IMG/VR virus record: IMGVR_UViG_3300044213_000175
Length of the DNA stretch: 64,000 nucleotides
Source of the DNA: an uncultured virus (IMG/VR IMGVR_UViG_3300044213_000175)
Taxonomy: Duplodnaviria; Heunggongvirae; Uroviricota; Caudoviricetes
Strand: one strand, 5' to 3'
This document shows positions 1 through 64,000 of the stretch, piece by piece. The position numbers and the translations under genes are program-made. Below the pieces are notes generated by a model. It searched no databases. It was not told the origin of the DNA and saw only the letters and a list, made by a program, of their open reading frames with translations. How positions within the stretch are numbered: position 1 is the stretch's first letter; every line of letters starts with the position of its first letter.

Positions 1-1
1 G

Positions 2-127
2 TTCGCTGAGTTGATTGTAAAAGAATGTGCTGGCATCTACAGCAAGATTGACAACGGTAATCTACACATGGGCACAGACGATTATCTTGAAGCATTACAC
101 AAGACCTTTTTCGGAGTTGAAGAATGA
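2..127 (+). CDS. 3' end of small phage protein (FAELIVKECA...FFGVEE)
   Basis: Open frame from the window edge; the TGA stop overlaps the ATG at 124, with GGAG just upstream. Confidence 0.7.
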   Translation, partial: FAELIVKECAGIYSKIDNGNLHMGTDDYLEALHKTFFGVEE

Positions 128-339
128 CTACCTATGCGTATAGTGAAGCATTGGCATTGGAAAGTGCCCAAAGCCTACCGTATAATCGTGCCACAGGTGA
201 ATATGTATTGCCTGCAGATATTTTGGAATGGTATGCTCGTATTATTGCTTACAAAGTAGCGCACAATATCCGTTTGGGCTACCCGATGGATCTGGGCATT
301 GATCCTCTAACTTATGTTGATTGTGGAGATGAACTGTGA
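124..339 (+). CDS. hypothetical protein
   Basis: ATGA coupling to upstream gene and GTGA coupling to next gene. Confidence 0.65.
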   Translation: MTTYAYSEALALESAQSLPYNRATGEYVLPADILEWYARIIAYKVAHNIRLGYPMDLGIDPLTYVDCGDEL

Positions 340-500
340 ACGAACAAATTAAACACTATCGTGAAACTCAAACATATCCGTGTTTGATATTCTTTATACA
401 GGCTAATCCAGATTTTGGTAAGACATTTACCGTGGAAGGTTACCGCCTTCTTATGAAGAATGGGCAACAAATTGTCAATCAGGTGATCTACAATCAATGA
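336..500 (+). CDS. small hypothetical protein (MNEQIKHY...), not in ORF track
   Basis: Manual translation; GTG start overlaps the previous stop; GGAG upstream. Confidence 0.5.
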   Translation: MNEQIKHYRETQTYPCLIFFIQANPDFGKTFTVEGYRLLMKNGQQIVNQVIYNQ

Positions 501-640
501 TCAGGTCAGCAGTAAGTGAATTACAGTTGAATAAGTATGCCGTTGAATCATTCGAAGATATTGCTAATATCAAAGATGTGAATGGGTTTATTAGATACGC
601 AGATTCACAATTGAATGAACATTTCGGAATTAAACCATGA
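497..640 (+). CDS. small hypothetical protein ending EHFGIKP, not in ORF track
   Basis: Manual translation; ATGA overlaps at both ends. Confidence 0.5.
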   Translation: MIRSAVSELQLNKYAVESFEDIANIKDVNGFIRYADSQLNEHFGIKP

Positions 641-804
641 CTCTTGAAGAAGCCATCAAAATCAAAGAAAGTTTACTAGAACTTACTGCCGATGTAGAGA
701 CATTTAACTGGGGACCTAGTTGGGAATTCGCTAATCAACGTAAAGACGAAGCATTGACAATTATCAAGAAAGAAATCAAAAGGCTGAGAAATGATGTTAC
801 CTAA
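637..804 (+). CDS. small hypothetical protein (MTLEEAIKIK...), not in ORF track
   Basis: Manual translation, 55 aa, coupled start. Confidence 0.55.
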   Translation: MTLEEAIKIKESLLELTADVETFNWGPSWEFANQRKDEALTIIKKEIKRLRNDVT

Positions 805-1081
805 TAATTGGAATGAATTTACTGTAGAGCAACGTAATCTTTGGTTACTATCTGCTCTGAAGGAAGATTTAACTATTACTTTTACCAAAGTAGACGGTAC
901 TGAGCGTGTTATGCCATGTACCCTGCGTAGTGATGCTCTGCCCCCTGTGGCATTAGCAGAGCATCATAAAACAAAAGTATATAAGCCCGAAACTATCAGT
1001 GTTTGGTGCTTGGATAAAAACGAATGGCGAAGCTTTCGGGTTATGAATGTAATTTCGGTTAAAAAACTCGAAAATAGTTAA
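791..1081 (+). CDS. WYL_2/DUF2693-like small beta-barrel protein
   Basis: Motifs TFTKVDGTERVMPCTL and VWCLDKNEWRSFR. Confidence 0.7.
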   Translation: MMLPNNWNEFTVEQRNLWLLSALKEDLTITFTKVDGTERVMPCTLRSDALPPVALAEHHKTKVYKPETISVWCLDKNEWRSFRVMNVISVKKLENS

Positions 1082-1090
1082 TCAAAATAA

Positions 1091-1119
1091 TTGCAATTAA
1101 TTATCTACTTAGCTATAAT
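1091..1119 (+). promoter_or_regulatory. sigma70-type promoter
   Basis: TTGCAA-N17-TATAAT in an intergenic gap. Confidence 0.7.
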
Positions 1120-1163
1120 AGACAGTAACTGTTAAACACAGTAAATTTATAAGGAACTTAAAA

Positions 1164-1424
1164 ATGTTTTCACAAGAATCTAAAACTTTCAAATTGATGA
1201 CGGCACTTCAAAACGGTGAAGTTATGACTGCTAGCCAAATTGCTAAACGGTTTAGCATTGGTAACCCACGTGCCGAAGTTAGCCGCATCCGTCACGCAGG
1301 TGTTGTTGTTTATGCTAACCAACGCCGTGCTGGTAATGGTGTGGTTGTTACTGAGTACCGCACTGGTAAAGCAAGCCGTGCATTGATTGCTGCTGGCTAT
1401 CGTGCTTTGGCCCTGGGCCTGTGA
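1164..1424 (+). CDS. small winged-HTH-like DNA-binding protein
   Basis: MTASQIAKRFSIGNPRAEVSRIR helix-turn-helix pattern; has its own promoter and terminator. Confidence 0.6.
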   Translation: MFSQESKTFKLMTALQNGEVMTASQIAKRFSIGNPRAEVSRIRHAGVVVYANQRRAGNGVVVTEYRTGKASRALIAAGYRALALGL

Positions 1425-1445
1425 TACAACCTGTATCCAACTAAG

Positions 1446-1468
1446 AAGGCTCTTAGGAGCCTTTTTTT
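1446..1468 (+). terminator. intrinsic terminator
   Basis: AAGGCTC-TTAG-GAGCCTT stem followed by a T run. Confidence 0.8.
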
Positions 1469-1484
1469 ATCTGTAAATATTATT

Positions 1485-2285
1485 ATGGTTACAAAATTTT
1501 CAGTTATTAGCGATTTACATTTAGAATTCGGGGATTTAGAGCTTCCCGGAGGAGAAGTGCTGATCGTTGCCGGTGATGCTTGCGAAGCTAACCGCATCAA
1601 ACCAGGATACGATGCCAATAGTTCGGAAAGATATGCAAGGTTTTTTCACGAAGAATGTGCAAAATACGACCGCGTAATTTATGTTATGGGCAATCACGAA
1701 CACTATCATGGTAGATTTGATAAAACATATAATTATCTCAAAGAGGTGCTTCCTAAAAATGTAGAGCTGCTAGAAAAGGCTTATACGGAGGTCAACGATA
1801 TTTTGGTAATAGGTGCTACCCTTTGGACCGATTTAAACGATGGTGATCCGATAACGGCAATGACGGTGAAGTCGGGTATGAACGATTACAAAGTTATCCA
1901 CAACTATTATGAACCAAAAGGATTGTACTATAAACTCACGCCAGAGGTTACTAAGGAAGATCATCAAAAGGCCAAACAGTTTATCAGTGATACCGTTGAA
2001 CAATTCCAAGATCGTCAAGTTGTGGTGGTCACACACCATAGTCCCAGTAGACTTAGTACTGCTACTATGTACCAACATGACTTCCATTTAAATGGTGGAT
2101 ATAGTAGTACCATGGAAAATTTTATTTTGGATCGCCCAAATATCAAATTTTGGATTCATGGTCATACACATGATCGATTTAGATACGAATTAGGTCAATG
2201 TACCGTTATTTGTAATCCCCGGGGCTACGTTGGGTACGAATCGCAAACAAAAACATTTGACACTACAACAGGATTTGTGCTATAG
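1485..2285 (+). CDS. calcineurin-like metallophosphoesterase
   Basis: SDLH, AGD, GNHE, THH and HGHTH motifs. Confidence 0.9.
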   Translation: MVTKFSVISDLHLEFGDLELPGGEVLIVAGDACEANRIKPGYDANSSERYARFFHEECAKYDRVIYVMGNHEHYHGRFDKTYNYLKEVLPKNVELLEKAYTEVNDILVIGATLWTDLNDGDPITAMTVKSGMNDYKVIHNYYEPKGLYYKLTPEVTKEDHQKAKQFISDTVEQFQDRQVVVVTHHSPSRLSTATMYQHDFHLNGGYSSTMENFILDRPNIKFWIHGHTHDRFRYELGQCTVICNPRGYVGYESQTKTFDTTTGFVL

Positions 2286-2312
2286 TAATTAATAATTGAG
2301 GTATTTTAAATT

Positions 2313-2732
2313 ATGAGTCAAATTTCGATAACAGATGCCGCAGGTTCCACTACTGCTACATTGGCAACAGGACCAAGTATATCTATCAGTGATAGAACCA
2401 CGGCCGGGGGCCAATGGAATACTAGCGCCTGGTACAATGGTACCGGTTATTCCATAGCCAATGACAGCGTCAGCGGATTCGATTCGAATCCGCTGAAGGT
2501 TTCGAACGCCGGGCAGCTTGCCCTTAACGGAGATAATGCCGACATTAAGATAAATGGTCAAAGTTTGTCGACTTGGATGAAAACTGTCGATCAACGATTG
2601 GCCATACTCCGTCCTGATCCTGAACTAGAAGCCGAATGGGAGGAATTGAAACAATTAAGCAATCGATATCGGGAATTGGAACAGGAAATTACCGAAAAGA
2701 TGAAAACTTGGGAAATCATTAGCAAGGAATGA
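2313..2732 (+). CDS. hypothetical protein (low-complexity N-terminus, coiled-coil C-terminus)
   Basis: ORF with GAGG upstream. Confidence 0.7.
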   Translation: MSQISITDAAGSTTATLATGPSISISDRTTAGGQWNTSAWYNGTGYSIANDSVSGFDSNPLKVSNAGQLALNGDNADIKINGQSLSTWMKTVDQRLAILRPDPELEAEWEELKQLSNRYRELEQEITEKMKTWEIISKE

Positions 2733-2947
2733 CGACCATACAATGTGTAGAGGGCGAATATCGCATATTATGGACTGCCGATGATGCTACATATGCCCAA
2801 GCTATAAATTGGATTTTTCAAACTTTTGGATATGGGTGGGGACACAGCCACAAGATTGGTGGGGAGAAACGAAATCGATACTCTATAGAATTCAAGCGGT
2901 TGTACCACGCCCAATGGTTTTTATTGAAGTGGGGATCGATAGACTGA
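2729..2947 (+). CDS. LRW-tail array member 1 (...WFLLKWG)
   Basis: Shared C-terminal motif; coupled start. Confidence 0.75.
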   Translation: MTTIQCVEGEYRILWTADDATYAQAINWIFQTFGYGWGHSHKIGGEKRNRYSIEFKRLYHAQWFLLKWGSID

Positions 2948-2959
2948 AATTCACTTTTA

Positions 2960-2968
2960 TGCTATAAT
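2960..2968 (+). promoter_or_regulatory. extended -10 element
   Basis: TGCTATAAT ending 6 nt before the ATG at 2975. Confidence 0.5.
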
Positions 2969-2974
2969 ATAGCT

Positions 2975-3142
2975 ATGACTAACGTAACTATTAACGGCAA
3001 TGCTTTCGATGCAATTGTGTGGGCAAACCAGATATTCGGTCCAGACACTTTTAAAGTAAAACCTTCGTTTCCCAACGAACTTTGGACTTTTGAATTCGAA
3101 ACAGCAAAACAAGCCACTTTATTTGCTCTAAAATGGACCTAA
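2975..3142 (+). CDS. LRW-tail array member 2 (...ATLFALKWT), not in ORF track
   Basis: Manual translation, 55 aa, with the family motif. Confidence 0.75.
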   Translation: MTNVTINGNAFDAIVWANQIFGPDTFKVKPSFPNELWTFEFETAKQATLFALKWT

Positions 3143-3402
3143 GTTTAAGTGAAGATACAATTTACGGTGTACCTTATTACACAGTTTACCCGGTGATTAC
3201 ACATGATAATGACTGGGATTTACTAGAGGACTGGTGTGTGGGTATAATGGGTTTACCAGGAGATATCTGGGAACTGAGAAGCCGGATCTGGATCCGGAAA
3301 GACCAGGCTCCCACGCCGTATGATCGTTGGTATATGAATACCAGCAAATTTTGGTTTCGTGATGAAGCCGATCGTGCTATATTCCTATTGAGGTGGGCAT
3401 AA
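3133..3402 (+). CDS. LRW-tail array member 3
   Basis: Ends FRDEADRAIFLLRWA. Confidence 0.8.
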   Translation: MDLSLSEDTIYGVPYYTVYPVITHDNDWDLLEDWCVGIMGLPGDIWELRSRIWIRKDQAPTPYDRWYMNTSKFWFRDEADRAIFLLRWA

Positions 3403-3404
3403 TT

Positions 3405-3605
3405 ATGTTAATACCATATTTCGGAAATCGCAATGACGTGATAGAATGGCTACATCAACATATAGAATACAAAACACTCTCGCCTACTGGGAGAACAGGA
3501 TTCGACAAACTACATAGTGTTGTATTCGGTGTGTATACCACACAATCTGTAGTGTATTTCAAACATAAAAAAGATGCAGTAATATTTGCCTTGAGGTGGT
3601 CATGA
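3405..3605 (+). CDS. LRW-tail array member 4
   Basis: Ends FKHKKDAVIFALRWS; start moved to the ATG after the junction. Confidence 0.8.
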   Translation: MLIPYFGNRNDVIEWLHQHIEYKTLSPTGRTGFDKLHSVVFGVYTTQSVVYFKHKKDAVIFALRWS

Positions 3606-3811
3606 TTAAGAAACAATACAGCAGATTTGATCCGGGGTATTTTAAAAACTTCATCAACTGTCATGACCCCGAAGATAATATAGAAGAGGCATTAAAACCC
3701 TATAAAGCCACGATTGCCAAAAACAAATATAAAAGACCAAACTGGATCAAATTAAACATCAAGTGGCACGATGAACAACTATACATGATGTTTGTGTTGA
3801 GGTATAGTTAA
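3602..3811 (+). CDS. LRW-tail array member 5
   Basis: Ends MMFVLRYS; ATGA overlap. Confidence 0.8.
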   Translation: MIKKQYSRFDPGYFKNFINCHDPEDNIEEALKPYKATIAKNKYKRPNWIKLNIKWHDEQLYMMFVLRYS

Positions 3812-4056
3812 TGTTTATTCACACTTACGAAACAACTAAAGATTTTCTGACAGACAAGCCACGCAAGTATGTTGCGGCTTTTGAAAGCAAAAGAGAAAAC
3901 AGAGCAGAAATCACTCAATGGTGCTATAAAGCATTTGGGCCTCCTGGTTTCAATCATCTTACATTTGAAACACGATGGAAAGATAGTATTAACTGGGGAG
4001 AAGTATATTTCAGTCGGAAAGAAGACCTTGAGTGGTTCGTATTGAAGTGGTCATGA
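3811..4056 (+). CDS. LRW-tail array member 6
   Basis: Ends FSRKEDLEWFVLKWS. Confidence 0.8.
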   Translation: MFIHTYETTKDFLTDKPRKYVAAFESKRENRAEITQWCYKAFGPPGFNHLTFETRWKDSINWGEVYFSRKEDLEWFVLKWS

Positions 4057-4271
4057 TTACATTTAGCCTTAACTCTATTAACCAAGATAAACTAGACTGG
4101 CTATATGCCAATGTTGGCCACGGCGGCAGATGGTTATACAACAAAATAACTGATCGAGTTGAACCTGAAGATGGCGACAACTGGGGGTATTATTTTGATG
4201 GTCCTAGTTGGTACAAGATATGTTTCTTAGATGAAAAGAAAGCAATACTGTATTCGTTGAGGTGGGCATGA
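4053..4271 (+). CDS. LRW-tail array member 7
   Basis: Ends FLDEKKAILYSLRWA. Confidence 0.8.
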   Translation: MITFSLNSINQDKLDWLYANVGHGGRWLYNKITDRVEPEDGDNWGYYFDGPSWYKICFLDEKKAILYSLRWA

Positions 4272-4516
4272 GCTTCGTTGATACTAACATAATTATAAAA
4301 CAGCTTAATAAATGTTATCTGGACTACGATCCCACATGGCAAACTAAGTTTGACGAGCACCGAGTTCTTTCATTTAAGTCTTATATAGAACAACATGGTG
4401 GCCTGAGATTAGTTTTTATTCGAAGCATTAAGAACGGAAAGTACGGATACGAACTCCAACAAGTTGCAATCGTAGACGAACCTAAATTTACAATGTGGAT
4501 GCTGAGGTGGTCATGA
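4268..4516 (+). CDS. LRW-tail array member 8
   Basis: Ends DEPKFTMWMLRWS. Confidence 0.8.
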   Translation: MSFVDTNIIIKQLNKCYLDYDPTWQTKFDEHRVLSFKSYIEQHGGLRLVFIRSIKNGKYGYELQQVAIVDEPKFTMWMLRWS

Positions 4517-4866
4517 ACGGTAATATCACAGTTCAAGGGCAGATGATTGCTCTACTTAGAAAAAATATACCCAAACTTATGGCACAGGATATTGTAGGTG
4601 TACAGCCTATGGGTACCGGTACTGGAAGAATATTTATGGTGCGGCCTGACTACTACACAAGCAAGTATAAATTCAGCCGTGCCAAATGGTATGTGGCAGA
4701 GTTTGATGACAAGAACTATGCTGATGTGGATGAATGGTGTGCAGAACAGTTTGGGCCGCATCCACGAAGACCAGATGCTTGGAGTCGTTGGCATCATACT
4801 TACCACAATAGGATTCATTTTGCCTATGAAAAAGATTATATATTGTTTATGTTGAGGTGGTCATGA
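4513..4866 (+). CDS. LRW-tail array member 9, with N-terminal major-capsid (Gol-like) segment
   Basis: N-terminal LRKNIPKLMAQDIVGVQPM; ends FAYEKDYILFMLRWS. Confidence 0.8.
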   Translation: MNGNITVQGQMIALLRKNIPKLMAQDIVGVQPMGTGTGRIFMVRPDYYTSKYKFSRAKWYVAEFDDKNYADVDEWCAEQFGPHPRRPDAWSRWHHTYHNRIHFAYEKDYILFMLRWS

Positions 4867-5075
4867 AGTTTGATTTAACTAAAAAACAAAATTTGGAAAT
4901 GTTCCGTCGTGCCTGGGCTGCTGCCGGTGCAAGGCCAGGTCTCAGTGTGCCAGAGAGTTCTGCACTCTGGTTCAAACGATTTGGTTGTCGAATGACTTAT
5001 GGTCGAAGCGGGTTTGTGCTGGCCGAATTTTCAGATGAAAAACGGGCAGTGGAATTTTTGCTGAGGTGGTCATGA
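4863..5075 (+). CDS. LRW-tail array member 10
   Basis: Ends FSDEKRAVEFLLRWS. Confidence 0.8.
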   Translation: MKFDLTKKQNLEMFRRAWAAAGARPGLSVPESSALWFKRFGCRMTYGRSGFVLAEFSDEKRAVEFLLRWS

Positions 5076-5308
5076 CTTACTTGCCGCGAAACGGACAATA
5101 TGAACTGTTCACTTATCGTGGACGGACACATTGTTTTGATGAACCAGGTGTTGAAATTGTCAGCACTCCTGAAATGTTTGCTTGGCTTCGTAGTCAACCA
5201 GAAGAGCAGTGTCGTCCATTTGATCACAGTGATGTGGCTTTTTATTTGACTCCGAATATGTATTTGATATGGAAATTGAGGTGGGCTTATGAGCACAGTA
5301 GGGTATAA
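5072..5308 (+). CDS. LRW-tail array member 11 (extended tail)
   Basis: Ends LIWKLRWAYEHSRV. Confidence 0.75.
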   Translation: MTYLPRNGQYELFTYRGRTHCFDEPGVEIVSTPEMFAWLRSQPEEQCRPFDHSDVAFYLTPNMYLIWKLRWAYEHSRV

Positions 5309-5582
5309 GGGCAACGTAGTATTGTGTCAAGGGGCAACATTCGCTCCTTACATTCCAGCCGTAGAATCCAATTTTAAGATTTTGGACCAGTCCTTGGTTG
5401 ATGGTGAGCAGTGGTATACTGTCAGTTGCCTGCGAGAAACCAGCAAATGGCTAAGGGAAACTTATCAGGACAGTGAAGATAAACTTTGGTTCCAAAATAT
5501 TGATGAAAAATGGCATATAAACTTCAACGTGTTTGACATACATGTAAACATCTATACTTTGTTAGCATTGAAGTGGTCATAA
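5289..5582 (+). CDS. LRW-tail array member 12, with N-terminal capsid-like segment
   Basis: Starts TVGYKG...FAPYIP; ends YTLLALKWS. Confidence 0.8.
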   Translation: MSTVGYKGNVVLCQGATFAPYIPAVESNFKILDQSLVDGEQWYTVSCLRETSKWLRETYQDSEDKLWFQNIDEKWHINFNVFDIHVNIYTLLALKWS

Positions 5583-5583
5583 T

Positions 5584-5847
5584 ATGTGGCAAATAAAATT
5601 TTATAGACATCAAATGTTACAGGATCGTTATAGAAATTTAGAGACGGGTACGGTAGTAAGTGTTGAATACAATTGGGTTCCTACTTTTGTATTAATGCCA
5701 CACAAAACTATTGGTAATAAGTATGTGTGGTTTAAGAAAGTTTATATGCGTAGAGTATGGGTTTATACAGGATTTGTTGATGAACCAGAAACACAATATG
5801 CAGAACTATTTGATATTATAACCAACGGATATGAAATACTGGAATAA
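5584..5847 (+). CDS. array-embedded hypothetical protein lacking the LRW tail
   Basis: ORF between two family members. Confidence 0.7.
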   Translation: MWQIKFYRHQMLQDRYRNLETGTVVSVEYNWVPTFVLMPHKTIGNKYVWFKKVYMRRVWVYTGFVDEPETQYAELFDIITNGYEILE

Positions 5848-6043
5848 AGACAAACGAATTCGACAACATCACTGGCACCGAGTAGAACGTGGAAATGTCT
5901 TGGGTTTCTTGGGTTACAATGAGACCAAACGCATTCTACAACTACATGAAAGCCCGGGCAGGTTTTATTTGTACTATGGCTCAAGAACCATATGGTTTGA
6001 ACGTGAACAAGATGCCACGTGGTTTTTGTTGAGGTGGGCATGA
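5831..6043 (+). CDS. LRW-tail array member 13
   Basis: Ends FEREQDATWFLLRWA. Confidence 0.8.
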   Translation: MKYWNKDKRIRQHHWHRVERGNVLGFLGYNETKRILQLHESPGRFYLYYGSRTIWFEREQDATWFLLRWA

Positions 6044-6327
6044 TACTGTCAAGGCCCGAATTTGCTGATTACTTTAACTCGTTGAAACCCGGGTTGGGTA
6101 ATCCAGATAGTCCGCTATGGGAACCCGAAGATCAAATTGACAGTCAATGGTTTGTATGTGTTAAACCATTGGATGTTACTCGATACAAGTGGTCATATTG
6201 GGACTGGTGCAATGCTCATTTGAATGGCAGAGTTCGTTGCTATAGCAGCGACTCCGATAATGGCAAAGAGTGGTGGGGATTTACAGACAAACAGGATATT
6301 GTATTATGGACTTTAAAGTGGACGTAG
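6040..6327 (+). CDS. LRW-tail array member 14
   Basis: Ends FTDKQDIVLWTLKWT. Confidence 0.8.
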   Translation: MILSRPEFADYFNSLKPGLGNPDSPLWEPEDQIDSQWFVCVKPLDVTRYKWSYWDWCNAHLNGRVRCYSSDSDNGKEWWGFTDKQDIVLWTLKWT

Positions 6328-6548
6328 GAAATGTTTTACCGGGGGATCATCCTGCCGCCGAGAATGCAGCTCGTTGGTTGCGTGAGCATTTTGACATTCC
6401 AGTACAGTTTACATTGTTTGATGAGTTCGAACAATATTTCGATTGTAGAATAGATGTAGATGATCGCAAAGATAATTGGATGATGCCCAACAAAATCATA
6501 TTTGAAAACCGCGCAGATTTAATGATGTTTATATTGAGATGGTCATGA
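6306..6548 (+). CDS. LRW-tail array member 15 (start 6306 or GTG 6318)
   Basis: Ends FENRADLMMFILRWS. Confidence 0.75.
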   Translation: MDFKVDVGNVLPGDHPAAENAARWLREHFDIPVQFTLFDEFEQYFDCRIDVDDRKDNWMMPNKIIFENRADLMMFILRWS

Positions 6549-6799
6549 TACATTACAAAGAAGTAAAGTATGGAGAAACAGTAATCAAGTTTCCAAAACT
6601 CTACCGTGTGGTTTATGCTCATACTACGGATGGTGTGATGGTGGCATATCAACGCAGTGTAAAAGATCATCTGGTTGACCAGTGGCTTAAAGAAAACTGT
6701 CATGGTCGTTACTATCATAGTCCGGGATACCTAACAGAGAAGTTCATTGAGTTTGAAGATGGCCAAGATGCTACATTATTTGTGTTGAGGTGGGTATGA
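6545..6799 (+). CDS. LRW-tail array member 16
   Basis: Ends FEDGQDATLFVLRWV. Confidence 0.8.
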   Translation: MIHYKEVKYGETVIKFPKLYRVVYAHTTDGVMVAYQRSVKDHLVDQWLKENCHGRYYHSPGYLTEKFIEFEDGQDATLFVLRWV

Positions 6800-6966
6800 A
6801 AAACTTAATATCAATCGACTGGCATTGTCGAGAAGAATTCTGGGATTGGTGTGTTGACGCAGGTTGTGCACCCGAATATCAGTCCAATATTCGAGATTCG
6901 AGTTATGGTATCTGGCATATACCCGACAAAAAGGTGTATGCTTTAGCACTGTTGAGATGGGAATGA
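6796..6966 (+). CDS. LRW-tail array member 17 (...YALALLRWE), not in ORF track
   Basis: Manual translation, 56 aa; ATGA overlaps at both ends. Confidence 0.75.
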   Translation: MKNLISIDWHCREEFWDWCVDAGCAPEYQSNIRDSSYGIWHIPDKKVYALALLRWE

Positions 6967-7172
6967 TACCACTACCGTACTGCGAAATAACAGATAGACA
7001 TGGACTCCACTATGCAAGGCTGTGGTGTGAAGAACTATGGGGTAAAAGTCGGGATAATTATAATCAAGACGGTACGTGGTCTGTGTATTGGGGAGGTATT
7101 GCTAACACTTATCAATGGCATTTTGCTACTGAAGAACAACGAACTTGGTTTATACTAAAATGGAAAATATAA
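6963..7172 (+). CDS. LRW-tail array member 18
   Basis: Ends FATEEQRTWFILKWKI; start at the junction ATG. Confidence 0.75.
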   Translation: MIPLPYCEITDRHGLHYARLWCEELWGKSRDNYNQDGTWSVYWGGIANTYQWHFATEEQRTWFILKWKI

Positions 7173-7459
7173 TGAAAACTCTTAAAGATGCTGCTTATGA
7201 TGTCGAGGATGAACTAATCAAATCCTTCCAAGAGGAACTAGATTGGAGAGTTAGAATGGACACTTTTGTGGCTGATAAATATACTCAAATTACAATGCCT
7301 TGGTCGGGGTGGATGGATGCTCCCAAAGCGCAAGAAATTCGTGATTGGTGTCGGACTAATCTTACCGATCATTTTCTCGGCAGGGGCCCAGACTGGTTGT
7401 TTAAAAATGAAAAAGATGCTATACTATTTAAATTAAGATGGTATGGCCAAGAGCATTAA
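7172..7459 (+). CDS. LRW-tail array member 19
   Basis: Ends FKNEKDAILFKLRWYGQEH. Confidence 0.8.
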   Translation: MKTLKDAAYDVEDELIKSFQEELDWRVRMDTFVADKYTQITMPWSGWMDAPKAQEIRDWCRTNLTDHFLGRGPDWLFKNEKDAILFKLRWYGQEH

Positions 7460-7697
7460 ATTCAAAGTACACGTATGGCACGAGCTGCTAAAGAGTCTTA
7501 AGGAAACTTATAAGACTAAGCCCAGTGTTTTGTCTATTTCATACACAATGCGTAGAGAACTAGGTTTTACCGTCAGATATCATAGTTTCTTCGATGAATC
7601 AAATGGGCAGTTTGAAGAAGTTATATATTTGGACTTCTTTGATGATCATTTAGAAACATTGTTTAGATTAAAATATGCGGAGTATTTAAATGGCTAA
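7443..7697 (+). CDS. LRW-tail array member 20 (divergent)
   Basis: Ends FFDDHLETLFRLKY... Confidence 0.7.
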   Translation: MAKSIKFKVHVWHELLKSLKETYKTKPSVLSISYTMRRELGFTVRYHSFFDESNGQFEEVIYLDFFDDHLETLFRLKYAEYLNG

Positions 7698-7962
7698 TCT
7701 ATTAGAATATTTTACAAAAACTGCCTACAAACCAAAATACGTTATAGGTGATAGGGTTTTTGGTCGATGGAACAAAATTCCTTTTATAGGTACTGTGGGC
7801 AATGATACTATAATTTCAAATACGCAAGGCCCGCAGATCAGTATACTGTTGGATTTGCCTATTGCCGTAAAAGGTCAGACTCATAACATTTTAATTGTCA
7901 AACATAAGGATGTCAAACTGTTAAAGTCGTTTGAAAATGAATCTAAACAAAAAATTAAATAA
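7690..7962 (+). CDS. hypothetical protein
   Basis: ORF with GGAG upstream. Confidence 0.7.
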   Translation: MANLLEYFTKTAYKPKYVIGDRVFGRWNKIPFIGTVGNDTIISNTQGPQISILLDLPIAVKGQTHNILIVKHKDVKLLKSFENESKQKIK

Positions 7963-7978
7963 TTGTTTGGACAAAGGT

Positions 7979-8548
7979 ATGAAAAATAAACCCAGTAAAA
8001 GCAACGATCGCTATTTTCAAAAAAATAATTACATAGAACGCTGCAAGCGAAATGGACAATTGCCCAGGGAAGACTATCTAAATATGTACGATAACTTAGA
8101 AAAAAAGAACGATGAGCAGGAACAGGATCCCGAGTGGGCTGTGGATAACTTGGAAGCTGACCTAAGAACTACCGACTGGATTCTCGAAAAAGTAAGAACA
8201 AATACGGTCTATGCACAAAACCTTTATGCAGCAATGTGTAACACCGAGTTTATTAAAAATGATGTATGGCCGTTATTGATCGACAAAAAATGGCGTTGCA
8301 GTTGGAGGAGTGCGGGCGGCATTATTGCCGATATGAGACAAGAAGGTGACTACATGAATTGGTATTGTTCTGGTATAATTGAATATTGTTCAGAAGACCA
8401 ACTTGCCACTATGAGTCCCGAAGAAGTAGATGCATATCAAAAGATGAGGGCCACCACAGTACCTGAAGGTGTTGTCACCGATGAAATTCGTAACGATTTG
8501 TTAAAATTGGGTTGGTTGGTAATTCAAGATAGCAATTTAGACATTTAA
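7979..8548 (+). CDS. phage hypothetical protein
   Basis: Long ORF; start placed at the ATG after AAAGG. Confidence 0.7.
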   Translation: MKNKPSKSNDRYFQKNNYIERCKRNGQLPREDYLNMYDNLEKKNDEQEQDPEWAVDNLEADLRTTDWILEKVRTNTVYAQNLYAAMCNTEFIKNDVWPLLIDKKWRCSWRSAGGIIADMRQEGDYMNWYCSGIIEYCSEDQLATMSPEEVDAYQKMRATTVPEGVVTDEIRNDLLKLGWLVIQDSNLDI

Positions 8549-9675
8549 ACTAATCGATCAACGTGTTTTTTGATAAAGTCATTAAATGTATCTGTAAAAC
8601 ATTCAACTAAGGTGTCCATTCTTAATCGATTATGTGATAACGTGTCCGATGCAAGTTGATATATTTCTGTTGGATTTTGCTTTGCTAGCCAAATAAGTTG
8701 GGAAGTTATGGCATCTATTTTATCTTGACCCCAAGATAATTCATCATACTGTTCGTCAATTAACCCGTGGAATGTCTTGAATCCTAATTTTTGTAAAAAC
8801 TTTAGTTGATGTTTTCCGGAGCACAGTATGAACACCCTATCTAGAAAAATGGCCTTGGCGGTTTTTTCTGTCAGAAAATATTCGTTGTCTTTATATCCTG
8901 TCTCCGAGATTAAACTGTAGTGGGAATTAACATATATAGCTGAAGAAATTTTACAACTCATTCTAATACCAGATGATAATTTATCTCCAGAATGGGTATA
9001 CCCGTTATTTTTAAAATTATTGATATCATTGTCTTCGAGTTCGGCCAATGCCGATGAAATGTATTCAGCAACCCCATTAGTTGCGTGCCACGGACTATAT
9101 TTTAAGTTTACCAAAGATTGTTCTAGTAGATCAGTTTTTTGCAGAACATTAAAAATATCTATTCTATGTTTTTTCATCGAACCCAGCAATGCATCATATT
9201 TAAAAGGTTTACTTAGGGTATTATCAATTTTTCTTGTATTGTTATAATAAATCTCACTGAACCAGTAAGGAAAATAAAGTACATCGTCTGATGAAAAAAC
9301 ATCATTGATGTCTGCCACATTTGTAAATCCTGCCGATATAAAAACGATGTTTTTGTTTTTTAAATGATCTTTATATTTTTGTCTATTATCCAAATCAATT
9401 ATCTCGTGGGTCAAACAAATTATCAATTCTGCCGAGGACAAATCAGCAATAATAGGGTCAAATGATTCTGTGTTGTTACTAAACAAATCTATAATTACAA
9501 TTTTCCTGTTAGGCAACCCATTGAAATTATTCAAAAACTCAGAATGGAATTTCGGCCAAACCATTTTGAGTAACCCAATTCTATTTCCAAGGGAGTCGGA
9601 TATAAACTTTCTAAAATCGGTAAAAGAAGGGTCCTGAATATGAGAAAAACATACAAAAGAATATACATCAAACAT
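8545..9675 (-). CDS. hypothetical protein, possibly glycosyltransferase-like
   Basis: C-terminal TEKT...LGFKTF...IDEQYD pattern; AT-rich; TAAATA 4 nt upstream of the ATG at 9675. Confidence 0.65.
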   Translation of the reverse strand: MFDVYSFVCFSHIQDPSFTDFRKFISDSLGNRIGLLKMVWPKFHSEFLNNFNGLPNRKIVIIDLFSNNTESFDPIIADLSSAELIICLTHEIIDLDNRQKYKDHLKNKNIVFISAGFTNVADINDVFSSDDVLYFPYWFSEIYYNNTRKIDNTLSKPFKYDALLGSMKKHRIDIFNVLQKTDLLEQSLVNLKYSPWHATNGVAEYISSALAELEDNDINNFKNNGYTHSGDKLSSGIRMSCKISSAIYVNSHYSLISETGYKDNEYFLTEKTAKAIFLDRVFILCSGKHQLKFLQKLGFKTFHGLIDEQYDELSWGQDKIDAITSQLIWLAKQNPTEIYQLASDTLSHNRLRMDTLVECFTDTFNDFIKKHVDRLV

Positions 9676-9695
9676 ATGGTATTTAACCAAAATTA

Positions 9696-9724
9696 TTGCA
9701 ATTTATGGAGAGATTTAGTATAAT
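9696..9724 (+). promoter_or_regulatory. sigma70-type promoter
   Basis: TTGCAA-N17-TATAAT. Confidence 0.65.
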
Positions 9725-9748
9725 AACAAAATCAACTTAAAAATAATT

Positions 9749-10123
9749 ATGACTACTAATCCTTTCATTGATCAAGAAACATTCATGAGGGCCTGCGGGC
9801 AAACTTCTATAGATTTTAATCAAGAACAATTCTTTATGTATCTGAAGTTAATTAACGAAGAAACAAAAGAGTTAACCGATGCCCTCACAAACAACGACAA
9901 GGTCGAAATGCTAGATGCATTAATTGATATGATTGTCGTCATTATCGGCGCTATGCACAGCGCAGGATTTGATGCCGAAGGTGCGTGGAACGAAGTCATG
10001 CGAACCAACTTTGCTAAAATTGATCCCGCAACTGGAACGGTAAATAAACGAGAAGACGGGAAAGTTTTGAAGCCCGAAGGGTGGCAACCGCCCAACCTTA
10101 CACCTTTTCTGGTTAAACGATGA
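9749..10123 (+). CDS. MazG-like/PRA-PH nucleotide pyrophosphohydrolase
   Basis: LINEETKEL, DALID, EVMRTNFAK and REDGKVLKP motifs. Confidence 0.85.
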   Translation: MTTNPFIDQETFMRACGQTSIDFNQEQFFMYLKLINEETKELTDALTNNDKVEMLDALIDMIVVIIGAMHSAGFDAEGAWNEVMRTNFAKIDPATGTVNKREDGKVLKPEGWQPPNLTPFLVKR

Positions 10124-10440
10124 AACACGTAAGAATCGATAATACAGGTCGTCGGGGATGGTTTGTAGGTAACTTCGAGGAAGCGGCATATAAAACTGAT
10201 GCCGCCGAAGTTATTTACTATAAACAACCTGCAGGGAGGCCCGGTGATCACTTTCATACGGTTTCTGTCGAGATTGTTTTGATTGTAGATGGTTCTATTA
10301 GATGCCAAGGACAAACATTTATTAACGGTGATATAATTATTTTAGAGCCGGGAGAAATCAACGATATGGAATATTTAGTTGACACTACATTAGTCGGTGT
10401 TAAAACTCCGGCCAAAGATGATAAGAAGGTATTGATTTAA
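10120..10440 (+). CDS. cupin-fold protein
   Basis: HFH...E and GDIIILEPGE. Confidence 0.7.
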   Translation: MKHVRIDNTGRRGWFVGNFEEAAYKTDAAEVIYYKQPAGRPGDHFHTVSVEIVLIVDGSIRCQGQTFINGDIIILEPGEINDMEYLVDTTLVGVKTPAKDDKKVLI

Positions 10441-10441
10441 A

Positions 10442-11284
10442 ATGAGAAACTACTGGACTTGTACAAAATTTGCTGATTGGCTTCGTGGTACCACAAAACT
10501 AAAAGTAGGTACCGGCGAAGAATGGGCTGCTTGGGAAGATCGTGCTAAAAAGGACTTCCCTATCCGTTGGTGGCTGGCTGAAGAAGGTTTGGATCATATC
10601 CAAAACTTTGTCATGTATATCCCGGATAAACTTTACGATGTTAAGTACTACATTAACAACCGGTGGGTTACTCGTACACATGCTCTTACTGCCCACTCTC
10701 GGGACATTCCTCGTGGTCAATGGCGTGATGTGGGAAATCGTTTTCTCCCCTGCCTTTTTAATGAACTTGTGGATTACGTTGAAGTAGAACTAGCCTGGTG
10801 GCATCTTGTTTGGGAGAAAAAAGAAGAACGAGACAAATACAATATGCCTTGGTGGGCTGTGGGTTGGTGGCGTGTTCGTGCTTGGCGTTGTCCACAAGCT
10901 GGTCTAGACAACCTTGCGTGGCAGGCCAGTATTGTGGCTAAGGAAGACTATGGTCTCAACCCCGGCGATAAAGGCTACGGTGAACCCACACTACAGGCTA
11001 AAAATGCTCTAGAAATTTTGGCCTTGTACAAGTGGTGGACTGAAGTATATCCTAACCGTCCTGATCCCCATGATGCTAGCGGTTGGAGCGAATACTGTGA
11101 CCTCATGCGTAAGGAAAAGGGCGAAGGCATTCGTTGGATCGGTGTAAAGTCTAGCAATAAGGAAACTGAAAAGCTAGGTAACAAGGCTCTAAAACTTGTT
11201 CGTAAGATCGAACAGGACTATGAAAAAGAAGACACCGAAATGATGATACGATTGATCCGTATTAGAGACAGTCTTTGGACTTAA
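10442..11284 (+). CDS. Trp-rich hypothetical protein
   Basis: 280-aa ORF. Confidence 0.8.
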   Translation: MRNYWTCTKFADWLRGTTKLKVGTGEEWAAWEDRAKKDFPIRWWLAEEGLDHIQNFVMYIPDKLYDVKYYINNRWVTRTHALTAHSRDIPRGQWRDVGNRFLPCLFNELVDYVEVELAWWHLVWEKKEERDKYNMPWWAVGWWRVRAWRCPQAGLDNLAWQASIVAKEDYGLNPGDKGYGEPTLQAKNALEILALYKWWTEVYPNRPDPHDASGWSEYCDLMRKEKGEGIRWIGVKSSNKETEKLGNKALKLVRKIEQDYEKEDTEMMIRLIRIRDSLWT

Positions 11285-11287
11285 ATT

Positions 11288-11641
11288 ATGGATTTGTTTT
11301 TTAACTTTATTTGGTTTCTTATTCAAGTCATAGCGATTACCAGTATTATCACGCTTGTATCTGTGTATATTCAGTATCGCAGAGAAACAAAACGATTAGC
11401 GCAGGAATTAATCAATACCGTGTCCGATATTACCCATATAGTAAAAGTCGAACAACACGGCGATACATTGTACTGGTTTGATCAAGACAGCGATGCATTT
11501 CTGGGGCAAGGGAAAACTGTAGACGAGTGCATTTCCCATATTAAAAGTCGATATCCAAAACATCTTTTCTTTTTTCTAGAAACTAATACTTTATTACGAG
11601 CACCGCTATGGAAATTAGAAAAATTTAATGTTACTACTTAA
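11288..11641 (+). CDS. membrane-anchored hypothetical protein
   Basis: N-terminal hydrophobic helix. Confidence 0.7.
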   Translation: MDLFFNFIWFLIQVIAITSIITLVSVYIQYRRETKRLAQELINTVSDITHIVKVEQHGDTLYWFDQDSDAFLGQGKTVDECISHIKSRYPKHLFFFLETNTLLRAPLWKLEKFNVTT

Positions 11642-11649
11642 TAATTACA

Positions 11650-11679
11650 TTGACTAATTAATGCATTTTGTGCTATAAT
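11650..11679 (+). promoter_or_regulatory. sigma70-type promoter
   Basis: TTGACT-N18-TATAAT with TG extension. Confidence 0.6.
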
Positions 11680-11708
11680 ATAAACTATTATACAAGTAAG
11701 GACTATCA

Positions 11709-12104
11709 ATGACCATGCACTTAGAAGGACCTTGGCTAAGTTTAGGCGGCAAACGCAAAGGTAAGGTCAAGTTTCGAAACGCAGAAGAAGCTCGCAAAGC
11801 CAGAGAGTTGGATGCATCTTGGAAAGAGTTGCAAAAGAAATGGGGCGCAGAACAAGAATCTAAAAAGCGCCAGTCTGCCCTTTCTGCCCCCACACTGTCA
11901 TACAAATTATCAGCGCCTGCGGGCAGAGAAACTACCAAAGTCAAAAGTTTGAATACTGGACATACTGGTGCAGTGACGGTCAAACAAATTCCCCAATATA
12001 CCGGCAATAAAATTATCGGCATAGGCACGATGCATAAAAGTAATGCAGTGCCTATCTTTAGTGACGAACAAGCCGTAGAAATTTCAAGGATGCGCCGTGG
12101 GTAA
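11709..12104 (+). CDS. basic phage hypothetical protein
   Basis: C-terminal GIGTMHKSNAVPIF; AAGGA upstream. Confidence 0.75.
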   Translation: MTMHLEGPWLSLGGKRKGKVKFRNAEEARKARELDASWKELQKKWGAEQESKKRQSALSAPTLSYKLSAPAGRETTKVKSLNTGHTGAVTVKQIPQYTGNKIIGIGTMHKSNAVPIFSDEQAVEISRMRRG

Positions 12105-12390
12105 GAGTATCTTTTATTGTGAGATTGAAAGTTACGACCCTTTCCCGGATACTTGGGAATTTTCTCCAGGAATCATCTATGCTATTCCTGATCGCATAGA
12201 ATATACTACAAAAATATTTCGTGCTTGTTCCTATAGCACAAATGTTTGGATTCAGGGCCCACAAGGTGGCGTAAAAAAAAGAAAGTGTAGATTTACAAAC
12301 ATGTTCTATTATGTCACAAAAGACCAAGAAGAAATGAAAAAATTTATGTGGGCCAGACTTAGCGCCCGATCATTACCAAATTATATTTAA
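12097..12390 (+). CDS. hypothetical protein
   Basis: ORF in operon. Confidence 0.6.
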   Translation: MGKSIFYCEIESYDPFPDTWEFSPGIIYAIPDRIEYTTKIFRACSYSTNVWIQGPQGGVKKRKCRFTNMFYYVTKDQEEMKKFMWARLSARSLPNYI

Positions 12391-12408
12391 AGGAGAAGTA
12401 AAACTAAA

Positions 12409-12627
12409 ATGGCAAAGGAAGAAGCAATGAAAATGCACGGCAAAGTAGTCGAAGTGCTGGGCAATGCTATGTTTCGTGTTAAACTCGACGACAGTGATCA
12501 CTTAGTAGTTGCGTATATCGGTGGTAAAATGAAAAAATTCGATATCAAAATTATTCTTGGTGATAAAGTTACATTGGAAATGAGCCCTTACGACTTATCT
12601 AAAGGTCGTATAATGTTCCGTAACTAA
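12409..12627 (+). CDS. infA: translation initiation factor IF-1
   Basis: 72 aa; [39 protein letters not shown]. Confidence 0.93.
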
Positions 12628-12634
12628 ATACTGC

Positions 12635-13195
12635 ATGACGCAAATATTTAGAGATTTAATCGAGTTAGTAGAATCCAAAGGGTCCGAACTAGAGTTAGTT
12701 AGGCTACCTTACAGTCGTAGTTCTTTATCTCCGATTATGAGTAAAAATACTATCGATTATCATTACGGAAAGTTGGCCAAAGGCTATGTAGATCGCTATA
12801 ACAATCGAGAAGGTGATAGAGAGTTTAACGAAGCTGGTGCATTTTTGCACAATATATTTTTTAGTCAGTTTCGTACACCTCGCCCTAGTAATTTACCCAT
12901 TGGTGCAATTAAAACTCTAATTGAAAAAAAACATAAAGATTTTAAAGAATTTAAAGATGAATTCAAAGAACAAGCTCTTAAAGTACAAGGCTCGGGCTGG
13001 ATTTATTTAAGTAAAAACGGCGATATTAAAACTATTAAAAATCATCAAATTAGACAAGATATCGTTTTCCTAGTAGATATGTGGGAACATTCATATAATC
13101 TAGACTATGGCGCTAATAAAAAGGGCTATCTAGATAAAATATGGCAAATCATTGACTGGACCCGGGTGAATACCAGAGTAGTAGCCGGGAAATAA
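12635..13195 (+). CDS. Fe/Mn superoxide dismutase
   Basis: [27 protein letters not shown] and DMWEHSY. Confidence 0.88.
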
Positions 13196-13196
13196 T

Positions 13197-13523
13197 ATGC
13201 TTACATTAACCGATAATGCTGTCAGTAAAATCAAAGATTTACTGGCCGAAGAAAATAACCCAAATATAAAATTACGCACATTTGTCCAAGGTGGCGGCTG
13301 TGGAGGTATGCAATACGGGTTTACCTTTGACGAGACACAAAACGAAGATGATTTTGTTGTAGAACAACAAGATGTTGCTATACTAGTGGATGTGGTTAGT
13401 ATGCAATACTTAGATAATGCCACCATCGACTACAAAGAAGAACTAATGGGTTCGAGTTTTACTATTGATAACCCCAATGCTCGAACAACCTGCGGCTGCG
13501 GAAGTAGTTTTAGCCCTTACTGA
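13197..13523 (+). CDS. erpA: Fe-S cluster insertion protein, ErpA/IscA family
   Basis: [11 protein letters not shown] and TTCGCGSSF. Confidence 0.9.
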
Positions 13524-13543
13524 TAATTCAAATAATAATTTGG

Positions 13544-13579
13544 TTTAAACCCGATAAATAAGTTATAATCGGGTTTAAA
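13544..13579 (+). promoter_or_regulatory. 12-bp inverted repeat enclosing a TAAATA late-promoter-like motif
   Basis: TTTAAACCCGAT / ATCGGGTTTAAA, ending just before the ATG at 13582. Confidence 0.7.
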
Positions 13580-13581
13580 AT

Positions 13582-16050
13582 ATGGCTATATCACCAATTT
13601 GGATTACTCCTGCGGGAGATTTAGGAATTGTTCCTGAACAAGTATACTACGAAATTCAATTTGATTCGTACAACACTTCAGGAAGTCCTTTAGTGTATTC
13701 TGTAGTAACAGGAAAATTGCCTGCAGGACTGTCATTGTCAACTTCGGGATTACTGTCAGGTATACCAAATCCAATAATTAAATTAACTACAAATACGTTT
13801 ACTATTAGAGTTAAAAACGGCGAGAACAAAATTGCCGATAGAACATTCAGCTTAAGTATCGGGGGAATTGTGCCTCCAGTTATTTTACCAAATACTACTA
13901 ATTTAGGTTTTTATACAGATGGTACTAAAATTAATATACAATTGGCATCAATTGAACCCAATGCATTATTGACTCCTGTATTTACTATTATCTCTGGGGC
14001 ATTACCCAATGGTGTTACATTAAGTAAAAATGGATTGATTCAGGGTGTTTTAAGACCTATTCCCGATACCGGTTTATATGGCCCGCTAGATGGCCCACTA
14101 TATGATTACTATCACAGTATAACTCCTACATACGGTCCCGATTTTGATTGGACTAACCCAGACTATCCCACATATGTGTTGGGATTCGACGAGGCAGGAT
14201 TCGATAGCTCAGTGACAAAATATGCTAGCAAAAACTTTCAATTTACAGTACAAGTTAATGACGGCATCAATACCGATATACAGGAATACAGTATATATGT
14301 GTTTGCCGGAGACCTATTAACTGCCGATTCTACAATCTATACCGCTGATAACAATAGCATCACCGGTGACCAAACCACCGTAGCAAATACGTCTAAAGTT
14401 TATAGCCCAGTGATCAATACTCCTGCGGGTAATTTAGGATCAGTTAGTCAAGGAATTAATGTTGCATTTAAAATAGATGCCGAAGATTTTAATAATCCTC
14501 CTAGACCACTAACATATGAAACTATCCCAAGCAACGCATTAGACGGATCGGGGTTAACACTTAATGCCGCTAGTGGATGGATTACCGGTACAACTTCTGC
14601 CCACGCCAGCACATATGCGTTCAATGCCAGAGCATTTGCGGGAATTCCCAATGACATTTCTAATCCCTATAGAGATAGTGGTACTGTAATTTACAGTATA
14701 ACCGTATTAGGACTAGACTCGTTAATATGGGATACACCTAATAATTTAGGAAGTATTAATACCGGTGAAGTTAGCAAATTATTTGTAAACGCACATACTG
14801 TTAATAATCAAAACTTAATATATGAATTATTAACTCCGGGCACACTACCAATCGGGCTAAATCTTTTAAATGATGGTCTAATAACTGGCCGTGTGAGTTT
14901 TCAGTTATTCAATGATACCAGTGCATTTACCACTAACTCTACAACTTATACATTTACAGTAGCAGCATATACTGCTGACAAAAGTGTTTATGAAGAAAGA
15001 GTTTTCCAAGTTACAGTATCCGACGTAGATAGTAAGCCATATGAAAATCTTTATGCACAGCTATTACCTAGCAGAGCACAAAGAGATATATTTTATTCTA
15101 TAATAAATGATCCACAAATTTTTCCCGAATCATACTTATATAGAGCGTCGGACCCTTGGTTCGGAAAAAATTTCCAAAGACTTGTATTATTACAGTCGGG
15201 GCTAAACTCGCAGTATGCCAGCGCATATGTAGACGCTATGAATTTAAATCATAGTAATAAAAAATTAGTTTTTGGTGCAGTTAAAACAGCAAGAGCTGTA
15301 TCCAATTTTGAAACAATTTATGAAGTTGTGTATTTAGAATTAGGTGATGGGCAAAGTGCCGATTTAGAAGTTAACTGGCCTACAAATAGTGCAGGTGTTT
15401 CCACAGTATATCCTAATAGTTTTTCAAACATGGCCAAACGAATTTCGGATGGCATAGGTTATGAAGATAAAAGCATAATCCCGTTGTGGATGGAAAGCCG
15501 ACAAAAGGACGGGACTGTTCCGGGATTTAAGCAAGTCTTTGTACTATGTTATACATTGCCTGGAAAATCTGCAGAAATTGCGTATAACATCAATAAAGTT
15601 GTCAGTGAATTTGGATTAATTGATTTTACCGTCGATCGTTATGTCTGGGATGCGGCCTTAAGTCAAAATTATGACAAATCCGCTAATGTGTTTATTGCAA
15701 ATAATTATGTAATGGGCACTGGGTATATTGAAGCATATACAGAAAGTCCGTATGTCATTGGGTTTGCAGATCCTATAACCAACACCGAAACAAAATTTAC
15801 CACAGAACTATTTGTAAATGATCAGATTGTGGTATTTCAACCAAATTCAGATAAAGACGGTGCTGTATTGGGTACTGTAAAAGCAATTCACAGTGATAGT
15901 AACGTCGAACTATATGCAAATAGCTTCATAACTACTTGGGGTAATGTAAAGGAACCATCTGCATTTAAACATCTGGCAGTCGATAGTTATCTGACTCCGG
16001 GAGAAGGTGATAAATATCTTAAGTTTCCCCGAATTGGAGTTTTGTCATAA
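13582..16050 (+). CDS. virion structural protein with putative Ig-like repeats (baseplate/tail)
   Basis: Repeated GxLPxGLxLxxxGxIxG segments; 822 aa. Confidence 0.75.
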   Translation: MAISPIWITPAGDLGIVPEQVYYEIQFDSYNTSGSPLVYSVVTGKLPAGLSLSTSGLLSGIPNPIIKLTTNTFTIRVKNGENKIADRTFSLSIGGIVPPVILPNTTNLGFYTDGTKINIQLASIEPNALLTPVFTIISGALPNGVTLSKNGLIQGVLRPIPDTGLYGPLDGPLYDYYHSITPTYGPDFDWTNPDYPTYVLGFDEAGFDSSVTKYASKNFQFTVQVNDGINTDIQEYSIYVFAGDLLTADSTIYTADNNSITGDQTTVANTSKVYSPVINTPAGNLGSVSQGINVAFKIDAEDFNNPPRPLTYETIPSNALDGSGLTLNAASGWITGTTSAHASTYAFNARAFAGIPNDISNPYRDSGTVIYSITVLGLDSLIWDTPNNLGSINTGEVSKLFVNAHTVNNQNLIYELLTPGTLPIGLNLLNDGLITGRVSFQLFNDTSAFTTNSTTYTFTVAAYTADKSVYEERVFQVTVSDVDSKPYENLYAQLLPSRAQRDIFYSIINDPQIFPESYLYRASDPWFGKNFQRLVLLQSGLNSQYASAYVDAMNLNHSNKKLVFGAVKTARAVSNFETIYEVVYLELGDGQSADLEVNWPTNSAGVSTVYPNSFSNMAKRISDGIGYEDKSIIPLWMESRQKDGTVPGFKQVFVLCYTLPGKSAEIAYNINKVVSEFGLIDFTVDRYVWDAALSQNYDKSANVFIANNYVMGTGYIEAYTESPYVIGFADPITNTETKFTTELFVNDQIVVFQPNSDKDGAVLGTVKAIHSDSNVELYANSFITTWGNVKEPSAFKHLAVDSYLTPGEGDKYLKFPRIGVLS

Positions 16051-16965
16051 ATGACTAGTCAAATTAATTATAATATACTCGATGCTAATTTTCCTGTTGC
16101 AGGCCATGATAATGATAGCCAAGGATTTCGCGATAATTTTCAAATAATAAAAAATAACTTTGAATCCGCAGCTACAGAAATTTCAGCATTACAAGCAAAT
16201 GCAGTATTAGCCGGTCAAACTACCAACCTGAGCGGAGGTACTATTAAGAACATGACCGTAGTAGGGTTACAAGAATTTGCAACCGACTTAGGTACTGTAC
16301 AAGGAGCAATAATATACGACCTTGCCAACGGTAACTATCAATTGATCACATTAGGTGGAAGTATCACTATTACTTGCCCTGTTATTAAGAATGTAGTAAA
16401 TGCTATAACTATTAAACTAGGGGTGCAGGTATCGGATCCGTCCTATACCCTAACATGGCCCGACACAGTAAGTAAAAACATCACTAATCTAGATAACCAA
16501 AATGGACAAATAACAAGATTTACTAGTGCAGGTTATTATGTATTCCAATTGACTACTACTGATGGTGGTGTTACATGGTTTATTGATGAATTATCTAGAA
16601 ATCAAAATAATTTCCAAGGTGATGTCACTGTATCTGGTATGACTGATATGAACGGCGGAACAAGATACAGTGTACAGTTTACTAGTGACGCAACGAACGG
16701 CGGTACTACTCAATTATTGAGTAACGTCGGTTTGACTGTTATCAGTAGTGCCAATAATTCCATAACCAGTTACACTGTCTTAATGCCAACAACACCATCC
16801 AATGGTCAAGAAATTAAATTAGCATTTGCTAATACTATTCCCGCATTGACCATGACTGCAACTAGTCCAACTGTAGTTCATAACGGGTTGAATACTGTTA
16901 CTGCAGGTTCGGGCAGTACTTGGATTTATCATATTGCCACCGATGCTTGGTATCGAGTTGGTTAA
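16051..16965 (+). CDS. putative tail-associated structural protein
   Basis: N-terminal FPVAGHDNDSQGFRDNF; Thr/Asn-rich beta composition. Confidence 0.65.
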   Translation: MTSQINYNILDANFPVAGHDNDSQGFRDNFQIIKNNFESAATEISALQANAVLAGQTTNLSGGTIKNMTVVGLQEFATDLGTVQGAIIYDLANGNYQLITLGGSITITCPVIKNVVNAITIKLGVQVSDPSYTLTWPDTVSKNITNLDNQNGQITRFTSAGYYVFQLTTTDGGVTWFIDELSRNQNNFQGDVTVSGMTDMNGGTRYSVQFTSDATNGGTTQLLSNVGLTVISSANNSITSYTVLMPTTPSNGQEIKLAFANTIPALTMTATSPTVVHNGLNTVTAGSGSTWIYHIATDAWYRVG

Positions 16966-16974
16966 TCAAAACAG

Positions 16975-17003
16975 TTGATTTAAAGTTAATTTTGTGTTAG
17001 AAT
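16975..17003 (+). promoter_or_regulatory. sigma70-type promoter
   Basis: TTGATT-N17-TAGAAT with TG extension. Confidence 0.55.
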
Positions 17004-17023
17004 AGCACAAAGGACCATAAACT

Positions 17024-17260
17024 ATGCACCCATTCACTCCGAATCTAGCAGAAGTATCTGATGCCGAATTACAAAAAAATCATTCCGAAATAATGAAAAA
17101 AATAAACATGGCGTACCGTATGGGTAATGCCAGTTTGATTGATCAATTGCAGATGATCTTAGATGATTATACATCAGAATTAAATCGAAGACAGCAAAAA
17201 CAATTGGAAGAAATACTTAGCAAAAATAACAAGTTTTCTAATATAATTGATATCAAGTGA
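17024..17260 (+). CDS. hypothetical helical protein
   Basis: ORF with AAGGA upstream. Confidence 0.7.
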   Translation: MHPFTPNLAEVSDAELQKNHSEIMKKINMAYRMGNASLIDQLQMILDDYTSELNRRQQKQLEEILSKNNKFSNIIDIK

Positions 17261-17772
17261 AATATAATTCATACGGCGAACTTATTGTTAATGAATATGA
17301 TTTATGTGATTTGTTATACACAAATCCTGAATTAGATTTGACTAAATTTTTGGTATTGGATCCGGACCGGTATAATCTATCAAACAAGAATTTGCACACC
17401 GATTTACCACCATTAACAAGCTATACTCCTGTCGACTATGCAGGTATACAAGAGTTTGATAGTTGTAATCAACAGAAATGGTCTATGCCAAAAGAATATA
17501 AAGAATTAGACATAGCTGAATGGATATTGCAACAATGTAAAACCGAGCACGAGTTACAACGAGTTGGGCAAGAATTATTGATGTTTCAAGATCGTAACTT
17601 ATTTGATTTGCTTCGATTTATGAAATTTTTAGTTGACACGTTAAGAAAAAATGGTTTAGTGTGGGGAGTGGGCCGTGGTAGTAGTGTTGCAAGTTATGTA
17701 TTATTCCTAATAGGGGTACATAAAATAGATAGTATGTACTATGGATTAGATATCACTGAATTTCTCAAATAA
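17257..17772 (+). CDS. stand-alone DNA polymerase III alpha (DnaE)-like fragment
   Basis: WGVGRGSSVASYVLFLIGVHKID matches the DnaE GRGS region; only 171 aa. Confidence 0.8.
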   Translation: MKYNSYGELIVNEYDLCDLLYTNPELDLTKFLVLDPDRYNLSNKNLHTDLPPLTSYTPVDYAGIQEFDSCNQQKWSMPKEYKELDIAEWILQQCKTEHELQRVGQELLMFQDRNLFDLLRFMKFLVDTLRKNGLVWGVGRGSSVASYVLFLIGVHKIDSMYYGLDITEFLK

Positions 17773-17783
17773 AGGACAAATAT

Positions 17784-18005
17784 ATGGCAAATGGGATTTA
17801 TAGAACAGCAGCAGGTAAACAAATTAACATGGATCATCTTCGGTTACAACATGAAAAAGAAAAAGCCGTAGGTAATATGAATGCAAATGCAAGGGGAGAT
17901 GTTGTTACATCAGATGGCACTATTATTAAATCACGGAATCAACGTGTACAAGAACAATATAAACATACACCCCCGAACAATATATCTCAAATTAAAAAAG
18001 GATAA
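17784..18005 (+). CDS. hypothetical protein
   Basis: ORF with AAGGA upstream. Confidence 0.7.
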   Translation: MANGIYRTAAGKQINMDHLRLQHEKEKAVGNMNANARGDVVTSDGTIIKSRNQRVQEQYKHTPPNNISQIKKG

Positions 18006-18011
18006 AACAAA

Positions 18012-18419
18012 ATGGCTATGGAGAACCCGTTCGATCAAAAAATCGGATATAAATTCACTAATAAAATTAAATCAATTAAACCGTTGTATAATCATGTGTT
18101 GGCCACAGATATGAATTTCGGCCAACGTACATTAAGTAGTGGTATTATTTTAATGGGCGACGATGGGAAAACTGATGGCATTCGCCCTCGCTGGTGTCAA
18201 GTTTATGCAGTAGGACCGACACAAACCGATGTTACACCTGGACAATGGATCTTAGTAGAACACGGACGATGGAGTCGAGGTATAGAAGTCGAACTAGAAA
18301 ATGAAACATTTACTGTTCGCAGAATCGACCCCAATAGCATAATGATGGTATCCGACGAAGAACCTAATACCGACGATAACATCAGTACCGCAGTTCACGC
18401 AGACAGAAAAGATCGATAA
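18012..18419 (+). CDS. GroES/gp31-like co-chaperonin
   Basis: IKPLYNHVL, TLSSGIIL and VYAVGP. Confidence 0.8.
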   Translation: MAMENPFDQKIGYKFTNKIKSIKPLYNHVLATDMNFGQRTLSSGIILMGDDGKTDGIRPRWCQVYAVGPTQTDVTPGQWILVEHGRWSRGIEVELENETFTVRRIDPNSIMMVSDEEPNTDDNISTAVHADRKDR

Positions 18420-18429
18420 GGAGTAAAAT

Positions 18430-18591
18430 ATGATAGATTGGTTTAAACGAAACGGCTACGAAATTTCCTGGTTTTGTATCGGTTGGTTGGCATTCGCTTT
18501 CCTGAACGAGCTAGGAAAAGGTAACTATGTATATGCAGTAATCGATGCTGTACTACTCATGGTAAATTACCAATTAGTACGTAGATCGTAA
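18430..18591 (+). CDS. small membrane protein, not in ORF track
   Basis: Manual translation, 53 aa; AGGAG upstream. Confidence 0.6.
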   Translation: MIDWFKRNGYEISWFCIGWLAFAFLNELGKGNYVYAVIDAVLLMVNYQLVRRS

Positions 18592-18626
18592 TCTAGATTA
18601 TTTTTAGAATATCACAGGAGATAAAA

Positions 18627-18797
18627 TTGAGCAATAAAACTTGGACGGTCACGGTAGAAGAAAATCCAGACGATCCCGAAGAATGTATTTTGCCTTTTCC
18701 CGAAGATATGCTGGCCGCAGTGGGGTGGAAAGAAGGCGATACCATTGAATGGAAAGAACTAGCAAACGGATCTTGGATATTATCTAAGAAGGAATAA
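18627..18797 (+). CDS. AbrB/MazE-like small protein, not in ORF track
   Basis: TTG start after AGGAG; ILPFPEDMLAAVGWKEGDTIEW. Confidence 0.7.
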   Translation: MSNKTWTVTVEENPDDPEECILPFPEDMLAAVGWKEGDTIEWKELANGSWILSKKE

Positions 18798-18798
18798 A

Positions 18799-19209
18799 AT
18801 GAAACAAGAACTCGACGAATACCTGTGCAAGGTATACCCAAAAATATTTGCAGAAAGAAATCTGCCTATGATAGAAACCTGTATGTGTTGGGGTTTTGAT
18901 TGTGGTGATGGTTGGTTTCAAATTATCAACCAACTATGTAACAATATTCAACATCGTTTGGATTGGGTAAATCGTGATAGTGTAGTTGTAGCACAGGTTG
19001 TCGTCGAACAAGTAAAAGAAAAGTTTGGCACATTGCGATTCTATTACCGTGGCGGCGATGACTATATCCGTGGTTTAGTTGATATGGCAGAATCAATGAG
19101 CGGCATAACCTGCGAGGAATGTGGTCGACCCGGAGAAACACGACATGGCGGGTGGATCAGAGTATTGTGTGATGAGCACGAAGAACAGTATAAAAAATCC
19201 AGAACATAA
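18799..19209 (+). CDS. phage hypothetical protein (QVKEKFGTLRFY; CxxC)
   Basis: ORF with AAGGA upstream. Confidence 0.75.
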   Translation: MKQELDEYLCKVYPKIFAERNLPMIETCMCWGFDCGDGWFQIINQLCNNIQHRLDWVNRDSVVVAQVVVEQVKEKFGTLRFYYRGGDDYIRGLVDMAESMSGITCEECGRPGETRHGGWIRVLCDEHEEQYKKSRT

Positions 19210-19223
19210 TAAAGAATAAGAAA

Positions 19224-19703
19224 ATGATTTTCAATAAAATTAAACAATTAAAAGATGACGGTAAAAAGATTGGTATTACATTTAGTACCTTTGATTTACT
19301 ACATGCAGGACATATCGCAATGTTAGCTGAAGCTAAGAATCATTGTGATTATTTGATTTGCGGACTTCAAACTGATCCAACAATTGATAGACCTGACACA
19401 AAGAATAAACCTGTACAAAGTATAGTAGAACGTCAAATACAATTAAGTGCTTGCCGTTTTGTAGATGAAATTGTAGTTTATGAAACTGAACAAGACTTGA
19501 TTGACTTGATATTGGTATTACCAATTGATGTTCGTATATTAGGTGTTGAGTACGAAGATACCAACTTTACTGGTCGCAACGAGAGCGCCGGCCGAATTCA
19601 AAATATCTTTAATAGACGAGACCATAGCTTCAGTAGTTCCAGTTTGCGTAAGCGTGTAGCTGCGGCAGAAAAACATAAAGTTACCGGAGCAAAAAATGAG
19701 TGA
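19224..19703 (+). CDS. cytidylyltransferase (TagD-like)
   Basis: FDLLHAGH, FVDEI and FSSSSLR. Confidence 0.88.
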   Translation: MIFNKIKQLKDDGKKIGITFSTFDLLHAGHIAMLAEAKNHCDYLICGLQTDPTIDRPDTKNKPVQSIVERQIQLSACRFVDEIVVYETEQDLIDLILVLPIDVRILGVEYEDTNFTGRNESAGRIQNIFNRRDHSFSSSSLRKRVAAAEKHKVTGAKNE

Positions 19704-19989
19704 TGGTGGCAAAGGCAGTAGCCCCAGACCTTTTAGTGTATCACAACAACAATTCGCTGATAGTTGGGAAAGAATCTTTGGTAAACAGAAAAAAACAGTT
19801 GAAAAACCCGACTGTTACTGTTATAATTGTCTAAAGGATTATGTGGAACCCGGACAAGCATTACCGTATGTAGTATCATATATGATTGTTTGCCCCGACT
19901 GCGGTAACAAACGGTGTCCGCACGCCACAGATCATAGCCAGGCTTGTACAAATAGCAACGAACCAAGTCAACCAGGTAGTAGATATTAA
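19696..19989 (+). CDS. Cys-rich hypothetical protein
   Basis: CYCYNC...CPDCGNKRCPHA; GGAG upstream. Confidence 0.65.
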   Translation: MSDGGKGSSPRPFSVSQQQFADSWERIFGKQKKTVEKPDCYCYNCLKDYVEPGQALPYVVSYMIVCPDCGNKRCPHATDHSQACTNSNEPSQPGSRY

Positions 19990-20004
19990 ATGGAGAAGAA
20001 ATAA

Positions 20005-20928
20005 ATGCGTGAATTATGGACTGAAAAATATCGCCCCGACACTGTCGACGGATATGTGTTCACTGATGTCAGTGTAAAAGAACAAGTGGAGGGGTGGATC
20101 AAGGAGGGTGCTTGTCCACATCTCTTGTTACACGGTCCAGCGGGCACCGGTAAAACAACATTAGCTAAAATTTTAGTTAATCAACTAGGAATTGATGAGT
20201 ATGACTTCTTACAAGTTAACGCCAGTCGAGATAACGGTGTGGATTTTCTTAAAACAAAAATCGAGGGTTTTGTTAGTACATTGCCATTCGGGCATATTAA
20301 AATTGTGCTATTGGATGAGGCAGATTATTTGTCGCCTAACGCACAAGGCCTGCTAAGAGGATTAATGGAAACATATCAAGCACAAGCAAGATTTATTCTT
20401 ACTTGTAACTTGGTACACAAAATTATTACTCCAATAAAAAGTCGTTGTGTCGATTTACAGATCAATAAAACAGATGTCACAGAATTTACTGCCAGAGTAG
20501 CAACGGTACTGGTTACTGAAAATGTGGAATTTGATCTAGACACATTAGACAGCTATGTAAAAGCAACTTATCCCGACCTACGTAACTGTTTAAAATTAGT
20601 ACAACAATATAGCAATACAGGAAAATTAGTAAGTCCCAAAGAAGAACAATCAGGTACTGCTGATTATAGACTTACAATGGTTGATCTCTTTAAACAACGA
20701 AAAATTCGAGAAGCACGTAAATTGCTGTGCGAACAAGCTCGTCCCGAAGAAATGGAAGAAATCTTCCGGTGGATGTATGACAATTTAGATTTGTGGAGCA
20801 AAACTGATGAAGGTAAAGATGAAGCCATTATGATTATTCGTAAAGGTATTGTATGGCACAGTCAAAGTGGTGACCCAGAAATCAACTTGTCTGCTACTAT
20901 CACTGAGTTGGCGGGCATTTCGCAATGA
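20005..20928 (+). CDS. clamp loader AAA+ subunit (RFC-small/gp44-like)
   Basis: WTEKYRP, GPAGTGKT, DEAD and SRC motifs. Confidence 0.93.
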   Translation: MRELWTEKYRPDTVDGYVFTDVSVKEQVEGWIKEGACPHLLLHGPAGTGKTTLAKILVNQLGIDEYDFLQVNASRDNGVDFLKTKIEGFVSTLPFGHIKIVLLDEADYLSPNAQGLLRGLMETYQAQARFILTCNLVHKIITPIKSRCVDLQINKTDVTEFTARVATVLVTENVEFDLDTLDSYVKATYPDLRNCLKLVQQYSNTGKLVSPKEEQSGTADYRLTMVDLFKQRKIREARKLLCEQARPEEMEEIFRWMYDNLDLWSKTDEGKDEAIMIIRKGIVWHSQSGDPEINLSATITELAGISQ

Positions 20929-21278
20929 GTAATAAAGGCATATTTCTTTTGGCATTTTACAGTGCAAAGCCCAAAGATCCAGCTAAGACAAAAGTTGCAG
21001 GGTATATGACCGATCCTGCAAATTTTGACTATGATGAATCTATAAATATTACGCGGGGGATTAAAACTCGAGATCACCAAAATGCACAAGTAATACTAAA
21101 TCTTAGTACCCAAACCGTGATAAAAAACACGTTTAATAGTAATAAAGATTTTGCTACATTACTCGGGCATTATCAAGAAGGGTATCCAAATTATATAAAT
21201 CCCTTGTTAGCTAAATTGTATAAGGATATATTAGATGATTCCGGGAATGTTCACAGCCAAGAAAAAGAAAGTAGTTGA
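20925..21278 (+). CDS. hypothetical protein
   Basis: ATGA-coupled ORF. Confidence 0.7.
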   Translation: MSNKGIFLLAFYSAKPKDPAKTKVAGYMTDPANFDYDESINITRGIKTRDHQNAQVILNLSTQTVIKNTFNSNKDFATLLGHYQEGYPNYINPLLAKLYKDILDDSGNVHSQEKESS

Positions 21279-21471
21279 TCCAAATGCACCACCTCGCCCC
21301 ACATTATTGGGTCACGAGAAGGAGATGAAAGGGTGGAGAGAATCCTTTCATAAACAAGCACAACTAAACACCGAACAAGCAATAGAGATTGCCGCATTAC
21401 GAAGAAAAGTTAATCGGTTAGAAAGTCAAATTGAAGCAGTAATCGGTATTGTAAATAAAATTAAGAAATGA
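21235..21471 (+). CDS. hypothetical coiled-coil protein
   Basis: ORF in operon. Confidence 0.65.
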   Translation: MIPGMFTAKKKKVVDPNAPPRPTLLGHEKEMKGWRESFHKQAQLNTEQAIEIAALRRKVNRLESQIEAVIGIVNKIKK

Positions 21472-22058
21472 AAAACAAAATTATTTTAGTTGATGCCGAC
21501 GGCGTTTTGCTAGATTGGGAATATGCCTTTGGTATTTGGATGGAACAACACGGGTTCAACAAAGTCGATGGATGGCCGTTTATATACCGAATCGGCGATC
21601 GATATGGTATACCGGTTGAGCAAGGAGATAAACTTGTAAAAATATTTAACGAAAGTGCAGCCATTGGGTTTTTACCTGCGCTTCGTGATAGTATGTATTA
21701 TGTTAAACGATTGCACGAAGAACACGGTTATGTATTCCACTGCATCACCAGTCTCAGCACCGATATCAATGCGAATCGACTCAGAGAGATGAATCTAAAT
21801 AAATTATTCGGTAAAACTGCATTTGAAAAAGTAGTTTGTTTAAGTACAGGGGCAGATAAAGATGATGCATTGATGCCATATAAAGATACTGGTTGTTGGT
21901 GGATCGAAGATAAGCCCGAAAATGCAGAAACAGGCCAACGACTTGGGTTAAATGCATTGATTGTAGAGCACGGTCATAATATGAATGCTGCAACAGATAT
22001 ACCTAAAGTTAAAAACTGGCGTGAAATTTACGAGATTATAACCGGAGCCAGCCACTAA
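21468..22058 (+). CDS. HAD-superfamily nucleotidase-like protein
   Basis: ILVDADGVL and WIEDKPEN. Confidence 0.85.
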   Translation: MKNKIILVDADGVLLDWEYAFGIWMEQHGFNKVDGWPFIYRIGDRYGIPVEQGDKLVKIFNESAAIGFLPALRDSMYYVKRLHEEHGYVFHCITSLSTDINANRLREMNLNKLFGKTAFEKVVCLSTGADKDDALMPYKDTGCWWIEDKPENAETGQRLGLNALIVEHGHNMNAATDIPKVKNWREIYEIITGASH

Positions 22059-23083
22059 TTCTTACCACATTGCTCATCGCATTTAAATAATCTGCCGTTG
22101 GCATAAGAAGTTTTACTCCAGCTTTCTTCGACAGAGTTAAACCAGTTAATTGCTGCTTCGATGCCTACTGCTATGGCATTATTATTCAAAACCATATCTT
22201 TAATAAAAATGTTATCTCGTTGCCACGGATGTTGATATTCTAATTTAGGATAGAATCCTAACCAACAACAGGGATATACTTCTCCATTCGCAGCGATATA
22301 TATTTCTTTTTTCTGTTTTGTTTGGCAGTTAACTATTTGTTTTATGGGAATAGATTTATATTCAGATAATCTATTGACGGGCTTAAACTGAATCGCTGTC
22401 CATTCTTTCCAAATGTCCACCGTTTTGGGATATTCTACATTTATAAAATGTGGATCGTGTCCCAATTTGTGTGTAAAATTTCCATTGCGATCGTATACTG
22501 GGCCCGAATCTCGACCGGCATCTATTAGATCGAATTGAAAAAACCCCAACTCTCTACTTAAGCGACGACATTCATCAATTTGATGAATATTATGATCAAA
22601 TTTAATCATTTTCCATACCGCACGGCCACCCGAGGAAATAAAAAGTTTAGCATTGTTAATTATTCGTTGCCAGCTGGTATTTTTTCGATATAATGTATGC
22701 GTATTTTCTAATCCGTCAAGTGCAAAATTCACTTTTATCGCCAATTGACCCAACCGTTGCCATAGGGTAGAATTTCCACCAGACCCATTTGTGTTAATGA
22801 CAATTTTTAATTTGGGATTACACAAAAGAAAATACTCTACAATAGCCAAATTATCTTTTGCTGTAACAAAATCCCCAAAGTTACCATTGATTAATATATT
22901 TTTTAATTGTCGTAAAAACGGGGGTGTGAATATACGTTTGGCTTCGACTAGTGTCATGTCTCGAACTTCAAAGCCAAGATCTTCATCGTACCCAGAAGTA
23001 TTTCTGGGGCATTTGGGGCAAGATGCATTACATCGCGTACTTATTTCTAAATGTACGTTTTTAATTTGATTGTAGTCAATCAT
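22055..23083 (-). CDS. radical SAM protein with C-terminal twitch/SPASM-like domain
   Basis: CNASCPKC; IAANGEVYPCC. Confidence 0.88.
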   Translation of the reverse strand: MIDYNQIKNVHLEISTRCNASCPKCPRNTSGYDEDLGFEVRDMTLVEAKRIFTPPFLRQLKNILINGNFGDFVTAKDNLAIVEYFLLCNPKLKIVINTNGSGGNSTLWQRLGQLAIKVNFALDGLENTHTLYRKNTSWQRIINNAKLFISSGGRAVWKMIKFDHNIHQIDECRRLSRELGFFQFDLIDAGRDSGPVYDRNGNFTHKLGHDPHFINVEYPKTVDIWKEWTAIQFKPVNRLSEYKSIPIKQIVNCQTKQKKEIYIAANGEVYPCCWLGFYPKLEYQHPWQRDNIFIKDMVLNNNAIAVGIEAAINWFNSVEESWSKTSYANGRLFKCDEQCGKN

Positions 23084-23088
23084 AATAT

Positions 23089-23096
23089 TATTTATA
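23089..23096 (-). promoter_or_regulatory. T4-type late promoter motif
   Basis: Exact TATAAATA on the minus strand, 5 nt upstream of the ATG. Confidence 0.65.
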
Positions 23097-23120
23097 ATCG
23101 ACTACACTGTTCAAATAAAA

Positions 23121-23864
23121 TTAAACTTCTCGATATACTTTTAACACCTCGAGAACAGCAGGATGTCTTTGAATGTCTCTTCCGGTGAGTTCCACTCCTG
23201 CAATATATTGACTTCGTTGATACCCTTCTACTAGAGCTTTAAAATCTAGTAGACCATTGTCAGGGTCAGATCGATCGGCTTGTTTAGTGTCACCTGTGAC
23301 TACCATTTTACTATTTTCACCTAAACGAGTTAACAGCATTTTCATCTGATTTGGTGTTGCGTTTTGCATTTCGTCTGCAATTATCCACGCATTTTTAAAT
23401 GTCCGTCCTCGCATGAATGCCAGTGGAGATATCTCTATTATTTGTTCGTCTAGCATTCGGGCTATTTCTTTTTTATCGTAGTATTCACTTAATACATCAA
23501 ACAAGGGTCTGGTCCAAGGTTCCATTTTTTGATTTAAATCGCCTGGTAAAAATCCGTGTTTCTCGTCGTCAACTCCTACAGCAGGTCTAGTTAAAATAAT
23601 TTTTCTGACAGACCCATCTTTAAGAGCTTTAATACCCGCTAACATAGCCAACATTGTTTTACCTGTACCCGCTGGGCCTGTGGCAAAAATGATCAACTTA
23701 CTGGGATCTGTTAGTAAATTAATGTATGTTTCTTGATTTAGAGTTTTGGGTAATAATTGAACTTGACGTTTACGAATATTATTATAGTATGTGTTGATAC
23801 TTAATTCGTTTTGCTGATCTACCTGTTCGGGTTGGTAGGAAACCCTATTTTTACGCTTCGACAA
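23121..23864 (-). CDS. phoH: PhoH-like ATPase
   Basis: GPAGTGKT, RGRTF, ADEMQN and TGDTKQAD. Confidence 0.93.
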   Translation of the reverse strand: MSKRKNRVSYQPEQVDQQNELSINTYYNNIRKRQVQLLPKTLNQETYINLLTDPSKLIIFATGPAGTGKTMLAMLAGIKALKDGSVRKIILTRPAVGVDDEKHGFLPGDLNQKMEPWTRPLFDVLSEYYDKKEIARMLDEQIIEISPLAFMRGRTFKNAWIIADEMQNATPNQMKMLLTRLGENSKMVVTGDTKQADRSDPDNGLLDFKALVEGYQRSQYIAGVELTGRDIQRHPAVLEVLKVYREV

Positions 23865-24062
23865 TGTGTCCTCCGGTTATGGTTAATATGGACGAAGATC
23901 GCGGACTTTACTCCGTCCACAAATTATTTAATTTGACTAGTTTTTTAGAAAAATGCCTTATAATTGCGATTTCTAAGGCATAAGTATTAAGCTAACTTGG
24001 AAATATCAGTATACTGCTTTCGTAATAACATAAGTTAATGTGTTAATTTAATAAATAATAAT

Positions 24063-24614
24063 ATGGCCGCTAACATTAAAAATATAATTAACAATACCAA
24101 AGATATCTACATGACCGATAGTAGTTTAGAAACATTATTAGACTATGAGCGAGTATTAGATAATATGGATCTTTATGCATATGCTAACTGGAAAAAAGGT
24201 GAGTTAGTAGAGGGGCCTGTATACGAAAAATATTTTGTAACCTGCACTTGGATGTATGATTACAAGAATATGCCAGACCCTGCAGGTGGGGAACGCCTGT
24301 TAAGTTACGGTTGCGAGATTACTTACAAAAAAGACATCTTAGAATATCCTATCACCGTTAAAAGTTATGACGATTTTAAACCTGGCACAAAAGTACCTAA
24401 ATTAGTTAGCAAACCAATTTGGCTAGTGACACTAACTGTACCTAAAAAATTGATGTCAGACATTCAAATGGGCAGTATCGAATTAGAGAATGATACCTTG
24501 GATCTTGAAGATGTTAACCAATCTTCAGAAGAGGATAGTGATAACGATGTATTCCAACAAGATCAAGGGCAAGATCAAACTCAGGAACTCGGAAATGAAC
24601 AACCAACAATTTAA
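24063..24614 (+). CDS. phage hypothetical protein with acidic tail
   Basis: ORF preceded by TAAATA. Confidence 0.75.
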   Translation: MAANIKNIINNTKDIYMTDSSLETLLDYERVLDNMDLYAYANWKKGELVEGPVYEKYFVTCTWMYDYKNMPDPAGGERLLSYGCEITYKKDILEYPITVKSYDDFKPGTKVPKLVSKPIWLVTLTVPKKLMSDIQMGSIELENDTLDLEDVNQSSEEDSDNDVFQQDQGQDQTQELGNEQPTI

Positions 24615-25152
24615 ATTAGTCGAAGGTCTTGAAATGGGAGACTTAAAGCGTCTAGTGAATCCTGATTTACATATTGACGAATTTGTCAGTAAAATGGGTG
24701 CAGACAAAGATGTTATTGTAGTGAGCTTTAAAGTTGATGGTAAAGAACCGGCGAAAAATTTAATGAAATTTTTCGAAAGCGGATATGACTGGCTATTAGA
24801 TGCGGATACTAGTTCGGGTGAGATGGATGACGGTAGTTACCTAGTTTTTATAGAATTAGAGCGCAGCCCCGAATCGGTCGACGATATTATTACCTTAGTC
24901 GATGCAATATTGAATTTAACCGGTCAAGATATAACAGAATGGAAATTCCAATATCGTAAAAATAGTAAAAAATACGATATTACCGCAGAAAACTTGTCAT
25001 CAGTGATTCCACTAACTCCGGCGGAGTACAGTAGAAAATACAAGACCGATGACATTACAGCAATGCAAGAAACTGCAAGAATTAAAATTAATAAAAAAGC
25101 CCCAGTCAACGAATGGACTGAACAATTAAGAATTGCTGCCGGCATAAAGTAA
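24595..25152 (+). CDS. phage hypothetical protein
   Basis: ORF; start placed at MNNQQF. Confidence 0.7.
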   Translation: MNNQQFKLVEGLEMGDLKRLVNPDLHIDEFVSKMGADKDVIVVSFKVDGKEPAKNLMKFFESGYDWLLDADTSSGEMDDGSYLVFIELERSPESVDDIITLVDAILNLTGQDITEWKFQYRKNSKKYDITAENLSSVIPLTPAEYSRKYKTDDITAMQETARIKINKKAPVNEWTEQLRIAAGIK

Positions 25153-25164
25153 TTAATCAAAAGC

Positions 25165-25197
25165 TAAATACTTTGAGATAATTAATTTCGAGGTATT
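25165..25197 (+). promoter_or_regulatory. TAAATA motif plus RBS-sequestering hairpin upstream of the endolysin
   Basis: AATACTTTGAGA / TTTCGAGGTATT stem covers GAGG. Confidence 0.6.
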
Positions 25198-25201
25198 AGC
25201 A

Positions 25202-25834
25202 ATGGCTGATGGATTTACATTTGATTTCACCGTAAAAAAACTAGACGCTTGTGTTCCGGGCAACCCGTACATTGACCATTGGTTTGAAGCCTTCTGTCAG
25301 ATTTTACCTGACTATGAAATAAACACCGTCCAACGATGCGCTGCATTCATAGCGCAAACTGCACACGAAAGCGGCGGATTTCACGCAATTAAAGAAAACC
25401 TAAACTATCGGGCCGAAAGTTTAATGCGAGTTTGGCCCAGATATTTCCCGGATATCACCACAGCACAACGATATGCTCATAATCAAGAAATGATTGCTAA
25501 TCGTGCCTATGCTAATCGTATGGGCAACGGTGACGAAGCTAGCGGTGATGGTTGGAAGTTTTGTGGCCGTGGATTAATTCAATTAACTGGTAAACAAAAC
25601 TATCAGTCCTATGCTGACAGCACAGGGCAAACATTGGATCAAGCTAGCGAACACTTAACAACATTCGAAGGTTGTGTACAAAGTGCTTGCTGGTACTGGG
25701 AAGCAAACAACTTAAACCAATATGCAGACTCGGGCGACATTAAAACGATGACACGTATCATCAACGGTGGGTACTTAGGTTTAGATGATCGTATTAACCA
25801 CTTTCAACACGCTTTACAGGTATTAGGTGCATAA
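25202..25834 (+). CDS. GH19 (chitinase-like) endolysin
   Basis: FIAQTAHESGG, ENLNY, GRGLIQLTG and TRIINGG. Confidence 0.92.
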   Translation: MADGFTFDFTVKKLDACVPGNPYIDHWFEAFCQILPDYEINTVQRCAAFIAQTAHESGGFHAIKENLNYRAESLMRVWPRYFPDITTAQRYAHNQEMIANRAYANRMGNGDEASGDGWKFCGRGLIQLTGKQNYQSYADSTGQTLDQASEHLTTFEGCVQSACWYWEANNLNQYADSGDIKTMTRIINGGYLGLDDRINHFQHALQVLGA

Positions 25835-26290
25835 ATGTTATCTTGGACTTTAGAATTATTATTAGAAACCATCCCTGTCTGGGCGTGGGCTATGGGCATA
25901 TGGGTTAGTTTAACTATCTATATATTATCTAGTGTATTAGCACATATTCCGGAAATCGAAACCTGGGGTAAGTTAATTAAACCCGTTTCGGGAATTACAC
26001 TACTATGGTGTGTATTCATGTATGGCGGTACTGGTGTACAAAAAATGTGGGAAGAAAAAATCAAGTTGGCCGAAGAAGAAGTCGACAAAAAAACTGCAAT
26101 GTCGCAACAACTAACTGACGATCTCGATCAAGAACGCAAAAGAAAAGCACAAATTAGAATCGAATATAAAGATCGTATCAAAACAGAGATACAGATACAT
26201 AAAGAGTTAATAGATAAAGATTGCAGAATCGATCCCACTGTACCTGAAATTTTAAATAAAGCAGCTAGTAATCCGGAGAAAGCAAAATGA
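25835..26290 (+). CDS. putative i-spanin (Rz-like)
   Basis: Transmembrane segments plus coiled coil, directly after the endolysin. Confidence 0.65.
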   Translation: MLSWTLELLLETIPVWAWAMGIWVSLTIYILSSVLAHIPEIETWGKLIKPVSGITLLWCVFMYGGTGVQKMWEEKIKLAEEEVDKKTAMSQQLTDDLDQERKRKAQIRIEYKDRIKTEIQIHKELIDKDCRIDPTVPEILNKAASNPEKAK

Positions 26291-26556
26291 AGTATATATG
26301 GTTTATTATTCCTATTTTGTTGACTGGTTGTGTGTTCGATCATTCGGTACCTATAGAACAAACTTGGCCTTCGGTGCCAAAAGAATTATTATCATCTTGT
26401 CCTGATTTAGCATTAGTAAATCCAAAAACAGATAAACTTAGTGATATTGTATCTGTGGTCAGCGATAACTATGCAACTTATTATGACTGCAAATCAAAAG
26501 TTGACGACTGGATAACCTGGTACGAAGGTCAGATGAAGATATACGATAGGAAATAA
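26287..26556 (+). CDS. putative o-spanin (Rz1-like lipoprotein)
   Basis: Lipobox LTGC; Pro-rich segment and Cys pair. Confidence 0.7.
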   Translation: MKYIWFIIPILLTGCVFDHSVPIEQTWPSVPKELLSSCPDLALVNPKTDKLSDIVSVVSDNYATYYDCKSKVDDWITWYEGQMKIYDRK

Positions 26557-26558
26557 TC

Positions 26559-26840
26559 ATGGGTCTATTAAAAAAATTAGAACAGGCGGCGGCAAAACAA
26601 CTATTACGGGTTTTCTTAGATGCTAAGAAATTCGCAGATGTTGCAATAACTGACATATCAAAAGCCGAACAAGAATTAGAAAAAGCAAAAATCAAGGCCG
26701 CAGAAGCTGTACAAAGACAGCACGAAACAGCAGTAGAAGCCGCCAATAAAGCCAGAGAAGTAGCTGATAGGTTAGCCATCGAAGCCAAAGAAGCCGAAGA
26801 ACGAACTATTCAACTTGAACAAATACTAAAGAATAAATGA
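26559..26840 (+). CDS. coiled-coil hypothetical protein
   Basis: Ala/Glu/Lys-rich ORF. Confidence 0.7.
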   Translation: MGLLKKLEQAAAKQLLRVFLDAKKFADVAITDISKAEQELEKAKIKAAEAVQRQHETAVEAANKAREVADRLAIEAKEAEERTIQLEQILKNK

Positions 26841-26844
26841 CATC

Positions 26845-27243
26845 ATGAAAAAACTAGTACTATCTGTAGTCATATTACTTTCTGGGTGTAGTACTATAGA
26901 TTTATTTCTTATGAAATATGATGTCAACGAATATACCCAAATAAATGATATACGAACTACAGCACAACGGGCTAAACAAACTTGTGATGATCAGCAAGAG
27001 TCTAAAAAACAGTCCGTCATAGTATATGACAAGATATTTACTTTTAAAAACTACGTACAATATTTGCCACGTAACGATAAAGTAATAATGGCCGCTGGCG
27101 AATTAGAAGAAATTGCACGAGAATTAAAGGACAAATTTATTAACTCCGATAAAGTCAGTTCTGCATTTTGTAAGATTAAATTCCAATCTATAGAATCTTC
27201 AGCAGAAACTATGCAAAAAACTATAGGAAATAAACCCAAATGA
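26845..27243 (+). CDS. lipoprotein
   Basis: Signal peptide with LSGC lipobox. Confidence 0.75.
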   Translation: MKKLVLSVVILLSGCSTIDLFLMKYDVNEYTQINDIRTTAQRAKQTCDDQQESKKQSVIVYDKIFTFKNYVQYLPRNDKVIMAAGELEEIARELKDKFINSDKVSSAFCKIKFQSIESSAETMQKTIGNKPK

Positions 27244-27494
27244 GTATCGAATATAATCAAAGTTTGTTAGCAAGTATTAGTAGCTCAAATCCTGATGTTA
27301 TCGCGGCCGCACAACAAGTTAATCAACTTACCGAAATGTGTAAAGCCGGACAACTATCCAAGGAAGACTATGTGCAACTAGTAGAAGATGTACAGCGTCA
27401 AATTAATATACAATCAAATATGGCGGAATTAGATGCCATGAATAATTTAAACGTGGCCATTAATGGGTTATTATCTATAGCTAAACTTTTATAA
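27240..27494 (+). CDS. hypothetical protein
   Basis: ATGA-coupled ORF. Confidence 0.7.
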   Translation: MSIEYNQSLLASISSSNPDVIAAAQQVNQLTEMCKAGQLSKEDYVQLVEDVQRQINIQSNMAELDAMNNLNVAINGLLSIAKLL

Positions 27495-27510
27495 AAATAG
27501 GAGATATAAA

Positions 27511-28095
27511 ATGCCAGGGTTAGTAGATTCAATATTAAATTTGTTAAACAAACAGGCCAAAGATTCGACACAAAAATTGCCAAAAGGTAGTCGCAGCGAA
27601 CGAGAAGCGGCCATTAAAGATAAGGCCGGACTTGTTATTAATATATTTGCATTATTATTGGCTGTAAACACTTGGTATGGCGGTAAGTTAAGTTCGACCA
27701 TTCTTAATAACACTATATCAGCAAATGATACATATGCGTTTTATCAAGCAAAAGCATTGAAAAAAACATTAGCTGAAAATGAAGCCTATGCAGCATTGCA
27801 TAGAGGAGACTTGGTTCGAACAAAGGAAATGACCCAAAAGGCAGAACAATATCAAAACGAACCGATAGAAGGAATGACGGAATTATTAATCAAGGCTAAA
27901 CAGTTAGAAGCAGACAGAGATGATGCTAAAAAAAGAAGTCCTTGGATAAGTTATGCAAATACTGCATATCAATTGGCCATTGTTATATTGTCTGCTAGTA
28001 TACTTGCAGTCAGTATGGGGTTATTTTGGAGTAGTTTTGTTGTGGCAGGCGTTGGTATAGTATTAAGTTGCCAAGGTCTATTGTTGTGGATTTAA
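27511..28095 (+). CDS. DUF4337-like membrane protein
   Basis: ANDTYAFYQAKALK and three hydrophobic segments. Confidence 0.7.
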   Translation: MPGLVDSILNLLNKQAKDSTQKLPKGSRSEREAAIKDKAGLVINIFALLLAVNTWYGGKLSSTILNNTISANDTYAFYQAKALKKTLAENEAYAALHRGDLVRTKEMTQKAEQYQNEPIEGMTELLIKAKQLEADRDDAKKRSPWISYANTAYQLAIVILSASILAVSMGLFWSSFVVAGVGIVLSCQGLLLWI

Positions 28096-28107
28096 TTGGG
28101 GTATAAA

Positions 28108-28788
28108 ATGGCAAAAGAAAAAGATAGTAACTGGATGCAGAATTTATGGCGTCCGATGATGGGTTGGATGTATATGTTAATCTGTCTATTAGATATGGCG
28201 GTATTTCCGGTGTTATGGTCGTTATTACAGGCCATGATGCATTCTCCAATCACACAGTGGAATCCGCTGACTTTACAGGGTGCAGGATTATTTCATATTG
28301 CCATGGGTGCAGTACTAGGTATCAGTGCATTTGGCAGAACACAAGAAAAATTAGCAGGAACTGCAGCTAATCCGACTGCAACTGAAAATATCAGTCAACA
28401 ATCTATAACAATGCAAGGTAATGTCCCTAACGGTTATGGTAGTAATCAAAATAATATGAACGGCGGTTTCGGCTCATCAAACAGCTTTGGTAACAACGGA
28501 TTTGGAGGAGGAAACAATGGCGGATTTGGCTCATCAAACAGCTTTGGTAACAACGGATTTGGAGGAGGAAACAATGGCGGTTTCGGCTCATCAAATAGCT
28601 TCGGAAGTCCAGCACCTGCAACAAATGGATTCGGCACAACGGCATCGCCAAGCACTAACACAAGCGGCTTTGGAAGCGTACCTGGCACAACTGCACCGAC
28701 AACATTACCGGTAGCATCTGCTGCTCCTGTTGTTGCCACAACTGCCGGTGGTAAAAAAATAATACCAACCAACGACCCTGTAATTTAA
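28108..28788 (+). CDS. holin-like membrane protein with Gly/Asn/Phe-rich tail
   Basis: WRPMMGW...GAVLGISAFGRTQEK pattern of 3TM holin-like proteins. Confidence 0.7.
   Translation: MAKEKDSNWMQNLWRPMMGWMYMLICLLDMAVFPVLWSLLQAMMHSPITQWNPLTLQGAGLFHIAMGAVLGISAFGRTQEKLAGTAANPTATENISQQSITMQGNVPNGYGSNQNNMNGGFGSSNSFGNNGFGGGNNGGFGSSNSFGNNGFGGGNNGGFGSSNSFGSPAPATNGFGTTASPSTNTSGFGSVPGTTAPTTLPVASAAPVVATTAGGKKIIPTNDPVI
28459..28605 (+). repeat. 57-bp coding tandem repeat (~2.6 copies; NGGFGSSNSFGNNGFGGGN)
   Basis: Directly visible duplication. Confidence 0.9.
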
Positions 28789-28798
28789 GGAATTAAAA

Positions 28799-28975
28799 AT
28801 GAAAAGAATTTTAATTACTTTGGGAATACTATTAAGTTTGTCTTTTTCACTGTCAGTGCAGGCAGAATCGACTGTGGAAAAAATTTGTCACAGTGATTCA
28901 AAAACCAAAAAAGAAGTCTGCAAAAAAGTTAAAGTACACAAAAAAGTCAGTGGTGATAAAGTCCCTACCAAATAA
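28799..28975 (+). CDS. small secreted basic protein, not in ORF track
   Basis: Manual translation; signal peptide ending VQA; AAGGA upstream. Confidence 0.65.
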   Translation: MKRILITLGILLSLSFSLSVQAESTVEKICHSDSKTKKEVCKKVKVHKKVSGDKVPTK

Positions 28976-28976
28976 T

Positions 28977-29005
28977 TTGACTTACATTATAAGGGCCTGT
29001 ATACT
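28977..29005 (+). promoter_or_regulatory. sigma70-type promoter
   Basis: TTGACT-N17-TATACT. Confidence 0.65.
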
Positions 29006-29026
29006 ATATAGAACCGGGTCCTACTA

Positions 29027-29842
29027 ATGGCATCTCATTATGAAACTTTGGGCATCAGCAATGCTGCTGGGCCAGATGAAATAAAAAAAGCATATCGAAA
29101 ATTAGCAAGCCAGAATCATCCCGATAAAGGCGGTGATACAGCTAAATTTCAAGAAATTGAAGCTGCATATCGAGTGCTGAGTGATCCTATACAAAAACAG
29201 AAATACGATAATCCTGCCCGATCTAATTTTAATACTCAAGATTTTGATTTGAATGATATTTTTGCTCATTTCGGGTTCAATCGGACAGGTAACCCTGCTG
29301 AACATTTTTATCCCAGAAAAAATAAAGATATACGAGTAAACATACAAGTTCGTCTTAAAGATGTTTTGCAAGATAACAAACAAATATTAAATATCAAAAC
29401 CAGTAATAAGCAAGTCAATGTGGATATAGTTATCCCGGCCGGAATAACCAGCGGAACCACTATCAAATATCCAAATTTGGGCGATGATATGTTTCCCGTT
29501 TTGCCCAAAGGATCATTGCTGGTACAGGTCAATGTCATCAATGATACAGAATTCGAAGTTAACGGTTTGGATATTATAAAAACCTTGACAATAACTTGTT
29601 TTGAAGCTATACTAGGCAGTGAACAAACTGTTATAGGTTTAGACGGGAAACAATTTACCATTCAAACACCAGAAGGATGCCAACCGGACACCAAATTAAA
29701 AATATCCGGCGAGGGATTACCTGGATTCCAAAAAGATATAAAAGGAAACTTTTATATCAGAATAAAAATTACAATCCCTAAGAATTTATCAGCTGATCAA
29801 ATTGAACTGATTAATAAAATCAACACCCTAACCAACCAATAA
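29027..29842 (+). CDS. DnaJ-class chaperone without Zn finger
   Basis: J domain with HPD, plus DnaJ C-terminal domains. Confidence 0.9.
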   Translation: MASHYETLGISNAAGPDEIKKAYRKLASQNHPDKGGDTAKFQEIEAAYRVLSDPIQKQKYDNPARSNFNTQDFDLNDIFAHFGFNRTGNPAEHFYPRKNKDIRVNIQVRLKDVLQDNKQILNIKTSNKQVNVDIVIPAGITSGTTIKYPNLGDDMFPVLPKGSLLVQVNVINDTEFEVNGLDIIKTLTITCFEAILGSEQTVIGLDGKQFTIQTPEGCQPDTKLKISGEGLPGFQKDIKGNFYIRIKITIPKNLSADQIELINKINTLTNQ

Positions 29843-29849
29843 ATATTTT

Positions 29850-32147
29850 ATGTCACTAAACAGCCTTCCTGAAGTAGATAAAATCGTCGAACTAGCGACC
29901 CAACTAGCAACAGATAAAAATCACACATACTTAACATTAGAACATTTATCAGTGGTGATGATAAATTACAACACCCTGGGTAATCTTTGTCAGAGTTTCG
30001 GGGTCGATACTGAATCATTGACCAAAGAACTGTCTGACTATTTAGATAATCAATCAGGACTGGTTAGTAAAAATCATGATGTTGTGCCTAAAAAAACAAG
30101 GACGTTAGAGAGAGTTTTCAATCGCGCATTGACCCAAGTATTGTTCAGTGGACGACAACATTTACTTCCTATCGATTTGATGCTGAGTATTGTTGACGAA
30201 GATACTAGTTATGCTTCATATCTATTAAGAAAATATGGAATCGAGCGACACGCTCTTATTAATTTTTACAATAAAGAAAATAAACCCGCTAGCACAAAGA
30301 AAAAAGTACAAAATCAAGCAGACACAATTCTTAATAAGTATTGTGATAATCTGAATCTCAAAGCCGAGGAAGGGAAGATCGATCCTGTTATTGGCCGAGA
30401 TACAGAAATTACGGAAATAGTCGAAGTATTGGCTAAACGCAATAAATCAAATATTTTAATGGTTGGCGATCCGGGAGTTGGTAAAACGGCGATTGCAGAA
30501 GGACTGGCACTTAAAATCATTAATCAAGAAGTCCCCGAGTATCTACTAGATCACACTGTGTATAATTTAGATATTGGTAACTTGTTGGCTGGTAGCAAGT
30601 ATCGTGGTGAATTCGAAGAAAAGTTCCAAGACGTTATGGAAGCATTAGTCGAAAAAGGCAAATGCATTTTATTCATCGACGAAGCACATACTATGCGAGG
30701 TGCAGGTTCAGGTAGTAACAGCAGTCTCGATTTCAGCAATATGATTAAACCTGCATTGACTAAAGGCAACCTCAAAGTTCTTGCAAGTACTACTTGGGAA
30801 GAATATACACAATCATTTGAAAAAGATCGTGCATTGATGCGTAGATTTTATAGAATGACGGTTGAAGAACCTACTCCCGAAATTGCCAAAGAAATTTTGC
30901 GTGGTCTTAAAGAATATTTCGAAGAATTCCATGGCGGCAACATCAGTGATGAAGCTATCAACTCAGCCGTAGATCTTTCGGTCCGATATCAGACTGATAA
31001 ACGTCTACCAGACAAGGCCATCGATCTATTAGATGCTAGCATGGCCAAACTTAAATTAGCTGGCAATGATTTTGTGCTATTAAAAAGTCATATCATCGAT
31101 AGCCTAAGTAAGTTTACAAAAATTCCAGTGCATCAACTTGATAATGAAGTTACTAAGAGTTTAGAGACTTTAGAGCCCAATATTAAAGGTAAATTATACG
31201 GGCAAGACCAAGCAGTAGAACAAGTATTGGATAAAATCTACGTAAGTCGTGCAGGGTTAAAAGCATTGAATAAGCCAGTTGGTAGTTATCTATTCTTAGG
31301 CCCGACTGGCACAGGTAAAACTGAATTAGCCAAATTACTGGCAGAAAACCTGGGTATGAAATTATTGCGATATGACATGAGTGAATATCAAGAAAAACAT
31401 ACTGTTGCGAAATTGATTGGCGCTCCACCGGGATATGTTGGGTACGACGACGGGAATCTGGGTGGCGGTTTACTGATCAGCGAAGTGGAAAAGAATCCCA
31501 ACTGCATCATATTATTCGACGAAATTGAAAAAGCACATCCCGATGTAAGTAATTTGTTATTGAGTTTAATGGACGAAGGGGTGATCACTAGCAGTAATGG
31601 CAAGAAAGCGGACTGTAGAAATAGTATTGTTATCTTAACCAGCAACTTGGGTGCTGCGGATAACGATAAAAATTCTATTGGATTCGGAGGGTTTGAAAAA
31701 GAAGGAGAAGATGATCGTGCCGTTAAAGATTTCTTTAAACCAGAATTTCGCAATCGTTTAGACGGTATTGTCAAATTTAACAAATTACAAAAGCCTAGTA
31801 TTGTTAAAATTGTTGATAAATTCGTAGCAGAGATGAATGACTTACTCAGCGATAAACACATTTATATTCAATTAAAACCTACTGCCATTGATGAAATCAT
31901 TGAAAAAGGGTACGATGCTAAAATGGGTGCGAGACCGCTGGCACGTAAAATAAACGAGCTAATTAAAACCCCATTGGCTAAAAAAATCTTATTCGAAAAC
32001 TTGTCTAATTGTACAGTTAATGTAGAATGGGTCGACGGGTATTTCGAATTTGACATTAGGCAAGATGAACACGCACTATTTCCGGTCAAGAGTGCTGTAG
32101 ATGAGGATGGTTATGTTGTCGTGGACAAGTTTGAACCCAACGTGTAA
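29850..32147 (+). CDS. clpA: ClpA-like AAA+ unfoldase
   Basis: Clp N-domain, two Walker A motifs (GDPGVGKT, GPTGTGKT) and an IGF loop. Confidence 0.9.
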   Translation: MSLNSLPEVDKIVELATQLATDKNHTYLTLEHLSVVMINYNTLGNLCQSFGVDTESLTKELSDYLDNQSGLVSKNHDVVPKKTRTLERVFNRALTQVLFSGRQHLLPIDLMLSIVDEDTSYASYLLRKYGIERHALINFYNKENKPASTKKKVQNQADTILNKYCDNLNLKAEEGKIDPVIGRDTEITEIVEVLAKRNKSNILMVGDPGVGKTAIAEGLALKIINQEVPEYLLDHTVYNLDIGNLLAGSKYRGEFEEKFQDVMEALVEKGKCILFIDEAHTMRGAGSGSNSSLDFSNMIKPALTKGNLKVLASTTWEEYTQSFEKDRALMRRFYRMTVEEPTPEIAKEILRGLKEYFEEFHGGNISDEAINSAVDLSVRYQTDKRLPDKAIDLLDASMAKLKLAGNDFVLLKSHIIDSLSKFTKIPVHQLDNEVTKSLETLEPNIKGKLYGQDQAVEQVLDKIYVSRAGLKALNKPVGSYLFLGPTGTGKTELAKLLAENLGMKLLRYDMSEYQEKHTVAKLIGAPPGYVGYDDGNLGGGLLISEVEKNPNCIILFDEIEKAHPDVSNLLLSLMDEGVITSSNGKKADCRNSIVILTSNLGAADNDKNSIGFGGFEKEGEDDRAVKDFFKPEFRNRLDGIVKFNKLQKPSIVKIVDKFVAEMNDLLSDKHIYIQLKPTAIDEIIEKGYDAKMGARPLARKINELIKTPLAKKILFENLSNCTVNVEWVDGYFEFDIRQDEHALFPVKSAVDEDGYVVVDKFEPNV

Positions 32148-32826
32148 TATTAAAAATACTACCAAATTATATTTTGGCAAGTATATTTTTAAGGCAGTTA
32201 TAAAAGTACCTTGCGGTAGAATCATTACTTCGGCCGGATCCGATAGTGATGTTGATCGATTATTGCTGGTCAGATCTGAAAGGAATTATGCTAAGAGAGT
32301 TGGGTGGAGTCATTGGCGCACCGATCATAGAAAAATGCAAGATTCATCCGCTGTACAATTAAAGTATTGGCGAAATGTATTTGCTGAACATTCTAATAAT
32401 TTAAAATGGCGAATAGAAGAACCTCTAATTCAGTTGTACAGCAATGATGAAAATTTTTTATTTACATTAGTTTCGGGTAACCCTTCTGCGTTAAAAGAAA
32501 TTTATTTGCCTGCATCCGATCAAGCAAAAGAAATATTATTAAACAATAGCATTATCATAAAAACACCCAGCGAATATAATTTTAAAATTATTTTTAAAGA
32601 AGGATATCAATTTTTACCCGAAACCAAAGCACAACTTTTGCAATACCTAATTAGCCTTGAAGAAAATGTTAAAATCCCCGAGGGAGTTAAAGGTGGGCTG
32701 GACCCTTGCAAATATTGGTTTACTGGAGGATACATATATGCCAAGGATGATAGCGCGGTGACTTTTTTAAATTTAATTGCGCCGGGCATAGTCCGAGGAA
32801 TTTTTAAACTGCACTACTTACCATAA
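32101..32826 (+). CDS. hypothetical protein (start uncertain)
   Basis: 241-aa ORF. Confidence 0.65.
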   Translation: MRMVMLSWTSLNPTCNIKNTTKLYFGKYIFKAVIKVPCGRIITSAGSDSDVDRLLLVRSERNYAKRVGWSHWRTDHRKMQDSSAVQLKYWRNVFAEHSNNLKWRIEEPLIQLYSNDENFLFTLVSGNPSALKEIYLPASDQAKEILLNNSIIIKTPSEYNFKIIFKEGYQFLPETKAQLLQYLISLEENVKIPEGVKGGLDPCKYWFTGGYIYAKDDSAVTFLNLIAPGIVRGIFKLHYLP

Positions 32827-32857
32827 TAAATATTTTAATATTTCAAGGAGAGCCCAA

Positions 32858-33019
32858 ATGGCACACATTATCGAAGAGAACATCGTTATTAAAGTTTCAA
32901 AGTTAGTTAAGCAAAGTAACGGCGAAGCCTTGGTATCCGACGATACCCTGACGGCATTAGCAAGCGTAGCAGAAGAATTGCTCGGCAACGGTGTTGTTGT
33001 CGAAGTCGAAAAAGCGTAA
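32858..33019 (+). CDS. small hypothetical protein, not in ORF track
   Basis: Manual translation, 53 aa; TAAATA and AAGGAG upstream. Confidence 0.7.
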   Translation: MAHIIEENIVIKVSKLVKQSNGEALVSDDTLTALASVAEELLGNGVVVEVEKA

Positions 33020-33039
33020 ATTAATCAAGAAAGAAATCA

Positions 33040-33972
33040 ATGAGCAATACCGATAAACCAATCGAAGCAAAACAAATCACCCCCCAAAATTCTGTAGGTC
33101 AAATACCTAAATTATCAAAAGCAGTTATGCCTGTACCTGAATTAGCAAGAACTAATCCTAGTATGCCGCCGGCTACTAAATTCGATTTCAGCAAAGTCCA
33201 TGTACATTTTGCTGTGCCTTGTTATGGTGGAATGGTTAGTGAACCTACTATGACTAGTTTTATTCGATTTACATTATTAGCTGCACGTGCCGGCTTGCAT
33301 TGGAGCCTGGATACTATGGTTAACGAATCATTAGTTACCCGTGCAAGAAATAATCTATGCGCTAAAATGATGACTAACGATAAAGCCACTCATTTCATGT
33401 TTATCGACGCAGATATACGTTTCGAACCTGAAGCTATCTTTGGGATGATTGCCGCAGATAAAGATGTTATCGGCGGATTATATCCAAAAAAATCGCTACC
33501 CATTGACTATGTAGTCAATTTGAAACAAGGCGGAAGAATCGAAGGGCCTATCTTCCAGGTAGATACACAAGGCACAGGTTTCTTATTGTTTAAAAAACAC
33601 GTATACGAAAAACTAATATCCGCTCATCCAGAATGCAAATATGTCGATGACATTGGGTTAGGTAAGCAATTCGAACCTTATATGTATAGTATTTTTGACA
33701 CTATAATTGACGAACGAGGCCATTACCTCAGTGAAGACTGGACGTTCTGTCGCCGATGGCAAGCACTAGGTGGAGATATCTGGGCCGATAGCCGTGTATT
33801 GTTGAATCACATTGGTCATTATGAATTCAAAGGAGATTTAGCAGCATTAGAACGTAAAGGTCTGAAACGAGTTAGTATCGATACGCCTGAAGGCAAAGCT
33901 GCAATTGAAGCACAACAAGCCGCAGCAATGGTGGCTGCTCGCGCCCAAGAACCAGTAAATGAGCCAAGCTAA
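33040..33972 (+). CDS. GT-A fold glycosyltransferase-like protein
   Basis: ESLVTRARN, FIDAD, GTGFLL and SEDWTFC. Confidence 0.8.
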   Translation: MSNTDKPIEAKQITPQNSVGQIPKLSKAVMPVPELARTNPSMPPATKFDFSKVHVHFAVPCYGGMVSEPTMTSFIRFTLLAARAGLHWSLDTMVNESLVTRARNNLCAKMMTNDKATHFMFIDADIRFEPEAIFGMIAADKDVIGGLYPKKSLPIDYVVNLKQGGRIEGPIFQVDTQGTGFLLFKKHVYEKLISAHPECKYVDDIGLGKQFEPYMYSIFDTIIDERGHYLSEDWTFCRRWQALGGDIWADSRVLLNHIGHYEFKGDLAALERKGLKRVSIDTPEGKAAIEAQQAAAMVAARAQEPVNEPS

Positions 33973-34399
33973 GGAATCTTTAAATTTTGAGATTACTCTC
34001 GGCAGTACATTTCATGACAAAGTTCCTGCATACGCGGTTTATCTAAATGGCCGTAAGTATGCATCCGGGACGGTATCTAAAAAAACAGTAATTAAGTTTG
34101 CTGCCGAGGTGTACGAAGGTTGCGAAAGTCTTCTATCTGTCAGATTAGAAAATAAAACAGATTCCGATACTATACAAAATGAAGATAAAACAGAAATTGT
34201 CAAAGATATGACATTAGACATTTTATCGATCATTGTCAATGATGTGGATTGGGGACAGATGCTATGGTCTCACAGTGAATTTGTTGCCGATAACTTTAGT
34301 AGAGAGACTATACCAGGATGTGTAAACTTGGGGTGGAACGGTAGCTTTAATATTAAATTTACTAGTCCCTATTATGAATGGTTACTAGCGAATATATAA
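33959..34399 (+). CDS. hypothetical protein
   Basis: ORF in operon. Confidence 0.7.
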   Translation: MSQAKESLNFEITLGSTFHDKVPAYAVYLNGRKYASGTVSKKTVIKFAAEVYEGCESLLSVRLENKTDSDTIQNEDKTEIVKDMTLDILSIIVNDVDWGQMLWSHSEFVADNFSRETIPGCVNLGWNGSFNIKFTSPYYEWLLANI

Positions 34400-34418
34400 T
34401 AACTACATTATATAATTA

Positions 34419-34443
34419 GGGAGATTTGAAATCTCCCTTTTTT
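34419..34443 (+). terminator. intrinsic terminator
   Basis: GGAGATT / AATCTCC stem followed by a T run. Confidence 0.7.
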
Positions 34444-34463
34444 GTTTTGTGCTAAATACTTGT

Positions 34464-35708
34464 ATGTTTGCACACGAGCTTTTTGAACAAAATAAACCCC
34501 GAGTAATTGTAACTTATCCCGGAAGATTCCAGCCGTTTCATCAAGGGCATGCTGGTGTATTTGCACAGTTACAGAAAAAATTTGGCAGTGAAAATGTATA
34601 TGTTTTAACCAGTAATGATACTAGTTCAGAAAAAAGCCCGTTCAATTTTGCAGACAAATATCAATTAATAACTGCTGCTGGAATTCCAGGAAATCATATA
34701 GTAGAAACAAATAAGATGTATGTGTTGCCCGAAGAATTTGACCCTACGACAACTATTTTTATTACGGCTGTGGGTAGTCCAGATGCAAATCGTTTAAATC
34801 CTGATTCGGTCACCAAAAGGGATCAGAAAGATAAAGAGGGAAATGTTACAAAACCTGCAGGTAGTCCAGGATATTACAAAACCTGGAGCAAGGATCATAA
34901 CCCTGTTACCGCAGATCAACACGGATATGTTGTTGTTATTCCTGAAATTAAAAAATCAATCAAAATTAAAGGCAAAATGTATGATGTAAGTCATGGTACC
35001 GAGTGCCGTAATTTATGGAATCTTGTACGCAATGATACCAAGGCCAAATCAGAATTTTTAAGTCAAATGTATGCAAGACCCAGTCAAGAACTTGCAGCAA
35101 TATACGACAAAATCCCAGAATCGGTAGGCGAAGATATTGATCCTGTTACCTCAGACAGTACCAGCCCCATTCATGGCAAATTGGAAGAAACAGGAGGGGT
35201 CGGTGTTATTGCTAGCAAAAAACAAGCCAAAGATCCACGCTATTCAAATAGTTTAACAGTAGATGTTAAGCCAGGAGCTATACAAAAAAATCTACGTGCA
35301 TTCAGACTGGCCGAGAGTGACAGTGCTATTACGTATCCCGAGATGGCTGATTTGATTGCTAAGTTTTTACCGATAGCAGGTAAAGAATTAAAACTCACCA
35401 AGTTCCCGCATATCAAAATCGAAAAGAATTTAACACCACACGGCGGACAAGCAACCTTCGGCAGATTCGTTAATGAAGAAGTTAAAATTTACTTAGGTAT
35501 TGCAAACCGTCATCCTGTTGATATATTACGCACATTAGCACATGAACTAGTGCATTTTAAACAATTCTTAGATGGTGAAATGTACCCTGCAGCAGGGGAA
35601 ACAGGTAGCCCAATCGAAAATGAAGCCAATGCTGTTGCAGGGATCATTATGCGGCATTTTAACTTAAAATATCCTAATGCTATCGATTCTAAGCCATTGG
35701 AGTTATAA
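34464..35708 (+). CDS. HxGH nucleotidyltransferase domain fused to HExxH zincin-like domain
   Basis: PGRFQPFHQGH; RTLAHELVH...ENEAN; start placed at MFAHELFE after TAAATA. Confidence 0.8.
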   Translation: MFAHELFEQNKPRVIVTYPGRFQPFHQGHAGVFAQLQKKFGSENVYVLTSNDTSSEKSPFNFADKYQLITAAGIPGNHIVETNKMYVLPEEFDPTTTIFITAVGSPDANRLNPDSVTKRDQKDKEGNVTKPAGSPGYYKTWSKDHNPVTADQHGYVVVIPEIKKSIKIKGKMYDVSHGTECRNLWNLVRNDTKAKSEFLSQMYARPSQELAAIYDKIPESVGEDIDPVTSDSTSPIHGKLEETGGVGVIASKKQAKDPRYSNSLTVDVKPGAIQKNLRAFRLAESDSAITYPEMADLIAKFLPIAGKELKLTKFPHIKIEKNLTPHGGQATFGRFVNEEVKIYLGIANRHPVDILRTLAHELVHFKQFLDGEMYPAAGETGSPIENEANAVAGIIMRHFNLKYPNAIDSKPLEL

Positions 35709-35983
35709 TGGATTATACTAAAGTAGAGATAGATGTACTGTGTGACTGGGAATCTCCTGAGGTTTATCGTCTTTATTTAGACGGTGAATTAATGTCTGAA
35801 AGAACATATAATTGGCCAAATCCGCAAGAATGGTTGCGAGAAGAAATAACTGTTGCGATAGGTCCTGGGGAACATCTATTAGAAATAACGGCAGTAAATC
35901 CTAATTTTAATAATTTTAAACTTACTAATTTAACAGTTAATAAAAATCCCGTAGAATTCAAAAATAATAAGTTTACTATTTAA
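35708..35983 (+). CDS. hypothetical beta-rich protein
   Basis: ORF with GGAG upstream. Confidence 0.7.
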   Translation: MDYTKVEIDVLCDWESPEVYRLYLDGELMSERTYNWPNPQEWLREEITVAIGPGEHLLEITAVNPNFNNFKLTNLTVNKNPVEFKNNKFTI

Positions 35984-36014
35984 ACTAAATACACATTATA
36001 TCCGGAATATAATT

Positions 36015-36836
36015 ATGAAAAGTTCACAATTTTTAGGCGAAGGTTTCGTCGAAGACGCACACAGCGTTCACCAAGATCACGAAGTACAGATGGCTCGTGA
36101 GGAGTTATACCATTCTGCAGAATATGCACTACGTTTACATAAGCTATTAAGAAATGTAAGCGAAGAACAGGGTTTAGAAGGATGGGTCAGTGCTAAAATT
36201 ACGTTAGCAAATGATTACTTAAAAACAGTGTTAGATCACATTGAATATCAGCTGATGTCAGGTGCCACAGGTCCCGGCGACGCCAATTCCAGCGCAGAAG
36301 TTATGCCAATAGCCGAAGGTGCAGAATTTGGTGCTAATTATGCTGAGCAAGTAGCGCAACAGATTTTTAATAAACGTCAAGACATCAGTTCTGAAGCAGA
36401 AGTGTTAAATCAAGCCTATCACATTGTGGCCGATGAGCAAGGACAACGATCCTCTCGTTATATGTTTAACTATGATGCAGATTTCCCCAGTGATCTTGTA
36501 AGTGCTTATTTTTGGTTACAAAAATCTCAAGGTGTGGCGGAAGCAGGTATGCCATCAAGTGTTGTTAAGAGTAAACAACGTTACAGTCAAATGACTCCCG
36601 TTGAATTTGCCAAAGCACATGCTGACAAATCTGATGAACAATTAGTATCAATGGCCTGGCGACATGGGCACGGCAAAGGAAGCACTCATTATGTAGACAA
36701 ACGCAATAAAGGCAAGCAAGGCATGGCAGAAACATCTGCAGGTAATATTGCCGCAGTAGTAAATCCACCGGCAAAGAATAAAGCCAAAGTTGGTACACTA
36801 TTCGGCGGAACATATAAACAACCCAAGGCAAAATAA
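36015..36836 (+). CDS. putative internal head protein (modular)
   Basis: MKSSQFLGE leader; QGVAE and QGMAE motifs; TAAATA at 35986. Confidence 0.6.
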   Translation: MKSSQFLGEGFVEDAHSVHQDHEVQMAREELYHSAEYALRLHKLLRNVSEEQGLEGWVSAKITLANDYLKTVLDHIEYQLMSGATGPGDANSSAEVMPIAEGAEFGANYAEQVAQQIFNKRQDISSEAEVLNQAYHIVADEQGQRSSRYMFNYDADFPSDLVSAYFWLQKSQGVAEAGMPSSVVKSKQRYSQMTPVEFAKAHADKSDEQLVSMAWRHGHGKGSTHYVDKRNKGKQGMAETSAGNIAAVVNPPAKNKAKVGTLFGGTYKQPKAK

Positions 36837-39800
36837 TAATGGATATCAAAGCAATCTTAGAAAAAATGGATAGCATGCTATCTGCCGAAAAACATTCAAC
36901 TGGTCCTAAATTTCCAGGTTATTGGAAGGGTAAAGATCCTGCAAGTAAAGCCAAAAATAAAATGGTAGGCAGCGCAGAAGAAAGTGTTCTACCAGAATTA
37001 TCTAAAACTGCCGACGATACTGCAATTTTACGTAGATTAGAAGATGCATACGATAAATTTAAAAATGTACCCGAAGTTGACTATGATGATCCAACATGGA
37101 TCGCTAGCGTAGATAGATTAAAAAAAATGGCAAGTTCGGGCCCATTAAAAACTGTATGGGACCCCGAGAAGCGAGTTTACAGAAACGTACCAGTTAGTCA
37201 TGAAAAGAAAATAGAAGAATACGGTAACGCCACAGATCCATCTCAACAATCTACCAATGCCGATCAGCAAAATACTGCATCGATCGGTCAACCAACAAAT
37301 GTAATCGGTGCAAATACTGCGGTATCTAGTACACAAACAATTACAGATCCGGCTGCGCTAGCAAAACAGGATCAGCAATCCGCACAACAAACTGCACAGC
37401 AAGTTAAAAATGTATTAGGTACAGATGTACAACCGAATTTAATTGCTAGTGCAATGACCAAAAGCGAGCAAGGTCAACAATTAAATCCTCAAGAATTACA
37501 AACAATGGGCAAAGTCAATCGACTGATAGCACAAGCCGCAAAATCCGGATCATTGGAACCTGCATTACAACAAGCTGGAAAGGCATTGGGGAAATAAAAT
37601 GTTTATATCAGATATTTTTGAAAATGTAAGTCCTATTGATCTAGCAGAAATTTTATTCAATGCTATAGAAAAAAAGTATCCTGAATTGATTACTCGGTAT
37701 GGGCATGAAGTAGTCGGCGATGCGATAATGGATCGCGCCGAAGAAGAAACTAATGTTCATAGTATGGGAGAAGTTGCTATTATCGTTGATGAAATTGTAG
37801 AAGAATTAAAAAATCGTAATCAAGGACAAGATGATATCGATGTGGCGGAAGGCTCCACAGGTGTTAGCGTAAGAAAATGGGCTAATCAAGTTCGCAAAGA
37901 TCATGGCACAGATATCAAATTTGTAAATCGTAAAGAAGGCGGTGGAGCAGTTGATAGCGTGATTGCTAAAAATAGTCAAGGCGAAACTGTAGGAGTTTAT
38001 AATCGTAAAACAGGATATCCTACTGTATTCGAACCAAAGCAAGATGTGGCGGAAGGCGAAGTTGTTCCGTTTAAGCAAAAAAATCCACTAACTCCTAATC
38101 TTATCAAGCAACTCAAAGCACTAAGTCAACAAGCACTGGAATTGTTCTGGGAAGGCTCATACATGCCAACTGCCTTACAAGGTCAAGTAGCACAGTTGGG
38201 CAAGAATGAAGAACAGAGAATGTTCAAACAAAATGAGGCAGCTTTCAAAGCCCTGGGTTACGAATATTCAATAGTAGAAGATAGTCAGGATCTACTATAT
38301 CTACATTCTATTGCTAGAGAAGCATGGTATGATGCTGATAAACTAGCAAATCAATATCGTGGATTACCCGATTTACAATACAATGCGGAAACTAATACAT
38401 TGAGTTATTATGATTTGATAGGCGATGATGGTTATGAATATAACGACAACACTCAGTTTGAAGGTGTGGCGGAAGGCTTAAAGTTTCACGGTGGGTTCCC
38501 TGATGTAGATCATATGCCGGGCCCGGTGATACGCAATGCTGATATGACTACAGATAATGTAAAAACCAAAAATAAGAAAGACTGGGACCGTGCTGTTGAT
38601 AGCATTAACGCCCGAGTATTTGATGACATGGCAGAATTTAGAACTGACAGACACGGTGAGAGTGTTGTTGGTAACAGTGCTGTATGGGCCAAGTGGGACA
38701 ATGCTACACAGACTGGCTGGTTTAATGCTAAAGGTCGTCCATTAAAGCCCTGGCCAGTTAAAGAGCAAGGTGTGGCGGAAGACGGATTTAATAAACCTCT
38801 ATTTAAATCAAAAGAAGATGCTGTAGCGTATGCTAAGGAAAAAGTTAAAACGTTTAGAGATTCATTAGACGGTATTGAAATCTGGGCAATGCCAGATGGC
38901 AGTTTTGATACCGTTGCTACTATGAACTCTAATGGACGAAATCATTGTGTTGCTAATGGCGGGAAAAGACTAGGCGTAATTTATCGCAATCAGCAAGGGG
39001 TAGCGGAAGTCAGTGACAAAACTTTAACTAGTTATCTAACCAACGTAGATGCTGATAGTCGTAAACACAAGAGTGATCCCACAAAGCGTAGCCCAGAAAA
39101 GGCTAATCGCAGTGTTCAAGGATTCAGTCGTGCTTTCAATAAACTAGACGCTCGTAAAGCAACAGACCTTGTTAAAAGAGTTGGCGAAGCAGAAGGTGAT
39201 GAAGAAGGATTACCACACTTAACACCTAAACTAGCAAGTCATATTAGTCAACAAATTGACACTGAAGGTCCACACGCAGTTGATAAAAGCATTAACTGGG
39301 GTGATGGTGCTGCCGAAGAATTACTAGCAAAGATCAAAGAAATGTTAGATGACTATGCCGGAATAAAGACAGAAGCGGCAAAGATGTTTGAAGCATTTGA
39401 GGAATATGTAGAAGCTAACAATCTGAGTGAGAATGTATATGACACGTATTCCGACGAACAGATTATTACAGAAGTGGCGGCTTGGCAAAAGAAATCTGGT
39501 AAAAATAAAAATGGCGGATTAAATAAAAAGGGTGTAGCAAGTTATCGTAGAGAACATCCCGGTAGCAAACTACAAACTGCGGTAACAACAAAGCCAAGCA
39601 AACTTAAAAAAGGTTCGAAGGCAGCAAAGCGCCGTAAATCATTCTGTGCTAGAATGGGTGGTATGAAAGGCCCTATGAAGGACGAACACGGTAAACCGAC
39701 ACGCAAAGCATTAGCATTGCGTAAATGGCATTGTGAAAGCGTCGAGCAATTTGAGTCATTGATTCAACAAACTATTCTCGAAGCAGGAATTACAAAAAGT

Positions 39801-40260
39801 TTACATACACAAAATCCATGCTGGAAAGGTTATCATCCAGTAGGTACTAAGAAAAAAGGTGGACGTACTGTTCCTAACTGTGTGCCAACTAGCGAAGCTG
39901 CCAATCCAGCACAGCAGGCCGCTGTTGCTATTGCCAAAAAGAAAAAGCAAGGTGTGGCGGAAGGCAAAGATACTACCCCGCCAGGTTCGCCTGCTTGGAA
40001 AGATGGATATAGAGCAGGACTTAAAGATACTACCAACAAAAAGCCAGTGGGATCTTACGCATATTGTGATGGCTGGAAAGCAGCTAAGAAAAAACAAGGT
40101 GTGGCGGAAAACACAGGAGTCACCGATTACAATCCTAAAAGTCAAGGTGGCACACGCAAAGAGTTGTTGGCAAAATACCACAAGACCAAAAACCATAAAG
40201 ATGCTGAAGCTGCTAGAAAAGCAGGCGCCACACAAAAAGAGTTACAAGGTGTGGCGGAAG
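36528..40260 (+). repeat. dispersed in-frame repeat CAAGGTGTGGCGGAAG (QGVAE)
   Basis: Exact TGTGGCGGAA at 36533, 37841, 38045, 38465, 38771, 39953, 40100 and 40250; variants at 38994 and 36717. Confidence 0.92.
36839..37597 (+). CDS. putative internal head protein
   Basis: MDIKAILE leader; Gln-rich C-terminus. Confidence 0.55.
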   Translation: MDIKAILEKMDSMLSAEKHSTGPKFPGYWKGKDPASKAKNKMVGSAEESVLPELSKTADDTAILRRLEDAYDKFKNVPEVDYDDPTWIASVDRLKKMASSGPLKTVWDPEKRVYRNVPVSHEKKIEEYGNATDPSQQSTNADQQNTASIGQPTNVIGANTAVSSTQTITDPAALAKQDQQSAQQTAQQVKNVLGTDVQPNLIASAMTKSEQGQQLNPQELQTMGKVNRLIAQAAKSGSLEPALQQAGKALGK

Positions 40261-40904
40261 AACAACTCAATGAATTGGATCTGTTTGACAAACAAAAATC
40301 ATATTTTAAAATGGGGAATGGGCAATGGATAGTTGCCAACTATAGAAATGTCGGCTCGTTGAACGGCCCTGCATACGATCAAACATTTTTTAAATCGTTA
40401 CAATGGTTACCACAAAATGTTTCTCAGGCATTAGGTCTCGATTCAAAATTAGCAAATAAAGGTCCTTATGTGACCAACCTTTACGACTTTACTGACAAAA
40501 ATGCGTTAGATTATAGTAACGCAAATAAAGAGTTAATTGATGCTATAGAGAATTGGGTTGTTAAAAATCCTCCCGCTGCACCGTCTAAAGTTCAGCAAGG
40601 CGTAACAAAAGTGCAAGACCTTGCCGAAACTCGTTTGTACTACACAATTAAAGCAACATTAACCGAAAGTTTAATCAATGATTTTAATATGAAACAAGAC
40701 ACCGACGGTTGGTATTTGACTACAGAATCTGGCAGATATTCGATATTAGAAGCACATAGAGCATTCGGTGCGCCCAAAATTAAAGAAGTTAAGTTAAAAG
40801 AAGTTAACATAAATCTAGCAGACTTTACAGGTAGTGCAGCTACCGTTGGTTCACAAAATAATATAAGCCCAATTGGAAGTAAAAAAACAAATAAAGGTTT
40901 TTAA
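37599..40904 (+). CDS. large modular protein with QGVAE linkers (putative internal head polyprotein)
   Basis: 1101 aa; unrelated segments separated by 8 [GD]VAE linkers; includes basic modules. Confidence 0.8.
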   Translation: MFISDIFENVSPIDLAEILFNAIEKKYPELITRYGHEVVGDAIMDRAEEETNVHSMGEVAIIVDEIVEELKNRNQGQDDIDVAEGSTGVSVRKWANQVRKDHGTDIKFVNRKEGGGAVDSVIAKNSQGETVGVYNRKTGYPTVFEPKQDVAEGEVVPFKQKNPLTPNLIKQLKALSQQALELFWEGSYMPTALQGQVAQLGKNEEQRMFKQNEAAFKALGYEYSIVEDSQDLLYLHSIAREAWYDADKLANQYRGLPDLQYNAETNTLSYYDLIGDDGYEYNDNTQFEGVAEGLKFHGGFPDVDHMPGPVIRNADMTTDNVKTKNKKDWDRAVDSINARVFDDMAEFRTDRHGESVVGNSAVWAKWDNATQTGWFNAKGRPLKPWPVKEQGVAEDGFNKPLFKSKEDAVAYAKEKVKTFRDSLDGIEIWAMPDGSFDTVATMNSNGRNHCVANGGKRLGVIYRNQQGVAEVSDKTLTSYLTNVDADSRKHKSDPTKRSPEKANRSVQGFSRAFNKLDARKATDLVKRVGEAEGDEEGLPHLTPKLASHISQQIDTEGPHAVDKSINWGDGAAEELLAKIKEMLDDYAGIKTEAAKMFEAFEEYVEANNLSENVYDTYSDEQIITEVAAWQKKSGKNKNGGLNKKGVASYRREHPGSKLQTAVTTKPSKLKKGSKAAKRRKSFCARMGGMKGPMKDEHGKPTRKALALRKWHCESVEQFESLIQQTILEAGITKSLHTQNPCWKGYHPVGTKKKGGRTVPNCVPTSEAANPAQQAAVAIAKKKKQGVAEGKDTTPPGSPAWKDGYRAGLKDTTNKKPVGSYAYCDGWKAAKKKQGVAENTGVTDYNPKSQGGTRKELLAKYHKTKNHKDAEAARKAGATQKELQGVAEEQLNELDLFDKQKSYFKMGNGQWIVANYRNVGSLNGPAYDQTFFKSLQWLPQNVSQALGLDSKLANKGPYVTNLYDFTDKNALDYSNANKELIDAIENWVVKNPPAAPSKVQQGVTKVQDLAETRLYYTIKATLTESLINDFNMKQDTDGWYLTTESGRYSILEAHRAFGAPKIKEVKLKEVNINLADFTGSAATVGSQNNISPIGSKKTNKGF

Positions 40905-40912
40905 AACAAAAG

Positions 40913-41005
40913 AACACCCTTAGGACCGGTATTAAGTTACCGAAGTGTGCGCCGGCTGCTGGCGCGGGACGATTGAATTCGCTACTCATACTCCCGGAAG
41001 TGAGC
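40913..41005 (+). ncRNA. candidate structured RNA, unassigned
   Basis: GC-rich intergenic island with several complementary stems. Confidence 0.5.
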
Positions 41006-41024
41006 AAAATAACTCAAAAATATA

Positions 41025-41053
41025 TTGATCTCCATATAGAGTTAATATACAAT
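41025..41053 (+). promoter_or_regulatory. sigma70-type promoter
   Basis: TTGATC-N17-TACAAT. Confidence 0.55.
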
Positions 41054-41076
41054 ATACTTTTATTCAAGGAACTTTT

Positions 41077-41343
41077 ATGACTGATTACACACGTAGTTTC
41101 AACGGCGAAGCTAAAATCAAACTTACTCAACTTATTAATGAAGGCATGGCTGTTCTTCAAGAAGTAGAAGATTTGAACACCGGTCTCAATGAGACTATCA
41201 AAGCCATTGCAGAAGAATTGGAAATTAAACCAGCTACACTTAAAAAAGCAGTTAAAATTGCACACAAAGCCAAACTAGGCGAGACCAATCGAGATCATGA
41301 CGAATTGAATACTATTCTGGAAACCGTAGGTAAAACACTTTGA
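41077..41343 (+). CDS. T4 DsbA-like double-stranded DNA-binding protein
   Basis: 88 aa, helical; IKAIAEELEIKPATLKKAVKIAHK. Confidence 0.7.
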   Translation: MTDYTRSFNGEAKIKLTQLINEGMAVLQEVEDLNTGLNETIKAIAEELEIKPATLKKAVKIAHKAKLGETNRDHDELNTILETVGKTL

Positions 41344-41630
41344 AAGATATACTGTCAAATATTGTCGAGTGGATAAGAAATGATTGGAATAGTAACAAGT
41401 TTCGCTTTATTGTCGAGTTGCTTGCTTGGGCTATTAGTATTAGCTGTAGCATCACAATGGCCCTTACGGTCCCTAATCCACCTCTTATGGTCCTATATCC
41501 TATTTGGATTAGTGGTTGTGCTATGTACGCTTGGGCTGCTTACACTAGGAAGAGCTTTGGAATGCTCGCCAACTATCTACTACTTGTTTCAATCGACTCT
41601 GTCGGCTTGATTAGGATGTTAGCAAATTGA
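41340..41630 (+). CDS. small membrane protein
   Basis: Three hydrophobic segments. Confidence 0.7.
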   Translation: MKDILSNIVEWIRNDWNSNKFRFIVELLAWAISISCSITMALTVPNPPLMVLYPIWISGCAMYAWAAYTRKSFGMLANYLLLVSIDSVGLIRMLAN

Positions 41631-44287
41631 GCTTCGTTGATGCTTTATACGATAGACAAAGAGATAAAATTCACGTTGTAGAACGTGTAAATGGTGAACG
41701 GGTATATCAAGAATATCCCGCGAACTACATATTTTATTATGATGACCCAAAAGGTAAACACCATACAATTTATGGTACCTCGGTAACTAAATTCTCTACT
41801 CGCAATAGCAAAGAATTTCATAAAGAATTAAAAATTCAAAGCGGGAAAAGGATTTGGGAAAGCGATTTTAAACCGGTACTCAGATGCTTGGAGGATAATT
41901 ATCTCAATGCAGAACCGCCCAAATTACATACCGCATTTTTCGACATTGAAGTAGATTTTGATCCTGTACGTGGGTTTAGTCCGACGTCAGACCCATTTAA
42001 TAAAATTACTGCAATTTCTGTTTATTTGGATTGGTTAGATAAACTAGTGACAATGGTTATACCACCAAAAAGTATGTCTTGGGAGACTGCTGAAGAAATT
42101 TCAGCAAAATTTGACGATACATATATTTTCGAACGGGAAGAAGATCTATTAGATACCTTTTTAAATTTAATCGATGATGCAGATATTTTAAGTGGCTGGA
42201 ACAGCGAAGGGTATGATATTCCCTATACCATTGGTCGTATTACTCGAGTTTTAAGTAAGGATGATACCAGACGTTTATGTCTATGGGGGCAGTTTCCTAA
42301 ACAACGAGAATTTGAACGATTTGGCGCAACTAATATCACTTTCGATTTGATCGGTCGTGTGCATTTGGACTATATGCAACTATATCGTAAGTATACCTAT
42401 GAAGAACGACATAGTTATAGTTTGGATGCTATCGGCGAGTACGAACTTGAAGAAAGAAAGACAGCCTATGAAGGCACATTAGATCAACTTTATAATAAAG
42501 ACTTTGAAACATTTATTGCATATAACAGACAAGATACACGTCTGTTAGCAAAACTGGATAGAAAACTACGTTTTCTAGATTTGGCAAATACCATTGCTCA
42601 CGATAACACGGTGTTATTGCCGACAACAATGGGTGCCGTAGCAACTACAGAGCAGGCAATTATAAATGAAGCACATAGTCAAGGACTGGTCGTTCCTAAT
42701 CGAAAAGGCCGAGAAGAAGACGTCGACACCCAGGCAGCAGGTGCCTACGTTGCTTACCCAAAACGGGGTATGCACGAATGGATCGGCGCGATTGACATCA
42801 ACTCGCTCTATCCCTCGGCTATTCGAGCCCTTAACATGGGACCGGAAACTATCGTCGGACAACTCCGACAAACAATGACCGATAATTATATTAAAGATAA
42901 AATAAATTCAGGCGATAGCTTTGCGGCGGCATGGGAAGGATTGTTCGGCAGTTTAGAATACGATGCTGTAATGCGCGGAGATCCCGGAGTAGAAATTACT
43001 ATAGATTGGGAGGTCGGCGGCAGCGATATATTAAGCGCATCCAACGTATGGCGTTTAATCTTCGACAGTAACCGTCCTTGGACTTTAAGTGCAAATGGCA
43101 CCATATTCACCCACGAACGAAAAGGCATTATTCCAGGTTTGCTAGAACGGTGGTATGCAGAACGTAAACAAATGCAGGCTAAACTTAAAGAATCGACTAC
43201 TACAGAAGATCAAGAGTATTGGGACAAACGTCAGTTAGTTAAGAAGATTAACTTGAACAGTCTCTACGGTGCTATTCTTAATCCGGGCTGTAGATTTTTC
43301 GATCAGCGAATCGGTCAATCCACTACATTGACTGGCAGACTTATTGCCAAACATATGGATAGTTTCGTCAATGAAGCAATTACCGGACAGTATGATCACG
43401 TAGGCGATGCTGTAATTTATGGTGATACTGACTCTGTTTATTTCAGTGCGTGGCCTGCTATTAAAGCGGATGTCGAAGCCGGGCGAATGGAATGGAATAA
43501 AGATATCTGTATTCAAGTATATGACAACATAGCAGATCAAGTCAATGAATCATTCCCGGCATTTATGGAAAAGGCTTGTCATTGCCCGAGACAGAACGGC
43601 GCGATCATTAAAGGCGGTCGTGAAATTGTTGCATCAAAAGGCCTTTTTATTAAAAAGAAAAGATATGCTGTTCTTATCTATGATAAAGAAGGTAAACGAG
43701 TCGATGTAAAAAATTCTCCCGGCAAAGTAAAAGCCATGGGATTAGATTTAAAAAGGTCAGACACTCCCAAAATTGTACAAGACTTTTTAAGTGATATTCT
43801 ATTAGATGTATTGACCGGTGCACAAAAAGAAGAAATCATCGAAAAAGTAAAGGATTTTAAATATCAATTCCAAAAGAGACCTCCCTGGGAAAAGGGCACA
43901 CCCAAACGTGTAAACAACTTGACCAAGTACACCGCGGCAGAAGTTGCACAAGGCAAAGCAAATATGCCCGGCCACGTTCGTGCTGCAATGAATTGGAACA
44001 ATCTACGCAGAATGCACAGTGATAACTACTCAATGCAAATCGTAGATGGTATGAAAGTCATTGTATGCAAAGTTAAGGATAATCCATTGGGGTATACTAG
44101 TGTTGCGTACCCGACAGATGAGACACACATACCTGCATGGTTTAAAAACTTGCCGTTCGATGACAATAATATGGAAGATACTATTGTAGATCAAAAAGTA
44201 GAAAACTTGTTAGGTGTGCTCGAATGGAACTTATCCGAAGCCACTGACATTAGATCAACATTTACTACATTGTTTAGCTTTGAATGA
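41627..44287 (+). CDS. family B DNA polymerase
   Basis: Exo DIE, GWNSEGYD, DINSLYPS, KINLNSLYG, YGDTDS and KKRY. Confidence 0.97.
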   Translation: MSFVDALYDRQRDKIHVVERVNGERVYQEYPANYIFYYDDPKGKHHTIYGTSVTKFSTRNSKEFHKELKIQSGKRIWESDFKPVLRCLEDNYLNAEPPKLHTAFFDIEVDFDPVRGFSPTSDPFNKITAISVYLDWLDKLVTMVIPPKSMSWETAEEISAKFDDTYIFEREEDLLDTFLNLIDDADILSGWNSEGYDIPYTIGRITRVLSKDDTRRLCLWGQFPKQREFERFGATNITFDLIGRVHLDYMQLYRKYTYEERHSYSLDAIGEYELEERKTAYEGTLDQLYNKDFETFIAYNRQDTRLLAKLDRKLRFLDLANTIAHDNTVLLPTTMGAVATTEQAIINEAHSQGLVVPNRKGREEDVDTQAAGAYVAYPKRGMHEWIGAIDINSLYPSAIRALNMGPETIVGQLRQTMTDNYIKDKINSGDSFAAAWEGLFGSLEYDAVMRGDPGVEITIDWEVGGSDILSASNVWRLIFDSNRPWTLSANGTIFTHERKGIIPGLLERWYAERKQMQAKLKESTTTEDQEYWDKRQLVKKINLNSLYGAILNPGCRFFDQRIGQSTTLTGRLIAKHMDSFVNEAITGQYDHVGDAVIYGDTDSVYFSAWPAIKADVEAGRMEWNKDICIQVYDNIADQVNESFPAFMEKACHCPRQNGAIIKGGREIVASKGLFIKKKRYAVLIYDKEGKRVDVKNSPGKVKAMGLDLKRSDTPKIVQDFLSDILLDVLTGAQKEEIIEKVKDFKYQFQKRPPWEKGTPKRVNNLTKYTAAEVAQGKANMPGHVRAAMNWNNLRRMHSDNYSMQIVDGMKVIVCKVKDNPLGYTSVAYPTDETHIPAWFKNLPFDDNNMEDTIVDQKVENLLGVLEWNLSEATDIRSTFTTLFSFE

Positions 44288-44288
44288 T

Positions 44289-45407
44289 ATGAAAAAAATA
44301 ATCCCACTGATAAATGTTAATGCATCAGTGTATCAACAACGTCAATTTCTTACCGCCAATGATGTCGCCGACGACCATCTATATGCATACACTACCAGGA
44401 ACATGACCTTTGATAAAGACTTAAATCTAAAAGGTCAGTATTGCTATCATCCATTTAATACAATCACTGTCGATGGATTCGGCGATATTTATATGTGTAT
44501 ATGCCAAGCATGGCTTCCAGTCAGCGTGGGCAAAATTTGGGAATTTGATTCGTTTGAAGCAATAGTAGAATGTGCAAGGGCTCGAGAAATCCAATCTAGT
44601 ATACTAGACGGTACTTATAAATATTGCGACCATAATACTTGTAGTATCATTAAAGAAGGCGAGCTAAGTAATAGGATTAATCACCGACCCGATACCATCA
44701 ATTGGATTAACTTTAGTTTGGATAATAGTTGTAATTTAACTTGTCCCAGTTGCAGAACAGAATTTAAATTTATAAGTGACGGTATCGAATATGATCGTCG
44801 AATGAAAATTGTCGATCATATGGTAAATCTATTAGAAAATCATAATCACTGGATTAAGTTTACATTGGCAGGAGATGGGGATCCTTTCGCCAGTTTAATC
44901 TATAGACAGCTGATGTCAAAATTAGATCTATCTAAGAATAATAATACGGTAGAAATAGAAATAATTACCAATGGAGTATTGGCCAAAGCACATTGGCATA
45001 AACTGTCTGGTATTCACAAAAACTTGGTCCGAACAAAAATAAGTTTTGACGCAGGAACAGAATCTGTTTATAATATTACTCGAAGGGGCGGAGATTGGAA
45101 TAAATTATTGGAAAGTTCAACGTTCCTTGCTAACTGGAAACAAAAAACATATAGTAACATGATATTAACTGCAAATTTTGTTGTGCAAACTGCAAATTAT
45201 CAAGATATGCCGGCATACGTTGAGCTATGCGATAGTTTAGGGTTTAACGAAATTAATTTTCAAAAAATCGTCGATTGGGGAACTTTTGATAATTTCAAAG
45301 ATCAAGCTGTTTGGATGGATAGTCACCCATTGTATCAGGATTTTTTGTCAGTGTTGCAACATCCTAGTTTAAATAATAAAAAAATTAACTTTACAAATTT
45401 AAAATGA
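44289..45407 (+). CDS. radical SAM protein with N-terminal Cys-rich domain
   Basis: CNLTCPSC, GDPF; N-terminal CYHPF...CIC. Confidence 0.85.
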   Translation: MKKIIPLINVNASVYQQRQFLTANDVADDHLYAYTTRNMTFDKDLNLKGQYCYHPFNTITVDGFGDIYMCICQAWLPVSVGKIWEFDSFEAIVECARAREIQSSILDGTYKYCDHNTCSIIKEGELSNRINHRPDTINWINFSLDNSCNLTCPSCRTEFKFISDGIEYDRRMKIVDHMVNLLENHNHWIKFTLAGDGDPFASLIYRQLMSKLDLSKNNNTVEIEIITNGVLAKAHWHKLSGIHKNLVRTKISFDAGTESVYNITRRGGDWNKLLESSTFLANWKQKTYSNMILTANFVVQTANYQDMPAYVELCDSLGFNEINFQKIVDWGTFDNFKDQAVWMDSHPLYQDFLSVLQHPSLNNKKINFTNLK

Positions 45408-46363
45408 AATTAAGCGACCTTGTTAGATTAAGAAATCGAATTCAACAACTAAATTTTCAAAAACTCCGCGATAGTTTAGAAAATTTAGATGCAGATCTTT
45501 CTAGTATCAATAGTTTAGAAATGCAGAATGATTGTAAAAATTACCTTGACAATATTCTATCTTTAGTTGACACCGCCGAGCAAAAATTGGATATGTTTAT
45601 CGATAACAAATTCACCATAATTAATAATATCCAAAATCAAATTGACGAAAAAGCTAAACCATTTATGTCATTGGGTTATAAGATTGGAGATTTTTATGGC
45701 TCCAATTTAACAGATGTTGCCACTGAAAGAAATAATCGACAATTGCCGATCACCGACCATGAACGAACTATTATTCAAGGCGTTGCAAAGTCGTATACTA
45801 ATTGGAAATACCCGTGTTTAGAAATAGGCCCAGGTGATGGTGAGTGGACTCAACAATTGGTCGGTGGTGAACCATTATATATCATAGACAGACATCCGGA
45901 ATTTATCGACAGTACAAAAAGCAAATTCAATCAGATGTTTGGCAACCGTATACGAACATATATTTCAGGATCTGCAGCCAATAAACCGGAATTCGACTTC
46001 AGTGAATTACCTAAAAATACATTTGGGTTTATTTTTGCGTGGAATGTTATAAATCATTGGCCATTTAACGAAACCAAACAGTCTTTAAAACAATTTTTTG
46101 AAATGTTGCGACCGGGCGGAACAATGATGTTTAGTTACAATAATTGCGATTTACCTGAGTGTATAGAATTAGTAGAAAATGGTTTTAGAACTTATATCCC
46201 AAAATCGCTGTTGACCCACGCTGTGATAGAAATGGGTTTCGAAATTACTAATCATCATTCGACCAGTATTCATGTGCATTGGATTGAAATCAAAAAACCA
46301 GGTACACTGAATTCTATCAAACTGCATCCCACGTTAGGGAAAATTAGTCGAGCAACCGCTTGA
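45404..46363 (+). CDS. class I SAM-dependent methyltransferase-like protein
   Basis: LEIGPGDG and MLRPGG; N-terminal coiled coil. Confidence 0.8.
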   Translation: MKLSDLVRLRNRIQQLNFQKLRDSLENLDADLSSINSLEMQNDCKNYLDNILSLVDTAEQKLDMFIDNKFTIINNIQNQIDEKAKPFMSLGYKIGDFYGSNLTDVATERNNRQLPITDHERTIIQGVAKSYTNWKYPCLEIGPGDGEWTQQLVGGEPLYIIDRHPEFIDSTKSKFNQMFGNRIRTYISGSAANKPEFDFSELPKNTFGFIFAWNVINHWPFNETKQSLKQFFEMLRPGGTMMFSYNNCDLPECIELVENGFRTYIPKSLLTHAVIEMGFEITNHHSTSIHVHWIEIKKPGTLNSIKLHPTLGKISRATA

Positions 46364-46388
46364 CAAATCTAAATAATCTATATAAAAT
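46360..46388 (+). promoter_or_regulatory. sigma70-type promoter with nested TAAATA
   Basis: TTGACA-N17-TAAAAT. Confidence 0.65.
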
Positions 46389-46407
46389 AATCTTACTAGG
46401 AGAAATT

Positions 46408-47139
46408 ATGAAAGACCATCTATTAGATATAGTACAGCATACACACGGACTGGGTGTCATTGACTTAGTTAAAATTGTGGGCTCAGATTCTGAAACCAAA
46501 TTAGAAGCCGTTGCAGAAAATCGCAGTGTTATTCTACAGGCCAAATTTAAGGGGACTGTGGGCGAATTTGTTGGTACATTCGGTATGCCAAATTTAGGTA
46601 AACTGAATACCATCCTTAATATTCCAGAATATAAAGAAGATGCCAATATTACCGTTGCTCGTCAAGACAAAGACGGCGAGCAAGTTCCAGTGGGTATTCA
46701 CTTCGAAAATAAAGTAGGCGACTTTAAAAACGATTATCGTTTTATGTCAGCAGAAATTGTTAATGATAAACTAAAAACTGTTCGCATGAAGCCAGTTAAG
46801 TGGGACGTTGATATCATTCCGGCCGCAGTAAATATTCAACGATTGAAGTTCCAAGCTAGTGCTAATAGCGAAGAAAATTATTTTATTGCAAAAATAGAAA
46901 ATGGCGATTTAAAATTTTACTTCGGTGACCACAGTAGTCACGCAGGTAACTTTGTGTTTGCTAACGGAGTTAGTGGTAAACTTAATAAGTCGTGGGCTTG
47001 GCCAGTGGCTGTTGTTATCAGTATCTTGAGCTTGCCTGGAGATAAGACCTTCAAAATCAGTGACGAAGGAGCAACAATGATTACTGTGGACAGCGGTATT
47101 GCTGAATACAATTATATCTTACCGGCACAGACTAAATGA
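46408..47139 (+). CDS. probable sliding clamp (gp45/PCNA-like)
   Basis: About 243 aa, alternating alpha/beta pattern ending YNYILPA; near polB; AGGAG before MKDHLL. Confidence 0.55.
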   Translation: MKDHLLDIVQHTHGLGVIDLVKIVGSDSETKLEAVAENRSVILQAKFKGTVGEFVGTFGMPNLGKLNTILNIPEYKEDANITVARQDKDGEQVPVGIHFENKVGDFKNDYRFMSAEIVNDKLKTVRMKPVKWDVDIIPAAVNIQRLKFQASANSEENYFIAKIENGDLKFYFGDHSSHAGNFVFANGVSGKLNKSWAWPVAVVISILSLPGDKTFKISDEGATMITVDSGIAEYNYILPAQTK

Positions 47140-47474
47140 TCAAAGACATATACAGTTCCGGTCCGTGGATGCAAGTACAAAGTTCTTCCACACCACTGCC
47201 CTGGGTCGAGTGTACGGCAGATAATCCGGCTGTAGGCACCGTGAGGATACACCGCGGCCAGATCGAAATATATGCGCCATATGGATGGCAAGCCCTTGCC
47301 CTAACCATGGCTAATATAAATTTGACCCACGATGCCGAACAAGCCTTGGAGTGGGCACGCCGCAAAATGCAGGAAGAATCGGAGCTGGAAGAACGGATGA
47401 AAAGATATCCGGGACTGAAAGAAGCATACGACAAATTCATAGTATTAGATGCACTGACAAAACAAACAGAATGA
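47136..47474 (+). CDS. hypothetical protein
   Basis: ATGA-coupled at both ends. Confidence 0.7.
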   Translation: MIKDIYSSGPWMQVQSSSTPLPWVECTADNPAVGTVRIHRGQIEIYAPYGWQALALTMANINLTHDAEQALEWARRKMQEESELEERMKRYPGLKEAYDKFIVLDALTKQTE

Positions 47475-49048
47475 CTACAAAAACCATAGATAATTTAACT
47501 TCTAAGCAAAATGATTACGCTGTGTTTTTGCCCGCACTTAGTAGTTTTTACGCTACCTACGTAGGAAAGCAACGGCATGATCCTTCCTATATAGTATCAA
47601 CAAGACTGCCCGCAGATTTTGAAAACGGTGTAGAGGGGTTAAATTGGCTCAACCCAAACGATGGATACTTTAAGTATAAGTGGGCATTATATAGTGCCGG
47701 CCACGCAAATCTAGATACTGGTAAGAATGATCCCAAAGAAGATATGGTCCGCAACAGAGACCCTAATTCATTTATTTTAGGTGATTCGGGAGGATTTCAA
47801 ATCGGTAAAGGTGTATGGGAAGGCAATTGGAAAGATCCTCTTTGTCCTAAAGCACAGAAAAAAAGAGAACAAGTTCTTTCCTGGATGGATGCATATATGG
47901 ATCGAGGCATGATCCTCGATATTCCAGCGTGGGTTGCTCGTAGCCCTGCCGGACAAAAAGCAACAGGTATTACTTCTTTTGAGGAAGCAGTTAGCGGAAC
48001 ATATATTAATAATGATTACTTTATTAAAAACCGTAACGGCAACTGTAAATTCTTAAACGTATTACAAGGCGAAAATCACACCGAAGCTGATATTTGGTAT
48101 GATCGTATGAAAAAATATTGCGACCCGAAACAATACCCCAATGATCACTTTAACGGGTGGGCAATGGGTGGGCAGAATATGTGTGATGTACACTTGGCAT
48201 TAAAACGCATTGTTGCACTGAGGTTTGATGGTTTGTTGGAATCTGGATTGCACGATTGGATGCACTTCTTGGGTACTAGCAAGTTGGAGTGGGCTTTATT
48301 GTTAACCGACATACAAAGAGCTGTACGAAAGCATCATAACGAAAACTTTACTATCAGCTTTGATTGTGCTAGCCCGTTTTTGGCAACTGCTAACGGACAA
48401 ATTTATTACGATGTAGTGACACCGGACAGAGGCAAGTGGAGTTATCAAATGCAACCCAGCGTCGATAATAAAAAGTATGCCACTGACACTCGTGCATTCA
48501 GAGATGCTGTGTTGCAGGATAATATTTTTGACACTTTTCTAGAAAGTCCAGTTAGCGAACGACTGACAATTAAAGATGTTTGTATCTATAAGCCCGGAGA
48601 CCTAAATAAAATAGGCAAAGAAGGTAAAACCAGTTGGGACTCTTTCAGCTATGCTCTACAAATGGGACATAATGTGTGGACACATATTCACGCAGTACAA
48701 GAAGCCAATAGACAATGCGATTCGGGAAAATATCCGGACATGTTAGTAGCAACATCCACTGATCGTAAAAATACTCGGTTGTATGATCGTGCATTTTTTA
48801 GAGATGTAGTAGACGATATTTTTGCAACCAGCGACAGAGGCAAGGCAGAAGCTCTTATCGAACATTACAACAGATATTGGATGAGCATTGTTGGTACTCG
48901 AGGATATATTGGTAAGAAAACGGTCAATGCTAACACTATGTTTAATTCTTTATTCCAAGAAGATGACCCTGCCGAAGAAGAACATCATATAGACGACTCC
49001 GGGCTGGACGAAACCAATCTTAATCAATTAGAAACAGAAAACGTATAA
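47471..49048 (+). CDS. dpdA: TGT-fold transglycosylase (DpdA-like)
   Basis: LGDSGGFQ, MILD, VLQG, HFLG and SFD motifs; FolE/QueD/QueE nearby. Confidence 0.78.
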   Translation: MTTKTIDNLTSKQNDYAVFLPALSSFYATYVGKQRHDPSYIVSTRLPADFENGVEGLNWLNPNDGYFKYKWALYSAGHANLDTGKNDPKEDMVRNRDPNSFILGDSGGFQIGKGVWEGNWKDPLCPKAQKKREQVLSWMDAYMDRGMILDIPAWVARSPAGQKATGITSFEEAVSGTYINNDYFIKNRNGNCKFLNVLQGENHTEADIWYDRMKKYCDPKQYPNDHFNGWAMGGQNMCDVHLALKRIVALRFDGLLESGLHDWMHFLGTSKLEWALLLTDIQRAVRKHHNENFTISFDCASPFLATANGQIYYDVVTPDRGKWSYQMQPSVDNKKYATDTRAFRDAVLQDNIFDTFLESPVSERLTIKDVCIYKPGDLNKIGKEGKTSWDSFSYALQMGHNVWTHIHAVQEANRQCDSGKYPDMLVATSTDRKNTRLYDRAFFRDVVDDIFATSDRGKAEALIEHYNRYWMSIVGTRGYIGKKTVNANTMFNSLFQEDDPAEEEHHIDDSGLDETNLNQLETENV

Positions 49049-49049
49049 T

Positions 49050-49895
49050 ATGAACGCCTTAGTTATTGGCCTAAGTATGGGCAAGCAGTACGCCGGATGG
49101 CTAAGGGAGTTGGGCTATCAAGTTACTACAGTGGATGTGGATATCTCCAAACAACCCGATTACACCAACTATAATGTTGCATTGGAAAATAAGTCATATG
49201 ATATTATCTATATCGGCACTCCAAACTTTACACATGAATCTATTGCAAGAAAATCTGCAGATCATACTAAGTGTTTGCTGATTGAGAAACCCGGGGTTGC
49301 CACTAGTGACTCTTGGTGGAAATTATTGTCCGATTTTCCTTCCACTCGTATTGCAATGGTAAAAAATAATCAGTATCGTTCAGAGATCTCTGGTTATAAA
49401 AACCTATTGCAGTTGGCAACTAATGTAAACATTGTGTGGAGTAGAAAAGACGGTGTGCCGCGTAGCGGATGGTTTACAGATAAAGAAAAAAGTTTTGGTG
49501 GGGTTAGCCGAGATTTAATGACGCACCTATTAAGTTATTATACTGACCTGACAGATTTTCACGCAGGTTCTAAAAGATATTCGTTAGTTGATGATAAAAA
49601 TAATGTTGGCACCGATGATTATTGCGAAATTCAATTTGTTAACAATAATGTCAATTGGCAGTTAATTGCTTGTTGGCAAAATAACATTCAAGATCAACAC
49701 TACATTGAATTTATAATTAAAGGTAAATCTATTAAATTTGAATTGGGTGACTATATGACTGCCTTTGGCGGTTGCCCGGCTGGCCCTTATATGTCAATGA
49801 TTAAAACGTCAATGGACAATTTAAGTAATCAGCGATTCTGGGACAATCAATCGGCACAAGATATATGGATACATCAACAAGTAGAAGTATTATGA
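49050..49895 (+). CDS. Gfo/Idh/MocA-family oxidoreductase
   Basis: TPNFTH, IEKP and GGVSRDLMTH. Confidence 0.85.
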   Translation: MNALVIGLSMGKQYAGWLRELGYQVTTVDVDISKQPDYTNYNVALENKSYDIIYIGTPNFTHESIARKSADHTKCLLIEKPGVATSDSWWKLLSDFPSTRIAMVKNNQYRSEISGYKNLLQLATNVNIVWSRKDGVPRSGWFTDKEKSFGGVSRDLMTHLLSYYTDLTDFHAGSKRYSLVDDKNNVGTDDYCEIQFVNNNVNWQLIACWQNNIQDQHYIEFIIKGKSIKFELGDYMTAFGGCPAGPYMSMIKTSMDNLSNQRFWDNQSAQDIWIHQQVEVL

Positions 49896-50812
49896 AAGTA
49901 AATATACTAGCAACAAAAGGCACCGGTGAGTTCGTAGAGACTACCTACGATTGTCCCGATACCTTCGACGAAGGTATCATTGTTGAAAACATTATGACTG
50001 GCGTTTGCACCAGTGATATCGCAATGATGCAAGGCGAATTTGGACCATTGCCTTTGAATATGCAGGGGCACGAAGGATTGGGCAGAGTTATTAGTGTAGG
50101 CAAAAATATCTTTACTGATGTAGTAGTCGGTGATATTGTTGCTACTCGAGGCGAGCCAGCCTATGCTGATCGCTACCCAGTAAGAGAATTCGAGTTTGTT
50201 AAGGTGCCAGAAGCACATCCCCGTTATATAGTAGAACCGGTTGCTTGCGGCATCAACATTGTATTAGGCGACTTGACTGAAATTCAAGGTAGAGCATTAG
50301 CAAGCGACCATACAAAATTGCTGATTATTGGTTCTGGTTTTTTGGCGTATGTTGCATATTGCTCATTGTTAAACTTAGAAGCCGGCATTCAAGTTGATGT
50401 AGTCGGGTCGAGTAATAAGGATATTTGGACTCGTGAAGGTGTCGACTTGTTATCTGCGCCCGAGGGCGAGTATGATATTGTAATCAACTTAAAAGAACGA
50501 CACTCTTGGTTCGAACAAAACATAATCAAGGAAAATGGTTTATTGATTGAAGCAGTGGGCCGTAGTGTTAGTAAGAAAGAAAGTGACCAATTATTATGGC
50601 GTGCGGTTACTACTACACGCCCCAGTCCACGCAAACAGATATTCTCTGAATGTATGGAAATGGCAGTAGAGTGGATCAAAACCGACAAAATCACAGTTGA
50701 CAAATTCTGGACTCGAAGTTATAATAGAGATACGAATTGGAGAAAGGCATTTGACGACGGTGTCGCTCGTCCAATCGGATATAGTCGTGGATATATTTAC
50801 TGGAACAAATAA
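49892..50812 (+). CDS. Zn-dependent medium-chain dehydrogenase
   Basis: GVCTSD, GHE, EPVAC and IIGSG. Confidence 0.85.
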   Translation: MKVNILATKGTGEFVETTYDCPDTFDEGIIVENIMTGVCTSDIAMMQGEFGPLPLNMQGHEGLGRVISVGKNIFTDVVVGDIVATRGEPAYADRYPVREFEFVKVPEAHPRYIVEPVACGINIVLGDLTEIQGRALASDHTKLLIIGSGFLAYVAYCSLLNLEAGIQVDVVGSSNKDIWTREGVDLLSAPEGEYDIVINLKERHSWFEQNIIKENGLLIEAVGRSVSKKESDQLLWRAVTTTRPSPRKQIFSECMEMAVEWIKTDKITVDKFWTRSYNRDTNWRKAFDDGVARPIGYSRGYIYWNK

Positions 50813-51336
50813 TGGCAATTAATACAGATGGACGCAAACAAGTCGATTACTTTGTTGGCATAGAAGTTGAAAACACTATTATGAAGGGCGAAAAAACACT
50901 TTTTGTAGTAGGAATTAAACCGGTGGAAGAAATTATTTCTATTGCAGAACGAGAAGGTATAAAACATCTATACTTCGGAACAAGTCAAAGTTTCAACCCT
51001 TCCAATATGTATGATTGGGCCGCGTGGAATGATATGATCACCCCGTTGCTGATTAAAGAATTTTGGGTTACTTTGGATTTCGGCGTCGAATTTGCCAAAG
51101 ATTTACACGAAGAAGGTTGGTGTGAGTATAAAACATTTATTCCCATGATTAGTGTTAAACTCCCGCACATTAATCTTTATAACTATCATGCAACATTAAA
51201 AATCGACGACAACACGTGGGGAGATACTAATACTGGTGTGTGGTGTCATCCGCTCAACGAACTGTTACGTAGAGATGTATATACCGACTGGAAAGATTAT
51301 GTCGGCGATAAAACAGTATTCCCGGAGGAAAAATAA
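50812..51336 (+). CDS. phage hypothetical protein
   Basis: ORF in operon. Confidence 0.75.
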   Translation: MAINTDGRKQVDYFVGIEVENTIMKGEKTLFVVGIKPVEEIISIAEREGIKHLYFGTSQSFNPSNMYDWAAWNDMITPLLIKEFWVTLDFGVEFAKDLHEEGWCEYKTFIPMISVKLPHINLYNYHATLKIDDNTWGDTNTGVWCHPLNELLRRDVYTDWKDYVGDKTVFPEEK

Positions 51337-51788
51337 TGGAACAGCGTGAACAAATTTTAGCCGAGCAACGACAACGCATCAAAGATCGTGCAGAAAGAAA
51401 AATTTGGGTTACCTTTCGTAAAGAAGGAATTCATAAATATCCAGCCGCTGCATCTGACCCGGCCTTAGCAACAGGCGACGAGTATGATGTATCGTTCCTT
51501 GCTACCCCTCATCGTCATATTTTCCATTTCCGCGTTTGGATTGATGTAGAGCATTCGGATCGTGCAATTGAATTTATCCAATTTAAACGATGGCTCGAAA
51601 ATCTATATAAAGACAACATCTTGCAACTTGATTACAAGAGTTGTGAAATGATGGCCGAAGACCTCTATCTGCAAATTGCAGAGAAATATCCAAACAAAGA
51701 AGTATGGATAGAAGTTAGTGAAGATGGCGAGAATGGATGTTTGATTAAATTCAAACTAACCCAACCGCATCTATTTGTTAAAATTTAA
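51336..51788 (+). CDS. possible QueD-like T-fold protein
   Basis: H...HRHIFH...EF..FK...SCEMMA...IEVSE pattern. Confidence 0.55.
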   Translation: MEQREQILAEQRQRIKDRAERKIWVTFRKEGIHKYPAAASDPALATGDEYDVSFLATPHRHIFHFRVWIDVEHSDRAIEFIQFKRWLENLYKDNILQLDYKSCEMMAEDLYLQIAEKYPNKEVWIEVSEDGENGCLIKFKLTQPHLFVKI

Positions 51789-51803
51789 AAAGGAAATATA
51801 AAA

Positions 51804-52007
51804 ATGGCATATCCTAAATATATCGAAAAAACTCTGCGTATGTCTCAAGAAGTATCACAAATTTTTGATGATCTAGACGCATATCGCGACCATTGTAGGT
51901 TCAATGGCCTAAAGTTTAATGAGAAAGACCTTTATCGCGGTGACCAATATCGCCGATTTGACCGAGATCGTAAACGGTCAGCTAAGTTCGAAAAACATAA
52001 TGGCTAA
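51804..52007 (+). CDS. hypothetical protein
   Basis: ORF with AAGGA upstream. Confidence 0.7.
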   Translation: MAYPKYIEKTLRMSQEVSQIFDDLDAYRDHCRFNGLKFNEKDLYRGDQYRRFDRDRKRSAKFEKHNG

Positions 52008-53073
52008 TATATTTTTAGTTGACTTAGAGTCAGTAGAAACAAGATATACAGGGCAGTGGAAAACTCACGTACCCGAACTTTTACGAAAGGCAGGGCACAA
52101 TGTCCAAATTATTTCTGGTCCCGGCGATATTCCTAGCGCCACTACTCCTGGTGCATTTCTTAATTTTGGGGGCACTAATATCTATAAGGCAAACCAAGTG
52201 GAACAGCTTGGAAGACTTTTTTGTGCAGGATCCGTCAAGGCCGGCGATCATTTTTTGTTTACTGATGCTTGGCATCCAGGCATTATAAACTTAAAATATA
52301 TGAGTGAATTGCTTAACATTCCAGTTAAGATTCACGCATTATGGCACGCCGGATCATATGATCCACAGGATTTCTTGGGTCGACTCATTGGAGATGCTCC
52401 TTGGGTACGTCACGCTGAAAAGAGTTTCTTTCACGCAATTGATCACAACTACTTTGCCACAGACTTTCATATTAAATTGTTTAGTGATGTTTTACTGCGA
52501 GAAGTAGATGTAGTTACATTGGATAATTGGACGAAGATGGGCAAAATTATTCGCACCGGTTGGCCCATGGAGTATATGGAAGATACGCTTACTCCTTACA
52601 AAGGCATGGAGAAGCGTAACTTAATCCTGTTCCCGCATAGGATCGCTCCGGAAAAACAAGTAGAGATTTTTAGAGATTTAAAAGAACAACTTCCCAAATA
52701 CGAGTTTATTGTTTGTCAAGATCAAAATTTAACAAAGAACGAATATCATAATTTGTTAGGTGAAGCAAAGATGGTGTTTAGTTGCTCCTTGCAGGAAACA
52801 TTGGGCATCGGTTGCTACGAAGGCGCCATTGTCGATGCTATTCCAATAGTTCCAGATCGTTTAAGTTATGGTGAAATGTACTATACTACATTTAAGTATC
52901 CTAGCGAGTGGACCAAATCGTTCGAAGCATATGTACAACATCGTCCGCATATATGTGATTACATAATTAATTACATGGACCATTACGAAAAATTGTTGCC
53001 TACCTTGCAAAAGCAAACACAAGATTTAACAGAAAGGTTTTTTAGTGCAAATGAGCTCCTTAAACAGTTTTGA
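52000..53073 (+). CDS. GT-B (GT4-like) glycosyltransferase
   Basis: FPHRIAPEK and QETLGIGCYEG. Confidence 0.85.
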   Translation: MANIFLVDLESVETRYTGQWKTHVPELLRKAGHNVQIISGPGDIPSATTPGAFLNFGGTNIYKANQVEQLGRLFCAGSVKAGDHFLFTDAWHPGIINLKYMSELLNIPVKIHALWHAGSYDPQDFLGRLIGDAPWVRHAEKSFFHAIDHNYFATDFHIKLFSDVLLREVDVVTLDNWTKMGKIIRTGWPMEYMEDTLTPYKGMEKRNLILFPHRIAPEKQVEIFRDLKEQLPKYEFIVCQDQNLTKNEYHNLLGEAKMVFSCSLQETLGIGCYEGAIVDAIPIVPDRLSYGEMYYTTFKYPSEWTKSFEAYVQHRPHICDYIINYMDHYEKLLPTLQKQTQDLTERFFSANELLKQF

Positions 53074-53662
53074 TAAAATTTTCGAATTTGAAAAAATGTT
53101 GGCCGAATTTACAGGGGCACCATATGCCGTCATGACGGATTGTTGTACCCACGCCATAGAGCTATGTTTACGTTACGATAAAATCAAAACTTGTTCTTTT
53201 ACTCCATTTACCTATCTTAGCATTCCTATGACAATGCATAAGTTAGGCATTACTTACGAATATTATCCAGACAACTTACCGCATAGACAGCAATGGGTCG
53301 GAGAATATAAGTTTGAATTAACTCGTATATGGGATAGTGCTCGCAGATTAGAAAAAAATATGTATAAATCGGGCTCGCTGATGTGCTTGAGTTTCGGGCA
53401 CACTAAACCTTTGAATATAGGACGCGGCGGTGCTATTCTACTAGATGATGTTGAAGACTATGATATTATCAGACAGATGCGATATGACGGCAGAGATTTG
53501 TTAGTGTCTCCCTGGGAAGATCAACAAGTATTCAGAGTAGGTTATCACTATAAACCAACTATCGAAGAAGCAACTAAGGGCATCGAATTACTGTCAACTT
53601 ATAAAAGTTCTCCCCCGGTGTTTGTTAAATATCCAGATTGCAGGAAAATTACTATTATATGA
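53051..53662 (+). CDS. shortened DegT/DnrJ-type PLP aminotransferase
   Basis: FEKMLAEFTG, CTHAIEL, DSA and SFGHTKPLNIGRGG. Confidence 0.8.
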   Translation: MSSLNSFDKIFEFEKMLAEFTGAPYAVMTDCCTHAIELCLRYDKIKTCSFTPFTYLSIPMTMHKLGITYEYYPDNLPHRQQWVGEYKFELTRIWDSARRLEKNMYKSGSLMCLSFGHTKPLNIGRGGAILLDDVEDYDIIRQMRYDGRDLLVSPWEDQQVFRVGYHYKPTIEEATKGIELLSTYKSSPPVFVKYPDCRKITII

Positions 53663-54051
53663 AATATATTTTTGTAAATGGCACTTTTGATATATTACAT
53701 ACTGGACATTTATCTTTACTGAAGTATGCAAAATCATTGGGATCCGTTACAGTAGGGATCGACAGTGATCAAAGAGTTAAACTGTTAAAAGGCCCGCAGA
53801 GACCTATTAATACTCAGGACGAGCGTAAAGAAATGTTACTTGCATTGAAATACGTAGACAATGTAACAATTTTCAATTCGGACGACGAACTAGTACAATT
53901 AGTAAGTGCCTGTGACATTATGGTCAAAGGTGCAGATTATAAAAACAAACCCGTAATAGGTCAGGATAGTTGCAAACAAATTATATTTTTTGATATCATA
54001 TATGGACAATCAACAACAGAAAAAATTAAACGTATTACTAATCGGCGATAA
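53659..54051 (+). CDS. RfaE/HldE domain II-like nucleotidyltransferase
   Basis: NGTFDILHTGH, KGPQRPIN and VKGADY. Confidence 0.88.
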   Translation: MKYIFVNGTFDILHTGHLSLLKYAKSLGSVTVGIDSDQRVKLLKGPQRPINTQDERKEMLLALKYVDNVTIFNSDDELVQLVSACDIMVKGADYKNKPVIGQDSCKQIIFFDIIYGQSTTEKIKRITNRR

Positions 54052-54766
54052 TTGTTTAGATGTTTACCAATTTGGATATGTAGATCGTATTAGCCCCGAG
54101 GCACCTGTTCCTGTATTTGTATTAACTGACAAACAGGAAAAACCAGGAATGGCTCGTAATGTTGCATTAAACTTGGAAGCATACGGGATTGATGTCAGTT
54201 ATCTGCACGGCGAAACATCCGTTAAAACTAGATTGATAGACAGTAGAAGTAAACAACAAATTGTCAGAATCGACAATGATGTAACATCTGCTCCTATATC
54301 TTTTGAAACAGGGATTCCCACAATATATGATGCCATAGTTGTCAGTGATTATAATAAAGGTACTGTATCATATGAATTAATAGAAGAGCTTATAGCTACA
54401 GGTATTCCGGTTTTTGTTGATACTAAAAAAACAGATATAGGTAGATTTAATGGAGCTTTTGTTAAAATTAACGAGCTAGAATATAGTAAACGCACCAGCA
54501 TTAATGATAAATTGATAGTAACACTGGGCAGTAAAGGTACACTATACAAAGGTCGAATATACGAAGCCGATACTGTAGAAGTAGTAGATGTGTGCGGAGC
54601 AGGTGATTCCTTTTTATCCGCATTAGTATATGGATATCTAAAAACTAATCAAATCGAACGTGCAATACCATTTGCCAATCGTGCTGCAGGTATTAGTGTA
54701 CAGCATATGGGCGTATACGTATTAACAACCCAAGATGTTAATTCAATTTCTTATATTTTGGATTAA
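54002..54766 (+). CDS. RfaE/HldE domain I-like PfkB sugar kinase
   Basis: RISPEAPVPV, SDYNKG and DVCGAGD. Confidence 0.88.
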   Translation: MDNQQQKKLNVLLIGDNCLDVYQFGYVDRISPEAPVPVFVLTDKQEKPGMARNVALNLEAYGIDVSYLHGETSVKTRLIDSRSKQQIVRIDNDVTSAPISFETGIPTIYDAIVVSDYNKGTVSYELIEELIATGIPVFVDTKKTDIGRFNGAFVKINELEYSKRTSINDKLIVTLGSKGTLYKGRIYEADTVEVVDVCGAGDSFLSALVYGYLKTNQIERAIPFANRAAGISVQHMGVYVLTTQDVNSISYILD

Positions 54767-54783
54767 AATAAATCCAGATACCA

Positions 54784-54812
54784 TTGACACGTTGTCTAAA
54801 TAAATCTATAAT
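54784..54812 (+). promoter_or_regulatory. consensus sigma70 promoter with nested TAAATA
   Basis: TTGACA-N17-TATAAT. Confidence 0.8.
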
Positions 54813-54829
54813 ACAAGTTAGGAGTTTTA

Positions 54830-55585
54830 ATGACTGAATCAAGAACATATAAAGAAACAGGGTTAGATGCTATGCACGGCAATGGCGGCTACGAAGAAGC
54901 GTACCTGGCCGATGTACTACGATTTAAAATGAAACGCGATAACAAACGTTTCTGGGCAGGAGATAACATCTCAGAGTACATCGACGAAGATGCAAAAGAA
55001 ATTCTAATTCGAGAAGCCACAGAAGCATTTGAAGTAGTATTAGATCGACTACTCATTGATCGTGAAACAGATCCAAATAGTAAGGGCACGGCCAAGAGAT
55101 TGGCCAAAATGTATTTTAACGAAGTAATGGCAGGTAGGTATGACCCAATCCCAGATGCAACGGCGTTTCCAAATGATTCGGAGGACCGTTATAAAGGCAT
55201 GCTCGTTGTTCGCAGTGAGCTTCGGAGTATGTGTAGCCATCATCACCAACCCGTTAACGGTGTTGCTTATATTGGTGTTTTGGCTGCTCACAAACTTATT
55301 GGCCTGTCAAAGTACACACGTATTGCACAGTGGTGTGCTCGAAGAGGTACTCTCCAGGAGGAACTTTGTAATGATATTGCTCGGGAAATACAAAAAGCCA
55401 CAGGAGCCGAAGACTTAGGTGTATATATACAAGCCACCCACGGATGCTGTGAGAACAGAGGGATTATGGCTCACAGTAGTCTGACTCAGACTACCGTACT
55501 CGCCGGTGCGTTTAAAGATGACGCAGGAACCAAAAAAGAATTCTTCGATAATATCAAAATGCAACAAGAGTTCGCTCCACGATAA
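54830..55585 (+). CDS. folE: GTP cyclohydrolase I
   Basis: SMCSHH, GLSK, LQE and HGCCENRG. Confidence 0.93.
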   Translation: MTESRTYKETGLDAMHGNGGYEEAYLADVLRFKMKRDNKRFWAGDNISEYIDEDAKEILIREATEAFEVVLDRLLIDRETDPNSKGTAKRLAKMYFNEVMAGRYDPIPDATAFPNDSEDRYKGMLVVRSELRSMCSHHHQPVNGVAYIGVLAAHKLIGLSKYTRIAQWCARRGTLQEELCNDIAREIQKATGAEDLGVYIQATHGCCENRGIMAHSSLTQTTVLAGAFKDDAGTKKEFFDNIKMQQEFAPR

Positions 55586-55615
55586 ACTAGTCTTTAAGTT
55601 TAAACAGAATATAAA

Positions 55616-55852
55616 ATGCAATTAGATACTATTTACTTAGCGATAGGGTTAGCCCTAGGATACGCCATTGGTAGAAATCAAGTATTCCTTAAAAACGAAT
55701 CTGAAGTAAAAGAACCACAGTCTGCTATCGAAGAGAGATTAAGGAAAGAGTTAGAAGTGCATAAAAACCTAAACGAAAGCCTTAAAGTCGATTTGAAGCA
55801 AGTAAAAGAGTTGCTCAGTAAAGCAAAAAATCAATTAACTCAAAATAATTAA
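55616..55852 (+). CDS. membrane-anchored coiled-coil protein
   Basis: N-terminal hydrophobic helix. Confidence 0.65.
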   Translation: MQLDTIYLAIGLALGYAIGRNQVFLKNESEVKEPQSAIEERLRKELEVHKNLNESLKVDLKQVKELLSKAKNQLTQNN

Positions 55853-55861
55853 GGAATATAT

Positions 55862-56140
55862 ATGCGTTGGTTAAAAAATAAACTAAGAAACTGGCTTAAC
55901 GACACAGAAACCGAGAATGGTCTTAGCAGCCCGAAACTAATACGGGCAGCGGACCGGGAAGCAGACATTGAAGGAATTAGATTTACTGTAATGGCGGCCA
56001 CAGGTGGATATATACTTCAATCTCGTAATTACGATCATAAAACAGACAGGACCAGCTATCAAACATATCTCATCCACGACAATGAAGATATCGCCGAAGA
56101 AGTCGGCAGGCTTGTTGCCCTTGAATTGTATCGGAGTTAA
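55862..56140 (+). CDS. hypothetical protein
   Basis: ORF with AAGGA upstream. Confidence 0.7.
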   Translation: MRWLKNKLRNWLNDTETENGLSSPKLIRAADREADIEGIRFTVMAATGGYILQSRNYDHKTDRTSYQTYLIHDNEDIAEEVGRLVALELYRS

Positions 56141-56152
56141 CACCCAGCATAT

Positions 56153-56175
56153 AAAGTAGTACAAAGTACTACTTT
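56153..56175. promoter_or_regulatory. perfect 10-bp inverted repeat (terminator or operator)
   Basis: AAAGTAGTAC-AAA-GTACTACTTT. Confidence 0.55.
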
Positions 56176-56181
56176 TGTTGA

Positions 56182-56210
56182 TTGATTAATATTGCACATT
56201 CTATTATAAT
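56182..56210 (+). promoter_or_regulatory. sigma70-type promoter
   Basis: TTGATT-N17-TATAAT. Confidence 0.65.
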
Positions 56211-56237
56211 ACAGTATAGAAAATTTTAAGGAGTCAT

Positions 56238-57647
56238 ATGATGTTCAAATTTCTTGTAACAGTTCTTGCGGTATGCGGCACATTAGTTGGGTGCGGTGGT
56301 GGGGGCGGCAGTAGCTCTGCTCCAGCATCAACTACACCAGCGTTTGCTTATTCGTCAACCCTGACTGGCAATCTATCAAGTAATGCTGCAAATCCAACTT
56401 TTACTAAATTGGTGACTTTTAGTACGAACTTGGATTACTCATCAGTAACATTGGCTAACGGTAAATTTGGGTCCGCATCTGCCAATTGTGTAGTGACTCA
56501 AGAAACAGCAAGATCTAGTGTGTGGACCAATGGGGACCAAGGATCAAATCCCACTGTACCAAATGCACAAATTTTTGTGTTTTGTCAACAAACCACCGGC
56601 GCATACGCCGAAGTATCACAATCCTTATTCGGACAAAATCTATTTGTTAACGGCGGCTATCCTCTGGTAGGAGATTTTAATAACGACGGAATTGATGATC
56701 TGGTATTGATTAATGCATTCGACAGCAACTATAACAGCACATTCCAATTGGCCGTTATCAGTAGAGGCGAAAATGCAGGATATACACAAACCAATCTTTC
56801 TATATCAAATCTATATAATATCAATCTTTTTGCAACTCAATCAGCAGTCACCGACTTTAATCACGATGGGTGTAAAGATGTGATGATGACCGATCAAAAG
56901 GTGTTAATCGGTGACTGTCACGGCGGATTGGTGCAACAAAATATCACCAGCTCCAGCTCCTTACCCTTAAGTCTGACTTACGCAACAGGAGTTTGTGCTG
57001 GAGATTTTATTGGACGAGGGTCAGACCAATATCTATATATTGATTGGCATAGCACTAACTCTATAGTCGATTATGTTTCGTCTACCATTTATAATTTGCC
57101 TGCGCCATATTGGGATAGTGTTTATGGTACTGGAACTTCACACAATTTTGCCTGCCGTGTTGCAGATATTAATAATGACAGTAAACCCGACATCTTGATC
57201 TTTGAGAGACCGTTGTCAACTGCAACTACTAACACGTGGACGGCTCAAAGCTATGTTCAAGTATTAATCAATAATGGTGCCGGTGTTTTTACAGATCAAA
57301 GCACAACATATTTTAACAACTACAACACTAATACCGGTGGTTCGTATTCGCCGCAGATCATTGACATAAACGGTGATGGCAAGTTGGATTTTGTATTGGA
57401 TGGTCAGTCTTTCAATGGCTTAAACGCCAATGGAAATCAAATTTGGCTAAACAAGTCATCAAACTCTAATATTGTTGCTGGTGACATTCCAAATCTTTAT
57501 CGATCAATCCCTGGCGTTGATACAAGCGTGATAGGTAGTATGTATTTGGTTAAAAGTGGAAATGCTTGGGATTATTTGGTCGAGTATAAGACCACAGACG
57601 GTTATTGGAATTTCGGTATATTTCATACTCAATTTCAATTCAAGTGA
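56238..57647 (+). CDS. lipoprotein with FG-GAP/VCBS-like repeats
   Basis: LVGC lipobox followed by a Gly run; repeated D[FI]NxDGxxD. Confidence 0.85.
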   Translation: MMFKFLVTVLAVCGTLVGCGGGGGSSSAPASTTPAFAYSSTLTGNLSSNAANPTFTKLVTFSTNLDYSSVTLANGKFGSASANCVVTQETARSSVWTNGDQGSNPTVPNAQIFVFCQQTTGAYAEVSQSLFGQNLFVNGGYPLVGDFNNDGIDDLVLINAFDSNYNSTFQLAVISRGENAGYTQTNLSISNLYNINLFATQSAVTDFNHDGCKDVMMTDQKVLIGDCHGGLVQQNITSSSSLPLSLTYATGVCAGDFIGRGSDQYLYIDWHSTNSIVDYVSSTIYNLPAPYWDSVYGTGTSHNFACRVADINNDSKPDILIFERPLSTATTNTWTAQSYVQVLINNGAGVFTDQSTTYFNNYNTNTGGSYSPQIIDINGDGKLDFVLDGQSFNGLNANGNQIWLNKSSNSNIVAGDIPNLYRSIPGVDTSVIGSMYLVKSGNAWDYLVEYKTTDGYWNFGIFHTQFQFK

Positions 57648-57688
57648 AACTTGACGAGATCAATTTGTTAATTCTTTAGGGTGATATT

Positions 57689-58153
57689 ATGTTGCTTAAA
57701 CTTTTAGAAAAATTAGATCGTAAACGTATTGTAATGGATCGAGTCAATGATGAACCTTATTTAGAACGCTATTACTTGTTTCTTAAAGACAGGAAAAAAT
57801 TTCCATTTAATATCTTTTTGCATAAATTTTTAAAATCAGATCCTGATGATCTTCATGATCATCCGTGGCCATATTTCACTGTTATTCTCAAAGGCGGTTA
57901 TTGGGAATGGGTTCCACAATTTAACAGTGAAGGCCAAACGACCGGTGAAATTGCCAAATGGCGGGCACCAGGACACTTCCGTTATTGTGCCGCTCATAAC
58001 TTTCATCGTATTGAACTTGACCCCGGTGTAGAATGTTGGACATTGTTTATGCCCGGGCCACAACAAAGGGAATGGGGTTTTGCAACTCGTCAAGGATGGG
58101 TGCAACACGAACAATATCTTAATAATCGTATGTTACTTAAAGGAACAAAATGA
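57689..58153 (+). CDS. cupin-like protein
   Basis: LHDHPW...GGYWE...FHRIEL. Confidence 0.7.
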
Positions 58154-58770
58154 GCTTAGTACCAATGGTGCTGGAACGAACCGGCAATAGTGAACGAGTA
58201 ATGGACTTGTATAGTCGATTGATGCGGGAACGTATTATTCTACTAGAAGGCGAAGTACATGATCAAATGGCCAATCTTATTGTAGGTCAACTATTGTATC
58301 TAGAATCAGAAAATCCGGACAAAGATATAACGATGTTTATCAATAGTCCGGGCGGATTAGTAACTGCTGGACTGGCAATCTATGATACTATGCAATTTAT
58401 CAAATGCGATGTTGCAACATATGTAATGGGTCAAGCGGCAAGTATGGGTTCTTTTTTGGCTCAAGCCGGTGCAAAAGGTAAAAGGTTTGTATTGCCGAAT
58501 AGTAGAACAATGATTCATCGTGTAAGCTCTGGCACTCCCAGTACTCGAGGCAGTGTTCACGTTCAAGAATTGCAGTTCGAAGATGCAAAACGATCTTTTG
58601 AAGAAAGCCAACGTTTGAATCAGCGACTTACTGAGCTGTATGTTAAACATAACTCTAAAGAAAAGACATATGAAGAATTGTTTGAAACTATGAAGTTTGA
58701 CACTTTCCTTTCAGCCGACGAAGCTGTGGCCTACGGCCTTGCTGACGAAATTATAGAAAGACGCAAATGA
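58150..58770 (+). CDS. clpP: ClpP protease
   Basis: INSPGG, AASMG and MIH. Confidence 0.93.
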
Positions 58771-59342
58771 AAACCACCATCATCAATCAAGAACAGTGCC
58801 ATAACCTGGTTCATAAATTGATCAGAGAGATCACCAGCAGTCAATGGCGTCCAGATTACATTGTAGGTATAAACCCGGGCGGGCTTTATCCTGCTTTATT
58901 GATCAGCCAATACTTGAACGTGCCATTAAAAACATTGGAAGTCAATTTGAAAACCGGGTCTACAGTCTGCGACTGCGGGATGGCAGAAGATGCATTTGGT
59001 CCCTCCGAGTCCGACAGATTTGTGGAAGAAGATGCAGGTGCGGTGTCAGAAGCTGCTAGCAATTTGTTAGGAGATGGGGATATCAACACCAATATTCTTT
59101 TAGTAAAAGATATTAATGAGTCAGGTGATACATTTAACTGGATTTTAAATGATTGGCCTTCCCTTTGTTTTCCAAATGATCCTCGTTGGCAAAATGTATG
59201 GAACAACAATGTGCGATTTGCAGTATTGCTAGATAATCTTTCCAGTAACTGCAAAGTTGAAATGGACTATGCAGGTCTAGAAATTAATAAAAACGAAAAC
59301 CCACAACAGGTAATTTTTCACTGGGAACATTGGTGGGAATAA
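58767..59342 (+). CDS. type I phosphoribosyltransferase-like protein (divergent)
   Basis: [22 protein letters not shown]. Confidence 0.7.
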
Positions 59343-59364
59343 ATATTTATTAATATAAACAAAC

Positions 59365-59428
59365 GCGGCCTTGGCTTCATCCCGCTTTACAAACTCTGCC
59401 AGCCTATGCTAAAATTTAACATAGGAGG
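59365..59428 (+). ncRNA. candidate preQ1-I-like riboswitch
   Basis: H-type pseudoknot plus RBS-occluding hairpin in the queD leader. Confidence 0.55.
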
Positions 59429-59434
59429 AACAGC

Positions 59435-59980
59435 ATGTCAGACGATTTTAACAGTATACAGAACGATTATAGACAATACATCCAACATCCAGTTCAATAC
59501 AAGTATACTTCAACAAAAGAATACCACGATGCATTTCCATGCGCTTATCGTCAATGGAGAGCAGACAGTCATTGTAATTTGATTCATGGTTATAGTTTCA
59601 GTATGAAGTTTTACTTTGGCACTGATGACCTTGATGTACGTAACTGGGCCGCAGACTATGGCGGACTTAAAGAACTTAAAAAGGTCTTGGAAGACCAATT
59701 CGATCATACCCTGATTGTAGCCGCCGATGACCCCGAGATGGAGACATTCAAACTGCTCGAAGCAAAGAAGATGGCCAAGATCGTCGTCCTACCTCGATTG
59801 GGGTGTGAGGGACTTAGCGATATGCTATACAAGTATGTAAATGGTGTTTATATTCCCGAGATGTGGGGGCCAAGCGAAGCGGCTCGTTTATGGTGCTATC
59901 GCGTAGAAGTACGCGAGACTCAAAGTAATATGGCATTTCGTGAGGGTCATAGATGTTGGGGAGAAGACCTTTTTGCGTGA
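59435..59980 (+). CDS. queD: 6-carboxytetrahydropterin synthase (QueD/PTPS family)
   Basis: CNLIHGY, DYGGLK, FDH, CE and VEVRET. Confidence 0.88.
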   Translation: MSDDFNSIQNDYRQYIQHPVQYKYTSTKEYHDAFPCAYRQWRADSHCNLIHGYSFSMKFYFGTDDLDVRNWAADYGGLKELKKVLEDQFDHTLIVAADDPEMETFKLLEAKKMAKIVVLPRLGCEGLSDMLYKYVNGVYIPEMWGPSEAARLWCYRVEVRETQSNMAFREGHRCWGEDLFA

Positions 59981-60194
59981 TTTTAATTTGGCACATATAG
60001 ACGGCAACGAGTTAAATCCGGACAAGATTTATATGAAGTTAGATACACAAATCATTCATAATACAACCAGCGTCAATAACACAAATAGTATTATGATTGA
60101 TAAACGATCCGCGAAAGTGTTATCACATTGGTTCAGGCACGCCGCAGAACTAATGGATGAATGGTATAAGGAAGATAATGGGGTTAAAGAATGA
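59940..60194 (+). CDS. hypothetical protein (start uncertain)
   Basis: Fills the gap; stop coupled to the next gene. Confidence 0.5.
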   Translation: MRVIDVGEKTFLRDFNLAHIDGNELNPDKIYMKLDTQIIHNTTSVNNTNSIMIDKRSAKVLSHWFRHAAELMDEWYKEDNGVKE

Positions 60195-60511
60195 ACTACC
60201 ACGCACACATCTACTGGCGAAATGCCGCAGAGCGTGAACGAGCAATGTCTCTACGTGAATGGTTGACCGAGCAAGGCTGCGAAATGGGCCGCGTGTGGGA
60301 TCAAGCAATTGGCCCACATACCGAAGCAATGTATCAAGTTATTTACGATAGTTACAATAAAGATCTCGTTGAGAAGTTTCTAAAAGTAAACAGAGACAAT
60401 AACAGTATCTTGTTACACGAAGCCATTAACGATGACCTGCGTGATCATACCGAAGGTGCACGTTGGCTAGGTGAAGAACTACCTCTTAAACTTTACGTGT
60501 TTAATGAATGA
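60191..60511 (+). CDS. DOPA 4,5-dioxygenase-family protein
   Basis: YHAHIY, IGPH, ILLH and DHT...WLG. Confidence 0.85.
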   Translation: MNYHAHIYWRNAAERERAMSLREWLTEQGCEMGRVWDQAIGPHTEAMYQVIYDSYNKDLVEKFLKVNRDNNSILLHEAINDDLRDHTEGARWLGEELPLKLYVFNE

Positions 60512-60870
60512 TCGATCGCACAGAACTGATACAGATGCTGATCAAGGCCGCGTGTTTCTCGCCCGTCGCCAACAAAAATATTGGTATTGTGGTTCCTTCG
60601 TTCAGCGAAGCAAAGCGATTCACAACGGACTTTGGCATAGTACTAGATGAGGTTCCCAAGTGGTTGAGACCATCGCTTTTTCGATATGGTGTGAGAAGAA
60701 TAGAATTCGATAACTACTTTAACATTCACTTGCTGTACAGTCCCAGTGCTTCACAAGGTAGGACTATGAATTACTTGTACGCAAGTTCAAGAATAACAGA
60801 AGAAGAGTTGGCACCTCATTGCTTCACCTTGCTAATAACAAACGGATACGAAACTTTTAACGATGAATAA
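60508..60870 (+). CDS. hypothetical protein
   Basis: ATGA-coupled ORF. Confidence 0.65.
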   Translation: MIDRTELIQMLIKAACFSPVANKNIGIVVPSFSEAKRFTTDFGIVLDEVPKWLRPSLFRYGVRRIEFDNYFNIHLLYSPSASQGRTMNYLYASSRITEEELAPHCFTLLITNGYETFNDE

Positions 60871-61021
60871 ATTCTGGAGACTATGGGCAAAAGCACTAGG
60901 TGAAAAATCGGGCAATACAGATGCTGAATCAGATCTTATTGCTTGCATTCGTAGCCTAATAGTGCTATGCTATATAACAACAAACGTCTTTATTATTTTA
61001 GGCGTGATAAGGCATTGGTAA
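60863..61021 (+). CDS. small membrane protein (WRLWAKALGEK), not in ORF track
   Basis: Manual translation, 52 aa. Confidence 0.65.
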   Translation: MNKFWRLWAKALGEKSGNTDAESDLIACIRSLIVLCYITTNVFIILGVIRHW

Positions 61022-61022
61022 T

Positions 61023-61355
61023 ATGAAATTAAATATATATGATGTGGGCGGGGAAGTTGTCAAAGACAACGAAACCTATGTACTCAAAGATAACAAAACT
61101 CTTAAAAACTTAATCTTAAGTTCTACGGAATTACACCCCGGTCAAAGCACACGGGGCCACAGGCACGCGGGGCAAGAAGAAGTTTACTACTTTGTCAGCG
61201 GGACAGGTCAAATGGAATTAGATGCCCGGGTGTTTAACGTTCAAGGTGGAGATGTCGTTCTAATAGAGGATGGTGTATTTCACCGTGTACATAATAAAAA
61301 TCTCAACACACCTTTATATTTTGTATGTGTGTTTGATGGATCAAGGAATCATTAA
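61023..61355 (+). CDS. cupin-2 protein
   Basis: GHRHAGQEEVYYFVSG...FHRVHN. Confidence 0.85.
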   Translation: MKLNIYDVGGEVVKDNETYVLKDNKTLKNLILSSTELHPGQSTRGHRHAGQEEVYYFVSGTGQMELDARVFNVQGGDVVLIEDGVFHRVHNKNLNTPLYFVCVFDGSRNH

Positions 61356-61366
61356 TAAAATCAAAA

Positions 61367-61642
61367 ATGAATAGTAAAATAGAAGAAGCACTGAATATCT
61401 TACAAGAAGAATGCGCTGAAGTTGTGCAGGCCGTCAGTAAATGTCGCCGTTTTGGTCCGAACAACCACAAGCCCAATAAACCAAAAACCAATGTAGAATG
61501 TCTTGAAGAAGAAATTGGTGATTTATTGGCCATGGTCGACATACTTGTAGACGCCGGATTTATTAACCTTGACAATCTACATAAAGCAAAGTATAATAAG
61601 ATTGAAAAACTAAAAGTTTGGTCAAATATATTCAAGGATTAA
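61367..61642 (+). CDS. MazG-like pyrophosphohydrolase
   Basis: QEECAEV...EEIGDL. Confidence 0.8.
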   Translation: MNSKIEEALNILQEECAEVVQAVSKCRRFGPNNHKPNKPKTNVECLEEEIGDLLAMVDILVDAGFINLDNLHKAKYNKIEKLKVWSNIFKD

Positions 61643-61643
61643 C

Positions 61644-62528
61644 ATGTTCGGAACTAATACTATTATAGGAAAGCGTTTTTTCAAGGATGCCCCCGAGGAC
61701 AGCCTATTTGTAACCAGTATGTTTTTTACGCTACAAGGCGAAGGACCATATGCCGGTATGCCGGCACTATTCATCCGCTTGGCTAAGTGCAATTTAGATT
61801 GCAGTTTTTGTGACACATTTTTTGACGATGGCGATTGGATGACTTTCGATGAACTCGATTCAAAAATCGACGATACAATTGATTCTTTCTGGACTAGCAA
61901 GAGTAAAACGGTTCCGGGTTGGGCACGAACAACGAAACTAGCAGGCAAAAAATATCCGGGGGTTGTGTTAGTAATGACAGGCGGCGAGCCCTTGCTACAA
62001 GAAAACATCAGCGATTTCATGACATATCAGTTGAACAACTTCAAGGCTGTGCAAGTAGAAAGCAACGGTATCCCTGATACGATAGTTCCAGAAGGGGTTA
62101 CGTTAGTTTGTAGTCCAAAATGCATTGAAAAGGACGGTCGAGCTATTAAATATCTTGCACCTAGTAAAACAATTTTAGAACGTGCAGATTGCTTAAAATT
62201 CGTAATAACTGCTGATCCCACATCACCGTATAACACTATACCAGACTGGGCATTGGAATGGAAGCAGAATAACCCAGAAAAAGAAATCTATTGTAGTCCT
62301 ATGAATATATACAATAGCTTTCCGCAAAAGATTAAACTATTACGTGCAGAAAAAGGTCAAATTACAATGGCCGAACGTAGTACTGTAGATGAAGTTATTA
62401 GTTTTTGGGAGCCAGGCCTACTAAATTTAAAAGAAAATCAAGCCAATCACGAATATGTAGGAAGATACTGTATCGAAAACGGGTGTAAACTTAATTTGCA
62501 ACAACACCTATATGCAAGTTTAGCATAA
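61644..62528 (+). CDS. queE: 7-carboxy-7-deazaguanine synthase
   Basis: TLQGEG, FIRLAKCNLDCSFCDT, TGGEP, ESNG and CSPK. Confidence 0.9.
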   Translation: MFGTNTIIGKRFFKDAPEDSLFVTSMFFTLQGEGPYAGMPALFIRLAKCNLDCSFCDTFFDDGDWMTFDELDSKIDDTIDSFWTSKSKTVPGWARTTKLAGKKYPGVVLVMTGGEPLLQENISDFMTYQLNNFKAVQVESNGIPDTIVPEGVTLVCSPKCIEKDGRAIKYLAPSKTILERADCLKFVITADPTSPYNTIPDWALEWKQNNPEKEIYCSPMNIYNSFPQKIKLLRAEKGQITMAERSTVDEVISFWEPGLLNLKENQANHEYVGRYCIENGCKLNLQQHLYASLA

Positions 62529-62533
62529 CTTAT

Positions 62534-62785
62534 ATGTTTGGAAAAGGTTATATGGATAATGTTCAAGCAAGTCCCCCCGAGGAAGACTGGGGACTAAACA
62601 TGATAAGGACCTGGAATTTAAAACTTTGCTTAGTACCTAAAAAGTGTTTCTTAACAGGAAAACAACTTTGGGGCAAGCAGGCCTACTACGGTGAACTCTG
62701 GATAACCGGACCAGGCGAGCCTGTTGAAGAATATTGGATAGAACGCAATGAATTCCTATTATGGAATTTAGGAAAGGAATATTAA
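62534..62785 (+). CDS. hypothetical protein
   Basis: ORF in operon. Confidence 0.7.
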   Translation: MFGKGYMDNVQASPPEEDWGLNMIRTWNLKLCLVPKKCFLTGKQLWGKQAYYGELWITGPGEPVEEYWIERNEFLLWNLGKEY

Positions 62786-62786
62786 A

Positions 62787-63887
62787 ATGAGTTATTTATT
62801 TACCAGTGAAAGTGTGTCAGAAGGACACCCAGATAAAGTTGCCGATGCCATTAGCGATGCGATTCTGGATTTGGTAATGGTAAAAGAAGATCCAACATTA
62901 CGATGTGCTTGCGAAACATTGGTTACAACTAATATGGTTACTGTTGCAGGAGAGTATAAAGGTATTCTGCATAAAGAGGAAGTAGCAAGCGAAATTCGTA
63001 AAGTGATTAAAAATATCGGTTATGAACAAGAAGGATTCGATTGGCGAACAGTAAAAATTTACAATGAACTCCACGGCCAAAGTGCAGATATTGCATTAGG
63101 AACCGATAACTTTGGCGCAGGCGACCAAGGCCTTATGTTTGGATATGCCTGTAACGAAACAGACACATATATGCCAAGTGCCATCTATTATAGTCATCGT
63201 ATTGTAGAAAAGTTAGCTACGCTTCGTAAAGGAAAAGTTTTTGACTGGTTGGGCCCCGATGCCAAAAGTCAAGTTACGTTTGAATACAATGATGACGGCA
63301 CCCCTAATCGAATTGCTAAAGTTGTTTGTTCAACTCAGCACTCAGCCGATATTGATATCCAAGATGTTCGTATAGGTGTTGCGGAAGTTATTAAAGATGT
63401 TTTACCTCAGGAATATGTGGATCATGACACACAATTCCTTATTAATCCCACTGGGCGATTTGTTATCGGCGGACCCGATGGAGATACCGGTCTCACAGGT
63501 CGGAAAATTATTGTTGATACCTATGGTGGATATAGTCCGCATGGCGGAGGCGCTTTTAGTGGAAAAGACCCTACGAAGGTTGATCGGTCAGCCGCCTATA
63601 TGATGAGATACATTGCCAAGAACATTGTTGCATCAGAACGTGCCCCTTGGGCAACTTGTCAAGTTAGCTATGCAATTGGTTTAAAAGATCCGATGAGTTT
63701 CTATATCGAAACACACGATTCAAAGCTATCACGCCAACTGACAAAATGGGTGCAAGACAATGTAGACTTGACCCCAAAAGGCATTATTGATCGATTTGAT
63801 TTATTCAGACCGATTTATAAATCAACAACAAATTACGGCCACTTTGGTAAAACTTATTTGCCGTGGGAAAATATCGATTTATTTTAA
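62787..63887 (+). CDS. metK: S-adenosylmethionine synthetase
   Basis: FTSESVSEGHPDK, GAGDQG and GGGAFSGKD. Confidence 0.97.
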   Translation: MSYLFTSESVSEGHPDKVADAISDAILDLVMVKEDPTLRCACETLVTTNMVTVAGEYKGILHKEEVASEIRKVIKNIGYEQEGFDWRTVKIYNELHGQSADIALGTDNFGAGDQGLMFGYACNETDTYMPSAIYYSHRIVEKLATLRKGKVFDWLGPDAKSQVTFEYNDDGTPNRIAKVVCSTQHSADIDIQDVRIGVAEVIKDVLPQEYVDHDTQFLINPTGRFVIGGPDGDTGLTGRKIIVDTYGGYSPHGGGAFSGKDPTKVDRSAAYMMRYIAKNIVASERAPWATCQVSYAIGLKDPMSFYIETHDSKLSRQLTKWVQDNVDLTPKGIIDRFDLFRPIYKSTTNYGHFGKTYLPWENIDLF

Positions 63888-63895
63888 GGTGTATT

Positions 63896-64000
63896 ATGGC
63901 AACTGCAAAAAAAGTAACTGCAAAAAAAGTAACTGCAAAAACAGTAACTGCAAAAACAGTAACTGCAAAAAAACCAGCTAAGACTCCTGCAAAACCTGCA
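63896..64000 (+). CDS. 5' part of Lys/Ala-rich (histone H1-like) protein
   Basis: MATAKKVTAKKVTAKTVTAKTVTAKKPAK; runs off the window; AAGG upstream. Confidence 0.7.
   Translation, partial: MATAKKVTAKKVTAKTVTAKTVTAKKPAKTPAKPA
63901..63973 (+). repeat. 15-bp coding tandem repeat AACTGCAAAAAMAGT (~4.9 copies)
   Basis: Directly visible. Confidence 0.9.

Follow-up and report, generated by a model that had tools for sequence, protein, structure and literature searches.

An array of small phage paralogs whose conserved 3′ ends spell a putative start signal for the next gene

Layout of the array

The stretch of DNA analysed here (the window, 64,000 nt, 64 kb) derives from an uncultured Caudoviricetes virus (IMG/VR record IMGVR_UViG_3300044213_000175). 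On its + strand, the ORF listing between positions 2729 and 7697 contains 21 small, consecutive and tightly packed ORFs (Table 1), in agreement with an original prediction of 21 back-to-back ORFs of 55-117 aa. These sizes follow from taking as each start the ATG overlapping, or coming after, the preceding stop, and the database gene calls P0002, P0003, P0011 and P0013 have identical starts. The reading frames of all 21 genes are intact. As also predicted, 20 of the 21 proteins carry L-[RK]-[WY] near the C-terminus, followed by 1-10 further residues; the m11 tail extends further because its usual stop is out of frame. The sole ORF lacking this tail, m13 (5584-5847), is 71% identical over 59 residues to L011:7624-7860, which there adjoins the m12 ortholog. 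The gene preceding the array has no PHROG at 1e-5 and a Pfam match that is sub-threshold only.

Two sites near the start of the run resemble sigma-70 promoters. The upstream one has 11 of 12 consensus positions and an extended -10, and is a candidate only, because the total of promoter-like sites in positions 1-10000 is not above that in shuffles (40 versus 35.3 +/- 5.8). From these two consensus matches, the array is probably expressed early.

Table 1. Coordinates of the array genes, the preceding gene and the promoter candidates
Feature	Position	Strand	Description	Remarks
Promoter candidate	2257..2286	+	sigma-70-like; TTGACA, 18 nt, TG-n-TATAGT	precedes first gene of the run
139-aa gene	2313..2732	+	not a family member	stop overlaps m01 ATG (ATGA)
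m01	2729..2947	+	72 aa, tail LKWGSID	marginal leave-one-out; iterated HMM 3e-5
Promoter-like candidate	2940..2968	+	second site; TAGACT, 17 nt, TG-n-TATAAT	ends 6 nt before m02 ATG
m02	2975..3142	+	55 aa, tail LKWT	minimal member, core domain only; 24.3 bits vs best shuffle 12.3
m03	3133..3402	+	89 aa, tail LRWA	leave-one-out 20.9 bits
m04	3405..3605	+	66 aa, tail LRWS	terminates in TTGAGGTGGTCATGA; leave-one-out 27.5 bits
m05	3602..3811	+	69 aa, tail LRYS	14.9 bits vs best shuffle 10.8
m06	3811..4056	+	81 aa, tail LKWS	25.1 bits; pairwise match to m09 at 6e-8
m07	4053..4271	+	72 aa, tail LRWA	L011 ortholog, 53% identity
m08 (P0002)	4268..4516	+	82 aa, tail LRWS	L011 ortholog, 50% identity
m09	4513..4866	+	117 aa	capsid N-arm copy (residues 2-47) + family domain (about 55-117)
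m10	4863..5075	+	70 aa, tail LRWS	orthologs P0009 and L011:8917-9126
m11	5072..5308	+	78 aa, tail LRWAYEHSRV	L011 ortholog, 54% identity
m12	5289..5582	+	97 aa, tail LKWS	N-terminus (3-35) resembles capsid C-terminal conserved strand region
m13	5584..5847	+	87 aa, tail-less non-member	leave-one-out 2.0 bits
m14	5831..6043	+	70 aa, tail LRWA	25.3 bits; L011 ortholog, 66% identity
m15	6040..6327	+	95 aa, tail LKWT	most widely conserved member
m16	6306..6548	+	80 aa, tail LRWS	conserved neighbour of m15 in relatives
m17	6545..6799	+	84 aa, tail LRWV	leave-one-out 25.1 bits
m18 (P0003)	6796..6966	+	56 aa, tail LRWE	12.5 bits vs best shuffle 11.0
m19	6963..7172	+	69 aa, tail LKWKI	22.0 bits, scored on longer ORF from 6864
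m20	7172..7459	+	95 aa, tail LRWYGQEH	20.3 bits; L011 ortholog, 40% identity
m21	7443..7697	+	84 aa, tail LKYAEYLNG	motif visible by eye

Support for a single family

Pairwise similarity within the array is weak, with a partner at E < 1e-3 for only 7 of the 21 proteins. Profile comparison links more of them: in leave-one-out HMMs, 17 of the 20 tailed members outscore all 4,200 shuffled sequences. With 13.8 bits against 14.1 for the best shuffle, m01 is a marginal case, and m11 and m21 fail (5.2 and 3.6 bits). An HMM of all 20 members recovered each of them at E <= 1.8e-6 when run on the window's 586 six-frame ORFs, with no other ORF in that set below E = 0.47. Iterating the HMM with relatives recovered 19 of 20 (m11 at 1e-7, m01 at 3e-5), m21 being missed at 1e-3; m21 is a probable member that lacks statistical support. 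When the tail is removed, only 8 of 20 members still exceed all 4,000 shuffles, and the membership of m01, m11 and m21 is therefore soft. The internal W-[CL]...G segment noted in the original prediction is present, and the Trp of this helix is invariant across a 66-sequence alignment (A3).

Beyond the window the family is very large: 3,622 cluster representatives match at E <= 1e-3, and 37 matches lie in the cultured Sinorhizobium phage Phosso. Two-domain forms occur as well (P0020, P0022, P0031, P0058). ESM Atlas clusters of the family are 90-97% viral, the BFVD matches of two structure models (see below) are nearly all uncultured phage proteins, and the family is apparently restricted to phages. 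Pfam, PHROGs and NCBIfam contain no model for it, and its sequences match none in the PDB. No characterised family was matched in sequence and structure searches, just as no described system could be assigned beforehand. Judged from its sequences, it is an undescribed, phage-only family of mini-proteins made up of old paralogs.

A predicted two-layer domain

The shared part of the proteins is predicted to be a C-terminal domain of ~60 residues with a two-layer, strand-helix-strand-strand-helix arrangement, preceded by an N-terminal extension that varies among members and spans 0-60 residues. A common fold had been proposed as a check, and AlphaFold2 returned the identical core order for m09 and m15, which are 19% identical, from non-overlapping alignments, an outcome that does not refute the original prediction. 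The m09 model has pLDDT 82-95 in the core, below 50 in the N-terminal part and 94 in the tail block; the m15 model, built with orthologs only as input, has pLDDT 73 and pTM 0.67. Twenty-three matches are common to the BFVD top 50 of both models. Conserved positions are aromatic or hydrophobic and lie in the core (the helix 1 Trp, F-x-F in strand 3 and D-A-x2-F-x-L-x-W in helix 2), while loops, surfaces, charge and extensions vary among members; pI values lie between 4.5 and 10.3 and fall below 6.5 (acidic) in 11 of 20. The expected diversified paralog library is thus present, its members sharing one small conserved scaffold.

No enzyme family or motif was found among those looked for in the array proteins. 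Structural comparison gave generic fold matches, the best VIA Z values being 6.1 and 5.7, and Foldseek gave no match against the PDB at E <= 1e-3. The weak structural neighbours include KH, RRM, ACT and EF-G domain III folds (VIA Z 4.2-6.1) and, together with the richness of this phage group in translation-related genes (IF-1 and tRNA genes are annotated beside family members in Phosso), they bring to mind gene-specific translational or transcriptional regulators, with the small alpha/beta domain binding RNA or DNA. We consider this improbable, as VIA Z values below 8 may reflect a common arrangement only, no G-x-x-G or RNP-like motif was seen in family alignments, the members span the above pI range with a majority acidic, and the conserved residues are in the core and not on the surface.

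The tail as a putative translation signal

The DNA of the tails carries a second message. Read as protein, TTGAGGTGGTCATGA gives L-R-W-S-stop; read as DNA, the codons TTG AGG TGG TCA TGA contain both a Shine-Dalgarno-like GAGGTGG and the overlapping ATG of the downstream gene. Adjacent array genes are joined by a 4-nt ATGA overlap at 10 of 20 junctions and by TAATG at 2 of 20, and GAGGT lies 4-9 nt ahead of the following ATG at 10 of 20 tails. All nine occurrences of GAGGTGG in the 64 kb are at array tails, and a Shine-Dalgarno-like motif is found in 25 of the 50 other genes of the window. The 13 tail Arg codons are AGG (10) or AGA (3) and never CGN, while in 19 long genes of the window, which have 321 Arg codons between them, the share of AGG is 3.4% (tail enrichment, binomial p = 6e-13); among relatives, AGG or AAG is used in 36 of 46 tails. 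This codon choice shows apparent simultaneous selection on the DNA and protein levels. In the lineage of the window, tail strictness is likely to be largely a DNA-level property, because the tail codons double as ribosome-binding site and start of the following gene. In Phosso, Arg is kept in only 4 of 15 family tails and Trp in only 6 of 15, and no such ribosome-binding signal was seen in the tails inspected. Orthologs of m16 whose following gene has a ribosome-binding site of its own still keep Trp and Lys/Arg, which makes the tail a feature of the protein as well and means that the DNA signal is not its sole explanation.

The original prediction described a constant C-terminal element. Its conservation is confirmed; as a free docking peptide it finds no support, since both models place the end of the last helix there, and its strictness appears to be largely a DNA signal that lapses in Phosso. 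The second idea of that prediction, in which the paralogs are interchangeable adaptors that dock through this tail on one partner, such as a Clp-type protease or a hetero-oligomeric ring, is very improbable. It would be consistent with the conserved C-terminus, with the presence in the window of a gene for a ClpA-like ATP-dependent protease (29850-32144, phrog_4871, E 1e-241), with the two-domain forms and with translational coupling, which is common among subunits of complexes. However, besides the helical position of the tail (with high pLDDT in m09) and its DNA-linked strictness, 4 of 20 members extend 5-10 residues beyond the Trp/Tyr.

Old paralogs and cassette turnover

For 18 of 20 members the best match is a protein from the array of another phage, and the highest-scoring pair within the window reaches only 38 bits. 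Ortholog groups retain their own invariant loops, with 20 member-specific invariant columns in 19 sequences for m15 and 22 in 9 for m16. Full-length m15 orthologs occur in 12 of 15 IMG/VR loci, with further ones among database proteins. By these comparisons the copies are old paralogs, neither recent nor hypervariable, about half of them having orthologs in related phages. Such old paralogs, each conserved in its own right, are as compatible with stable distinct functions as with an arms race.

Array content and order differ among close relatives, a comparison that had been suggested at the outset. The array turns over fast: the DNA polymerases of the window and of G001 are 87% identical, the array orthologs 39-71%, and G001 has orthologs of only 8 family members and of the non-member m13, in changed order. 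Where metagenome contigs resemble other cassettes, the similarity sets in 35-55 nt ahead of a cassette stop and breaks off at it, as at the stops 3605, 4056, 4866 and 6548. A 6,125-nt contig from run X2 matches 5604-7201 with 16 differences and is unlike the window upstream, the break coinciding with a cassette tail + ATGA.

These differences in content between close relatives and breakpoints at cassette ends, that of the X2 contig included, could also be explained by mostly selfish or neutral cassettes, in which a conserved 3′ box of last-helix codons, ribosome-binding site and ATGA aids recombination and persistence in a hyperplastic region and most copies add little fitness. We find this quite unlikely, as orthologs are kept across phages with DNA polymerases 70-87% identical, many residues are invariant in a member-specific manner, all 21 frames are intact, and the m15-m16 pair is fixed beside nucleotide-metabolism genes in smaller relatives (in L005, between nrdB-like and glutaredoxin-like genes, named by reading translations).

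Capsid-protein fragments

The N-terminus of m09 (residues 2-47) matches positions 5-51 of the 376 in Pfam PF07068 (Gp23) with E 8e-10 and 39 bits, above the cut-off of 24.4, and is 43% identical (40 bits) to residues 85-131 of T4 gp23, a stretch of the conserved N-arm region that we take to contain the Gol core. In the passages available from PMC3014915, the Gol region is described as gp23's best-conserved part and as a peptide that binds EF-Tu. The fusion is retained in the L012 and G005 orthologs and in 5 of 31 longer family representatives, and PF07068 is found on 13% of a 113-member ESM Atlas cluster. As m09 has only ~47 of the 376 model positions, joined to an unrelated small domain, it is not a capsid protein. 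The capsid-like N-terminus of m12 is a weak lead: it matches residues 340-371 of the Phosso capsid protein at 25.8 bits, where the best of 200 shuffles over 21 queries reached 25.0, and T4 gp23 435-454 with 50% identity over 20 residues, with no Pfam or tblastn match. A Phosso family member (113923-114303) bears the same capsid C-terminal fragment.

One possible reading of these fusions is that family proteins act on the major capsid protein or mimic it; they might modulate head assembly, be carried into the head, or act as decoys for, or compete with, capsid-recognising host factors or immune sensors. The above-threshold m09 match, its retention in orthologs, the m12 resemblance to both capsid proteins and the EF-Tu link of the Gol region argue for it. 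We nevertheless judge it unlikely, though the strongest of the alternatives, as fragments are present in only 2 of 20 members, m12 is marginal, and the extensions of the other 18 match nothing. In Phosso, moreover, the N-arm fragment is also joined to an unrelated C-terminal part, and it may therefore be a module with its own role.

Relation to known systems and proposed role

In polycistronic operons, translational coupling uses ATGA or TAATG stop-start overlaps with a Shine-Dalgarno site within the upstream gene. The array junctions are of this type, but here one 15-nt junction recurs throughout an array of paralogs and is tied to residues conserved in the predicted fold. PeSL (promoter-early stem-loop) cassettes of T4-type phages, reportedly treated by Comeau et al. 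in 2014, offer a second parallel. They occupy hyperplastic regions and, in the excerpts available from Arbiol et al. 2010 (PMC2839356), share with the array small, non-essential-looking genes of unassigned function that lie in variable parts of T4-related genomes, an expression signal within a short conserved sequence at each gene boundary, and whole-gene insertion, loss and reordering at these boundaries between close relatives. In contrast, PeSLs are intergenic promoter and terminator units between unrelated ORFans, whereas the array has no intergenic space, its boundary element is coding (a helix end) and would act on translation rather than transcription, and its genes are paralogs of one family. 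Jumbo phages also expand single small domains of guessed function to dozens of copies, as in Bacillus phage G, where a zinc ribbon has undergone lineage-specific expansion to about 35 copies (Iyer et al. 2021, PMC7824862), but the array domain is predicted to be alpha/beta and lacks metal ligands; in the passages of that paper available, no mention of the LRW-tail family was found.

Of the original interpretation, then, the diversified library stands, a free docking tail finds no support, and the copies are old paralogs. The reading that we favour, tentatively and at somewhat less than even confidence, is a translation-chained operon of about 20 old, phage-only paralogs acting as early, non-enzymatic binders in host interaction or counter-defence. 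The array would form one operon of a ~350-kb T4-related freshwater jumbo phage, in which the last codons of each gene supply the Shine-Dalgarno-like GAGGTGG and the overlapping ATG and so link translation. Since cassette 3′ ends spell the next start, each cassette would bring the start signal for the following gene, and whole cassettes could be gained, lost or reordered with expression intact. The conservation pattern is what suggests a binding function, probably in interaction with the host or its defences. The members would be binding modules produced together, probably early and from a sigma-70-type promoter, two of them displaying what may be copied segments of the phage's own major capsid protein, and each module would bind its own host or phage target in host takeover or counter-defence.

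A chain of small genes sharing one C-terminal domain

The array consists of 21 successive plus-strand ORFs, m01 to m21 (see table). At most of the junctions the true start is the ATG within ...TCATGA, with which independent database gene calls agree, and starts taken from the longest ORF are misleading. Once these overlapping starts are used, the sizes of 55-117 aa given in the original prediction are reproduced. Its 20 shared tails are likewise recovered, with 20 of the 21 proteins ending in L-[RK]-[WY] followed by 1-10 residues and m13 being the exception. Outside the shared elements the sequences had been called barely alignable, and in pairwise comparison only 7 of the 21 proteins do find a partner at E < 1e-3. 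With leave-one-out profile HMMs (each built without the tested member), 17 of 20 members outscore all 4,200 shuffles, m01 is marginal, and m11 and m21 fail; a profile iterated with relatives recovers 19 of the 20. The 20-member HMM gives no further match among the window's 586 six-frame ORFs (next best E 0.47). When the tail is cut away, only 8 of 20 members still score above all 4,000 shuffles, and the tail therefore supplies much, but not all, of the detectable signal.

As in the original prediction, the array could not be assigned to a described system, and it is without a family match in Pfam, PHROGs or NCBIfam. Searches of these three databases with the 21 window proteins or with the 66 members of the family alignment return only Gp23 on m09 and sub-threshold noise. 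The family profile finds nothing better than E 0.064 among PDB sequences, and the ESM Atlas holds no named neighbour except a Gp23-bearing cluster. The portions consulted of the literature on jumbo-phage paralogs and gene-family expansion, Atu_ph07, Phosso and other Sinorhizobium phages, PeSL, and Gol/Lit do not describe the family, nor do those of PMC7824862 and PMC11242549. The LRW-tail family is an undescribed, apparently phage-only mini-domain, present here as about 20 old paralogs in an operon-like chain.

Features of the array, its surroundings and related loci (window coordinates unless a relative is named)
Feature	Position	Strand	Remark
Array m01 to m21	2729-7697	+	21 small genes
m13	5584-5847	+	non-family gene inside the array
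Cassette stops bounding contig similarity	3605, 4056, 4866, 6548	+	
Sigma-70-like promoter candidate, strong	2257-2286		before 139-aa gene; 11/12 consensus positions, extended -10
Second promoter-like candidate	2940-2975 region		-10 box ends 6 nt before m02 ATG
96-aa ORF	791-1078	+	WYL_2 Sm-like SH3 domain PF10902, E 9.8e-12, above cut-off
Radical-SAM-like protein	22058-23083	-	phrog_21308, E 7e-18
Radical-SAM-like protein	44214-45404	+	phrog_21308, E 3e-9
ClpA-like ATP-dependent protease	29850-32144	+	765 aa; phrog_4871, E 1e-241
m15-m16 pair in L005, a smaller T4-like relative	8847-10786		directly between nrdB-like and glutaredoxin-like genes
Phosso family member	113923-114303		C-terminal capsid fragment, Pfam positions 305-354, E 6.6e-6
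Phosso PV764938.1 open frame (L028)	~182.3-182.86 kb		capsid N-arm copy at its start; annotated CDS 182439-182855 shorter than frame

A common predicted fold

Two members were modelled with AlphaFold2, m09 on the 66-sequence family alignment and m15 on its 19 orthologs only, inputs that overlap by family kinship alone. The m09 core (residues ~55-117; block pLDDT 82-95) comprises a strand (60-63), a helix (66-80), two strands (93-96 and 100-103) and a final helix (106-116). The m15 model (pLDDT 73, pTM 0.67) has an extra N-terminal strand and helix; its elements are a strand (37-41), a helix (50-60), two strands (65-71 and 76-81) and a helix (85-94). Structure prediction had been proposed as a check for a common fold, and both modelled members (2 of the 20, compared by order of elements) have the same C-terminal strand-helix-strand-strand-helix order. 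Among the top 50 BFVD neighbours, 23 are common to the two models, nearly all of them named 'uncharacterized protein, uncultured Caudovirales phage'. Conservation across the family centres on the helix-1 Trp, F-x-F in strand 3 and D-A-x2-F-x-L-x-W in helix 2. These positions hold aromatic or hydrophobic side chains, or cap helices, and so look like core, not active site. PDB structural neighbours are generic two-layer alpha/beta domains (KH, ACT, RRM, secretin N-domains and EF-G domain III); VIA Z scores reach only 6.1 for m09 and 5.7 for m15, under the level that VIA deems meaningful, and Foldseek against the PDB gives no match at E <= 1e-3. Nucleic-acid binding is an alternative reading of the family's function, which we consider improbable.

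In both models the L-R-W tail is predicted to lie within the last helix, and a free C-terminal docking peptide or degron was rejected. The strictness of the tail, moreover, follows the DNA signal and lapses in Phosso, and four of 20 members run on for 5-10 residues beyond its Trp or Tyr. The same predicted placement speaks against a set of adaptors that share one common partner, for which the window's ClpA-like protease is conceivable only; of this reading we are very doubtful.

The tail as a probable translation signal

The tail DNA reads TTG AGG TGG TCA TGA or a near variant, and holds both GAGGTGG, which is complementary to the anti-Shine-Dalgarno region of 16S rRNA, and the ATG of the next gene, which overlaps the TGA stop. 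Overlaps of 1-22 nt are found at 17 of the 20 junctions; 10 junctions are ATGA 4-nt overlaps and two are TAATG. GAGGT precedes the next ATG at 10 tails, and all nine occurrences of GAGGTGG in the 64 kb lie at array tails. The 13 tail Arg codons are AGG (10) and AGA (3), never CGN, whereas the 321 Arg codons of 19 long window genes are 3.4% AGG and 64% CGN (p = 6e-13 for the tail AGG excess). Lys tails use AAG (4) and AAA (3), so the alternation of R and K amounts to a purine-rich A-R-R codon, and in relatives AGG or AAG occupies 36 of 46 tails. A Shine-Dalgarno-like motif at 25 of 50 other window genes indicates that the host reads such signals. Judged from sequence, the stop-start overlaps and the putative Shine-Dalgarno site within the upstream gene fit a translationally coupled operon. 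A 15-nt element that is at once helix end, ribosome-binding site, stop and start would explain the constant look of the tail.

A protein-level reading of the tail is kept alive by two observations: m16 orthologs retain K-W though their downstream gene carries its own ribosome-binding site, and the top database matches retain L-R-W, as found with a profile derived from the window's own clade. In the cultured Sinorhizobium phage Phosso, the tails read carry no ribosome-binding signal; the family tail is looser there, F-K-L-x-hydrophobic, with Arg in only 4 and Trp in only 6 of 15. In our reading the fold accounts for the Leu and the aromatic residue, and the ribosome-binding function probably upholds the strict spelling R-W seen here.

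PeSL cassettes of T4-type phages are built differently, with an intergenic sigma-70-like promoter and then a stem-loop terminator at gene boundaries; the overlapping junctions of the array leave no such intergenic space. Just two promoter-like sites were seen at the array or ahead of it, and terminators recurring along its length were not found. The stop of the 139-aa gene behind the stronger candidate overlaps the m01 start. The second candidate, if used, would make the m02 mRNA leaderless or nearly so. Promoter-like sites are not more numerous than in shuffles, so early transcription by the host polymerase is something that we infer. The T4 late-promoter motif TATAAATA has 4 sites in the whole window, against 9.2 expected, and none in the array; the phage may use a different late promoter from T4.

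Phage setting and turnover of the array

The window is a piece of a T4-related jumbo phage genome and codes for a T4-type clamp loader, a family-B DNA polymerase, a MazG-like pyrophosphatase, a metallophosphoesterase and the ClpA-like protease. The WYL_2 ORF lies among other small genes upstream of the array. By DNA polymerase, the closest cultured phages are Sinorhizobium phage Phosso (469 kb; 51.7% identity) and Agrobacterium phage Atu_ph07 (47.4%), whereas the uncultured IMG/VR contigs G001 (87%) and G003 (70%) are far closer. CheckV completeness of 31% for G001 at 108 kb and 58% for G003 at 209 kb implies genomes of about 350 kb. Near-identical DNA was found in runs labelled freshwater metagenome, with no RNA run among those listed, and megablast of window 2300-8000 against 50,697 phage records gave no match.

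For 18 of 20 members the best BLAST match lies in another phage's array, and the top within-window pair reaches only 38 bits and 29% identity; by these similarities the copies are old. A comparison of array content among close relatives had been suggested, and G001 proves to have orthologs of eight family members and of m13 in a different order (m07, m20, m08, m12, m13, m10, m14, m11, m15), at 39-71% identity as against 87% for the DNA polymerases. In the related locus L011, m13 is conserved beside the m12 ortholog (71% identity over 59 residues); L007 contains a more distant relative of it. In contigs of four freshwater runs, likeness to other contigs starts 35-55 nt before cassette stops and ends there. 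One contig of 6,125 nt, from run X2, matches 5604-7201 with 16 differences and continues upstream unlike the window, with a cassette tail and ATGA at the break. The comparison was made at 85% likeness with short sides, and stretches that runs X2 to X4 leave uncovered do not speak for absence. What these contigs show is a common 3′ box and one alternative arrangement or more, and no mechanism of recombination. The content of the array turns over rapidly.

Such turnover could be had from mostly neutral cassettes, which we nevertheless think improbable. Invariant columns number 20 among 19 m15 orthologs and 22 among nine m16 orthologs, and member-specific invariant residues of this kind suggest that purifying selection maintains distinct functions.

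Size and spread of the family

Of 1.84 billion cluster representatives searched with the family profile, 3,622 match at E <= 1e-3 (best 3e-10), and among the best 150 of these nearly all are 49-161 aa long. Fourteen of 19 examined representatives end at most 3 residues past the tail Trp/Tyr, four have longer tails and one, P0038, is a partial false match; four of the 19 carry two domain copies. A search for fused forms of 206-2000 aa found none, the longest being at most 205 aa, which is weak evidence. P0038 (1,176 aa) was rejected as a family member, as only the helix-1 motif matches, in 7 repeats. It is a helicase (ResIII, DEAD and Helicase_C domains) that continues into seven ~90-residue repeats, whose first helix, W-C-x-Q-N-F-G, resembles family helix 1 and whose remainder is unlike the profile.

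Phage genomes, which the original prediction had proposed to search by profile, yielded 37 matches in Phosso, in several clusters and all annotated hypothetical, and three weak ones in Atu_ph07, the best annotated hypothetical. T4, Vibrio phage 2.275.O and Yersinia phage fHe-Yen9-04 gave none. Among the IMG/VR relatives, which were found with the m15 ortholog alignment (m15 alone gave no confirmed relative), G001 has 19 matches, G002 12, G003 5 and G004 2, and the array of G005 extends past locus L007. In smaller relatives only the m15-m16 pair was found; in L005, read from translations, it has a fixed position among nucleotide-metabolism genes.

Capsid-protein fragments and possible function

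Residues 8-54 of m09 match positions 5-51 of the 376 in Pfam PF07068 (Gp23), at 39 bits against a gathering cut-off of 24.4; the other 20 array proteins have no PF07068 match at E <= 0.1. A full-length capsid fold is ruled out for m09, as only ~47 of 376 Gp23 positions are present and the remainder is the family domain. Residues 2-47 align to T4 gp23 85-131 (43% identity) and to 73-121 of the Phosso capsid protein, and the matched gp23 stretch presumably includes the Gol core. The fusion is retained in the orthologs of L012 and G005, and of 31 longer representatives five have it, three of these exceeding the cut-off. A review (PMC3014915) describes Gol as the best-conserved region of gp23 and as a peptide that binds EF-Tu. 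For m12, residues 4-35 score 25.8 bits against Phosso capsid 340-371 (maximum of 200 shuffled capsid sequences x 21 queries, 25.0), and residues 3-22 align to T4 gp23 435-454 at 50% identity. Its 44-aa N-terminus has no tblastn match in phages at E <= 1, and since the likeness is invisible to both Pfam and tblastn it is marginal. A Phosso family member carries the same C-terminal capsid fragment (see table). Capsid-fragment fusions thus occur in the LRW-tail family. The L028 open frame of Phosso starts with its N-arm copy (41% identity to capsid 83-123), and its C-terminal part is unrelated to the LRW domain.

There are several possible explanations for what the proteins do. Capsid-linked proteins are one, which the fusions bring to mind and which we consider unlikely. 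Immunity-protein arrays (SUKH and Imm families) find no counterpart, as neither the 21 window proteins nor the 66 members have an immunity-family Pfam match and no toxin-like neighbour occurs among the flanking ORFs scanned. It is quite possible, as we tentatively infer, that the members have no enzymatic activity and serve as binders, each with surfaces of its own; production would probably be joint and early, and the targets would be host or defence components. A more specific hypothesis, which we rate as a long shot, is that the LRW domain serves as a compact, stable scaffold for the display of short peptides taken over from the most conserved structural proteins of the phage itself, the array being a battery of mimics. 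Mimics made ahead of the real capsid protein would tie up host factors or immune sensors by which segments of the capsid are recognised, candidates being the N-arm with its EF-Tu-binding Gol-like region and the C-terminal Y-K-G...P-Y-V strand. With junctions chained in this way, phages could exchange one mimic for another when hosts change sensors.

The family comprises thousands of sequence clusters and takes up at least 5 kb in each of these jumbo-phage contigs. With no Pfam, PHROGs or NCBIfam entry and no PDB sequence match, a sizeable portion of jumbo-phage 'dark matter' reduces to a single predicted fold. The array junction is a clean natural case of dual coding and supplies gene cassettes with a plug-and-play rule. 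Capsid mimicry is the function to which the members with capsid fragments point, and it provides a testable handle; the 37 copies in cultured Phosso, whose host is the harmless soil bacterium Sinorhizobium meliloti, open the question of function to ordinary genetics.

Follow-up and report, generated by a model that had tools for sequence, protein, structure and literature searches.

Why would a phage gene join nine unrelated protein segments through a linker that recurs nearly unchanged in its nucleotides as well as in its amino acids? The gene lies within a 64,000-nucleotide sequence (hereafter, the window) from an uncultured freshwater giant myovirus, distantly related to T4 by its DNA polymerase, whose closest cultured phages are Sinorhizobium phage Phosso, Agrobacterium phage Atu_ph07, and Rak2-like phages. 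A first-pass annotation of the window had proposed two roles for the linker, i.e., a DNA crossover site for swapping modules and a protease site that frees each module inside the capsid.

A polyprotein of unrelated modules

The gene is a single open reading frame of 1101 aa, in which a leader (MFISDIFE) is followed by nine linker-bounded segments (M1-M9). Sequence scan and translation recovered the eight in-frame (G/D)VAE linkers previously described, seven with exact TGTGGCGGAA, and the reported spacings (204, 420, 306, 228, 954, 147, and 150 bp) were reproduced. The sole non-exact linker of the eight is linker 5, which reads GGGGTAGCGGAA.

37599..40904, + strand: modular polyprotein
37836..37850, + strand: linker 1, IDVAE (...GATGTGGCGGAA)
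38040..38054, + strand: linker 2, QDVAE; context changes in run X6 contigs
38460..38474, + strand: linker 3, EGVAE; context changes on both sides in run X3 contigs
38766..38780, + strand: linker 4, QGVAE, exact 15-mer; context changes in run X3 contigs
38994..39008, + strand: linker 5, QGVAE as CAAGGGGTAGCGGAA; start of homology with contig L001
39174..39188, + strand: degenerate linker remnant KRVGE inside M6, by direct reading
39498..39728, + strand: DUF6321 domain (PF19846), aa 634-710, part of M6 (74.4 bits, Pfam cut-off 28.5)
39813-39884, + strand: small Cys-containing CW-x-GY module, 3' of the DUF6321 domain
39948..39962, + strand: linker 6, QGVAE; left edge of the cassette replaced in L001
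39963..40109, + strand: cassette M7, 49 aa, with its own linker 7; L001 has instead a 145-aa module with a Tat signal
40095-40109, + strand: linker 7, belonging to cassette M7
40245..40259, + strand: linker 8, QGVAE
40260..40607, + strand: module M9a, shared with eight other long proteins besides the window's own and that of L001
40593..40628, + strand: interrupted linker QQGV-TKVQD-LAE between M9a and M9b; relatives have QQGVAE or QQGMAE here

The segments had been described as unrelated, some acidic and some very basic, and this description holds: their pI ranges from 4.1 to 9.6, the best mutual E value is 0.004, and M1-M9 share no similarity outside the linker residues. A Pfam search of the polyprotein returned no domain besides DUF6321, and only this domain and the CW-x-GY module have relatives in cultured phages. 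No such polyprotein was found among cultured phages in a 50,697-record collection, and Phosso, the closest cultured relative, contains no linker 12-mers.

A separate search of each module, which the first-pass annotation had suggested, showed that modules occur alone in other proteins. HMMER queries with M1-M5 against 1.84 billion representatives gave 266 matches; in 146 of the best 150 of these, a single module of the five is matched, and its place varies within proteins that are 65-1601 aa long. M9a is found elsewhere in N-terminal, internal, or C-terminal placement, bordered by QGVAE, QGMAE, or QGVTE, and its AlphaFold model is a compact alpha/beta domain with disordered ends at the linkers (pLDDT <50).

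The linker is fixed at the nucleotide level

Exact TGTGGCGGAA occurs eight times in the window (36533, 37841, 38045, 38465, 38771, 39953, 40100, and 40250), always on the + strand and reading VAE in frame. Allowing up to one mismatch gives ten sites, compared with a shuffle mean of 2.63 and with ten reached in 0 of 100 shuffles. As previously reported, a further linker copy (the ninth) lies in another gene, where the 15-mer starts at 36528 inside gene 36015..36836.

The preference for GTG GCG in an AT-rich genome was also confirmed, with GTGGCGGAA used in eight of the nine linkers in a window of 38.4% GC. Outside the linker gene block, GTG accounts for 15.4% of the codons for Val, GCG for 9.3% of those for Ala, and GAA for 82% of those for Glu, so the probability of GTGGCGGAA given VAE is 0.012; its use in eight of nine linkers has a binomial probability of 3e-15 if the linkers are independent. 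Window genes contain five further VAE tripeptides, none of them encoded in this way. The linker core comprises 18-20 nt of coding sequence, (a)aG CAA GGT GTG GCG GAA GGC, and reads (K/E)-Q-G-V-A-E-G.

The same nucleotides are fixed well beyond this genome. The exact linker 15-mer was found in at least 133 viral stretches and, among the matches listed, it reads QGVAE in a frame open for at least 90 aa in 125 of 132 distinct frames. For xGVAE linkers outside the search selection (x not Q), 27 of 37 are GGTGTGGCGGAA. Across 207 linker contexts, Val is preceded by a GGT-coded Gly in 192 of 193 cases and Glu is followed by a GGC-coded Gly in 100 of 126; Gly codons in the flanks are mixed, and conservation falls to background beyond about 20 nt. 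Silent sites vary freely in the leader peptides, unlike the linker. Randomised synonymous sites, named beforehand as an observation that would speak against the dual-role reading, were not what we found: the silent positions of the linker are fixed.

Such fixation could also reflect a function in RNA or translation, e.g., a rare-codon pause between domains, an SD-like GGCGGAAGG, or an RNase site, with the breakpoints described below coinciding as a by-product. GTG and GCG are indeed rare codons in the genome, and the conserved core ends purine-rich (GGAAGG). However, a rare-codon pause needs neither GGT at one Gly nor GGC at the other, no self-complementarity was seen by eye in the 18-nt core, and many independent contig pairs directly show breakpoints at the linker; we regard this explanation as very unlikely.

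Modules are exchanged at the linker

Direct comparison of contigs strongly supports the linker as a crossover site for module exchange, and we consider this role very probable from the sequences compared. Contig L001 matches the window at 99.3-99.8% identity, but this homology is interrupted at positions 38992, 39965, and 40093 of the window, each inside a linker, with unrelated modules beyond. Modules are swapped exactly at these linkers, and collinear invariant homologs, the outcome that the first-pass annotation had set against its reading, did not turn up. To count breakpoints, we took segments at least 93% identical between different contigs and asked whether their internal breakpoints fell within 20 nt of a linker core. 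This was so for 15 of 21 (13 of 19 without two rows duplicating the L001 pair), compared with 3.3% of random positions.

Contigs from four metagenome runs, belonging to four studies, likewise change context at the window's linkers. Of 24 loose ends listed on the window, 11 are at the eight canonical linkers and one is at the degenerate linker; a run X6 contig carries ...CAAGGTGTGGCG immediately 5' of window position 39186. One run X3 contig spans exactly M3 (38041-38478) with flanks unlike the window. Because the sides of these joints are short (20-48 nt), most show just that a contig departs from the window at a linker. At the protein level, 17-18% of polyprotein HSP ends lie within 6 aa of G[VMIL]AE, compared with 6% at random, so many polyprotein boundaries use other junctions.

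All comparison sequences are metagenome assemblies, and chimeric contigs misjoined at a short repeat could in principle mimic exchange. The repeat is merely 15-20 nt, however, and usual assembly word sizes exceed this length. The same junction types recur across studies, all junctions are in frame, and L001 and run X2 independently carry the same upstream variant, and we regard an assembly artefact as highly improbable. No enzyme acting at the linker was identified, and 15-20 nt of identity is short for efficient homologous recombination.

Genes neighboring the polyprotein

The polyprotein gene is the last of five genes at 34464-40904, which adjoin replication genes (DsbA-like and DNA polymerase), away from any head cluster.

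34418..34448, + strand: terminator-like hairpin, a 10-bp perfect stem followed by a T run, ending the upstream transcription unit (direct reading)
34452..34459, + strand: late-promoter-like motif CTAAATAC, 4 nt 5' of ATG 34464
34464..35708, + strand: two-domain protein, leader MFAHELFE, with a cytidylyltransferase-like domain (CTP_transf_like, E=1.2e-7)
35337-35705, + strand: C-terminal HExxH zincin-like domain of the same gene (Tox-MPTase3 E=0.09, SprT-like E=0.19)
35708..35983, + strand: small conserved gene, 91 aa, no leader; homologs of 90-114 aa beside linker genes at eight loci
35985..35992, + strand: second late-promoter-like motif CTAAATAC, 22 nt 5' of ATG 36015
36015..36836, + strand: modular protein, leader MKSSQFLGE, two linkers; first module recurs in polyproteins of other loci
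36528-36542, + strand: linker QGVAE of this gene (exact 15-mer)
36717-36731, + strand: linker QGMAE of this gene (CAAGGCATGGCAGAA)
36839..37597, + strand: leader-tagged protein, leader MDIKAILE, 252 aa

Four exact copies of CTAAATAC were seen, each 4 to 30 nt 5' of a gene start on the + strand (12635; 25202, the endolysin gene; 34464; and 36015). In related contigs the motif recurs before head genes with matching spacing: [ACT]TAAATA lies 4-5 nt 5' of a small head gene and 15 nt 5' of a portal-sized ORF.

Four of the five genes (34464, 36015, 36839, and 37599) begin with a short leader of the pattern M-x3-4-[acidic or Q]-[F/I/L]-[F/L]-x0-1-E, which resembles the T4 capsid targeting sequence (CTS) at the level of a pattern match. 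Targeting leaders of T4-type internal proteins have about 10-20 residues, the last of them hydrophobic-x-Glu. In T4 the CTS is MKTYQEFIAE, with a single cut by the head protease (excerpts of PMC8442874). Leaders are only moderately enriched in linker ORFs (46%, compared with 26% of other ORFs at the same loci; p = 0.004).

The linker as a candidate protease site

The reading of the linker as a prohead-protease site freeing modules as cargo fits several independent sequence signatures, which support it only indirectly. On these signatures, cleavage after the linker Glu is probable, and the odds are slightly better than even that it is the prohead protease that cuts, inside the capsid, and that the modules are delivered. 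Distinct homologous module boundaries, 88 in all, have Glu at P1 in 67 cases (background 7.5%) and V/L/I/M at P3 in 62 (background 18.5%), with P2 variable, and Glu is retained at P1 in 35 of 56 non-canonical boundaries. Glu at P1 with a hydrophobic P3 is a documented signature of T4-type and giant-phage prohead proteases (excerpts of PMC5694885 and PMC9026906).

In stand-alone ORFs that align to the modules found after GVAE in polyproteins, the module comes after a leader, e.g., MRAQEFVTE; the leader Glu and linker Glu coincide exactly in 8 of 22 cases and lie no more than two residues apart in 15 of 22. The module swapped into L001 at linker 6 matches Pfam TAT_signal at residues 4-22 (22.8 bits, cut-off 22.7), and contig L077 has a Tat signal right after a linker as well; a Tat signal, which requires a free N-terminus, implies one in this position.

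These observations bear on whether the protein might remain uncleaved, as a polyvalent-type string of beads whose linkers are flexible spacers and recombination joints and whose modules act tethered. Large multi-domain phage proteins that are delivered whole exist, e.g., N4 virion RNA polymerase and TraC1 (excerpts of PMC5512222), and GVAE is missing from known protease substrates in related head clusters. A mere spacer, however, would not retain Glu at P1 and a hydrophobic P3 while P2 varies, and both the Tat signal and the exact register with cleavable-looking N-terminal leaders imply free N-termini. A tethered protein is thus unlikely in our assessment.

Neither a prohead protease nor any other head gene lies within the 64-kb window. 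Peptidase_S77 (PF03420) was detected above cut-off in four of five large linker-carrying contigs. Capsid proteins of large related contigs contain L-x-E, then N or S, then A, at the place where T4 gp23 is cut; this predicted site has Leu at P3, compared with Val in the linker. None of the 80 ORFs in the head-gene regions of four related contigs contains G[VMIL]AE.

Cleavage after Glu might alternatively be performed by another protease, with the modules acting unpackaged in the producing cell. Candidates are the HExxH domain of gene 34464-35708, the phage ClpP (58150-58770), and a host enzyme. The HExxH domain shares the operon and recurs within polyproteins, metallopeptidase domains have been proposed as processors of polyvalent proteins (Iyer et al. 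2017, excerpts of PMC5512222), and the window encodes a ClpA/B-like ATPase and DnaJ in addition to ClpP. Moreover, GNAT, deaminase-like, nucleotidyltransferase, and Tat-signal modules could equally work in the producing cell. Against this, all Pfam and PDB matches of the HExxH domain (including Tox-MPTase3 and SprT-like) are below threshold, and it behaves like another shuffled leader-tagged cargo module, occurring elsewhere as a stand-alone leader-tagged small protein and at polyprotein ends. The P1 and P3 residues carry the prohead-protease signature, and the CTS-like leaders, like the late-promoter-like motifs, suggest a link to the head. We assign a low probability to processing in the cytoplasm.

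A proposed capsid-cargo system

Taken as a whole, the explanation that we favor, and hold to be reasonably likely, is a capsid-cargo polyprotein with a dual-role linker. Genes 34464-40904 would form a late operon of capsid-targeted cargo proteins. At the DNA level, as the contig comparisons show, the linker supplies the shared identity for recombination between co-infecting relatives, the exchanged unit being a module plus its linker, kept in frame, so that a cassette can do without its own promoter, ribosome site, and targeting leader. Recurrent exchange and conversion would hold the silent positions fixed across hundreds of contigs. At the protein level, V-A-E would be recognized, as a hydrophobic-x-Glu site, by the T4-type (Peptidase_S77) prohead protease of the phage. 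A single N-terminal leader may bring the entire chain into the prohead, where the protease would cut after every linker Glu to give equimolar free modules; these, mostly small and basic or acidic, would remain with the DNA and pass into the next host.

A bolder version, possible but on balance doubtful, takes the linker to be where an in-frame, integron-like cassette system recombines, one common to a large pool of aquatic giant T4-related phages. A dedicated enzyme, or phage recombination machinery tuned to the linker word, would insert, delete, and reorder cassettes in capsid-cargo genes. Since the linker word would also encode the head-protease cut site, a captured cassette would automatically be expressed, packaged through the single leader, released, and delivered. 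If true, the phages would carry a programmable, fast-evolving payload of anti-host proteins, some of which Tat would route onward to the host periplasm.

Comparison with known systems

We found no paper describing such a linker polyprotein, and several known systems share parts of its design. Polyvalent proteins (Iyer, Burroughs, Anand, de Souza, Aravind 2017, excerpts of PMC5512222) also combine many unrelated domains in one phage polypeptide, and their delivery with the DNA, processing into units, and extensive domain shuffling were proposed there. The nine mutually unrelated segments fall within their range of two to 15 unrelated domains. Their signature domains, including the zincin-like MPTase, were not detected in the polyprotein by Pfam, and the HExxH domain is in a neighboring gene and below threshold. 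For polyvalent proteins, metallopeptidase (MPTase) autoprocessing is proposed, whereas the paper describes no nucleotide-conserved junction and its text does not contain the word "linker".

In the giant phages phiKZ, 201phi2-1, and SPN3US, a gp21-related protease likewise makes several x-x-Glu cuts (A-x-E in SPN3US), and ejection proteins are packed with the DNA in large amounts (excerpts of PMC5694885 and PMC9026906). Those cuts remove propeptides from dedicated structural or ejection proteins, and the same excerpts describe no chain of exchangeable unrelated modules with one DNA-fixed linker.

PeSL cassettes resemble the linker in being short repeated DNA motifs in hyperplastic regions that lie where insertions, deletions, and replacements between close relatives begin or end (Arbiol 2010, PMC2839356; Comeau 2014, PMC4122927; excerpts of both). 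A PeSL, as these excerpts describe it, is an intergenic early promoter plus stem-loop that moves whole genes, whereas the linker is 18-20 nt of in-frame coding sequence within ORFs, with no inverted repeat seen by eye in its core, and moves modules inside a gene.

The internal proteins (IPs) of T4 (IPI, IPII, IPIII, and Alt) are similar in their short N-terminal leader ending in hydrophobic-x-Glu (here MFISDIFE and MKSSQFLGE, and MRAQEFVTE in relatives), in the T4-type Peptidase_S77 protease (gp21 in T4; here in related contigs), and in being small, basic or acidic, non-essential-looking proteins with a repertoire highly variable between close relatives. The sequence likeness noted to them is that of the motif. 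The IP loci of T-even phages are variable, the motifs flanking them are conserved, and a shuffled IP palette has been proposed (Repoila 1994, as cited in excerpts of PMC2839356 and PMC4122927). In T4, every IP has a gene, a promoter, and a leader to itself and is cut once, whereas here up to nine or more modules are fused through an internal repeated site, and the conserved recombination motif is itself coding, as a putative cut site, and is no intergenic promoter/terminator element.

A repeated coding linker joins unrelated modules

The polyprotein ORF (37599..40904, + strand) encodes 1101 aa, comprising a short leader and segments M1–M9, which are joined by eight in-frame linkers (numbered 5' to 3'). 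The exact word TGTGGCGGAA occurs eight times in the window, seven times in this ORF and once at 36533 in gene 36015..36836, and V-A-E is the in-frame reading of every copy. The remaining polyprotein linker (38994-39008) reads QGVAE and is coded GGGGTAGCGGAA. Allowing up to one mismatch, TGTGGCGGAA has 10 matches in the window, versus a mean of 2.63 in shuffled sequence, and 0 of 100 shuffles reached 10. Because GTG and GCG are scarce outside the gene block (15% of Val and 9% of Ala codons, respectively), GTGGCGGAA is expected in only 1.2% of VAE tripeptides. It was observed in eight of the nine linkers, and all five VAE tripeptides in other window genes use different codons. The nine inter-linker segments range in pI from 4.1 to 9.6, and their mutual similarity is confined to the linker. 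The linker repeat is a real, non-chance feature. The first-pass annotation had claimed eight linkers with one DNA word in seven, their spacings, GTG GCG for Val-Ala despite the AT-rich genome, a further copy at 36528 in another gene, and a separation of unrelated acidic and basic segments; all of this held on recounting, the spacings in a position check.

The linker DNA is conserved in other viral contigs

A scan of the viral contig collection placed the exact 15-mer CAAGGTGTGGCGGAA in at least 133 stretches. Among the matches listed, it reads QGVAE in 125 of 132 distinct frames, which are open for at least 90 aa and up to 1578 aa, at loci of 31-49% GC. Linkers of the form xGVAE in which x is not Q fall outside this search pattern, and 27 of 37 contain GGTGTGGCGGAA. 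Contexts anchored on a 9-mer (n = 207 distinct) share the core (a)aG CAA GGT GTG GCG GAA GGC, with GGT for the Gly before Val in 192 of 193, CAA for Gln in 162 of 163, and GGC for the Gly after Glu in 100 of 126. Flanking Gly codons are mixed (GGT 94, GGC 50, GGA 45, GGG 14), and conservation is at background level within a few bases on either side. Codon bias cannot account for the linker, since its two Gly codons are fixed to different triplets. Nor does peptide selection alone freeze its DNA, because the N-terminal leaders of neighboring genes have a conserved peptide and variable silent sites.

Modules are exchanged at the linkers

L001, a locus from a different metagenome, is 99.3-99.8% identical to the window across 7.8 kb, with interruptions. 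Compared base by base, the edges of identity fall at window positions 38992, 39965, and 40093, each within a linker. Left of linker 5 the L001 modules are unlike those of the window and include a GNAT fragment, and between linkers 6 and 7 there is a 145-aa module where the window has the 49-aa M7. We then scored, against linker cores, the internal breakpoints of segments that different contigs share at 93% identity or more. Fifteen of 21 were within 20 nt of a core (13 of 19 without two duplicate rows of the L001 pair), versus 3.3% of random positions. The first-pass annotation had suggested looking in homologs for module gain or loss bounded at the repeat, and these breakpoints and the L001 edges support such changes.

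Contigs of four further runs from four studies were compared with window 36000-41300. Eleven of the 24 loose ends listed are at the eight canonical linkers, and one more is at 39186, the site of a degenerate KRVGE in the window and of the canonical word in run X6. Of the other 12, seven are around DUF6321. One contig of run X3 spans M3 exactly (38041-38478, 14 differences) with both flanks unlike the window, and the L001-type module left of linker 5 is also present in run X2. The six joints listed likewise start and finish at linkers; because their sides are short (20-48 nt, about linker length), they were counted as loose ends and not as proven deletions. At the protein level, HSP ends near G[VMIL]AE were enriched only about 3-fold, so DNA breakpoints and register-projected boundaries were used instead. 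Module boundaries are often other than canonical linkers.

These comparisons provide good support for the linker as an in-frame cassette junction at the DNA level. It is likewise well supported, from the contigs compared, that a coding linker with frozen silent sites (in contigs of 31-49% GC) coincides with recombination breakpoints. Given the frozen silent sites and the module exchange at linkers, the simplest reading is that recombination would keep the linker identical, since it both acts on the linker and regenerates it. Against this, 15-20 nt is a short stretch of identity for homologous recombination; the exchange may rest on ordinary phage recombination or on a dedicated activity. Chi-like and homing-endonuclease accounts of the fixed DNA were considered, and no supporting feature was found for them.

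Modules behave as separate units

M1-M5 (470 aa) served as the query of a phmmer search across 1.84 billion representatives, which matched 266 proteins at E ≤ 0.001. In the best 150 of the 266, one of the five modules was matched in 146 and two in 4, the module could be anywhere in the protein, and protein lengths ranged from 65 to 1601 aa; 102 had at least one G[VMIL]AE and 48 had three or more. The first-pass annotation had suggested searching each module separately; with this joint query, M1-M5 were found mostly singly. M9a (window 40260..40607) was present in ten long proteins, including the window's own and that of L001; in the other eight it was near the N-terminus, internal, or near the end, bounded by QGVAE, QGMAE, or QGVTE. 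A stand-alone form of 117-375 aa was looked for and none was found. Judged from these sequence matches, the modules are independent units.

Pfam gave nothing above the curated cut-off for M1-M5 and M7-M9, with only spurious rows (E 0.005-0.033) for M3 and M4, and the ESM Atlas returned only look-alikes below threshold for M9a. AlphaFold models M9a as a compact alpha/beta domain (pLDDT 69.5, pTM 0.64). The model matched no PDB entry at E ≤ 0.001 and, among viral proteins, only one uncharacterised phage protein of 1434 aa. In the model, the first 8 and last 8 residues, which adjoin the linkers, are below pLDDT 50; these ends are probably flexible, which we count toward the cleavage-site reading.

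A tblastn search of the polyproteins of the window and of L038 (another locus) against 50,697 phage records found no full-length relative. Only the small modules with DUF6321 or the Cys motif were matched, chiefly in cyanophages. Synechococcus phage ACG-2014f (locus L138; KJ019106.1 88006-90648) encodes an 881-aa hypothetical protein near its terminase gene that chains the same small Cys-containing modules (CW-x-GY, WPSAYASG, DUF6321), with a single non-canonical G-V-A-E (EGVAE) instead of regular linkers. This protein may be the counterpart, in a cultured phage, of the cargo polyprotein.

Boundary residues resemble prohead protease sites

At T4-type prohead protease sites the Glu is invariant, the second residue upstream of it is hydrophobic, and any residue may stand between them (the T4 motif is L/I-x-E); the module boundaries match this pattern. 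Projecting the starts of M1-M5 onto homologs gave 88 distinct upstream boundaries. P1 is Glu in 67 of them, against a background of 7.5%, and P3 is V/L/I/M in 62, against 18.5%. Gly was at P4 in 43 and at P1' in 54, and P2 was variable (A 42, E 14, D 9, V 6, T 6). Boundaries other than G[VMIL]AE kept the P1 Glu in 35 of 56. At random positions, G[VMIL]AE occurred in 3% and another hydrophobic-x-E in 15%. For giant phages, prohead-protease cleavage C-terminal to Glu is described, with A-x-E in SPN3US (PMC5694885, PMC9026906).

The L001 module swapped in at linker 6 (L001:1378-1812) begins GSLEEIDRRGFLKGLGAAALAG and matches Pfam TAT_signal at residues 4-22 (22.8 bits, cut-off 22.7). In L077, another locus, a Tat-signal module likewise directly follows GVAE, and a further two Tat-like modules come after x-x-E sites of other kinds. 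A Tat signal is functional only at a free N-terminus. Tat-signal modules within phage polyproteins were seen in L001, L077, L006, and L076, two of them directly after GVAE, and the one in L006 is followed by an A-x-A signal-peptidase-like site.

Peptidase_S77 is encoded by four of five large linker-bearing contigs, and their capsid proteins contain NLLE|NATAG, HLAE|SATAG, YLKE|NASAG, and YLSE|SATAG, in which the marked positions presumably correspond to the T4 gp23 cut site. From this evidence we infer that, as the best-supported mechanism, the linker would be a head-protease cut site freeing capsid cargo. Several observations count against it: the predicted capsid-protein site has Leu rather than Val at P3; G[VMIL]AE was absent from all 80 ORFs in the head-gene regions of four related contigs; and the polyprotein operon adjoins replication genes. 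The linker 12-mer has 1-6 copies in the five large contigs, away from the head clusters (located in four).

A different processing enzyme could be the HExxH domain encoded next to the polyprotein, which acts like one more shuffled, leader-tagged module; its family matches are sub-threshold only, and a profile comparison with solved structures returned no hit better than E = 0.09. This zincin-like domain (window 35337-35705, about 110 aa) has an invariant H, E, and H and a downstream E/A motif. It is fused to a nucleotidyltransferase in the window, lies at the polyprotein C-terminus in L004 and L066, and elsewhere occurs as stand-alone leader-tagged proteins; other loci with the domain are L042, L030, L037, and L016.

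Leaders and a late-promoter-like motif

Regarding cleavage by the head protease, modules that follow GVAE align with the N-proximal part of stand-alone ORFs, where they are preceded by a leader (e.g., MRAQEFVTE, MKIREVINE, MRINELFE, MNINDIITE). Across 22 distinct ORFs, the last Glu of the leader aligns exactly with the linker Glu in 8 and lies no more than 2 residues from it in 15 (background Glu 10%). These leaders resemble the T4 capsid targeting sequence MKTYQEFIAE, for which removal by one cut is described (PMC8442874). In block 34464-40904, four of five genes are leader-bearing, the exception being the 91-aa gene at 35708, and related loci have 85 distinct leader-bearing ORFs; the leader enrichment is moderate, which counts against the cargo reading. 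Along the flanks of linker genes (loci L002-L082), M-[RK]-x-x-[E/D/Q]-[F/I/L]-x(1-3)-E opens the 85 ORFs, many with MRAxEF(I/V)TE, a very large family of small leader-tagged proteins beside polyprotein genes.

Four exact copies of CTAAATAC were seen in the window, all upstream of + strand genes:
12624, copy upstream of the + strand gene at 12635
25164, copy upstream of the + strand endolysin gene at 25202
34452, + strand, copy upstream of the gene at 34464, with a terminator-like hairpin before the motif
35985, + strand, copy upstream of the gene at 36015

The distance to the gene start is 4 to 30 nt, and the 4-nt spacing to the ATG in two cases suggests a late promoter yielding near-leaderless mRNAs. 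In related contigs, [ACT]TAAATA precedes the small head gene by 4-5 nt and a portal-sized ORF by 15 nt; we count these motifs toward the cleavage-site reading. The gene starting at 12635 (window 12623-13195) encodes an Fe/Mn superoxide dismutase (Pfam Sod_Fe_N and Sod_Fe_C), has CTAAATAC 4 nt ahead of its ATG, and carries an N-terminal extension of roughly 16 residues that looks like a capsid-targeting-type leader; the enzyme may be capsid-packaged.

The source phage

The window encodes a gp43-type DNA polymerase (41627-44287), a clamp loader, DsbA-like, PhoH, endolysin, and tail-fibre-like proteins. By DNA polymerase, the nearest cultured phages are Sinorhizobium phage Phosso (51.7%) and Agrobacterium phage Atu_ph07 (47.4%), with Rak2-like phages (roughly 350 kb) at about 42%. 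Phosso has no linker 12-mer, even allowing 1 mismatch. All 12 listed runs containing the stretch or part of it are labeled freshwater metagenome, four of which were compared directly. Linker-bearing phages are giant, since the large linker-bearing contigs have estimated completeness of 25-36% at 91-125 kb and 99% at 343 kb.

GTP cyclohydrolase I-like, QueD-like, and QueE-like genes (54830-55585, 59435-59980, 61644-62528) suggest 7-deazaguanine modification of the phage DNA, and Phosso has the same pathway genes close to its polymerase. The window also encodes (29027-32147 and 58150-58770) DnaJ (J domain and C-terminal domain), a ClpA/ClpB-like ATPase (765 aa, double AAA+), and ClpP, the phage's own chaperone and protease set, unrelated to the T4-type head protease. 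The 172-nt gap from the polyprotein stop to the DsbA-like gene contains a GC-rich inverted repeat, GCGCCGGC...GCTGGCGC (40940-40975), without a T run, which may be the terminator of the polyprotein operon.

Implications and comparison with known systems

If this reading is true, one 18-nt word would ensure that many small cargo proteins are expressed, targeted to the capsid, and released, and would allow cargo exchange between relatives with the reading frame intact. The T4 internal-protein paradigm would widen to a cassette array, and the shuffling of internal proteins that has long been suspected between T4-type phages would gain a concrete mechanism. With the linker as a marker, hundreds of uncharacterised modules become candidates for injected effectors, whether anti-defence, host-takeover, or periplasm-directed, and the 15-mer is a simple sequence handle for mining them. 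The linker also suggests an engineering route by which several proteins could be loaded into phage capsids from one gene.

Full-text literature searches turned up no account of a GVAE-linked arrangement of exchangeable modules. Polyvalent proteins likewise have many domains per polypeptide (PMC5512222) and metallopeptidase processing has been proposed for them; the word 'linker' is absent from that paper's text. The PeSL cassettes are known DNA motifs for modular shuffling in T4-type genomes and, unlike the linker, are intergenic. Closest to the present case are the internal proteins of T4, which carry a targeting leader and are processed by gp21. In T-even phages the IP loci are described as varying greatly (>30 variants) while their flanking motifs are conserved, and shuffling has been put forward as the mechanism (Repoila 1994, via PMC2839356, PMC4122927). 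We would class the feature, on sequence grounds, as a combination of two known themes, T4-type internal proteins targeted to the capsid and modular shuffling mediated by motifs.
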